Source: a bacterium
Lineage (GTDB): Bacteria; Latescibacterota; UBA2968; UBA8231
Length of the DNA: 34,986 nt
Direction of reading: 5' to 3'
NCBI GenBank assembly: GCA_027593305.1
Contig: JAQCJA010000001.1
Location: 1 to 34,986 of the forward strand
Positions 1-34,986 of the stretch are shown here, piece by piece. The position numbers were made by a program, and so were the translations under genes. The notes under the pieces are model-generated. The model did no database searches and was not told the origin of the DNA. It saw nothing but the letters and a program-made list of their open reading frames with translations. How positions within the stretch are numbered: the first letter of the stretch is position 1; each line of letters starts with the position of its first letter.

Positions 1-143
1 GGTAGGCCATTCTCCAGCCGTTCGAGGGCCTCTTCCTGATCAGAATAGTTGAGTTCGACGATCAACCGGGCCGCCCGAGTGGTGAGATACTCGGGGATGT
101 CGTCCCCGTAATAGTCCAGTCGATACCCCTTGGTTGCACTCAT
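1..143 (-). CDS. hypothetical protein, N-terminal fragment (gene continues past the left edge)
   Basis: Not in the ORF track because it is partial. Reverse-complement reading from ATG at 143..141 gives MSATKGYRLDYYGDDIPEYLTTRAARLIVELNYSDQEEALERLENGL, with no stop before position 1. Its ATG overlaps the TGA of the upstream small ORF (ATGA), which suggests translational coupling. No family recognised. Confidence 0.35.
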   Translation of the reverse strand, partial: MSATKGYRLDYYGDDIPEYLTTRAARLIVELNYSDQEEALERLENGL

Positions 144-364
144 TGTAGTGCCGCCTCAGAGCCATTCGTTAGACACTCGTTAGGTACAGGGCCCTCGGTG
201 TCAGCGTAACCCATTGATACTACATCACTTGGTGTTTCAATGGACCACATGAGTTCGCTGAAAATCACCGGGCCAGGTATGGATTGTGCCACTGCCGCCG
301 ACAGGGTCACTGAGGCCGGAATGGTACCAAGAAGACCACAGAAGACGAACGTTCGCATAGACAT
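140..364 (-). CDS. small secreted protein (hypothetical, 74 aa)
   Basis: Internal ATG (364) of track ORF 140..616. It starts MSMRTFVFCGLLGTIPASVTLSAAVAQ, which is signal-peptide-like. A GGGAG Shine-Dalgarno lies about 6 nt upstream on the minus strand. The 84 aa upstream in the track ORF are Arg/Cys-rich and look non-coding. Confidence 0.4.
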   Translation of the reverse strand: MSMRTFVFCGLLGTIPASVTLSAAVAQSIPGPVIFSELMWSIETPSDVVSMGYADTEGPVPNECLTNGSEAALQ

Positions 365-614
365 CGTGTGCTCCCGGGGAACGGGTTGAAGGGAAGCGGC
401 GGGGTTCGCCGCGATTGTGCCCCGGTTGCAAGTCTTGTGCCGGATTCGACGGTTGTTGGGCAATACGAGGAAAAACAAAGAGTTATGCCAATATGTGCAG
501 GCTCGGGAATCACGCGGGAGTGTGAGGCGGGGCACGCAGTCACGGGTGGCAGGAGAGACAATGCGCCTGACGCATATTCCTTGACGGACGGGCCACCTCC
601 CGTACCTTCGGGGC

Positions 615-1001
615 ATGTTTCAGAAGAAGATTCTCGTCGTTGATGACGACCCCTACGTGCGCACCCTTGTGGTGAAAATCCTCAATGGTCTGGGGTATTT
701 TGCCCTTCCAGCCAGTGATGCGTGGCAGGCGATGGATCAACTGCAGCAGCACGGCATCGATCTGATCATTCTCGACTTGCGCATGCCGGGCCCTGTCGAC
801 GGCGAGCAATTGCTGTTCACGCTGCGGGATCAGGGCAGCGGCGTGCCTGTGATCGTGTTATCTGGTTGGGTGGATGATGACCTCATCAACGCGCCGCCCG
901 AATGTGTGCACGCAGTGCTCAAGAAGCCGATCAAGATCGACAGTTTCACTCAGACCGTCGCTTCCGTCCTGGGTGAGACGCCGGCGACGACGAGATCGTG
1001 A
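615..1001 (+). CDS. stand-alone response regulator receiver protein (CheY-like)
   Basis: 128 aa. Receiver signature: acidic cluster ILVVDDDP, phospho-acceptor Asp in DLIILDLRMPG, Ser in VIVLSGW, Lys in VLKKP. No output domain. Confidence 0.9.
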   Translation: MFQKKILVVDDDPYVRTLVVKILNGLGYFALPASDAWQAMDQLQQHGIDLIILDLRMPGPVDGEQLLFTLRDQGSGVPVIVLSGWVDDDLINAPPECVHAVLKKPIKIDSFTQTVASVLGETPATTRS

Positions 1002-1925
1002 CTACTCGTACTGCTGGGCCAACACGTGACTCAGAACCTTGGTTGCCTGCTTGCGCACGGCGAGGCTCCTGTGCGTTGCGACAAGTCGTTGCAGAGGCAC
1101 AATCGAAGCATGGTCCTTGACCCGGCCCATGGACTTCACCCCCTGCAGCACAAGCGTTTCTGAGCTCTCACCATCGAGAACGAGCGCTGCCAGATAGGTG
1201 ATCTGTCGTTCGTGTCTCAGTTCGAGGGCCCGTTGCGACTGCAGGGCAGGAATCGCCAGATGATTGGCGACGGCAATATTGGCTTCCACCACTGTACGCC
1301 CGGCAACACCTGGAGCCGAAAGGGACACGGCTCCGAGTGCGTCAATCGACGCAAGCCGCACCGTCTCTGTCAGGCCCTTGTTGAGTACCGCCCGCCCCAG
1401 CGCTTCGGCCGCTTCCGGGGAGCCATGCTTGCGCAGCATGAGCACTGCCGACAACCGCAATCGCTCGCTGCGATCGGTCAACTGACGCTCCAGCAGCGGA
1501 ACCGGGTCGAGCAGATCCTTCTTCCCCGCCTCCCATAACGCCTCCGTCGCTCGCAATCGAACGAGTTCATCGCGTTGCGTGGCGTCATCGGCGGCATTTC
1601 CTAGCGCCACCAGAGCTCGTCGGAAGCCCGGATAACGCTGGAAGACAATGGTACGCAGCGCCCGGACGATCTCGAGCCGGAGTTCGGTGCTCCGTTCGAC
1701 TGCCATGGCTCGATTGAGTAAGTCAACGGCCTGGTCCGTACTGGCACGTCCCAAGCCCTGTGCCGCCTTGCGCCGAACCGACACTTCCCGGCTGTTCAGC
1801 AATTCATCACCAAGCCGACGGACGCTGGCAGCCTGTGCCGAGACAGAACTCACTGCGAGCACCATAAAAAGAGAGCAGATGAGCAACATGCGGTAATAAG
1901 TCGGACTATATGATATGGTCGACAT
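1002..1925 (-). CDS. secreted HEAT/PBS-lyase-type repeat protein
   Basis: Track ORF is 1002..1952. The likely start is ATG 1925 (MSTISYSPTYYRMLLICSLFMVLAVSSVSAQA, a signal peptide). It has repeated helical units: VRRKAAQGLGR..AVDLL, LRLEIVRAL, RLSAVLMLRKHGSPEAAEALGRA, VRLASIDALGA, AVRKQATKVL. Confidence 0.75.
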   Translation of the reverse strand: MSTISYSPTYYRMLLICSLFMVLAVSSVSAQAASVRRLGDELLNSREVSVRRKAAQGLGRASTDQAVDLLNRAMAVERSTELRLEIVRALRTIVFQRYPGFRRALVALGNAADDATQRDELVRLRATEALWEAGKKDLLDPVPLLERQLTDRSERLRLSAVLMLRKHGSPEAAEALGRAVLNKGLTETVRLASIDALGAVSLSAPGVAGRTVVEANIAVANHLAIPALQSQRALELRHERQITYLAALVLDGESSETLVLQGVKSMGRVKDHASIVPLQRLVATHRSLAVRKQATKVLSHVLAQQYE

Positions 1926-1970
1926 ATTCTCTTTGTCGGCAGGTAGCAACAATTCCTTCAGTGCCCGGAT

Positions 1971-2912
1971 TCAGACGACCGCACCCTCTGTGACGACGAC
2001 TGTGCCGGCATGGCCATCAACAAGAGTGGATACGCCTATGGGGAGGACGGTTCGCCGCCGCATATGGCCATAGGCAACGCCGCCAACAACAGGCAACGGG
2101 CGGTCCCCCACGGCGTCGATCACCATTTCATGCAACGTCGGTGATGCGGCCATCTCCGCCGGTACAAAGCAGTCCTGGAACGACCCGAGCACGAGCGCCG
2201 CAAGTCTGTCGAGAACACCGGCGAGGCGAAGCTGGTGGAGCATTCGATCCAGGCGGTAAGGAGCTTCCGACACATCTTCGATCAGCAGTACGGCACCATC
2301 GAAAGGTGGTTCGTATGGTGTACCCAGTAAGCTGCACAGCAACGCCAGATTGGCTGCCACGAGGGGGCCCTCTGCCCTTCCGGGGCGTAACACCGTGAGG
2401 CCGTCGCCACCGTCAGGCAGCAGTCCAAGGGGCCCGGACTGCTCCAGAAGGCGCCAGAGACTGTCTGCTACCAAGGGGTCGACCGATGAACCACCCAGAT
2501 CCGTGTCCGCCAGGGCACCGGTGAACGTCACAAGGCCCGTCCTGGCATACAACGCCAATTGCAGTCCAGTGCTGTCGCTGAAACCCACGACAGCCTTCGG
2601 GTGGGCGCGGATGGCATCATAATCAAGCCGATCAATCATTCGCCCGGTGCCGAAACCGCCCCGGACACACAGAAGACCCGAGATCTCGTCATCGAGGAAA
2701 GCATCCATCACGTCCAGGGCACGATCACTGTCCGTTCCCGCCAGATAGTGATACGTATCGTGGATGTGGGGGGAATGCCGGACCCGGTAGCCGCGATGTT
2801 CAAGCCACGCCGAGGCGGTTGCCAGACGTGATGGGTCTGCGGGACGTGACGGAGCCACGAGAGCAATCGTGTCTCCCGGGCTCAGAGCGGGCGGACGCAG
2901 GACCGTCCGCAT
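1971..2912 (-). CDS. ldcA: LD-carboxypeptidase (muramoyltetrapeptide carboxypeptidase, peptidase S66)
   Basis: 313 aa. It has GDTIALVAPS near the N-terminus, the Ser-nucleophile motif VVGFSDSTGL and the C-terminal His motif YGHMRRRTVLPIG. It lies 1 nt downstream of mpl, the classic recycling pair. Confidence 0.85.
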   Translation of the reverse strand: MRTVLRPPALSPGDTIALVAPSRPADPSRLATASAWLEHRGYRVRHSPHIHDTYHYLAGTDSDRALDVMDAFLDDEISGLLCVRGGFGTGRMIDRLDYDAIRAHPKAVVGFSDSTGLQLALYARTGLVTFTGALADTDLGGSSVDPLVADSLWRLLEQSGPLGLLPDGGDGLTVLRPGRAEGPLVAANLALLCSLLGTPYEPPFDGAVLLIEDVSEAPYRLDRMLHQLRLAGVLDRLAALVLGSFQDCFVPAEMAASPTLHEMVIDAVGDRPLPVVGGVAYGHMRRRTVLPIGVSTLVDGHAGTVVVTEGAVV

Positions 2913-2913
2913 C

Positions 2914-4311
2914 TCAGGCTCGGGATCGTTTCGTCAATGCCGCCATCGTTTCTGCCTGGACGCCGCCGAAGCCGGCGTTGCTCATGAATACGACCAGATC
3001 ATTGGCTGTGGTCTCCTGTATCAGGTGGGCGACGATTTTCTCGACACAATCCAGGTGCCAGGCGACTACGCCAGCATCGCACAGGCTGCGGGCAAGGCGT
3101 TCCGGGGAAAAGGGTTTGTCGCCTTTGCTGCGCTCTGGCCGTGGAACAGAACCAATGATCACCGCGTCGGCATGGGAGAAAGCTTCGAGATAGTCATGCT
3201 CGAAGGTAGCCCGGGCGTTGGTCGAACTGGCCGGCTCAAAGACGGCCCAGAGTCGACCATCAGGGTGGGCGTTACGCAGCCCGGCCAGTGTTTCACGGAC
3301 GGCGGTGGGATGGTGCGCAAAGTCGTCGATTACGGTCACGCCGTCGACCGTCCCCAGCAGTTCCTGACGCCGGCGCACACCAACGAACCCTTCCAGAGCC
3401 GCAGGCAGGGTCGACGGGTCGATACCTGTGAAGGTGACGGCAGCAAGCGCCGCCAGGGCATTGCGCACATTGTGCTCTCCCGACAGACCAAGGCGCATAC
3501 GTCCCATGGGCCCATCCGGGCCGACGAGTCCAAAGCTCTGCGTGCCTGACTCCTGCTTCACGTCGATGGCCCGCCATGTGTTGGCCGGGCCCAGGCCGAA
3601 GGTCTGCACCGGGGAGGGCGCCGAATCGAGGATTCCCGTGACCACCGGGTCGTCGCCGTTGGCCAGCACGAGCCCTGATCGGGGGACTTGATTGATGACC
3701 TGGCGGAAGGCTCGGCGGATCTCGTCGAGGTTCTGGAAAATATCGGCGTGATCGAATTCGAGATTGTTGACGATGAGTAGGTGGGGACGATAGAACAGAA
3801 ACTTGGCAAACTTGGCGAAATAGGCGCTGTCGTACTCGTCACCCTCCAGCACGAACCAGTCCCCGGTCCCCAGATGATAGGGGCGCGGCAGATCGCGGGG
3901 CAGGCCCGCCACCAGCCACGAAGGATCGGTGCCGCCACGACGCAGCAAGTGCGCGACCAGAGCGGTCGTTGTCGTCTTTCCATGGGTGCCACTGACAACA
4001 AGGGAGCGCTTGCCGGACAGGAACAGATCGTGCAGAGTTTCGGGGAAGTGGGCATAGGGAATGCCGGCGTCGAGAACCGCTTCGAGTTCAGGATTGCCTC
4101 GGGAAACTGCATTGCCGACGATGACGAGATCCGGCGCGGGCCGTATGTGTTCGGCGCAGAACCCGGAAAGGACGGCGATCCCCTCATCACGAAGGAAGTC
4201 GCTCATGGGGGGATAGATGTGGGTGTCTGAGCCGGTAACGCGATACCCGCGTTGGCGCAGCATGCCGGCCAGAGACCCCATCGCCGTCCCACAGACGGCG
4301 ATTACATGCAC
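2914..4311 (-). CDS. mpl: UDP-N-acetylmuramate:L-alanyl-gamma-D-glutamyl-meso-diaminopimelate ligase (Mur ligase family, Mpl-like)
   Basis: Mur-ligase hallmarks: HVIAVCGTAMGSLAGML N-terminal fold, P-loop VSGTHGKTTTT, DDFAHHP in the C-terminal domain. Calling it Mpl rather than MurC is an inference from the ICGTxMG-type N-terminus and the linkage to ldcA. The track start at 4563 adds 84 implausible residues, including an R8 run antisense to the neighbouring gene. The in-frame GTG at 4311 gives M-HVIAVCGT. A TTG about 27 nt upstream is an alternative start. Confidence 0.85.
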   Translation of the reverse strand: MHVIAVCGTAMGSLAGMLRQRGYRVTGSDTHIYPPMSDFLRDEGIAVLSGFCAEHIRPAPDLVIVGNAVSRGNPELEAVLDAGIPYAHFPETLHDLFLSGKRSLVVSGTHGKTTTTALVAHLLRRGGTDPSWLVAGLPRDLPRPYHLGTGDWFVLEGDEYDSAYFAKFAKFLFYRPHLLIVNNLEFDHADIFQNLDEIRRAFRQVINQVPRSGLVLANGDDPVVTGILDSAPSPVQTFGLGPANTWRAIDVKQESGTQSFGLVGPDGPMGRMRLGLSGEHNVRNALAALAAVTFTGIDPSTLPAALEGFVGVRRRQELLGTVDGVTVIDDFAHHPTAVRETLAGLRNAHPDGRLWAVFEPASSTNARATFEHDYLEAFSHADAVIIGSVPRPERSKGDKPFSPERLARSLCDAGVVAWHLDCVEKIVAHLIQETTANDLVVFMSNAGFGGVQAETMAALTKRSRA

Positions 4312-4433
4312 GTGAGCATTGGCAGACAAGGGAATCAAATGCAGCTCTCCGGGCCTGTGGCGACCTTGGTGGATATGTGGTAACTTCGAATGAAATATAA
4401 AGATACGACGAATCTGAAGAGGCGAAGGGCCTG

Positions 4434-5726
4434 GTGAAGTCACTTCCTCTATACATCGGTGGACTGCTGATCGCCGTCGCCGCCGCCGGCGCCGCGATGG
4501 TCTTTCTGACGCCACCACCCGTGCCTGCATCGCCTCCTGTGTCAGTGGTGGCGCCCCTGCCACGCCGCCTGCCAGAAAAACCGCGCCCGGCGGCGAAGGA
4601 CGAGCTGTCCCCCGATGAGGTCAAAGCTCAGGATGAAGAGGATATCATCAAGATCCTCCTTGCCCAGATCGAGACGACGCCGGAAGCCATAGATGAAGCG
4701 TGGCTCCAGGAGATGTGCCAGTACATAACCGGCCCTGATTCGCTCGCTGCGTTCTGGAAAGAGGTCATCTCCCGCGGTCAGGTCTTCAGCGCCAGCTATG
4801 TCTCCCGCAAGGAGAAGTCCGGCAGCGTTCTGTCACGCAATCCACTGTACTATGTCTTTGAGGCCCGCGAATTCATCTACAGCACGGATCCTCAGGAGCC
4901 GAAGCTGCTGGGGGAGGCCCCTGGCCTGCTGGCGATGGCTATCGCCAAATCGTGGGAAGAGAGTCGCAAGGAAATCCGCGATGTGATGGCCAAGGAGACA
5001 CGCAAGAAGGCACAGGATGTCGTTGTCCCCGAGGAACTGGGCAGCCTCGATGATGAGGTGAGGACCACCTACTTCAAAGAGCATCTCAAGCTCTACGAAG
5101 TGTTGAGCAACATGGCTGCGAAGGGCGGCGGTGATCCACGCCAGTACATGCGCCAGCAGATACGGTTGCACGAGGCTTCCATCGTCGATCGGCAGACACG
5201 TCTGCTGGAGGTCATGTCCAATGCCCGCGAGCACTATCAGGGGCACAGCAACAGCGCCAGGCCGGCAACCGTGCAGATGACGCGCTGGAGCAATGCCGTC
5301 AACGAGCAACTGCTTTCCCTCGGCAAGATCTATATCGACGCGGCGCTCGCCGAAAAGGCCTTCCGCGGGTTGATGCAGGACTATGCCGATCTTGGTTTCA
5401 AGGCGCTGGCCATGGTCTACCAGCGAAGCAAGTCGGGCGAGGCGCTGCGCGTCATGCGTGAGGCCAATCGTATCCAGCGGTACAACCTCTGGCAGATGGC
5501 GCGGGTCGCGTGGAAGAACGCAAAAGCCCTGGCAGCGGCAGGGCGCATCGCCGAAGCTGACGACGAGTTCCTTGTCGCCAAGCGCCACTACCTGCAGTGC
5601 CTGTCCCGGTTGGAACGCAGCAAAATGCCCACGGTGCTCGACGAGTACCGTCGGTTGCAGGCCGACATTACCACCTGGGTGACGTCGCGCAAGCTTGAGA
5701 GCGTCGCTGTCGCCACCGACGGCTGA
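4434..5726 (+). CDS. membrane-anchored helical protein of unknown function (first gene of the glycan operon)
   Basis: 430 aa. GTG start preceded by AAGGG (4-nt spacer). N-terminal TM segment LYIGGLLIAVAAAGAAMVF, then a Pro-rich linker and a long helical, charged domain. It ends 5 nt upstream of the GT2 gene. No family recognised. Confidence 0.7.
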   Translation: MKSLPLYIGGLLIAVAAAGAAMVFLTPPPVPASPPVSVVAPLPRRLPEKPRPAAKDELSPDEVKAQDEEDIIKILLAQIETTPEAIDEAWLQEMCQYITGPDSLAAFWKEVISRGQVFSASYVSRKEKSGSVLSRNPLYYVFEAREFIYSTDPQEPKLLGEAPGLLAMAIAKSWEESRKEIRDVMAKETRKKAQDVVVPEELGSLDDEVRTTYFKEHLKLYEVLSNMAAKGGGDPRQYMRQQIRLHEASIVDRQTRLLEVMSNAREHYQGHSNSARPATVQMTRWSNAVNEQLLSLGKIYIDAALAEKAFRGLMQDYADLGFKALAMVYQRSKSGEALRVMREANRIQRYNLWQMARVAWKNAKALAAAGRIAEADDEFLVAKRHYLQCLSRLERSKMPTVLDEYRRLQADITTWVTSRKLESVAVATDG

Positions 5727-5731
5727 GCTTC

Positions 5732-6691
5732 GTGACGACTGCCGTTGCCGCCGCCCTGGCGAACTGGAACGGTGGCGCCTATCTGCCAACCTGCCTTGCA
5801 GCACTTGAAGGGCAGACACGCCCCCTCGGCGAGATTGTCATTGTTGACAATGGTTCGACGGATGGTTCCGTCGAGTGGTTGGCGGCGTATGGCAAAGGAC
5901 TGACGCTTCTGCGCAACCCACAGAACGAGGGCTATTGCCATGGCTACAATCGGGCGATCGCTGCAACCGATACACCCTATGTCCTGGTGCTGAATACCGA
6001 CGTCTACCTCGACCCCGGATTTGTCGAGGCGGCGATCCGCGTGCTTGACACCCATGCCGAGGCAGCGGCGGTGACGGGCTGTTTCTACGAGCAAGCGACG
6101 GAGCGGACCATCGGCGGCGGCTTCCGCCTGCGGCGACAGTTGCGCATGCGTCCGGAGGACTCGGCCGGACCGGAGCGCGAAGTCTTCGGGGCCAGTGGAG
6201 CAGCCGTGCTGTTCCGCCGCGCCGCACTGGTCGACGCTGCCGAAGCTTCCGCCGAATTCTATGATCCTCGCTATTTCAGCTACGGCGAAGACATCGATCT
6301 GGCCTGGCGCCTGCGCTCCATGGGCTGGACCGTGCGCTACGCGCCGGAGGCCCGAGCGCATCACGTTGGCTCAGGCTCACTCGGCGGGGCCCTCCGCTTT
6401 CTTGAGAAGCCGGCGGTCTTCCAGCGCCACGCATTGAAGAATCGCTACCTGACGCTGCTGAAAAATGCCCCGCCCGGCCTCCTCGTCGAGATGGGGGCCG
6501 CCCTGCTGCTGACCGATCTGGCCCTGTGGCCTTTCCTGTGCCTGCGGCAGCCCTGGCGAGTACCGTACCTCCTGGGTGGTATCATCGATGTGATCCGGCT
6601 GTTCCCTGGCACCTGGCGCAGACGCCGTGTCCTGCAGGCCCGATCCCGGTTGGGAAGCCAGGCCGTGCGCCCCTGGTTGCAGGGCCTCTGA
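5732..6691 (+). CDS. glycosyltransferase family 2 (rhamnosyltransferase-like)
   Basis: 319 aa with IVIVDNGSTDGS, VLVLNTDVYLDPGF, GASGAAVLFRR and YGEDIDLAWRLRSMGW, the typical GT-A/GT2 motif set. Confidence 0.85.
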   Translation: MTTAVAAALANWNGGAYLPTCLAALEGQTRPLGEIVIVDNGSTDGSVEWLAAYGKGLTLLRNPQNEGYCHGYNRAIAATDTPYVLVLNTDVYLDPGFVEAAIRVLDTHAEAAAVTGCFYEQATERTIGGGFRLRRQLRMRPEDSAGPEREVFGASGAAVLFRRAALVDAAEASAEFYDPRYFSYGEDIDLAWRLRSMGWTVRYAPEARAHHVGSGSLGGALRFLEKPAVFQRHALKNRYLTLLKNAPPGLLVEMGAALLLTDLALWPFLCLRQPWRVPYLLGGIIDVIRLFPGTWRRRRVLQARSRLGSQAVRPWLQGL

Positions 6692-6694
6692 CCC

Positions 6695-7570
6695 ATGTCG
6701 ACGGCGAAACCGCCAGCGCTTGTGACGGGCGCGACTGGATACACCGGCCGACGCCTGGTGCATCGCCTGGTTCATTCCGGGCACAGTGTCCGGGTCCTGG
6801 TGCGCCCGGACAGTCATGTCGAGTCGCTGCCGGAGGGCATCGAGATCCTCCGCGGTGACCTCGACGATCCAGCAACGCTCCGTCCGGCGCTCGAGGGTGT
6901 GAGCCGCATCTATCACCTGGCCCACGTCCGGTTCACCGGCAATCTCATGCCGCACGTTCCAGCGGATGTCGCTCACGTCGTTATCGTCAGCTCACTGAGG
7001 GCGCTGTCACGCGTCGCGTCGCCTACGGTTGCGCAGGTCCTGAGCGGCGAGACCGCAGTGGCTGGTGCCAGAGTACCGTGGACGATTCTGCGGCCATCGA
7101 TGATCTTCGGTGATGGCGATGACCGCAACATCAGTCGCCTTGTCAGTCGGGTTCGGCAAGGCAACTGGATCCCCACGATGGGTCGACACTGCCTGCATCA
7201 GCCCGTCTATGTGGGCGATGTTGTTGAGGCGATCCTCGCTTGTGTCGAGGCGCCCGCTGCCAGGGGGCAGACGTATGCCATCGCTGGCGCCATGCCGCTG
7301 ACCTGGGATGCCCTCATACATGCTGTGGGAGATGTCGTCGGCCAGCGGCCCCGGCAATGGCCCGTGCCGGCAGCTGTCGCCGCGCGATTCCTGTCAGCCC
7401 TTGAAGCAACAGGGCTCCGGTTGCCCATTGAGGCCGAACAGGTATGGCGCATGCTGGAAGACAAGGTGTATGACATCGAGCCGGCTCGACGGGATCTGCA
7501 TTTTGCGCCCCTGACCTTCGCGGCAGCGATGCGACAGATTTATGGTGACCCGGAGGAGATCAGAGCATGA
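6695..7570 (+). CDS. NAD(P)-binding SDR-fold protein (epimerase/dehydratase / NDUFA9-like family)
   Basis: 291 aa. Rossmann motif ALVTGATGYTGRRLV, later TILRPSMIFG and QPVYVGDVVEAIL. The expected S..Y...K catalytic stretch reads SRVASPTVAQVLSGE, so Tyr and Lys are apparently absent. Confidence 0.8.
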   Translation: MSTAKPPALVTGATGYTGRRLVHRLVHSGHSVRVLVRPDSHVESLPEGIEILRGDLDDPATLRPALEGVSRIYHLAHVRFTGNLMPHVPADVAHVVIVSSLRALSRVASPTVAQVLSGETAVAGARVPWTILRPSMIFGDGDDRNISRLVSRVRQGNWIPTMGRHCLHQPVYVGDVVEAILACVEAPAARGQTYAIAGAMPLTWDALIHAVGDVVGQRPRQWPVPAAVAARFLSALEATGLRLPIEAEQVWRMLEDKVYDIEPARRDLHFAPLTFAAAMRQIYGDPEEIRA

Positions 7571-8559
7571 TCGCCCGTCTCATGATCCCGGGGCTCGTTT
7601 TCGGCGTCACTGCAGTTGCCACAATGGGGGTGCTGTGGGGATCGAAACGCTGGGGTGTGGTGGACGTACCCAACGAACGAAGCGCCCACGTGATGCCGAC
7701 GCCAACCATGGGAGGCATCGCCATCAACATCGGCATTTTTGCCGGCGCGCTCATGATCTCTTTGCCGTGGGCCCAACGCAGCGGGCTGCTTCTGGTGCTG
7801 GCAGTACTGCTGATAGCCGTCGCCGACAACATTGGTCGGCCGCTGGCCGTTGGCGGCAAGCTTGTTCTGCAGCTTGCCGCTGCATCCAGTTGGGTCATCT
7901 GGGCCCCGGCGGCACCGATCCAGTTGACAACAGAGATGGTTCTCGCACCCGGAGTGCTGACGGCCGCAATTTCCGTCATCTGGCTCTTGTGGGTGATGAA
8001 CGTGTTCAATTTCATGGATGGTATCGATGGCTTCACGGGGTCGCAGACGATCGCGATGTGTGTGGGCCTGGCGCTGCTGCTGCCAATGGATGCCCCCCTC
8101 GGACAACTGCCACCGGTCGTGATGGCGGCGTGCCTGGGATTCCTGCTGTTTAACCTGCCGCCGGCGCGCGTCTTCATGGGTGATGTCGGTTCTCTGAGTC
8201 TGGGATTCATGGTGGGTGTGATGGTCCTGGCTGTTGTCGGGGAGGGCGTCTCGTTATGGCTGGCGGCAATGCCTCTGACCCTCTACTTCGCGGATACAAC
8301 CTACACCGTCATTCGCCGCTTTCAACGTGGTGACAACGTGTTGCGCGCCCACAGGGAGCACCTCTATCAGCGGCTTGTCCAGGCAGGCTGGAGCCACCTG
8401 CAGGTCGATGGCGCCGCCGTTGTGGTTACCGGATTGTTCGTCGCGGCTGCGGTATCCGGTGCCGATGGCGCCCATCCACCGGCTGTGATATGTGTGGCTG
8501 TCGGCGTACTGGTGCTGCTCGCCGGACTGTGGTGGAAGGAGGGCCGGCCGCATGTGTAG
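7567..8559 (+). CDS. polyprenyl-phosphate HexNAc-1-phosphate transferase (glycosyltransferase family 4, WecA/WbpL/MraY family)
   Basis: 330 aa and polytopic. It has VPNERSAHVMPTPTMGGI and the family motif NVFNFMDGIDGF. Its start overlaps the upstream stop (ATGA). Confidence 0.85.
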   Translation: MIARLMIPGLVFGVTAVATMGVLWGSKRWGVVDVPNERSAHVMPTPTMGGIAINIGIFAGALMISLPWAQRSGLLLVLAVLLIAVADNIGRPLAVGGKLVLQLAAASSWVIWAPAAPIQLTTEMVLAPGVLTAAISVIWLLWVMNVFNFMDGIDGFTGSQTIAMCVGLALLLPMDAPLGQLPPVVMAACLGFLLFNLPPARVFMGDVGSLSLGFMVGVMVLAVVGEGVSLWLAAMPLTLYFADTTYTVIRRFQRGDNVLRAHREHLYQRLVQAGWSHLQVDGAAVVVTGLFVAAAVSGADGAHPPAVICVAVGVLVLLAGLWWKEGRPHV

Positions 8560-10996
8560 AATGCTGGTCACCTGCTTTCTCCTCATTGTCAGTGTTTCTG
8601 CGGTGCGGTCCGAGACCCGCCCCAACATCCTGCTGATAACCGTCGACACCTTCCGTGCAGACCATATAGGTTATGACGGCTATCCCTACGCAACCACGCC
8701 GAATCTGGACAGCCTGAGCGCCTCCGGTGTCTTCTTCAAGAAGGCCTTCACGACGTCCGGCTGGACGGCGCCGGGCCTCATCTCCATTCAGACATCGCTG
8801 TACGCTCCATCCCATGGTGTGGACATCCGTGGTCGCAGCATGAATCCCTCCGTGATCACTCTCGCCGAAGCCCTGCGAGAGGTCGGCTATCGGGCGCCGG
8901 ACATCTTCTTTCTTACCGACATCCCGAATTTCCAGAACCTGGGGTTGGAGCCGTGGGCGCGACGGACTCAGTACCTGCACGACGGTGACGAGATTCTCTT
9001 CCGCTGGCTGGAGGAGGAAGCCGCCGCCAGTGATCGCCCCTTCTTCCTGTACTATCACTACCGGGATTTGCACCAGCCCTATGCGCCGGGAGAGGAATAC
9101 GAGGAGCTTTTTGCCGAAAATGCCTTCGGCCCCCGATGGAATCCGATGTCATGGGTACGTCGTTTCGTGGCGGACGAAAAAATGGCAATCGTGCAGCGCG
9201 ACGTGATGGTGCCGCGGGGCACGCTCGACTTCGCCCCATGGGACAAGCGTTGGGTCGACGCCCTCTATGACGGGGAGGTCCGCCGTCTGGACGATCACAT
9301 CTTTGGCCGCTTGCGACGGGTTCTCCGGGAACAGGGACTGGAGGACAATACGATCATCGTCGTCTCCGCCGACCACGGCGAAGAGTTGCTCGAACATGGG
9401 TTGATCGGTCACGTATCAACGTTCAAGGAAGGCAGCCTGTCGGAAGAGATCACGCGCATACCACTGATTTTCTGGGCGCCCGGCCGTCTGCCGAAGGGTC
9501 TGGTCCTCGAAGAGGCCCTCGTGCAGGCCATTGACGTGATGCCGACCCTTCTGGAGTTGGCACGTGCACCGATCCCCGAGGGGGTTCAGGGACGATCGCT
9601 GCGGCCGCTGTTCGCAGGAGGCACGCTGCCGCCCCGACCCCTGTTCCTGGAAACGTCCGGAGGGGGATACACAGCGGATCTGGCCCAGTACGCTTCCCGC
9701 ACCCGCGCACTGCGTACGGAGCGCTGGAAACTCATCTGGCACACTCCGGGAGACGCCATCGAGCTCTACGACATCGCCCTGGATCCGGCGGAGGATGACG
9801 AGGTGTCCCAAGCCAATCCGCAGATCGCTGACAGTCTGCTGCAACTGCTGACGACGTGGGCGGCGACCCACCCAAAAATCCGTGAGGCTGGCGCAGACAC
9901 AGCACGGACGAACGCCGTTGCCACGTCGTCCCAACGGCAGGATCGCGTGACAGTGCTCTTTCCTGCTTCGGGTGATACCCTTCAGTACATCGGTGCCGGG
10001 CAGACGATTCAGTTGCAGTGGGATGGTGATTCCCGCCACTACACTGTGGAATATGAGATCGGCCTCGGCGCCTACCATCTCGATGGCCTGCTGGAGGTAG
10101 AGTCGAATACACCATCCTACGGGCCCTTTCATGCAGATTTCTGGAACTCTCTGGTACTCTACAATCCGTGGCGTTTCCGGGTCTATCCACAAGGACGGCC
10201 CGATGCGGCCAGCGACTGGGTAACCTTCAACCTGGAGGCATCGGATGCCGTCGGTTTCTCCCTGTCACCAAGCCTTTTCGTCCTCACGGTTACCGCCCGG
10301 CAGACGATGGACGAACTGCTGGCTCTGGCGCGAGGACTGCTTCTGGGTGTTGTGGATCTCGGTATGTTGCTGGCGCAGATCCCCGCCGCCGATGCAACGG
10401 CGTGGGCCTTGTTGCTGGCCATTGCTGGTGCCCTCGTCTGGCCACGACTGCAGCGCTTCGAGGCAACACGGGTCCGGGCCTGGGGGCTGGTGATTGCCTA
10501 CGTTGCCATCGTCTATGCCACTGTTCCGGTTTTTCCGGATGTATGGGGACGCCTTCGTGAACACATTGGCCCCGGTATCGCCCACCTTGGCACGATTCCC
10601 GTCGCCGCCGCGGCGCTGTGGCTGGCAGTCAAGGCTGGGCGACGGGCCATGGCCGAGAATGCGCCCTGGCGTCTGCTGATCCTGACACTGGTCCTCGCTG
10701 CCTACGTCTGGTTGTTGGCCGCCTTCGGACAGTATCCCGCCGAGCGTCTGCACCTTCTCGAGTATGGCGTGATGGCTGTCGTTCTGTTCCGTGCCCTGTG
10801 CCTGCACCTCAAGGTCCCGGTGGCCTACGCTTCGGCTCTTGGCCTGACAGCCATCATCGGCTTTGGTGATGAGACCATCCAATGGCTACTTCCCCAGCGG
10901 TTTTTTGAACTGAAGGACGCCGGCTTGAATGTCGTCGCCGGTTCCCTCGGTCTGGTCCTCACCGCCCTCACAGGAAGGCGGGCAAGCCACCAATGA
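8552..10996 (+). CDS. sulfatase-like (alkaline-phosphatase superfamily) ectodomain fused to a beta-rich module and a VanZ-like membrane domain
   Basis: The track ORF starts at 8492. ATG 8552 (MCRMLVTCFLLIVSVSAV, a signal or anchor sequence) overlaps the upstream stop. Sulfatase-fold motifs: NILLITVDTFRADHIGYDGY, TPNLDSL, VVSADHGEELLEHGLIGH, RIPLIFWAPG, DVMPTLLELA. C-terminal polytopic region with the VanZ pattern LLEYGVMAV ... GFGDETIQWLLPQRFFELKDAGLNVVAGSLG. Confidence 0.8.
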   Translation: MCRMLVTCFLLIVSVSAVRSETRPNILLITVDTFRADHIGYDGYPYATTPNLDSLSASGVFFKKAFTTSGWTAPGLISIQTSLYAPSHGVDIRGRSMNPSVITLAEALREVGYRAPDIFFLTDIPNFQNLGLEPWARRTQYLHDGDEILFRWLEEEAAASDRPFFLYYHYRDLHQPYAPGEEYEELFAENAFGPRWNPMSWVRRFVADEKMAIVQRDVMVPRGTLDFAPWDKRWVDALYDGEVRRLDDHIFGRLRRVLREQGLEDNTIIVVSADHGEELLEHGLIGHVSTFKEGSLSEEITRIPLIFWAPGRLPKGLVLEEALVQAIDVMPTLLELARAPIPEGVQGRSLRPLFAGGTLPPRPLFLETSGGGYTADLAQYASRTRALRTERWKLIWHTPGDAIELYDIALDPAEDDEVSQANPQIADSLLQLLTTWAATHPKIREAGADTARTNAVATSSQRQDRVTVLFPASGDTLQYIGAGQTIQLQWDGDSRHYTVEYEIGLGAYHLDGLLEVESNTPSYGPFHADFWNSLVLYNPWRFRVYPQGRPDAASDWVTFNLEASDAVGFSLSPSLFVLTVTARQTMDELLALARGLLLGVVDLGMLLAQIPAADATAWALLLAIAGALVWPRLQRFEATRVRAWGLVIAYVAIVYATVPVFPDVWGRLREHIGPGIAHLGTIPVAAAALWLAVKAGRRAMAENAPWRLLILTLVLAAYVWLLAAFGQYPAERLHLLEYGVMAVVLFRALCLHLKVPVAYASALGLTAIIGFGDETIQWLLPQRFFELKDAGLNVVAGSLGLVLTALTGRRASHQ

Positions 10997-13233
10997 CGGT
11001 TCCTGATCCGCAGATCCGCCCATCGTCGGCCCTCCTTGCTGCCGTCGAAGTCAGTATTGTGGCAACAATCGCAAGCGTCACGCTCCTCTACACGCCGCTA
11101 TTGGCAGACAATCTCCTCGGCAAGACGGCACTGGTACACATCTTCAGCGGCGTCACCGTGCTGTTGTGGGGGCTCGCACGCGCCGTCGAGGGACGCGTCA
11201 CACGCCCTAACGCATCTCAGTTCGTGCCGTTTCTTGTCTTTCTCGTCATCGCCGCCGTTGCCGGTGTCAGAGCCCGCAATCCGATGCTTGCGTGGGAAAC
11301 CTGGCTCAAATGGGCTCAGTGGCTGGCGCTGTTCTTTGTCGTTGCCGACCTGTGTCGCGAGGTTGAGCGCGCGCGCCGGCTGGTACTGGGCGTGCTTTGC
11401 CTTGCCGCCGTCGTCAGTGCCATCGGTCTTCTGCAGGTCGTTGGCTTCGACCTCATGTCACTGCCGGCCAACCGCAGCGGTGAACCCCTGTCCTCTCTCG
11501 GGAACACCAACTTCGTGGCCCACTACCTCGAGGTCGTTCTGCCGCTCTCCCTGGCGGTGGTCGTCTGCGGGGGCTGGACCCGGGTCACGCGCAGCATCGC
11601 TGGCGTGGCTCTGGCCCTGAGCTCTGGGCTGCTCATTCTTGCAGGCAGCCGGGGCGGCTGGCTTGGCGTCGCCGTCGGCCTGTTGGCCATGTTCTGGGCC
11701 GTGCCGCGGCCACGGAACTGGATCCGGCGTCTCCTGCTCGCCGTACTCATCATCGGGCTCCTGAGTCCGGTCGCCAGCTTTGTACTGCAGTCCCTGCCGG
11801 TTGCCCATGAGCGTAGTGCGGCTGATGTCGTGGAGGAACTCGTCGATGCGTCGTGGTCCCGTGCTCTGAGCACATTCGATGGCGCCAACTTCTCCCGTAC
11901 CATGCGCTTGCTGATCTGGCGTGATAGTGTGAGGGTCATTCGCGCCCATCCCTGGCTGGGCGTCGGCCCCGGTCACTTAGGCTACGTGCTGGCCGCCAAT
12001 CGCACGACCACGGGACAGCGCGAATGGCGCAAGCTGATGGGCACTCGCACCAACGAACCATCCCACGCTCACAACGAGTTCCTGGAGACCTGGGCCGACA
12101 TTGGTTTTTTCGGTGCCGTCGCTTTGGTGTGGATGCTGGGTGCAAGCCTGCACATGGCGTGGCGCATCGGGCACAATGGCCGGGATGGGCCGGCGGGCCT
12201 GGATCGATCCATCGCTCTGGGATGTCTCGGTGGACTCGCAGCGGCGACGGTTCACAGCCTTTTCAGCTTCAATCTGCGTGATCCCGTGTCCGGCACGCAT
12301 GTGTGGATTCTGTGCGGGCTCGTTGCCGCATGTGCAGCCCGGAGCGCTGACAGCCAAAGGCCATGGGCGTTCTCCGGTCCATGGCGTCGAGCAGCGCTGG
12401 TTGGTGGCACGGCCATGCTCGCGGCAGCCGGATCGTACCACGGACTGTGCATGCTGTGGGGGGATGTCTATTTTCTGCAGAGTCAGCAGCATCTGGCCAA
12501 TGGCCACGGAAATCGTGCCATCGACGCCTTGCGGCGGGCCGTGGAATGGCGCGGTTACGAGTCATCCTATCATCACTGGCTGGGGCAAATGGCGCTGCAG
12601 ATGAAACGCTACGACGAAGCAGCCCAGGCACTGACGCGCAGCCTGGAACTGAACGACGACAACCCCGGTGCGATTCGCCTGCTGGCGACGGCGCTGCTGG
12701 CGAAGGGACAGGGTGGCCAGGCCATCGCGCCATTGCGACATGCAATCGCCATCGACGCGCTCACTGCGGACAACTACAGTCTTCTCGCAGATGCTTTGCG
12801 GCAATCCGGACAGCCTGCGGCGGCGGTCCCCGTCAGACGGCAGGCAATCTCTCTGCGTGGTGATCCACTTCTGCTGGTTTCTCTGGCGCTGGACCACGAC
12901 AGGGCGGGGCACCTCGATTCGGCTCTCGCCGTGCTGGCAGAGGCGCTACGGACCGCGCCGGGTGACGCGACCATCGTCGGCAATCTGGGGGCTCTGCAGG
13001 TCAAGGCGGGGGACAGTGTTGCCGGCGAGAAGCATCTGCGGCAGGCACTGGCACTTGAGCCTGACAGGGTCCAGTGGTCCTACAATCTGGGGCTGGCGCT
13101 AATGGCGCAGCGGCGATTTTCCGAGGCCCTCGAAGCGGCCCAGGCAGCAGTTCGCCTGGATCCCGAGAACAAGACGTGGCAGGACCTTGTCCGACGAATT
13201 GAGACCCACAACCTGAAACCCTCAATCGAATGA
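10993..13233 (+). CDS. O-antigen ligase/polymerase-like (Wzy_C) membrane protein fused to C-terminal TPR repeats
   Basis: 746 aa. The polytopic N-terminal part has AGSRGGWLGVAVGLL and SHAHNEFLETWADIGFFGAV (Wzy_C hallmarks). The C-terminal roughly 250 aa are TPR-like (YDEAAQALTRSLELNDDNPGA, LDSALAVLAEALRTAPGD, EKHLRQALALEPD, FSEALEAAQAAVRLDPEN). The start overlaps the upstream stop (ATGA). Confidence 0.8.
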   Translation: MTVPDPQIRPSSALLAAVEVSIVATIASVTLLYTPLLADNLLGKTALVHIFSGVTVLLWGLARAVEGRVTRPNASQFVPFLVFLVIAAVAGVRARNPMLAWETWLKWAQWLALFFVVADLCREVERARRLVLGVLCLAAVVSAIGLLQVVGFDLMSLPANRSGEPLSSLGNTNFVAHYLEVVLPLSLAVVVCGGWTRVTRSIAGVALALSSGLLILAGSRGGWLGVAVGLLAMFWAVPRPRNWIRRLLLAVLIIGLLSPVASFVLQSLPVAHERSAADVVEELVDASWSRALSTFDGANFSRTMRLLIWRDSVRVIRAHPWLGVGPGHLGYVLAANRTTTGQREWRKLMGTRTNEPSHAHNEFLETWADIGFFGAVALVWMLGASLHMAWRIGHNGRDGPAGLDRSIALGCLGGLAAATVHSLFSFNLRDPVSGTHVWILCGLVAACAARSADSQRPWAFSGPWRRAALVGGTAMLAAAGSYHGLCMLWGDVYFLQSQQHLANGHGNRAIDALRRAVEWRGYESSYHHWLGQMALQMKRYDEAAQALTRSLELNDDNPGAIRLLATALLAKGQGGQAIAPLRHAIAIDALTADNYSLLADALRQSGQPAAAVPVRRQAISLRGDPLLLVSLALDHDRAGHLDSALAVLAEALRTAPGDATIVGNLGALQVKAGDSVAGEKHLRQALALEPDRVQWSYNLGLALMAQRRFSEALEAAQAAVRLDPENKTWQDLVRRIETHNLKPSIE

Positions 13234-13288
13234 CCGGCACAAAGGCCTCTATGCCATACCATGTTGGCACACCACGCGGAGAGGGACC

Positions 13289-14266
13289 ATGACCGAGCCA
13301 GGCAGCTCACCTGACGGGGCAGTGGACGAGATGTACCTGTCCATCGTCATCCCTCTGTTCAATGAGGAGGAGAGTCTGCCCCCTCTGTGTGCAAGAATCG
13401 ACGCCGTTCTGCAAGATCTCGGGCGGTCTGCGGAAGTGATCTTCATCGATGATGGCAGCACAGATGGTTCATACGCCGTCATCGAGCAACTGGCCGGGCA
13501 GTATCAGTGGCTGCGCGCGGTCCGCTTCCGGCGCAACAATCACAAGGCGGCGGCGCTGGCGACCGGGTTCCGTGCGGCTCGCGGTGAACTGATCCTGACG
13601 ATGGATGCCGACCTGCAGGATGATCCCGCCGAGATACCGAACCTGCTGGCGGCGTTGTCTCAGGAGAATGACCTTGTCTCGGGGTGGAAGAAGAAACGTC
13701 ACGACCCGATCTCCAAGACGGCCCCATCGAAGGTCTTCAATCTGGTGACGTCGATGGTCTCCGGGATCCGCCTGCACGATTTCAACTGCGGCCTGAAGGT
13801 GTACCGGCGAGAGGTCGCCGAGGATGCGCTACCCTATCTGTATGGAGAACTGTACCGATTCCTTCCGGCCATCGCTCACTGGGCCGGATACCGGGTTACG
13901 GAAATCCCCGTGACCCACCACGCACGCCAGTTTGGCGTTTCCAAGTTCGGTGCCAGACGACTGCTCAACGGGTTCCTTGACCTGCTCTCGGTCACCTTCA
14001 TCGTGCGCTTCATGACGACGCCGATGCATGTCTTCGGCAGCCTTGGTCTGCTGAGCACGCTGGCTGGCAGCGCCATCGGCGGCTACATCACCTATCTGTG
14101 GGCCCAGACGGGCACGATCCAGAATCGGCATCCGCTGCTGATGCTCGCCGTCCTGCTCATCATCGTTGGCATCCAGTTCTTCTCCACCGGTCTACTCGGC
14201 GATATGCTCGCCAGCATGCACCAGCGTGGGGGACGGACCCCGAGGATCTCGGCGCGCATCAACTGA
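13289..14266 (+). CDS. polyprenyl-phosphate glycosyltransferase (GT2; ArnC/GtrB/DPM1-like)
   Basis: 325 aa. GAGAGGGA Shine-Dalgarno before the ATG. Motifs LSIVIPLFNEEESL, VIFIDDGSTDGS and LTMDADLQDDP, plus two C-terminal TM helices, as in GtrB/ArnC. Confidence 0.85.
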   Translation: MTEPGSSPDGAVDEMYLSIVIPLFNEEESLPPLCARIDAVLQDLGRSAEVIFIDDGSTDGSYAVIEQLAGQYQWLRAVRFRRNNHKAAALATGFRAARGELILTMDADLQDDPAEIPNLLAALSQENDLVSGWKKKRHDPISKTAPSKVFNLVTSMVSGIRLHDFNCGLKVYRREVAEDALPYLYGELYRFLPAIAHWAGYRVTEIPVTHHARQFGVSKFGARRLLNGFLDLLSVTFIVRFMTTPMHVFGSLGLLSTLAGSAIGGYITYLWAQTGTIQNRHPLLMLAVLLIIVGIQFFSTGLLGDMLASMHQRGGRTPRISARIN

Positions 14267-14336
14267 AGGTTTCTTTCGTCCCAACCGTTCGCGGGCAATT
14301 GTTTCCCCTGCGTCCGTTCTCTCGGGACTAAGTTCC

Positions 14337-14360
14337 GGGCCACGCCTCCCAGGCGGGCCC
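14337..14360 (+). terminator. GC-rich hairpin after the glycan operon (possible terminator)
   Basis: GGGCC(A)CGCC-tccca-GGCGGGCCC: 9 bp with one bulge, followed within about 15 nt by the T-rich CTGTTTCTCCTTTG. There is no immediate U-tract. Confidence 0.3.
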
Positions 14361-14402
14361 CTTCGAACTCTGTTTCTCCTTTGTAACTCCCTGTGCTACA
14401 GC

Positions 14403-14750
14403 ATGTTACGTGTTTTGGGTCGAAGAACAGCAGAGGCCGCCGAAGTCCATGCAGGATTGGCAGATCTTGCCATGGCGTTCCTCGGGGCGGAAATTGACAA
14501 TCTGGGCTATATTCCTTTCACCCGTGATGTTTGCGCAGCGGCCAAGAGCCAGACTCCTTTCTTCCTGGCATTTCCGTCCTCCCCGGCGGCGGCGGCGTTC
14601 GCAGAGATTGCCACCCAGCTTACCGAGAGATCAGCACCCCTGCAACGGACTACTGAGAGCGCTTTTCTCCAGGGAACGTTACGTTCCCTGGCTGAGCAAT
14701 CGCCTCAAAATCGACGCGAGTCCCTCCAAGAGGCCTGGGCCATCCAATGA
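14403..14750 (+). pseudogene. flhG: C-terminal remnant of flhG/fleN (MinD/ParA-type flagellar number regulator)
   Basis: 115 codons from ATG 14403. The stretch LRVLGRRTAEAAEVHAGLADLAMAFLGAEIDNLGYIPFTRDVCAAAKSQTPFFLAFPSSPAAAAFAEIATQL follows the C-terminal third of FlhG/FleN (FL....L..G.IP.D..V..A...Q.P....P.S.AA.AF..IA). No deviant Walker A or Switch regions occur in any upstream frame. The stop overlaps the fliA ATG (ATGA), as in intact flhG-fliA operons. Confidence 0.55.
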
Positions 14751-15535
14751 CCGCGAAGAACACCCCGTCCCACGTTGCCAGCCGGCAGTACGAGAAGCAG
14801 GCGGCTGCCTCCACTGGCCCAGGCAAGGGTGAAAAGGGGCCGCTGGAGGACTATCTGCCGCTGGTCAAATACATCGCCGGGCGACTTGCCATTGGTCTGC
14901 CTCGTTCGGTGGAGATGGATGACCTCATCAACGCGGGTGTCGTCGGCCTCATAGAGGCCTACCACAACTTCGACACCGAGAAGAACGTCAAGTTCGAGAC
15001 CTATGCCTCGTTGCGCGTTCGTGGATCGATTCTCGACGAGTTGCGCGGCATGGACTGGGTTCCGCGGTCGACGCGCGCTCGTTCACGCGAGATCGAGCGG
15101 ACCATCTCGAAACTTGAGGGTCAGTTGGGCCGCAGCCCGACGGAGGTGGAGTTGGCGGCGGGTCTGGGCGTAGAGCTTGCCGAATACTACACGATGATCG
15201 ATGACGTCAGTTCCACCTCGCTGTTGTCCCTCGATGACGTGACCCACGGCGACGATGACGACAAGCAGGTGCCTCTCGTGGACACGCTGAAATCCCAGGA
15301 GAGCACGACGGCGCTGACGCGGTTGGAAGCTGAAGAATTGCGCAATCTGCTGGCCGACTCCCTCGGCCAGCTCACCGAGCAGGAACGTCTCGTCGTCGCA
15401 CTCTACTACTATGAAGAGTTGACGTTGAAAGAGATTGGTCAGGTGCTCGAACTCTCAGAGTCCCGTGTCTCACAGTTGCACACCAAGGCCGTCCTCAGTC
15501 TGCGGGTGAAGCTGCGCAAGCGGTTCATGTCCTGA
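14747..15535 (+). CDS. fliA: RNA polymerase sigma factor FliA (sigma-28, flagellar)
   Basis: 262 aa. Region 2: LPLVKYIAGRL..DDLINAGVVGLIEAYHNFD..KFETYASLRVRGSILDELR. Region 4: LTEQERLVVALYYYEELTLKEIGQVLELSESRVSQLHTKAV. The context (flhG remnant upstream, flagellin in the window) agrees. Confidence 0.9.
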   Translation: MTAKNTPSHVASRQYEKQAAASTGPGKGEKGPLEDYLPLVKYIAGRLAIGLPRSVEMDDLINAGVVGLIEAYHNFDTEKNVKFETYASLRVRGSILDELRGMDWVPRSTRARSREIERTISKLEGQLGRSPTEVELAAGLGVELAEYYTMIDDVSSTSLLSLDDVTHGDDDDKQVPLVDTLKSQESTTALTRLEAEELRNLLADSLGQLTEQERLVVALYYYEELTLKEIGQVLELSESRVSQLHTKAVLSLRVKLRKRFMS

Positions 15536-15646
15536 AGATGCACCTTCGGGGGCCGGCGTCCGGGACGCCTGTGCCTGCTTTGTGAGAAGATCCATCCGCG
15601 TCGAGGATCCCGTCCTCTCTCCGCCTTACCAATATCGGACGCCAGC

Positions 15647-16612
15647 TTGGATGAGCAGAAGCGACAGCGGCTGAAGCGTATCACCCAGAGCATCATCGGC
15701 CTGCCGACGCTGCCCACGGTGATTACCCAGCTTATCAGTCTGATCGATAACCCAAAGACCTCGGCACGCAATGTGTCGCAGTTGATCGCAACAGGTCAGG
15801 CACTAACAGCGAAAATCCTGAAGCTGGCTAACTCTGCCTTCTACGGTTTTCCGCGCGAAATAGCCACGGTGGATCTGGCTGTTGTTGTTCTCGGCTTTGA
15901 GACCGTGAAGAACCTTGGCCTCAGTGTATCCGTCCTGGAACGATTCTCCGGTGCCAGCGTTGCCGGCCATGCGGATGACTTCGATCGGCAGAAGTTCTGG
16001 GAGCACTCGATCGCCTGCGGCGTGGCCGCGCGTCTGCTGGCCGGCAAGCTCCGCTATCGCGTGCCGGGCGAAGCCTTCGCAGCCGGCATCCTGCATGACA
16101 TTGGTCGCCTCATTCTCAGCCAGTATTTCCCGGCCGAATTTGCCGAGGTCCTCCAGGTCATGCGTGAGGAGGACCTCTACATTGGCCATGCAGAGGAAAG
16201 AATTCTCGGGGTAACCCACGCAGAGGTCGGCAGCTGGCTGGCGGAACGCTGGAATCTGCCGGATCAGCTTGAACAATCCATTGCCATGCACCATGCGCCG
16301 GGCCGGATCTCCGGGCCCGCCGAGTTGCCCTCCCTGATTCATCTGTCAGACTTTCTCTGCCGACGGGAGAAGATCGGTGATGGCGGGGGCGACAGGCTGC
16401 CCCATCTCGATCCGGCGGCATTGCGTGCCTTTGGGATTCACGAGGAACCTGTCGCCGCCCTGAAACGCATCTTCAGCTACGGCGACGAATTGCAGCAAGA
16501 GATGGAAAGGGCGGAAGCCTTCACCAACATCGCACGCGGCGGTGACGGCGACGACGGTGGCGCCGCAACAGAGGGTGCACCTGCACTGACGCCTGCCAGG
16601 GGCGGGTCGTGA
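15647..16612 (+). CDS. HDOD domain-containing signalling protein
   Basis: 321 aa with a TTG start as given by the track. Motifs LPTLPTVITQLISLIDNP, ILKLANSAFYGFPREI, WEHSIACG and ILHDIGRLIL fit the HDOD layout. The C-terminal tail is Gly/Asp-rich. Confidence 0.85.
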   Translation: MDEQKRQRLKRITQSIIGLPTLPTVITQLISLIDNPKTSARNVSQLIATGQALTAKILKLANSAFYGFPREIATVDLAVVVLGFETVKNLGLSVSVLERFSGASVAGHADDFDRQKFWEHSIACGVAARLLAGKLRYRVPGEAFAAGILHDIGRLILSQYFPAEFAEVLQVMREEDLYIGHAEERILGVTHAEVGSWLAERWNLPDQLEQSIAMHHAPGRISGPAELPSLIHLSDFLCRREKIGDGGGDRLPHLDPAALRAFGIHEEPVAALKRIFSYGDELQQEMERAEAFTNIARGGDGDDGGAATEGAPALTPARGGS

Positions 16613-16616
16613 CCTC

Positions 16617-17348
16617 GTGGTGACCACTTCCAGTCCCGAACGGAATCCCGACCTGGGGGATGCCGGCGATCCAGGGGGGGATTCCTCGGGGCCGACAAGG
16701 GCACGTGAACTGCTGCAGCGGATCGCGGCCCTCGATGCGGATGCCGCATGGGAGCTTGGGTTGCACATCGATTCACTGACGGAATCCGAGAAGGAATTAC
16801 AGGTTCGCGTCAGTGCCCTTGAAGAGACGAACGGACAGTTGCAGGAACGCCTCACCAGCGGTCATCTCCAATACGCTCAGCTACGGGCGTCGATGGATGA
16901 AGTGCTCAATCTCCACGAACTGTCCGAAGCCATCAGCACCAGTTTTGACGTTGAGGATATCCTGGCGCAACTGATGAGCCTGTCTGCCAGGGTCGTCGCC
17001 TACGATGGCGCGGTCTTCTCCCTGGAAGGGGAGGGCGCCCGGCTTGAGCCGATCGCGCTGCGTGGTGCCGGGGAAATGCTGCAGGGGCGAGTGCGCATTC
17101 AGTGGGAGGACGGCATCGTCGACTGGGTTCTGCGCGAAGGGCGCCCCGTCGTCATCGATGATCTTGAGAGTTCGGAGGGCCATACATTCGTCTTTGTGCC
17201 CTTGCGGGTGGGGGGCAAGAAGATCGGCGTCTACGCTCTGCACTGCACCAAAGCCAAGGACGATTACAGAGTGAGATCGACATGCTCGGCGTGCTGGCCA
17301 ATCAGGCTGCGGCGGCGATGGAGACCTCCCGCCTCTACACCGATGTAG
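16617..17348 (+). CDS. sensor histidine kinase, N-terminal part (coiled coil + GAF), interrupted by a frame change near 17265-17280
   Basis: A GAF-like core (ILAQLMSLSARVV..VFSLEGEG..GIVDWVLREGRPVVIDDL..FVFVPLRVGGKKIGVYALHC) is followed by about 25 codons of Arg/Cys/Trp-rich out-of-frame-looking sequence (RVRSTCSACWPIRLRRRWRPP). Confidence 0.7.
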   Translation: MVTTSSPERNPDLGDAGDPGGDSSGPTRARELLQRIAALDADAAWELGLHIDSLTESEKELQVRVSALEETNGQLQERLTSGHLQYAQLRASMDEVLNLHELSEAISTSFDVEDILAQLMSLSARVVAYDGAVFSLEGEGARLEPIALRGAGEMLQGRVRIQWEDGIVDWVLREGRPVVIDDLESSEGHTFVFVPLRVGGKKIGVYALHCTKAKDDYRVRSTCSACWPIRLRRRWRPPASTPM

Positions 17349-18118
17349 AAACGGCCAACAGCCGTCTCAAGCAACAGCAACGGCAGTTGCTGCTTTCAGC
17401 CAAGCAGGCAGCGATCGGCGAACTCGCCGGCGGGGTTGCCCACGAAGTGAACAACCCGTTGCAGATCATTCTGAGTCGGGTGCAGCTCATGGTGGCCCAG
17501 CAAACGCGCTCGGGGGAAGACAACCCGAAGTTGATGGACGGGTTGGCCCTGATTGAAAACAACGTCAAGCGGATCTCCCGCATCATCCGTGCCCTGCTCG
17601 GTTTCGCCAGCCACAACACGATCGAGGCAGCGGGGCAGCCCTTTGGTGTCGCCACGGCCTTCCACCAGGCCTGCGCCCTGACGAAACACCAGTTGGATCA
17701 GCAGATGATCAGCATTGACATCTGCATGGAGGACGGCTTGCCCGACGTGTTCGGTAACGTGGGGGAACTCGAACAGGTGTTCATCAATCTGCTGCTGAAT
17801 GCCGAGAACGCCATGGCCGGTGGGGGTGGACACCTCGCTGTCACTGCCCGACGCGAGGGTGACTGGCTCGAGATTCGTTTCCAGGATGACGGTCCGGGAA
17901 TTCCTGCTGAACACATGGATCGAATATTCGAGCCCTTCTTCACGACTCGCGCCGACAAGGGTGGTACGGGGCTTGGCCTGGCGGTCAGTTATCGCATCAT
18001 TGAAAACCACGGCGGCACGATAACCGTCGAAAGTGAGACAGGCGAGGGGGCCTGTTTCATCCTTCGCTTGCCCGTCCCCGTAGTCGAGGCCGTTCCGCCC
18101 AGCCCGAGTGAGTCATGA
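17282..18118 (+). CDS. sensor histidine kinase, C-terminal part (end of GAF, HisKA, HATPase_c)
   Basis: It begins with the missing last GAF helix (MLGVLANQAAAAMETSRLY). It then has a coiled coil, H-box ELAGGVAHEVNNPLQII, N-box LLLNAENAM, G1 FQDDGPGIP and G2 GGTGLGLAVS. This frame is open from 17168 and sits at -1 relative to the upstream piece. Confidence 0.85.
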   Translation: MLGVLANQAAAAMETSRLYTDVETANSRLKQQQRQLLLSAKQAAIGELAGGVAHEVNNPLQIILSRVQLMVAQQTRSGEDNPKLMDGLALIENNVKRISRIIRALLGFASHNTIEAAGQPFGVATAFHQACALTKHQLDQQMISIDICMEDGLPDVFGNVGELEQVFINLLLNAENAMAGGGGHLAVTARREGDWLEIRFQDDGPGIPAEHMDRIFEPFFTTRADKGGTGLGLAVSYRIIENHGGTITVESETGEGACFILRLPVPVVEAVPPSPSES

Positions 18119-18693
18119 GCCCAACGATCGGCGCGAGTCTGCAGGTTGTGTTCGTCGATGCACTTTTCCTGTGCCTGGCGGCGGGCCTGGCATTCTGGTT
18201 CCGAGCCTGGCTCAAAGAGCAACAGAAGGGGATGGACCAACGCCTCGACGGCCTTGAAGAACAGCAGCAGGCGCTGGCCCGGATCTGCGATCGATTGACA
18301 AATGCCTGCAAGAGCCTGGAACGGCCGTCGCCGGCAGTCGATGCGATCACCCGTTCGGCCCCGCGCCCCGAGCCGGCACCTGCCCCGTCGCGCCCGTTCG
18401 CGTCAGGGACGCCGGCATCAGCGGCTGCAACAGGCGGGCAAGGACGGCCACCTGTGGCCGCCGATGGTGGTCCTGGTGCCGGAGTTCCGGTGGTTCGCCG
18501 TCGCGTCGATACCCCCCTCGCTCGCGCCGATCGTCAATGGGAGGAACTCACCGATCGCAGCCGCGAGGCGTACCGTCGAGCTCGAGATCTTCTCGAACAG
18601 GGAGTACCACCGAACGACATCGCGCGCCAGGTCGGTCTTGGTGTGGCGGAGGTCAATGTGCTGAAGCGGATGCGGGACGCCGGGCGGCGTTAA
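18115..18693 (+). CDS. membrane-anchored protein with C-terminal HTH-like module (DUF2802-like, flagellar-locus associated)
   Basis: 192 aa. Its ATG overlaps the kinase stop (ATGA). Layout: N-terminal TM (VVFVDALFLCLAAGLAFWF), coiled coil, Pro/Ala-rich spacer, then the C-terminal LLEQGVPPNDIARQVGLGVAEVNVLKRM. The DUF2802 assignment is from memory of that family's architecture and has not been searched. Confidence 0.6.
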   Translation: MSPTIGASLQVVFVDALFLCLAAGLAFWFRAWLKEQQKGMDQRLDGLEEQQQALARICDRLTNACKSLERPSPAVDAITRSAPRPEPAPAPSRPFASGTPASAAATGGQGRPPVAADGGPGAGVPVVRRRVDTPLARADRQWEELTDRSREAYRRARDLLEQGVPPNDIARQVGLGVAEVNVLKRMRDAGRR

Positions 18694-18735
18694 CGAACTG
18701 GCGGGAACTGCGCGGCAGCCAGGAGTGGCGGCAGC

Positions 18736-19794
18736 CTATGTCAGCAAGCTGCTGATTTCGTCCAGAAGACGGTCTGTATCACTTTCGGTGCCGATCGAGA
18801 TCCGCAGGCAATCCAGCAATCGTGGGTTGTCGGGGAAGTAGCGGACGAGAATGCCGCGGTCCCGCAAGCCACTGTACATGCTGCCAGCATCGATGCCGCT
18901 GGCGACGCGGCAGAGGACAAAGTTGGCCGCCGAATCCCAGACGCGAAAGCCCAACAGGCGCAAAGCCTCCGTCAGACGTTCGCGGGTGGCGATGATCCGT
19001 GCGGCGTTGGTTCGCATCCAGTCGATGTCGTCGAGGGCGGCTTCAGCCGCAACCTGGCTCAGCGAATTGATGTTGTAGTGTTCCTTCACCTTCCACAGCC
19101 CGGCGATCACCTCGGGTGCGGCAACGCAGAAACCGATGCGCATGCCTGCCAGAGAGAACGACTTTGACAGTGTGCGCATGACGATGACATTGTCATGCCG
19201 TCGCACCAGATCCAGAGCGCCCTCAGTGGCAAAATCGACGTAGGCCTCATCGATTACGAGGATCCCGGAGATTTTTCCCGCCAACTCGGCAAGTGCCGTG
19301 CTGGACATGGCAGTTCCCGAAGGTGAGTTTGGGCTGGGCACGAAGGTCATGACGGCACCTGTCCGTGCCAGTTCTGCAGGGAGCCGGAAAGCATCATCGA
19401 ATTCGATGGTGACGGCGCGTGCCGCCTGCAGGTCGATGAGCTTGGCGTAGTAGGGGTAGCTGGGCGTGGCATAGGCGACCAGGTCTCCGGGTCCTGCAAA
19501 GCAGCGCACCGCCACATTGAGCAACTCATCGGAGCCATTGCCGATGACGAACTGCTCAACAGGGAGATCGAAGAGCGTGGACAGTCGCCGGCGTATCCCT
19601 GTTGCCCCTGCGTCCGGGTAACGGCGCAGGTGATCTCCCGTTGCGCCGCGGATCCGCGCCATGACCAGTGGCGAAGCAGGATACGGATTCTCGTTCGTGT
19701 TCAGTTTGATCGTACGGGCGTCACGCGGCTGCTCGCCAGGCAGATAACCTGTCATGCGTGCTATGTGAGGCAGAAATGAAGGCGGTCTGGCCAT
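18736..19794 (-). CDS. hisC: histidinol-phosphate aminotransferase
   Basis: 352 aa with MTGYLPGEQP, IKLNTNENPYP and the PLP-lysine motif TLSKSFSLAGMRIG. Class-II aminotransferase layout. Confidence 0.9.
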   Translation of the reverse strand: MARPPSFLPHIARMTGYLPGEQPRDARTIKLNTNENPYPASPLVMARIRGATGDHLRRYPDAGATGIRRRLSTLFDLPVEQFVIGNGSDELLNVAVRCFAGPGDLVAYATPSYPYYAKLIDLQAARAVTIEFDDAFRLPAELARTGAVMTFVPSPNSPSGTAMSSTALAELAGKISGILVIDEAYVDFATEGALDLVRRHDNVIVMRTLSKSFSLAGMRIGFCVAAPEVIAGLWKVKEHYNINSLSQVAAEAALDDIDWMRTNAARIIATRERLTEALRLLGFRVWDSAANFVLCRVASGIDAGSMYSGLRDRGILVRYFPDNPRLLDCLRISIGTESDTDRLLDEISSLLT

Positions 19795-19815
19795 GGTGCG
19801 TGGGTCCCCGGATCG

Positions 19816-20172
19816 GTGTCAGCGCAAGAGCTTCGAACATACCTGACCGGCTCGTTTGATGTCAACGATGGGACAGGCCCGATGCTGGAGGAATCTGCTG
19901 TGCTTCTGACGCTCACGGCGCGTGAACTCCGGTTGATCCTCGGCTGGCGCGAGACGGGCGCGTTCTTCCCGGATGAGGATCGTGTTCTGCGCAAGCTGCG
20001 TCGGGCGCTCGAAGACAGTAGGGTGCCGTCGTTGAGCCGTCTGCAGATACAGATCGTCCATGGATGGGCCGAGGAAGCCCTCAGCGGACCATATGGTGGC
20101 GGAGAAGTGACGAATCCTGACGAGGCCGGGGTGCTGCACAAGGTGCGGGAGGCTCTCGGCTACAACGACTGA
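19816..20172 (+). CDS. hypothetical protein with two tandem ~45-aa repeats
   Basis: 118 aa with a GTG start; an ATG at codon 23 is an alternative. Internal repeat: ELRLILGWRE..PDEDRVLRKLRRALE versus QIQIVHGWAEE..PDEAGVLHKVREALG. This protein-level repeat favours the plus strand over the equal-length mirror ORF at 19819..20175. Confidence 0.55.
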   Translation: MSAQELRTYLTGSFDVNDGTGPMLEESAVLLTLTARELRLILGWRETGAFFPDEDRVLRKLRRALEDSRVPSLSRLQIQIVHGWAEEALSGPYGGGEVTNPDEAGVLHKVREALGYND

Positions 20173-20207
20173 CACGCCGAGATCACGGGATCGCCCTTCG
20201 CAGGCCC

Positions 20208-22466
20208 CTACGGCAACGCGTCGGTTACTGATTCATCCACGCGCTGTACGACCGTCACGCCCTCTACCCCCTCAAGTTTCTTCACCAACCCGTGCAGTTG
20301 TCGCGTGTTGACCACGTCGATCCAGAAGGTCTCCTCGACGAGATGGGCGGCGGTGCGAGTCGTGCACCCGACGATGTTGGCCCCGGTGTCGGAGATGATG
20401 CGGGTAACATCTGAGAGGAAGAATTTGCGGTCATTGCCGGAGACTCTCAGACGGATGGTGAAGGACTGTTCCTCCTCCAGATCCCATGCGACGGCTGTCA
20501 TACGCTCCGGATCTTCGGACAGATCGCCGATATTGGGGCAATCCGTTCGGTGCACGGACAGGCCACGCCCACGCGTGATCAGGCCTATGATCGAGTCCCC
20601 CGGTATGGGTGAACAGCATTTGCCGAACTGAATCATCATATCGTGCATTCCCTGAATGCGAATGCCGCGGCGATCGCGCAGCAGGGGGGGGGTGCGACGC
20701 TTCGGCTGATCCGGCATAAGGCGATTGATGATGCGACTGACCGATAGATCGCCGGAGCCGATGCCAGCGTAGAGGTGCTCAAGGTCGGCCAACTCCAACT
20801 CGGTTGCCAGCCCGGTGAGCGCATCCGGTCCCAGGCGATGGCGGTAGCGCTTGAGCTCACGCTCGAGGATTTCCTGGCCGAGACGGACGCTTTGCGCGAA
20901 GCGCTCCTCCTTCAGCCAGCGACGGATCGCCTGTCGCGCCTTGGCCGTCTTTACCAGTTCAAGCCAGGTCTGACTCGGCTTCTGGTGTGGTGACGTGATG
21001 ATGGTCACCGTATCGCCACTGTCGAGGGCCGCACTGAGTGGTACGATCTGACCGTTTACCTTCGCCGTCAGGCAATGCAGGCCGATGTCGGTGTGGATGG
21101 CGAAGGCGAAGTCAATCGGCGAGGCCGACTTGGGCAACTGATGCAGATCCCCCTTGGGGGTGAATACGAAGATCTCATCCTGGAACAGTTCGATCTTCAG
21201 ATTTTCCATGAACTCCACCGGGTCGGTGGAGTCGCGCTGCCAGTCCAGCACCTGGCGCAGCCAGGCCATCTGCTGATCGAGGTCACCACGCCCGTCGGCT
21301 CCGCCCTTGTAGCGCCAGTGGGCGGCGATGCCGATTTCCGCTGTGTGGTGCATGTCCCATGTGCGAATCTGCACCTCCACCGGCATGCCTCGCGGGCCAA
21401 TGACCGTTGTGTGCAGGGATTGGTACATATTCGTCTTTGGCGTGGCGATGTAGTCCTTGAAACGGTCCGGATGCGGCCGGTACAACGTGTGCACCAGACC
21501 CAGCGTGTGGTAGCACTCACGGACCGTACCAACAATGATGCGCACAGCTGTCAGGTCGAAGATTTCCTCAAAGGGCTTCTTACGAGCCCGCATCTTGTTG
21601 TAGATGCTGTAGAAATTCTTCGGGCGGCCCGTGATTTCGGCGCTGATATCGTTGCGGCCCAGTTCCACTGCCAGGGGGTTCTTGAAGGCGTCGATCAGGG
21701 CCTCCCGCTCTTCGCGGCGCATGGCAACCTTGTCACGGATCTCGCAGTACTGGTCGGGTGCGAGGAATTTCAGCGCGCGGTCTTCCAGTTCCCACCGAAT
21801 CCGGGCCACACCGAGTCGATGTGCCAGTGGTGCGTATACCTCGACGGTCTCGTGGGCGATGCGCTGCTGCTGATCTGCATCCAGAGCGTCGAGAGTACGC
21901 ATGTTATGCAGGCGGTCGGCGAACTTCACGAGGATCACGCGGATGTCCTCGACCATGGACAGCAGCATCTTGCGATAGGTCTCGGCCTGCCGCGCCTCGC
22001 GACTCTCAAACTGGAAACGTTCGATCTTCGTCACGCCGTCGACGAGGCCGGCGATCTTGGGGCCGAATTCGGCGGCGATGCGCTCCAGAGTAACGGACGT
22101 GTCTTCCAGAACATCGTGCAGCAGGCCCGCTGCGACCGTTGTGGAATCGAGGCGTAACTGGGCGAGAATCCGCGCGACCTCAACGCTGTGCTGCAGGAAG
22201 GGCTCTCCCGACTTGCGGATCTGCCCGTCGTGGGCGACCTGGGCAAAATGGTAGGCCCGAGCGATGAGATCGTAGTCGGCGGACTCGCTGCTGGAAGCGA
22301 CCTCGATCAGGAGCATCTGCAGCAGCAGGTGATTTCGCGCGGCCTCGAGATGCGCATCGAGATCCGGACGCGCCGATGCATCAGCGTGGATGCTGGCGAT
22401 GGCCTCCACGGGCAGGGAGTTGTCGAGCGCGACGTCGACGATGCTGGCAGGCAGGGGTTCGTTCAT
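20208..22466 (-). CDS. rel: bifunctional (p)ppGpp synthetase/hydrolase (RelA/SpoT homologue)
   Basis: HD hydrolase motifs (HDGQIRKSGEPFLQHSVEVA, LLHDVLEDT). Synthetase motifs (DYIATPKTNMYQSLHTTV, VEVQIRTWDMHHTAEIGIAAHWRYK). TGS and C-terminal ACT-like regions are present. The track start is a TTG at 22487; ATG 22466 (MNEPLPAS) is more likely. Confidence 0.9.
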   Translation of the reverse strand: MNEPLPASIVDVALDNSLPVEAIASIHADASARPDLDAHLEAARNHLLLQMLLIEVASSSESADYDLIARAYHFAQVAHDGQIRKSGEPFLQHSVEVARILAQLRLDSTTVAAGLLHDVLEDTSVTLERIAAEFGPKIAGLVDGVTKIERFQFESREARQAETYRKMLLSMVEDIRVILVKFADRLHNMRTLDALDADQQQRIAHETVEVYAPLAHRLGVARIRWELEDRALKFLAPDQYCEIRDKVAMRREEREALIDAFKNPLAVELGRNDISAEITGRPKNFYSIYNKMRARKKPFEEIFDLTAVRIIVGTVRECYHTLGLVHTLYRPHPDRFKDYIATPKTNMYQSLHTTVIGPRGMPVEVQIRTWDMHHTAEIGIAAHWRYKGGADGRGDLDQQMAWLRQVLDWQRDSTDPVEFMENLKIELFQDEIFVFTPKGDLHQLPKSASPIDFAFAIHTDIGLHCLTAKVNGQIVPLSAALDSGDTVTIITSPHQKPSQTWLELVKTAKARQAIRRWLKEERFAQSVRLGQEILERELKRYRHRLGPDALTGLATELELADLEHLYAGIGSGDLSVSRIINRLMPDQPKRRTPPLLRDRRGIRIQGMHDMMIQFGKCCSPIPGDSIIGLITRGRGLSVHRTDCPNIGDLSEDPERMTAVAWDLEEEQSFTIRLRVSGNDRKFFLSDVTRIISDTGANIVGCTTRTAAHLVEETFWIDVVNTRQLHGLVKKLEGVEGVTVVQRVDESVTDALP

Positions 22467-22485
22467 GGTTTCCGCAATTGTGCTC

Positions 22486-22513
22486 AATATACAAAACCCA
22501 CTGCCACCATCAA
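22486..22513 (-). promoter_or_regulatory. putative sigma-70 promoter of rel
   Basis: On the minus strand: TTGATG (22513..22508), 16-nt spacer, TATATT (22491..22486), about 20 nt upstream of ATG 22466. It lies in one of the few AT-rich intergenic patches. Confidence 0.3.
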
Positions 22514-22552
22514 ACGACCCGACGCAGAGCTTAGGTCAAGCCGGACAGGGGG

Positions 22553-24223
22553 TTAGGGCGTCGCTGGCGGGATCCGGTAGACCCAGATCGTGTGACCGAT
22601 GCGGGCGACAGGTTGATAGGGGTTCAGCCAGTCGTACAGACCCTTGCCGTGTCCGTACATATCCATGTAGACACCGACTCGATTGGTTACCGATACGGCG
22701 ATCCATCCCGTCGTTGGCAGTTCGATGGATTTGATGCCCTCATCAGGCAGCAGGTAGCTCGGCAACCATTCGTAGTTCAGATGGTACAGGGCCGGGTCCA
22801 CGGACCCGAAGTAGCTCAGCTTGATTCGCGGGACGCCCTGCTCATCCATCCAGGCTTTGAGCCCCTTGAGGTCCTGCCCCCAGTCGAGATTTGAATCGAC
22901 AAGGACTCGGTGCCCACCGTCGGGCCCACCAGCGGCCTCATTGAAGTACGCCAGATGGTCGGGGTGAATACGCGCCGTCGTCAGCAGCAAGGCCGCACCG
23001 AGACCGAGCAGGGCGTGACGGCGCCAGCGATGGGCACTGGACCATGAACACCGAATCGAGGCGCCGGTGACGACGAAGAGAAACGGGTAAACGGGCAACA
23101 GATAGCGAAGGCCAATGGCTTTGCCCTGTGACAGGACAAAGGCAAGAAAGAAAACCGCAGGTGGCAGCAGCAGCATACCGTGATCCCAAAGGCGCGCACG
23201 ATCACGAAGCAGGGCGATGATGCCCCACAGCCCGAGAATCAGTGACGGCACGGGAGTCTTGACCAGGAAGGCAATGGGGAAGTAGTACCACCAGCCTTGT
23301 GAAGAGTACTGGCCGAGGAGATAGGCCTCATGCCCGAAGGACAGATCCCAAAGCTGCGAACTGATGACCGTCCAGTACGGTATCACCCGAAACCCATAGG
23401 CGGTCCACACAACGGTCGCAGCCGTCAGCACGAGTCCCGCCCCTGCCAGGGCAGCGCCAAGCCATGGCCTGATACCGAGCCCGCCCCAGCGCTCAAAGAT
23501 GCTGCGGGTCTCAAAGGGTGCGAGCCACACCGTCCAGCCCAACAGCACCGCCGTTGTTGGCAGCCAGACCAGCGCCGAGAGTTTGCTGGCCAACGCCAGT
23601 CCGCCGAGAGCGCCAGCCAGCAGCAGTCGCCGGATGTCAGGGCGCAGAAGGAAGCAACGCAACCCATAGAAGGCGGAGAAGTACGTGGCGGCCAGTACGA
23701 AGTCGGTTGTGGCCAGGGATGCGTGGGCCAGCAGATTGGGCGACAGGCAAGCGGTGCCAAGAGCGACCGTCGCCCCAACGACGCCGTACAGATCGCTGGC
23801 CCATCGCCACAGGCACAAAAGCAGAGCAGCCGCCGAGAACACGGAGGTCATTCGGCACAGCCACAGCAGCATCTCGCCATCGTACCGCGGATCCATGAGG
23901 ATCGCATTGCCACGATCCACGTCAGCTGAACGCACGAAGGACAGATCCGGACGGGTATGGTCAGGGTAGGACCAGAAGTCCTCGACGAGGCTGTATGCGG
24001 GGCGCAGAAAGGGCAGCCCCTGGAGGTAGTAGGCCAGGGGCGGGTGCGAGCCGGCGCCGGGGACATCCCAACGGCCGTGATCGAGCAGGTAGGGTCCCAG
24101 GCCAAGGTACCCTGGTTCATCCCATGTGGGGGACTTCACCCAGGCCGTGTGGGCCAGCAGTCCGAGAAATACGACCGGCAGTGCCAGTCGCAGCCATGTC
24201 AGGGGGAGCAAAGGCCTCAACAA
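22553..24223 (-). CDS. GT-C fold glycosyltransferase (family 39/83, ArnT/PMT-like, polyprenyl-phosphate-sugar dependent)
   Basis: 556 aa. The first periplasmic loop carries the TWDEPGY acidic motif (DE). There are many TM helices and a C-terminal soluble domain (DSNLDWGQDLKGLKAWMDEQG). TTG start, 4 nt after the upstream small ORF. Confidence 0.8.
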   Translation of the reverse strand: MLRPLLPLTWLRLALPVVFLGLLAHTAWVKSPTWDEPGYLGLGPYLLDHGRWDVPGAGSHPPLAYYLQGLPFLRPAYSLVEDFWSYPDHTRPDLSFVRSADVDRGNAILMDPRYDGEMLLWLCRMTSVFSAAALLLCLWRWASDLYGVVGATVALGTACLSPNLLAHASLATTDFVLAATYFSAFYGLRCFLLRPDIRRLLLAGALGGLALASKLSALVWLPTTAVLLGWTVWLAPFETRSIFERWGGLGIRPWLGAALAGAGLVLTAATVVWTAYGFRVIPYWTVISSQLWDLSFGHEAYLLGQYSSQGWWYYFPIAFLVKTPVPSLILGLWGIIALLRDRARLWDHGMLLLPPAVFFLAFVLSQGKAIGLRYLLPVYPFLFVVTGASIRCSWSSAHRWRRHALLGLGAALLLTTARIHPDHLAYFNEAAGGPDGGHRVLVDSNLDWGQDLKGLKAWMDEQGVPRIKLSYFGSVDPALYHLNYEWLPSYLLPDEGIKSIELPTTGWIAVSVTNRVGVYMDMYGHGKGLYDWLNPYQPVARIGHTIWVYRIPPATP

Positions 24224-24227
24224 CGGT

Positions 24228-24548
24228 CTACGCGGCGGCCAGATCGTCGTCTTCGAGCTCGCTCAGCGGAAACTCCGGTTCCGGCACTTCGAGGCCCTGC
24301 TCTTTCAGTCGCGGCCCCAGGGACTTAATATCCTGACGCAGCCGACGAATGCCCTGGGTGAGACTTGTCTGACTGCTCTTCAACTCCAACTCCTGCTCGT
24401 CAAGCCGGTCGCCCTCGGAGCGCACATCCCGAAGTGCCATATTCTTGATGGAGATGGCCTGCTTCATGCGCAGGATCTTGCTGGAGCAAAGATACTGGAC
24501 CATCAGGGCCCCACAGATGCATAAGACAGTGATGATCCACCAGTACAT
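24228..24548 (-). CDS. small membrane-anchored coiled-coil protein (hypothetical)
   Basis: 106 aa. N-terminal TM (YWWIITVLCICGALMVQYL), then a heptad-like charged helix and an acidic tail (ELEDDDLAAA). It is tightly coupled to the GT39-like gene. Confidence 0.6.
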   Translation of the reverse strand: MYWWIITVLCICGALMVQYLCSSKILRMKQAISIKNMALRDVRSEGDRLDEQELELKSSQTSLTQGIRRLRQDIKSLGPRLKEQGLEVPEPEFPLSELEDDDLAAA

Positions 24549-24659
24549 GTCGCTGTGTCCGGTCGAGTGGGGATGCGGTTACGTCATATCCGACAACAAC
24601 ATACGTGTCTTTTGTCCGCTTTCGTGACAGTCTATGCACGTGACCAAGAGGTGTCAAGC

Positions 24660-25058
24660 TTGATCGCCGGGAACGTGTCACGACCGTGGCCTGAGGCGCC
24701 GACCATCGGTGACGTCATACTGATCGTTGCAGCCCTTGCAGCGGCGGTGATGCTGGCTTTTGGCGGCACAAATGCGGCCGCGCCCCAGCGGGCCCTCGTC
24801 GATGTGGACGGCCAGATCCTGCACGACGTCGCCCTCGATGGTGAACAGACGCTTGTCGTTACCGGCCCTCTTGGCACAAGTGTGATCCTGATAAGGGATG
24901 GCCAGGCTCGAATTGCGTCGGCGCCTTGCTCCGGGCAGTTCTGCGTCGCCCGCGGATGGCTTCGCAAGAGCGGGGACATCGCCGCATGCGTGCCAAATCG
25001 GACGGTGCTGCGTCTGACGGGCGGCGCGCCCCGCATCCTCGACGGCGTCACCCGGTAA
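24660..25058 (+). CDS. NusG domain II-containing protein (DUF1312-like)
   Basis: TM anchor (VILIVAALAAAVMLAF), then LVDVDGQILHDVALDG..LVVTGPLGTSVILIRDGQARIASAPCSGQFCV..GDIAACVPNRTVLRL. The start is chosen at TTG 24660 because AAGAGG lies 8 nt upstream. The track start at 24555 and GTG 24675 are alternatives. Confidence 0.7.
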   Translation: MIAGNVSRPWPEAPTIGDVILIVAALAAAVMLAFGGTNAAAPQRALVDVDGQILHDVALDGEQTLVVTGPLGTSVILIRDGQARIASAPCSGQFCVARGWLRKSGDIAACVPNRTVLRLTGGAPRILDGVTR

Positions 25059-25066
25059 CCGTGCAG

Positions 25067-25579
25067 ATGCGGTACAGCCACAGGTTGACCCGCCTGGCAT
25101 TGCTCACTGCCATCGCACTGGTACTGTTTCTGGTGGAGGCGTCTCTGCCGCGACCATTGCCGTGGATGCGTCTGGGGTTGAGCAATGCAGCAGTACTGGC
25201 GGCGCTGTTGCTGTTCGGCGCAGGGCCGGCCGTGGCCGTCAGCCTCGCGAAACTCTCTCTCGGCGGGCTTCTGGGAGGCGGTCTGGCAGGTCCGGCCTTC
25301 GTCATCGGTGGATCGGCCAGCCTGGCAAGTGTTGTCACCATGGCTTTGCTGCACCGCCTGCTTCCCAGGGCCTTCAGTCCCGTTGGGCTGAGCGTCGCCG
25401 GGGCTCTGGCGCATCAGAGCACGCAACTGACGGTGGCTGCCATCTACCTGGGGCACATTGCATTGTTCGCTCTGCTGCCGGTATTTCTGATAAGCGGCGT
25501 GCTGACCGGACTGCTCACCGGGCTGATAACCTACTTTGCCCTGCAGCGCTTGGACAAAATTGACGGGCACGGCGCTTGA
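25067..25579 (+). CDS. Gx transporter family protein (Hpre_diP_synt_I-like membrane protein)
   Basis: Hydrophobic 170-aa protein (RLALLTAIALVLFLVEASLPRPLPWMRLGLSNAAVL.., GLSVAGALAHQSTQL). ATG 25067 (or GTG 25061) follows the NusG-II stop directly. This pairing is a commonly seen gene couple. Confidence 0.7.
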   Translation: MRYSHRLTRLALLTAIALVLFLVEASLPRPLPWMRLGLSNAAVLAALLLFGAGPAVAVSLAKLSLGGLLGGGLAGPAFVIGGSASLASVVTMALLHRLLPRAFSPVGLSVAGALAHQSTQLTVAAIYLGHIALFALLPVFLISGVLTGLLTGLITYFALQRLDKIDGHGA

Positions 25580-25789
25580 CCTGAAGCTGGATCGCACCTT
25601 TCCTTGAACGAGCATGCAGCAGTTTTCCGCGGTGACTTCCGTCGCCCGAGGCCACAGTTGCTTGAACAGACAGTATCTGGTCCAGATGTTCCTCCATCGA
25701 TGCGCCTGCTGGCGGTCCGTGCTGGTTTCCGATCGCGGGCGGGTGTCCATCGTTTGTTATTACACCGGCATGACTGAAAACTGAGTGTT

Positions 25790-28700
25790 ATGGAGTCGAT
25801 AGCAAACCCACCCGAAGGTCGTCACGCTGGTGTCACTGTGCGTGACGCACTCGCGCGTCTGTTTGTCATGGTGCTCGTGCTGACGGCAGCTTTGCCAGCC
25901 TCCGCCGAGGTCGATTACGAGGCCCTGCGGCAACTGGCACCGGAAGCACGACTGAAACAGACCGTTGGCTTCTTCTCCGGTCTCGGATCTCGAGTTGCCG
26001 GGTATCCCGGGGCAGAGCAGGCGGCCCTGCATGTGCACCGCCAGTTTCGTCACATCGACCTGCAGAACATCACTTTCCATAAGTATGATGTCTCCGTGCC
26101 CATCGACCACGGCGGCAATCTCAGCGTTGTCGGTGGCCCATCGGTACGTCTGCATGGCCTATGGCCCAATCTGGTACGGACGTCGACGTTGCCGGACGGT
26201 GGCATCGATGGTCGGTTGATCTGGGGCGGCAAGGGCGAGTTCGAGGATCTCGACGGCCAGCAGGTAGCTGGCAGTGTCGTCGTGCTCGACTTCAACTCAG
26301 GTGACAACTGGCTGAACACGGCCTACCTCGGTGCGTCCGCCGTTGTCTTCATCGAGCCCGATTCCACGGTATATCTCGAAGGTGAGAACAAATTCCTCAC
26401 CATGCCCCTCGACATGCCGAGGTTCTGGGTCAGCGAGAATGATGGTCGCGCACTTCGACGGGCGATCGACCGACGCAGTGGCACCGGCGACATCCAGGCG
26501 CACCTCGAATACCGCATGGACTGGGAGAGGAAGCCGGCATGGAACGTGATGGGGATGATCCCCGGCTACGATCCATTGCTCAAGGATGACGTCATTGTTC
26601 TGGAAGCCTACTATGACGCGATGTCCGTGGTGCCGTCCATTGCGCCTGGTGCCGAGCAGGCGGCTGGCATTACCGCACTGCTTGAGTTGGCACACTACTT
26701 CCGCGAACATCCACCGGCTCGATCGGTCCTGTTTCTGGCGACGTCGGCGCATCACCTCGCCCTGCGCGGCGTCGACGACTTCATCCAGCGGTACCTGCGC
26801 GATGAGGACCCCTTCATTGACCGCATGGTTGTGCGTCGGGTCGTCGAAGCGGCGCTGTCCCGGGGACTGATCGAAGTAGCCGCCGATGGCATCTCCTATC
26901 GCCTGGGCAACCAGATTTTCACCGGCAAGGAAGCGCTGGTTCGGCACGTGGCAGAGGACGACACGGTCCTCGTGCGCTCGATCATCGAATCATCCATTCG
27001 CGAAGGTGAAGGCCTCGTCAGCGAGACACCCGGTGCCTGGAGCGTGAGTTTTCGTGACGGCGCCCAGGTGAGCCAGAAGATGTTCGGCGATCGCGCCACC
27101 CTCGAGAAGGAACTCACTGACGACGAGGACCTGCGCCTCGGGTTCTATCGGGAGTGGGTGGATCCGAAAGTCGATTCTCTCAACATCAAGCTGTTCATCA
27201 GCCTTGATCTGTCGACCCAGACGGATGAGTTGGGTATCTGGAACAGCAATTCCAGCTTCTACTACAAGCGTTACTTTGCCCCCTTCGGCAAGAACTTCAT
27301 GGGCTATTCACGCCAGGTGAGCCGGGAGTTGGGCTACACCTTCGGTGACGTTCTCGTCAACGGCATCAGTCCCGAAGGTGGCAAGAGTTGGGAGACCTTT
27401 GTACCCGGCGAGATTTCCGTCAACAGCGAGTTGGTGCTGACGACAGGCACTCCGGCGCTGGCCTTTGTCACCGTCAACGACGCCAGGTTCCTCGTCGATA
27501 CGCCGCTGGATCGACCACAGAGTGTGCGCTACGACAACCTGGCTCGCCAGATTCGGGCTCTGGCGGGCATGTTCCACATGGCTTTCGAGGATCCTGAGTT
27601 GTTCCCTGACTTCAAGATGCGGCTCAAGGACACCCTGCGTTCGCTGAAAGCCAAGGCCATGGTTTTCCCCCGGCGCAGCATCGTGCCCGATCTGGCCAGG
27701 GCCGGTGCCGTCGGCGTCGTACGCAACGGCAAGAAGAAGTCCTACAAGGGTGTTCGCGGCGAGTACTTCGAGGTCGTAGATGGTGAGGGTGCATTCTATG
27801 TGAACCGCATCCGCGTCAACTCTGTCCAGGTGGAAGGCTACTACACCGACCCGGCAACCGGACACATCACTTACGCACCCGATCGTGGCATTCAGGGGGA
27901 CAAGTCCTACCCCATGAAGATCGCCATGGACTGGCGCGACAAGGAGTGGATGGTCGTCCTGTTTCCGTGTAAGGCATTCAACTTCTTTGACATCGTTGAT
28001 CCGCGATATCTGACAAAACTGTCGCAGGTATCCGTGTTTGATGAGACGAATACGGCCCCCGTGGAGTTCGGCTACACGATCGGTGAGGGGCCATCGGCTC
28101 AGGATGAGCCTGTCGGTGTGCTCTTCGCGCGCCCTGGTTCGCTGGTGAAAATGGGTTTTGGCGCGGGACTTCTTGGGTTTCGTTCGCTGCTGCTGAACGC
28201 GGACAATCCTGTTGACAAGGTCGAGGCCCTGGGCACGGGATATGCGATCGAGGACGAGACTTCCTTTGCCCGCACCTCCTATCTGGCGGCGCGCGACATG
28301 TGGACGCTGGATGAATCGCGGATGCGCGAGCTGGCAGGTTTCGCCATCAAGAACGAGCGTCTCAATGATCTTCATGGTAAGGCCAAGGGCGAGCTTGACT
28401 TGGGCGAGGCGGCATTCGCCGATAAGCAGTGGAGCCAGTTTGTGCGCCATACGCGAGCTGCCATCGGTCTCGAGTCCCGGGCCTATCCCGACGTCAAGGA
28501 CACCCAGAACGACGTCGTCCAGGGCATCATTTTCTTCATGGCTCTGGTCCTGCCCTGTGCCTATTTTGCCGAACGACTGTTGATCACGGCGGCGACGATT
28601 CAACGGCAGATCATGGGATTCGGCGGGATCTTCCTCGTCATCTGGGTGATCCTGTCCATCGTCCACCCGGCCTTCGAACTGTCGAACCCCTTTGTTATCC

Positions 28701-30655
28701 TGCTGGCATTCATCATTCTCGTGCTGGCGATTCTGGTGATGTGGATTATCGGGGGTCGTTTCAATGAACAGATGAAGAAGCTGCGCACGGAAGTGGCCGT
28801 GATCTACGATACGGACGTCAGCCGCTCCAGTGCCTCGATGACCGCGTTTCTGCTCGGCATTTCCAACATGAAACGCCGCAAGCTGCGGACTGTGCTGACG
28901 TTTTTTACCCTGCTGTTGCTGACTTTTACGGTGCTCTCCTTCACATCGATTCAGACATCGCTGCGCTTCAATCAGATCGAGCGGGACAATGAAGGCCTCT
29001 ATGAGGGGCTGCTCATACGCTCGAAGGCGTGGACGCCGCTGGAGGAATCGGTTCTGGAATACGCGCACAGCAATTTTGGTGACCGGGCATCCATCGCACC
29101 GCGCAGTTGGTACGACAACAAGAAAAAAGCGCACATCAAGATGAAGCACGGCCCGAACGCCCATAACGCACTGGGCGTTCTCGGTCTCACGCCGGAAGAG
29201 GCGGAGGTCACGGGCCTCGATCGGGCACTGATGGCGGGACGCTGGTTCCGTCCGGGCGAGGAAAAGGTCGTGATCCTGCCCAGCGAGATGATCGCTGCAG
29301 CAGCGCTCGACATCGACGCCGCCGACGTGGATCGCGGCGATGGCTCGGTGCAAATCCGGGTCTTCGGCGATGAGTTCACGGTGATTGGTGTCATCGACTC
29401 CAAACGGATGAAGGAGTTGAAGGACCTTGACGACGAGACCATGACACCTGCCGACTTTGCCGTCACGGGGGGACAGGCTGTACAGGAGATCGCCGAAGAG
29501 GAGCAGCGCGAGAAACAGGGACTGGAGGATTCTCAGGTGGTCATCAAGCCCTTCGTCCATCTGGAACCGGCCAACACCCTGCTCATGCCGTACCATTCGC
29601 TGCGCAAGGTCGGCAGTGGCAACCCGCTGCAGTCGGTCGGTGTTCGCTTCAACGAGGAAGTGGATGAACGTGCTGAGATCGAGACGTTCCTCTCCCGCCT
29701 GGCAGTTACCCTGTTCGCCGGAATTCAGGAGCGGGGCGACGATTACATCAAGGTGTCGATCTACAGTTCTCTCGGGATGACGTCCCTGTCGGGCATGGCC
29801 AATCTGTTCGTGCCGATCCTCATCGCCGCGCTTATCGTCCTGAATACGATGATGGGCTCCGTGTATGAGCGTTTCCGTGAAATCGGTGTCTACTCCTCCG
29901 TCGGCCTGGCACCCGGTCACATCGCCTGGCTGTTCATGGCCGAGTCGTGTGTTTACGCCGTCCTCGGGGTTGTCGCCGGCTATCTGGTTGGCCAGATCAT
30001 GGCCACGGTAATGACCAAGCTGGAGATCACCACGGGCTTCACGCTGAACTACTCGTCCCTCTCGGCGGTGCTCTCGTGTATCCTGGTGATGGCCGTCGTC
30101 ATGTTGTCCACCGTCTATCCGTCGCGCAAGGCGTCACAGATGGCGGTGCCCGACGTAACCCGTCGCTGGCGACTGCCGGTACCCGATGGCGACGATTGGC
30201 ATTTCGAGTTTCCCTTCACCGTCGGTGGTCGTGATGTTCTCGGCCTGAACGTGTTTCTCATGGGCTACTTCGACTCGTACAGCGAGGAGTCCATCGGTAC
30301 CTTCTACACCGATGGCGCCAAGCTGGGCACGATGGAGTCGGAATTTGGCGAGGGTTACACCATCGACATGAACATCTGGCTGGCTCCCTTCGATCTGGGG
30401 GTGAGTCAGCACGTTATCATTCGAGCCCTTCCTGAGGCGGAGCACAACATCTTCCAGATTCAACTCGACATCAAGAGACTCAGCGGCGAAGACGCCTCCT
30501 GGCGACGGGTCAACCAGAGATTCATGAATGTCATTCGTAAGCAGTTCCTCATCTGGCGCACCGTCGATGCAGACGCGAAGGAGATCTATCGCGAGCAGGC
30601 GGCGGCGCTACTGTCCGGGGAACAGCAAACCGTCTCTTCGGCAGGGGTGAGCTGA
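25790..30655 (+). CDS. giant envelope protein: signal peptide, PA + M28-fold (degenerate) ectodomain, 3 TM, FtsX/MacB-type permease module, cytoplasmic tail
   Basis: 1621 aa. Signal peptide LFVMVLVLTAALPASA. PA-like GRLIWGGKGEFEDLDGQQVAGSVVVLDF..AYLGASAVVFIEPD. M28-like NVMGMIPG..DVIVLEAYYDA..GAEQAAGITALLELAHYF..VLFLATSAHHLALRG. FtsX TM1 MKRRKLRTVLTFFTLLLLTFTVLSF, a periplasmic domain, then SVYERFREIGVYSSVGLAPGHIAWLFMAESCVYAVLGVVAGY. Confidence 0.9.
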   Translation: MESIANPPEGRHAGVTVRDALARLFVMVLVLTAALPASAEVDYEALRQLAPEARLKQTVGFFSGLGSRVAGYPGAEQAALHVHRQFRHIDLQNITFHKYDVSVPIDHGGNLSVVGGPSVRLHGLWPNLVRTSTLPDGGIDGRLIWGGKGEFEDLDGQQVAGSVVVLDFNSGDNWLNTAYLGASAVVFIEPDSTVYLEGENKFLTMPLDMPRFWVSENDGRALRRAIDRRSGTGDIQAHLEYRMDWERKPAWNVMGMIPGYDPLLKDDVIVLEAYYDAMSVVPSIAPGAEQAAGITALLELAHYFREHPPARSVLFLATSAHHLALRGVDDFIQRYLRDEDPFIDRMVVRRVVEAALSRGLIEVAADGISYRLGNQIFTGKEALVRHVAEDDTVLVRSIIESSIREGEGLVSETPGAWSVSFRDGAQVSQKMFGDRATLEKELTDDEDLRLGFYREWVDPKVDSLNIKLFISLDLSTQTDELGIWNSNSSFYYKRYFAPFGKNFMGYSRQVSRELGYTFGDVLVNGISPEGGKSWETFVPGEISVNSELVLTTGTPALAFVTVNDARFLVDTPLDRPQSVRYDNLARQIRALAGMFHMAFEDPELFPDFKMRLKDTLRSLKAKAMVFPRRSIVPDLARAGAVGVVRNGKKKSYKGVRGEYFEVVDGEGAFYVNRIRVNSVQVEGYYTDPATGHITYAPDRGIQGDKSYPMKIAMDWRDKEWMVVLFPCKAFNFFDIVDPRYLTKLSQVSVFDETNTAPVEFGYTIGEGPSAQDEPVGVLFARPGSLVKMGFGAGLLGFRSLLLNADNPVDKVEALGTGYAIEDETSFARTSYLAARDMWTLDESRMRELAGFAIKNERLNDLHGKAKGELDLGEAAFADKQWSQFVRHTRAAIGLESRAYPDVKDTQNDVVQGIIFFMALVLPCAYFAERLLITAATIQRQIMGFGGIFLVIWVILSIVHPAFELSNPFVILLAFIILVLAILVMWIIGGRFNEQMKKLRTEVAVIYDTDVSRSSASMTAFLLGISNMKRRKLRTVLTFFTLLLLTFTVLSFTSIQTSLRFNQIERDNEGLYEGLLIRSKAWTPLEESVLEYAHSNFGDRASIAPRSWYDNKKKAHIKMKHGPNAHNALGVLGLTPEEAEVTGLDRALMAGRWFRPGEEKVVILPSEMIAAAALDIDAADVDRGDGSVQIRVFGDEFTVIGVIDSKRMKELKDLDDETMTPADFAVTGGQAVQEIAEEEQREKQGLEDSQVVIKPFVHLEPANTLLMPYHSLRKVGSGNPLQSVGVRFNEEVDERAEIETFLSRLAVTLFAGIQERGDDYIKVSIYSSLGMTSLSGMANLFVPILIAALIVLNTMMGSVYERFREIGVYSSVGLAPGHIAWLFMAESCVYAVLGVVAGYLVGQIMATVMTKLEITTGFTLNYSSLSAVLSCILVMAVVMLSTVYPSRKASQMAVPDVTRRWRLPVPDGDDWHFEFPFTVGGRDVLGLNVFLMGYFDSYSEESIGTFYTDGAKLGTMESEFGEGYTIDMNIWLAPFDLGVSQHVIIRALPEAEHNIFQIQLDIKRLSGEDASWRRVNQRFMNVIRKQFLIWRTVDADAKEIYREQAAALLSGEQQTVSSAGVS
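25937..27590 (+). other. PA domain + M28-peptidase-like fold within the giant protein (approx. residues 50-600)
   Basis: Motif alignment by eye against the M28 consensus (see findings). A roughly 110-aa insert sits between the two M28 half-motifs. The second half reads LFISLDLS .. TGTPALAFVTVNDARFLVDTPLD. Confidence 0.55.
28850..30130 (+). other. FtsX/MacB-type four-TM permease module with periplasmic domain (approx. residues 1020-1447)
   Basis: TM1, a soluble loop of about 290 aa (ALMAGRWFRPGEEKVVILPSEM..VFGDEFTVIGVIDS), then TM2-4 with the conserved ER.REIG......G motif. Three extra TM helices (28514-28757) precede it, which gives a consistent in/out topology. Confidence 0.75.
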
Positions 30656-30658
30656 GCC

Positions 30659-33184
30659 ATGGCGAAGCGCAACGCCAATCAGGAAATCGAGGAATATCGT
30701 GACCTGATCGCGACGCCGACTGAGTTTGAAGACGGCTTCACGAGCAAGGCCATCATCGGTGTGCTGTTCGTCGCCTTTATCATGATTCCGGGGAACATGT
30801 ACCTCGGTCTCATGGTGGGTGGCTCGTTAGGGGCTGCAGCGGAGTGGGTGACCATCATCCTCTTTGCCGAGATCACCAAGCGGTCCTTCACATCCCTGTC
30901 CAAGCAGGAAGTCTACGTTCTCTACTACGTCGCAGCAGGTCTCATCGCCGCCGAAACGGGGGCTTTTGACGGTCTGCTGTGGAACCAGTATCTGGTACAG
31001 TCGCCGCCGGCGCAGCAGTTCGGTATCGCCAATCTGATACCCACCTGGTGGGCGCCGGCCATCGATTCGCCTGCCCTGTTGCAGCGCACCTTCCTGCACC
31101 GGGACTGGATCGTTCCCATCGGTCTTCTGTTGGCGAATTTCGTGATCTCGCGCGTGTCGTGGTTCACGATGGCTTACGTGCTGTTTCGGGTCAATTCCGA
31201 CTACGAGCGCCTGCCCTTTCCCTTTGCCCCGGTTGCGGCGCAGGGCGCCACGGCCCTGGCGGAGACGACTCAGGGCGTGGAATCCTGGCGTTGGCGGGTG
31301 TTTTCCGCCGGGGCTATGATCGGCATGGTTTTCGGTGTGCTCTATGTTGCGATTCCGGCCATCTCCGGGGCGCTGCTCACCGAGCCGATCCAGCTGATTC
31401 CCATCCCCTTCGTCGACTTCACACAAATAACAGGGAACTTCATCCCCGCCACGCCCCTGGGCTTTACGGCTCATCTTGGACCGATATTTGCAGGACTCGT
31501 GATGCCCTTCTGGGGCGTCATGGGCACCTTCATCGGCGTCGTCGCCCACTCCATCGCCAACCCGATCCTGTACGATCTGGGGTACCTGCAGATCTGGCAG
31601 CCGGGCATGGGAGCGATCGAGACATTCTTCGTCAACTCCGTCGACTTCTGGATGAGTTTCGGCATCGGCACGACAGCGGCGATCGCCATCATCGGCATCT
31701 ATCAGGTGGTGCAGGGGGTTCGTGGTGCTGCCGTGCACAAAGCATCTGGCGGCACCGGGCGCAGTTGGGAAGTGCCGCCCGGCCGCGGTGATTTTTCCAT
31801 CTGGGTGGCGTTGGGCCTCTATTGTGTGGCGTCGGCGGGGTTGATCTTCATCGCCTGGCTCTACCTGCCCGCCTTCTCTCAGTTCATCGGTTTCTTCCTG
31901 TTCTTCGCCCTCGTCTTCACGCCCTTCCAATCTTTCGTCAACGCCCGTCTCGTGGGCATGGTCGGGCAATCGATTTCGATCCCCTACGTCCGCGAAGCGA
32001 CGATCATTCTGTCCGGGTATCAGGGCGTCGATATCTGGTTCATGCCGTTCCCTCTTGGCAACTATGGCGCCCAGACGCAGAAATTTCGCGAGATTGAGCT
32101 TACGGGGACGAAGTTTACCAGCATCATCAAGGCCGAAGTCTGCATGGTGCCTGTCGTGTTGCTCGCGACATTCCTGTACTCATCCTACATCTGGAAGCTG
32201 GCGCCCATCCCGTCCGCCTCGTATCCCTTTGCACAGGTCATGTGGCGGCTTCGGGCTCTGCAGACGTGTATCTGGTTCACGGGCACGCTGAAGAGCGAAC
32301 TGCAGGTGGCGCCGGATCGTGCAGAAGCCACCTGGATTCCAGCGAATCTCGTCGAAGGGGACTGGTGGTACTGGCGCGTCCGCGCCGCTGACAGTGAGTG
32401 GGTGGAGTCCGGTGGTGCCAAGGGCGTCGCCGGCCCATGGTCGTCGACCGAGGCGTTCTATACCCATTTTGACGCCAGTGCACCGCAGAACGTGTCGCCC
32501 ATGCCTCCAGGTGCCCTGATGGGGGCTGACGTTTCCTCTGCCATCAATGGCCAGAAGAGCCCTTTCCCGGTCGAGGAGAATCGCGGGGCGCAAATTCATG
32601 TTCGTGGTCTCGGACCGGAAATGAGGGTCCTTCCCGGTGCTGCCGATCTGATCCGCGATGCCGTAGCTGACACCAGCCTGATCCGCGCCCTTGTTGCCGG
32701 GGCAGAGCCAGAAGTAGGCATTGCAGCCACACCGCGACCCGCACTCCGCGCCACCTCTGAGGCGGGCCTGCCCGAGGGCTGGGTCCACTATTTTGTCGTC
32801 GATACGGATCCGAATTTCTCCAGTCCATGGATTCAGCGATCGACGGATGAGCCGTGGCTGTTCCGTGCCATCAAGCCAAACATCATCGCCGCGGGAACCG
32901 TGATTGGCCTCGGCAGTTACATCCTGCTATCGGTCCTGGGGCTGCCGGTCTTGCTCGTGTTCGGGTATATCCGGTCTCTGACGGCGTTGCCGCACTGGAT
33001 GGTGACTGAGGTTATCGGGGCCATGCTCGCGCGCTACTACTTCAACAAGAAGTACGGAACCAAGCAGTGGCGTACCTATGCTCCGGTCCTGGCCGTGGGT
33101 TTCGCCTGCGGAATGGCGTTGATGGGAATGGCGTCCATCTCCATCGCGCTGATCCAGAAGTCCGTTTCCGTCCTCATCTTCTGA
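30659..33184 (+). CDS. polytopic membrane protein, possibly OPT-superfamily-like transporter, with ~190-aa soluble insert
   Basis: 841 aa, starting 3 nt after the giant gene. N-terminus FTSKAIIGVLFVAFIMIPGNMYLGLMVGGSLGAAAEWVTIILFAEITKR resembles OPT N-termini, but this is a weak call by eye. It has many TM helices. The soluble insert lies at about 32290-32865 and carries WWYWRVRAAD..GPWSS and HYFVVDTDPNFSSPW. Confidence 0.8.
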   Translation: MAKRNANQEIEEYRDLIATPTEFEDGFTSKAIIGVLFVAFIMIPGNMYLGLMVGGSLGAAAEWVTIILFAEITKRSFTSLSKQEVYVLYYVAAGLIAAETGAFDGLLWNQYLVQSPPAQQFGIANLIPTWWAPAIDSPALLQRTFLHRDWIVPIGLLLANFVISRVSWFTMAYVLFRVNSDYERLPFPFAPVAAQGATALAETTQGVESWRWRVFSAGAMIGMVFGVLYVAIPAISGALLTEPIQLIPIPFVDFTQITGNFIPATPLGFTAHLGPIFAGLVMPFWGVMGTFIGVVAHSIANPILYDLGYLQIWQPGMGAIETFFVNSVDFWMSFGIGTTAAIAIIGIYQVVQGVRGAAVHKASGGTGRSWEVPPGRGDFSIWVALGLYCVASAGLIFIAWLYLPAFSQFIGFFLFFALVFTPFQSFVNARLVGMVGQSISIPYVREATIILSGYQGVDIWFMPFPLGNYGAQTQKFREIELTGTKFTSIIKAEVCMVPVVLLATFLYSSYIWKLAPIPSASYPFAQVMWRLRALQTCIWFTGTLKSELQVAPDRAEATWIPANLVEGDWWYWRVRAADSEWVESGGAKGVAGPWSSTEAFYTHFDASAPQNVSPMPPGALMGADVSSAINGQKSPFPVEENRGAQIHVRGLGPEMRVLPGAADLIRDAVADTSLIRALVAGAEPEVGIAATPRPALRATSEAGLPEGWVHYFVVDTDPNFSSPWIQRSTDEPWLFRAIKPNIIAAGTVIGLGSYILLSVLGLPVLLVFGYIRSLTALPHWMVTEVIGAMLARYYFNKKYGTKQWRTYAPVLAVGFACGMALMGMASISIALIQKSVSVLIF

Positions 33185-33225
33185 CCAACGCGACCCGCTT
33201 CCATTCAATCCGACATCCTCCTGGT

Positions 33226-33253
33226 CCGGCCCGGTGCTGTTGCGCCGGGCCGG
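33226..33253 (+). other. GC-rich hairpin in the 90-nt spacer (attenuator, stabiliser or weak terminator)
   Basis: CCGGCCCGG-tgctgttgcg-CCGGGCCGG: a perfect 9-bp stem with a 10-nt loop and no U-tract. Confidence 0.3.
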
Positions 33254-33274
33254 CAGGATACCGTCTGTCTACCT

Positions 33275-34324
33275 ATGAATGATGCCCATCACGACTTCAG
33301 CTGGCAGGGGATCCGCCTGCGCGTCCCGGCCGAATGGGAATTGGGGCGCGTGGACGGCGATGCCAAATCCGGTTATGCCAGACTCGATGATGCACGTATG
33401 GTGCGCGCTGAAGTCGAGTGGCGCGCCGCGCCCGTCCGTGGCGCACGTCGACCTGTGTCGGATCTGGTGGATCGATACATCGAGCAACTGCAGAAGAAGG
33501 CAGACAAGTCGGGCATGGAGTTCTCGGTGCAGCGCCAGGCCCGGTTTCTGCGGGACAAGCGCTGGCTCGAGGGCAGTGAGTACGAGACTTTCATATGGGA
33601 AGCCGACTACCGCGCCTACAACCTCGCCCGTGCCTGTCCTGAGTGTCACCGCATCGTGCTCATGAGAGTGCTGGCACCGGTCGGCGAGAACGCCGAGGCT
33701 CTGGTCAATGAAGTGTTGCCGAGTCTGGAGGATCACCCGCGAGAGGCCGACGGGGGGCGCAACCTCTGGAGCGTGTATGGTATGCGCTTTCTGGCGCCCG
33801 TCGACTTTGAGTTGACCGAGTACGAGCTGAAGTCGGGGCATATACGGTTGACTTTCCAGAAGGACGGCGGCAATCGGACCCTGCGCATTCACCGCTTGAG
33901 TATGGCGCAGATGCTGTTGCGCGATCACGATCTGGAAGACTGGTACCCGTCCTTCTTCCGCAAGGACCTGCGGGACTTCCTCTTCACCGTGCACCCGGCC
34001 CGGATCAGCAACCACGCAGGGGTCCTCGTTCAGGGCGGACCAAGAAGCCGGTGGCGACAGATCCTGCGGCCCTTGCCCATGGTCAATCCACGCCCGCGGC
34101 GCTATCTGCAAGGCGCCGCCTGGCACTGCCCCGAACAGAATCGCATTTGTGTCGTTGAGCATCTCTCCAAGAAGCGACCGGAGGGAGAGGACGACTTCCT
34201 CAAGGAACTGATCGACGGATATGTTTGCCACACGGAACAAGCCACGTCTGACGCGCGACTCGATGATGAACTCGCGACCGGCCCGCAACGAGCTGCTGCA
34301 CTGGGAGAAGACGGAGACCGGTGA
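33275..34324 (+). CDS. hypothetical soluble protein made of two homologous halves, each with a CPEx[HN]RI motif
   Basis: 349 aa with an ATG start. Half 1: WQGIRLRVPAEWELGRVDGDAKSGYARL ... ACPECHRIVLMRV. Half 2: VYGMRFLAPVDFELTEYELKSGHIRL ... WHCPEQNRICVVEH. It is co-oriented with its neighbours. The 355-aa mirror ORF on the minus strand is rejected. Confidence 0.65.
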   Translation: MNDAHHDFSWQGIRLRVPAEWELGRVDGDAKSGYARLDDARMVRAEVEWRAAPVRGARRPVSDLVDRYIEQLQKKADKSGMEFSVQRQARFLRDKRWLEGSEYETFIWEADYRAYNLARACPECHRIVLMRVLAPVGENAEALVNEVLPSLEDHPREADGGRNLWSVYGMRFLAPVDFELTEYELKSGHIRLTFQKDGGNRTLRIHRLSMAQMLLRDHDLEDWYPSFFRKDLRDFLFTVHPARISNHAGVLVQGGPRSRWRQILRPLPMVNPRPRRYLQGAAWHCPEQNRICVVEHLSKKRPEGEDDFLKELIDGYVCHTEQATSDARLDDELATGPQRAAALGEDGDR

Positions 34325-34652
34325 AGCGCAGATCAAGGTGACGCGCCAGGAGACCTGGAAGACGCGTCTGCTGTCGAAGATCTTCTACATCCCGGAAACG
34401 CGGACCATCACGCTTGACGAGGTGGGAACCGAAGTATGGCTGATGTGTGATGGCCATACTTCCGTCGCCTCGATGATCGAGCGCTTGCGACAGCGCTACA
34501 AGCTTGATCGCAAGGAAGCCGAAGTGTCCCTGTTGTCATATCTCAAGACACTGGGGCAGAAGAGTTTCGTCGGATTTCTCATCGACGGTCAGAAGTCGGG
34601 CAAGCCGGGGGGTGGAGCAAAGGAGGCGTCCGGCAAGAAATGGAAGAGATGA
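34263..34652 (+). CDS. PqqD-family (RRE-fold) protein with Lys-rich tail
   Basis: The core LDEVGTEVWLMCDGHTSVASMIERLRQRYKLDRKEAEVSLLSYLKTLGQKSFVGFL matches the PqqD pattern (L.e.g..iW.l.DG..tv.ei...l...y.....a..dv..fl..L). The start is uncertain (ATG at 34221, 34263 or 34266; GTG at 34338). With 34263 it overlaps the upstream gene by 62 nt. Confidence 0.75.
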   Translation: MMNSRPARNELLHWEKTETGEAQIKVTRQETWKTRLLSKIFYIPETRTITLDEVGTEVWLMCDGHTSVASMIERLRQRYKLDRKEAEVSLLSYLKTLGQKSFVGFLIDGQKSGKPGGGAKEASGKKWKR

Positions 34653-34675
34653 CAATGATTCTTCCCGTACATACT

Positions 34676-34711
34676 GAAGGCCGGGAATCCTGCGTATGAT
34701 TCCCGGCCTTC
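34676..34711. terminator. bidirectional hairpin terminator between the PqqD-like gene and flagellin
   Basis: GAAGGCCGGGAATC-ctgcgtat-GATTCCCGGCCTTC: a perfect 14-bp stem between convergent genes. A weaker 9-bp imperfect hairpin (34722-34747) lies next to the flagellin stop. U-tracts are poor on both sides. Confidence 0.6.
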
Positions 34712-34755
34712 GTGTTATGCGGCTATGGCTCGTACCGCAGCCATTGCATCGATTC

Positions 34756-34986
34756 CTACTGCAGGAGCGACAGCGCCGTTTGTGGCACAACGTTCGCCTG
34801 GGCGAGCATTGCTGTGGAGGCCTGTGACAACACCTGCGCTCGAGTGAACTTCGAGACTTCGTAGGCGATGTCGGCGTCGCTGATCGAGGCTTCCGAGTTC
34901 TGGATGTTCTCGATCGAGTTCTCCGTGAAGGAGATGGTAAAGGCGAGGCGGTTCATCCAGGCACCGAGATCACCTCGTTGACCGGA
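34756..34986 (-). CDS. fliC: flagellin, C-terminal part (gene continues past the right edge)
   Basis: The frame is open to position 34986 and reads SGQRGDLGAWMNRLAFTISFTENSIENIQNSEASISDADIAYEVSKFTRAQVLSQASTAMLAQANVVPQTALSLLQ. This matches the conserved flagellin C-terminal D0/D1 helix (LGA.QNRL....NL...EN...A.SRI.DAD.A.E......QIL.Q...AMLAQAN..PQ..L.LL). Confidence 0.85.
   Translation of the reverse strand, partial: SGQRGDLGAWMNRLAFTISFTENSIENIQNSEASISDADIAYEVSKFTRAQVLSQASTAMLAQANVVPQTALSLLQ

Follow-up and report, generated by a model that had tools for sequence, protein, structure and literature searches.

A predicted giant FtsX-type permease and a predicted OPT-fold transporter encoded side by side in many bacteria and some archaea

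Four closely packed genes on a latescibacterotal contig raise the question of whether they make up a membrane system of their own and, if so, what such a system may do. They lie in the window, by which we mean the whole stretch of 34,986 nucleotides analyzed here (assembly GCA_027593305.1, contig JAQCJA010000001.1). The initial annotation described them as a four-gene module that fits no described pathway. The four same-strand open reading frames are indeed present, and no search places them in a characterized pathway. However, the four genes are the wrong unit. According to sequence comparisons, the locus is one lineage's version of a much older set of membrane genes that occurs in many bacteria and also in some archaea, with a conserved core consisting of the first two genes (g1 and g2), usually together with a DUF6785/DUF6784 paralogue. 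The features discussed below are listed here by nucleotide positions in the window or by residues of the encoded protein.

24555..25058, plus strand: NusG_II-domain (EetA-like) membrane protein (Pfam PF07009, E 7.5e-22)
25067..25579, plus strand: EetB-like PF07456 protein ('Gx transporter' family, ECF-type substrate-binding subunit; Pfam E 9e-35)
25790-30655, plus strand: g1, open reading frame of 1621 aa, predicted giant permease
g1 aa 1-39: signal peptide or anchor
g1 aa 40-905: PA + M28-like ectodomain plus a conserved region of no assigned family
25925..27589, plus strand: PA + M28-fold region of g1 (profile against PDB), with a non-canonical active site
g1 aa 909-987: three extra TM helices
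28895..30142, plus strand (g1 aa 1036-1451): MacB/FtsX module, with TM1, putative periplasmic core domain and TM2-4
30143..30652, plus strand (g1 aa 1452-1621): cytoplasmic C-terminal tail, about 170 aa
30659-33184, plus strand: g2, open reading frame of 841 aa, predicted OPT-fold polytopic transporter
32285-32875, plus strand (g2 aa 543-739): beta-rich insert of about 190 aa, lineage-variable
33226-33234 / 33245-33253, plus strand: GC hairpin in the g2-g3 spacer, 9-bp stem, 10-nt loop, without a T run
33275-34324, plus strand: g3, open reading frame of 349 aa, tandem PsbP/Mog1/DUF1795-like protein
g3 aa 322-349: disordered C-terminal tail
34263-34652 (longer open reading frame start at 34221), plus strand: g4, 129 aa, PqqD/RRE-fold protein
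34676..34711, no strand assigned: 14-bp hairpin separating g4 from the convergent flagellin gene
34756..34986, minus strand: 3' end of a flagellin gene (34759-34986 encode its final 76 residues), context outside the module

Most of the fine structure proposed earlier was recovered. Only 3 nt separate g1 from g2, the spacer of 90 nt between g2 and g3 (1-171 nt among relatives) holds a perfect GC stem, and g3 and g4 overlap by 62 nt when g4 starts at 34263, the start used by NCBI and by a public gene call. The NCBI version of g1 has 1605 aa and starts at 25838. The perfect 14-bp hairpin 3' of the unit (34676-34689 / 34698-34711) is likely to be a bidirectional terminator. The convergent gene beyond it does encode flagellin: it is 85.5% identical over 76 aa (tblastn) to the flagellin downstream of the module in a relative (L015), which has Flagellin_N/C domains.

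The gene arrangement is far beyond chance and is seen again in dozens of genomes, so that the neighborhood conservation expected of a real module is there. Of 81 related loci, 70 have g1 immediately 5' of g2, while in a further four nothing but the DUF6785/6784 gene separates the two. The DUF6785/DUF6784 paralogue, absent from this window, accompanies g1 and g2 in 46 of 82 loci. Some genomes carry at least two paralogous systems, and the g1-g2 linkage holds for such copies too. It is also present in MAGs labelled Latescibacterota, Armatimonadota, Zipacnadia and Planctomycetota, a taxonomic breadth that carries binning uncertainty because the labels come from MAGs. Five distant contexts (at 26-31% identity to g2; one is labelled Thermoprotei and one adjoins a reverse gyrase gene) all contain the trio of an M28+FtsX giant, an OPT-like protein and a DUF6785/6784-like protein, in variable order. 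In many genomes the module adjoins relA and is a conserved chromosomal feature.

By sequence, g1 appears to be an ABC permease of type VII (the MacB/FtsX class) whose extracytoplasmic PA/M28-fold domain is very large. The M28 and FtsX calls made earlier for this protein were upheld by Pfam matches to both families: FtsX (PF02687) at 58.8 bits (cutoff 25.5, E 7.1e-16, aa 1340-1451) and, partially, M28 (PF04389) at 31 bits (cutoff 21.3, E 2.6e-7, model positions 1-78 of 193). The MacB_PCD model (PF12704) gave 19 bits, below its 27-bit cutoff. MacB (5LIL) aligned with aa 1264-1451 (E 4.8e-11), and the topology of g1, together with this alignment from aa 1264, is compatible with a core domain between TM1 and TM2. 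The TM2-TM3 loop V-Y-E-R-F-R-E-I-G...G-L-A-P (ER..EIG....GLAP) is invariant among 21 diverse homologues (columns E1360, R1361, E1364, I1365 and G1372-P1375). Going by MacB structures, this loop is presumably the coupling helix that docks the ATPase.

The g1 protein resembles MacB, LolCDE and FtsEX in its predicted order of TM1, a putative extracytoplasmic core domain and TM2-4, in the ER..EIG coupling-loop motif and in the LolD/MacB-type ATPase gene that adjoins its homologue in some relatives. Unlike them, it has an extra N-terminal ectodomain of ~870 aa, three additional TM helices and the cytoplasmic tail, and neither an ATPase nor a membrane-fusion protein or outer-membrane partner is encoded beside it. 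In addition, g1 has an OPT-fold transporter as its constant genomic partner, something that no type VII system is known to have. The ADOP duplicated orphan permeases (TIGR03434) are likewise FtsX-type permeases without an adjacent ATPase; however, they have two FtsX modules per chain, whereas g1 has one MacB/FtsX module and the three extra helices, and g1 scores 29 bits against a TIGR03434 cutoff of 622. We rejected g1 as a duplicated permease because its first TM bundle has no homology to the FtsX bundle (hhalign probability 0.2%).

The ATPase-driven mechanism of the initial annotation meets a difficulty here, since the 35-kb window encodes no ABC ATPase. A LolD/MacB-type ATPase is found near the module in only 12 of 85 related loci; in five Zipacnadia/Armatimonadota loci a LolD/MacB/FtsE-type ATPase lies directly 5' of g1. 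For these reasons the energization of g1 is an assumption.

The second gene was thought to encode an OPT-like N-terminus. The resemblance goes further and covers the whole length: according to its AF2 model (pLDDT 85), g2 is a complete OPT-fold transporter. The best Foldseek match, barley YS1 (7WST/7WSR, E 1.5e-8), provides the sole significant PDB matches of the model, over ~560 columns with a TM-score (target) of 0.54-0.56. The g2 sequence itself has no family match in Pfam or NCBIfam, with nothing in Pfam at E <= 1 and the OPT model (PF03169) not reached; relatives at 26-31% identity do match the whole of PF03169, the lowest E being 7e-15. The g2 family comprises 964 sequence clusters at 50% identity. 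Its insert is probably cytoplasmic by positive-inside analysis; in some relatives the insert takes the form of a PDZ or propeller domain. Homology between the DUF6785/6784 protein and g2 (hhalign probability 98%, E 1.4e-13, 587 columns) suggests that DUF6785 and DUF6784 are distant OPT-fold paralogues of g2. While g2 shares the YS1 fold with the OPT family (PF03169, TC 2.A.67), it differs in its insert and in a sequence that falls below the Pfam model. Moreover, known OPT members are solo proton-coupled importers, whereas g2 has a giant ABC permease encoded beside it and, in many cases, a further and strongly diverged paralogue (DUF6785/DUF6784).

The other two genes appear from their distribution to be accessories, confined to a single Latescibacterota clade and one Planctomycetota MAG. 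The g3-g4 pair lies 3' of the module in 27 loci, overlapping by 26-62 nt, and in a Tepidisphaeraceae MAG it lies 3' of g1-g2-DUF6785. Our search found g3 in about 140 sequence clusters only, with source labels mostly Latescibacterota. The g3 sequence has no Pfam, NCBIfam or PDB match, and neither a signal peptide nor a TM segment is predicted in it. Its AF2 model (pLDDT 86.7) shows a repeated fold of two domains, each half being a PsbP/Mog1/DUF1795 alpha/beta sandwich (Foldseek E 1e-5 to 1e-3). The matches are PsbP (E 1.6e-5, TM-score (target) 0.53-0.66), TplEi, SciW and DcrB, the last two at ~E 1e-3. The earlier proposal of two homologous halves thus gains more support than was claimed for it, from the repeated fold and from an hhalign E of 6.8e-4 between the halves. 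The two CPEx[HN]RI motifs are aligned in register; however, their cysteines are not conserved. Compared with other proteins of this fold (PsbP, DcrB, the T6SS Eag chaperone SciW, TplEi), g3 is distinguished by tandem duplication, a cytoplasmic location and the lack of a sequence-family match.

The PqqD-like nature of g4 is clear from PF05402 (48.1 bits, cutoff 23.4, E 1.5e-12), and NCBI names it 'PqqD family protein'. In NCBIfam it resembles lasso-peptide and PQQ chaperones, with all equivalog scores below their cutoffs. No radical-SAM enzyme, cyclase, protease maturase, precursor peptide or conserved small ORF was seen near it in the window. Thus g4 shares PF05402 with PqqD and RiPP recognition elements, but no maturase or precursor peptide gene lies near it, its N-terminus is extended by ~55 aa, its tail is rich in Lys and Gly, and its translation is coupled to that of a tandem PsbP-like protein. 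By analogy of fold, both g3 and g4 may bind peptides or protein segments.

What could these parts do together? From their composition, folds and linkage, we tentatively infer that the locus encodes a multi-subunit, ATP-driven, receptor-assisted transport complex of the cytoplasmic membrane, probably for peptide uptake; we would put this at somewhat less than an even chance. In such a complex, g1 would be energized by a LolD/MacB-type ATPase from elsewhere in the genome. Its ectodomain, probably non-catalytic, would be the receptor capturing a peptide-like substrate outside the cell, and ATP-driven mechanotransmission would hand the substrate to the OPT-fold channel (g2) for import. In most other genomes a second OPT-like subunit (DUF6785/DUF6784) would be added. 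On the cytoplasmic face, at the g1 tail and the predicted g2 insert, g3 and g4 would serve as cargo-handling or regulatory adaptors, and the EetA/EetB-like genes would be co-transcribed upstream. Uptake is favored because, to our knowledge, all characterized OPT members are importers. In addition, the two or more paralogous systems of some genomes point to nutrient-type behavior. The uptake model has to face the fact that characterized MacB-class machines work the other way, exporting or extracting their substrates. The miss of g2 against the Pfam OPT model also counts against it.

The opposite direction must therefore be considered. In an export or extraction machine, g1 would expel or extract an envelope-directed molecule (a peptide, a lipoprotein or a lipid-linked molecule), the OPT-like subunits would move it across the membrane, and g3 (Eag-chaperone-like) and g4 (RRE-like) would hold the cargo in the cytoplasm beforehand. 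In favor of this, characterized type VII ABC systems such as MacAB, LolCDE and FtsEX act outward; against it, no OPT member is known to act as an exporter. The match of g3 to Eag/SciW chaperones, which hold effector TM segments, and to DcrB would suit a cargo holder. The same applies to the PqqD/RRE fold of g4, since RREs bind precursor peptides in RiPP pathways, and both proteins are cytoplasmic and translationally coupled. However, the operon lacks a precursor peptide gene, a modifying enzyme and any conserved small ORF, and most lineages carrying the core have neither g3 nor g4. Multiple paralogues per genome also suit nutrient uptake better than housekeeping export, and we consider export unlikely.

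The active site of the ectodomain bears on the receptor role that the uptake model gives to it. A profile of g1 homologues matches aminopeptidase 2EK8 (E 1.6e-18) and YwaD (3e-16) in the PDB, and also transferrin receptor, nicalin and nicastrin, the nearest non-enzymatic relatives. In a residue alignment to AAP, g1 has one of the six members of the M28 catalytic set (five zinc ligands and Glu151), namely D473, which retains AAP D179. At the other positions, Y274 is found at H97, E289/Q290 at D116/D117 (with D117 aligned to a gap or to Q290), H321-H322 at E151-E152, so that H321 takes the position of the general base Glu151, and A565 at H256, next to the invariant R566. The Glu-Glu pair is not kept in any g1 homologue examined, archaeal-labelled ones included. 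The ectodomain is thus probably inactive. The initial annotation emphasized an extracellular hydrolase under an FtsEX-like switch; with five of the six catalytic residues gone, the M28-like domain should not be read as a hydrolase. We favor a receptor because of these replacements and the non-enzymatic relatives. Like transferrin receptor, nicalin and nicastrin, g1 combines the PA + M28 fold with degenerate metal ligands in a domain outside the membrane that is attached to a polytopic membrane complex or belongs to one. Unlike theirs, this domain is prokaryotic, shares a single chain with an ABC-type permease and keeps its own conserved set of residues (Y/H274, D276, E289, H321, D473 and R566).

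Some catalysis by the ectodomain may nevertheless be envisaged, given this residue constellation and a precedent: the best PDB match, 2ANP, is an engineered aminopeptidase mutant with His at the E151 position, where His supports residual activity. FtsEX systems activate extracellular hydrolases. Analogously, FtsX movements might switch on the fused M28 peptidase, which would trim envelope or extracellular peptides, with g2 importing the products. In favor of such a switch, g1 unites an M28 fold and an FtsX module in one chain, and conserved polar residues, including the His at the general-base position, still occupy the former metal site. In one locus (L087) an M14 peptidase gene lies directly 5' of the trio and an M55 gene ~8.5 kb downstream. 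However, the equivalents of H97, D117, E152 and H256 are replaced in g1, the Glu-Glu pair is missing from every homologue examined, and the M28-fold family includes well-known non-enzymes, all of which make this switch quite improbable.

A more far-reaching reading is that g1 and g2 (with DUF6785/6784 where it is present) form an obligate supercomplex, in which a type VII ABC mechanotransmitter would be physically coupled to OPT-fold subunits, with a peptidase-derived receptor and an adaptor-recruiting platform. This is a possibility that we regard as doubtful. If true, it would represent a hybrid primary/secondary transporter architecture, ancient and common to Bacteria and Archaea, in which the receptor ectodomain is combined with a cytoplasmic platform (the g1 tail and the g2 insert) recruiting lineage-specific adaptors such as g3 and g4. 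Our database and literature searches found no function, partner or paper attached to the g2 family, DUF6785 or DUF6784. The present analysis offers a testable hypothesis for these three families together, all of them consistently encoded with a giant FtsX-type permease. Should the parts make up a single machine, the MacB/FtsX mechanotransmission class would for the first time be linked to a secondary-transporter fold and, if the receptor reading is also true, a peptidase fold would once more have been recruited as a receptor. The system may bear on organic-substrate acquisition by Latescibacterota, Armatimonadota, Planctomycetota and some thermophilic archaea.

The genes upstream of g1 add another facet. 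The minus-strand ORF of 372 aa (24632-25750), formerly taken as a divergent upstream gene, is spurious and masks the NusG_II and PF07456 genes, which lie opposite to it and on the strand of g1. The real start of the EetA-like gene may be a few codons 3' of 24555; the ORF 24926-25579 is over-extended for the EetB-like gene, and Met 25067 is its inferred start. In all close relatives this pair lies immediately 5' of g1 and on its strand; in some of them the spacing suggests a single operon. The operon therefore probably extends beyond the four genes assigned to it before, beginning two genes ahead of g1 with the EetA-like and then the EetB-like gene. These genes point to flavin trafficking, which the uptake model does not explain. 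PF07456 has been equated with EetB, described as the S-component of a FAD exporter, that is, its ECF-S subunit (bioRxiv 10.1101/2022.11.04.515267). The locus could accordingly be imagined as an extracytosolic flavin trafficking or redox module, in which EetA/EetB deliver flavin outside and g1/g2 use or move it. However, no ApbE gene is seen in the window, and the [ST]GA[ST] flavinylation motif is present in none of the six proteins. No other core-carrying clade examined has the EetA/EetB pair, whose link to the module may be lineage-specific synteny only. We consider a flavin role very unlikely.

Finally, the g1 tail is strongly conserved, with about 20 invariant residues among 18-21 diverse homologues, and by itself it has no PDB, Pfam or PADLOC match. 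A nucleotide-sensing or defense effector of the 'CARF_m8 - LolE TM' group, with the tail as a divergent CARF-like sensor, is very improbable: the PADLOC model PDLC01991 'CARF_m8--CARF_LolE_TM' does match g1 (E 1.8e-54) in a full-length alignment reaching into the tail, to aa 1590, but what it covers is the TM bundle, putative periplasmic core domain and FtsX helices, the predicted strand/helix order of the tail as read from its sequence is not Rossmann-like, g2, g3, g4 and DUF6785 have no PADLOC match, no cas, cyclase or other defense genes occur in the window, and the module is in many genomes the conserved chromosomal neighbor of relA. The PADLOC model name suggests that there are relatives with a different ectodomain, 'Beta-galactosidase', an observation that we have counted toward nutrient-type behavior.

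The four open reading frames of the proposed envelope module were recovered at the coordinates of the initial annotation, and so were their tight spacing, the hairpins and the convergent flagellin gene. The features of the region are as follows:

24555-25058, + strand: gene with a NusG_II domain (E 7.5e-22)
about 25067-25579, + strand: PF07456 gene (E 9e-35)
25790-30655, + strand: g1, giant permease gene (1621 aa)
30659-33184, + strand: g2, gene of an OPT-like transporter (841 aa)
33226-33234 / 33245-33253: perfect 9-bp GC stem within the 90-nt g2-g3 spacer
33275-34324, + strand: g3, tandem PsbP/Eag-like gene (349 aa)
34221 or 34263 to 34652, + strand: g4, PqqD-like gene (34263 is the start in the public gene call and at NCBI)
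34676-34711: perfect 14-bp hairpin between g4 and the convergent flagellin 3′ end

The g1-g2 spacing is 3 nt. With the 34263 start, g4 overlaps g3 by 62 nt, as had been proposed, and across 27 loci this overlap ranges from 26 to 62 nt. The flagellin 3′ end following the hairpin covers 76 residues, which share 85.5% identity with a flagellin encoded after the module in a relative. The NCBI product names are 'FtsX-like permease family protein', two times 'hypothetical protein' and 'PqqD family protein'. Among the closest relatives of the window, the labels are Latescibacterota or Gemmatimonadetes/Gemmatimonadota.

All close relatives also have the NusG_II and PF07456 genes ahead of g1 in the same orientation, and the intergenic distances are often no more than tens of bases. 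Therefore, the operon probably comprises six genes here, beginning with the first gene after a divergent PMT_2 gene. The NusG_II protein is presumably EetA. In a Listeria preprint, PF07456 corresponds to EetB, the subunit that binds the substrate in an ECF-type FAD exporter, and eetB and eetA are co-localised in 3,328 genomes (bioRxiv 10.1101/2022.11.04.515267). A divergent 372-aa ORF directly upstream of g1 (24632-25750, - strand) has no family match and was rejected as spurious: it starts with ATG, runs antisense to the genes of the NusG_II and PF07456 proteins, and illustrates well that DNA of 62% GC can contain long spurious ORFs. No flavinylation motif that would mark a flavinylation target was found. 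The 210-nt and 90-nt gaps, whose lengths vary among relatives, contain no convincing ORF for a small precursor peptide, and an Rfam scan of the window matched no riboswitch or other known RNA.

Gene-neighbourhood conservation was examined by a scan with one genome per species, which gave 80 loci; the six window proteins were mapped by tblastn and all ORFs were clustered. The g1 gene lies immediately 5′ of g2 in 70 of 81 loci, and in four more a single gene separates them. This gene, c7, encodes a protein of about 660 aa with DUF6785 and DUF6784 and is a distant homologue of g2 (hhalign probability 98%, E 1.4e-13, 587 columns). Of 82 loci, 46 contain it, arranged as c7-g1-g2, g1-c7-g2 or g1-g2-c7; it is absent from the window. 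Some chromosomes carry more than one paralogous g1-g2 copy (for example, OZ244235.1 and OY282352.1), and the pair is also found in MAGs labelled Armatimonadota, Zipacnadia, Planctomycetota and Abditibacteriales. For the most distant g2 relatives, five contigs found by an alignment-based search were looked up. All five carry the trio in variable order: a DUF6785/6784-like protein, an M28+FtsX giant of 1458-1554 aa and an OPT-like protein of 632-650 aa. One is labelled Thermoprotei, and one has the trio beside the gene of a reverse gyrase. This distribution marks the module as old and widespread.

Synteny of g3 and g4 is much narrower. Together with the EetA/EetB pair, they are found only in the orthologous clade (g2 identity of at least 60%), with two partial exceptions: a Tepidisphaeraceae MAG, in which g3-like and PqqD genes come after g1-g2-c7, and a Zipacnadia locus with a weak g3-like match only. 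Thus the tight and deeply conserved linkage is that of g1-g2(-c7), and g3, g4, EetA and EetB are accessories; the four-gene unit of the initial annotation is the elaboration of one lineage. In the Tepidisphaeraceae locus (L074, 4800-9900) the g1 homologue is split into several short ORFs, which could be due to frameshifts, a pseudogene or poor assembly; its g2, DUF6785/6784, g3-like and PqqD genes are intact. Another locus (L009, 475-5507) has two tandem g2 homologues followed by g3 and g4, with the g1 tail found only at the very start of the contig. The tandem copies may be a local duplication or a misassembly.

By hydropathy, g1 starts with a signal sequence, which is followed by an ectodomain ending near aa 905, a bundle of three TM helices (909-987) and a basic loop on the cytoplasmic side. 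A fourth TM helix (1036-1054) leads into another outside domain, after which come three more TM helices (1333-1442) and a C-terminal tail of 177 aa. A PA + M28 architecture is seen in the N-terminal 600 residues of the ectodomain. Searched against the PDB, a profile built from g1 homologues retrieves the PA-containing aminopeptidases 2EK8 (E 1.6e-18) and YwaD, and next transferrin receptor, nicalin and nicastrin. The fold recognised earlier is thus upheld. In a residue alignment with Aeromonas aminopeptidase, H97 corresponds to Y274, D117 to a gap or Q290, E151-E152 to H321-H322 and H256 to A565; D179 is retained as D473. The first His is retained in archaeal-labelled and some planctomycete-labelled homologues, and none of the homologues examined keeps the Glu-Glu pair or the last His. 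With catalytic positions substituted in g1 and its homologues, an active M28 peptidase is unlikely, and g1 was not filed as one for this reason. The family has an alternative conserved set (D276, E289, H321, D473 and R566), and altered catalysis is possible. We read the ectodomain as a peptidase fold that has probably become a binding domain. In the PDB, the closest sequence match to its M28-like core (26477-26824, aa 230-345) is 2ANP, an engineered E151H variant of the Aeromonas enzyme, because g1 naturally carries His at this position. In the orthologous clade, the M28-like domain is interrupted by about 120 aa (26800-27190, aa 338-465), inserted after the site of the former Glu-Glu pair and before that of D179. 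Here the Zipacnadia/Armatimonadota clade carries a different insertion, which is longer and coiled; the other clades have no insertion.

The last four TM helices of g1 and the domain enclosed by them form a predicted MacB/FtsX module. The C-terminal module matches FtsX (E 7e-16) and aligns with the structures of MacB, LolC, YtrF and LolF, in agreement with the FtsX-type permease noticed initially; the MacB_PCD score is under the model cutoff. A duplicated, ADOP-like FtsX permease was rejected, since hhalign gives a probability of 0.2% between the first TM bundle and the FtsX bundle; g1 scores 29 bits against TIGR03434 (ADOP), which has a cutoff of 622. The TM2-TM3 loop (VYERFREIG...GLAP) does not vary among 21 homologues of 32-79% identity. 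We take this loop to be the ATPase-docking helix of the MacB structures, so g1 very probably still requires an ATPase. Judging from sequence, g1 is filed as a divergent type VII ABC permease.

A PADLOC model, PDLC01991 'CARF_m8--CARF_LolE_TM', matches g1 with E 1.8e-54, and a second one, with 'Beta-galactosidase' in its name, matches the FtsX helices. In fragment scans the PDLC01991 match is made up of the three extra TM helices, the periplasmic core domain and the FtsX helices, which shows g1 to belong to a wider predicted group of FtsX-type permeases with 7-8 TM helices and exchangeable outer domains. A defence/CARF reading is very unlikely: the TM core accounts for the score, which therefore does not demonstrate a CARF domain, and nothing else in the window points to defence. 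The tail (aa 1452-1621), with about 20 residues invariant across the family, has by itself no match in the PDB, Pfam or PADLOC.

The g2 sequence has no match in Pfam, NCBIfam or the PDB. A word-indexed search found more than 3,900 relatives; the best 120 of these are 64-100% identical, and all named proteins among them are called 'hypothetical protein'. An exhaustive search of 50%-identity representatives gave 964 g2-family clusters at E <= 0.001. Typical members have 615-700 aa and align with residues 20-545 and a C-terminal stretch, so they lack the middle region of g2. Several distant members score above the Pfam OPT cutoff, with matches that span the whole model. An AF2 model built from near and distant homologues (pLDDT 85) has barley YS1, of the OPT family, as its only significant PDB match (E 1.5e-8, TM-score 0.54-0.56 on the target). 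Both lines of evidence bear out the OPT-like nature first suggested for the N-terminus of g2, whose modelled fold is that of OPT proteins, yet outside the Pfam family. The beta-rich insert (aa 543-739) varies by lineage: at its site, one relative (P0242, 1083 aa) has a PDZ domain and another (P0241, 921 aa) a two-component-regulator propeller repeat. This site is therefore a hotspot for gaining binding domains. Lys+Arg counts per successive loop in 64 aligned g2 sequences alternate consistently and, by the positive-inside rule, the insert is predicted to be cytoplasmic.

About 140 relatives of g3 were found, with mostly Latescibacterota source labels. Its two homologous halves had been proposed together with CPEx[HN]RI motifs. 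The duplication was upheld by hhalign between the half-alignments (E 6.8e-4 over 131 columns, motifs in register), although BLASTP finds no significant similarity between the halves, and by an AF2 model (pLDDT 86.7) with two similar alpha/beta halves. The cysteines of both motifs are not conserved and, since they are substituted in many homologues, zinc binding by the CPEC motifs was dismissed. Both halves match PsbP, the T6SS Eag chaperone SciW, DcrB and TplEi. A PDB sequence search gave no match; by its modelled structure only, g3 is a PsbP/DUF1795-fold protein, with neither a signal peptide nor a TM segment predicted. The g4 protein passes the PqqD model, consistent with its NCBI name and its earlier description, and misses all NCBIfam equivalog cutoffs. 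It is a protein with the PqqD fold that stands in no RiPP context.

The 35-kb window contains no ABC ATPase gene, and in just 12 of 85 loci is there such a gene within 10 kb. Where present, these ATPases are of the LolD/MacB/FtsE type; in five Zipacnadia/Armatimonadota loci the gene is immediately 5′ of g1. Thus an ATPase is probable but usually encoded elsewhere, as is the case for 'orphan' FtsX permeases. Three Latescibacterota loci without g1 (L047, 5411-14808; L049; L053) combine a LolD-type ATPase and an FG-GAP/ASPIC-UnbV/TPR protein (903 aa) with g2 and c7. Apparently, the OPT-like pair can associate with a different outer protein. The 551 aa called for the ABC protein in L047 were not accepted, as the N-terminal 330 aa are an artefact of an over-extended low-complexity ORF.

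With the anatomy of the module, the g2 and g3 folds and the degenerate M28 site established, a mechanism may be proposed. The products of g1, g2 and partner genes would form one complex, in which an ATP-driven g1 would offer its ectodomain as a receptor, a peptide-like substrate would be imported through the OPT-fold subunits, and g3 and g4 would act at the cytoplasmic face. Export is a serious rival: every type VII ABC system characterised so far is known to work outward, and both g3 and g4 look like cargo chaperones. We favour import over export for the following reasons. First, characterised OPT members are importers. Second, the systems are paralogous within genomes. Third, the outer domain seems to be exchangeable. 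Finally, some distant loci sit among peptidase and polysaccharide-lyase genes. In one of them (L087, 516-2060 and 11013-19953) the trio is flanked by M14 carboxypeptidase, amidohydrolase and M55 peptidase genes and by two genes of the heparinase II/III-like type, of which one also encodes a C-terminal ulvan-lyase domain; its context is polymer degradation.

All parts of the module can be placed in, or likened to, known superfamilies; three of the families lack annotation. The literature searched contained nothing relevant on DUF6785/DUF6784, FtsX with OPT, M28 with FtsX and OPT, or CARF with LolE. As the initial annotation had stated, the combination matches no pathway described in the literature and databases searched. 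The module may constitute a new hybrid transporter architecture, a reading that we consider less likely than not but a genuine possibility.

Elsewhere in the window, a run of genes on one strand (14747-18693, +) encodes a FliA-type sigma factor, HDOD, GAF, a HisKA/HATPase kinase and DUF2802. This run and the flagellin at the window end suggest that the module lies in a motility-rich region. On the opposite strand, relA and an aminotransferase gene lie 3′ of the run, as they do in relatives. Finally, an 834-aa ORF (8492-10996, +) inside a glycosyltransferase / O-antigen-ligase-TPR cluster (5732-14266) shows an unusual fusion: its N-terminal domain is a sulfatase (E 1.7e-37), and its C-terminal part is a VanZ-like membrane domain.
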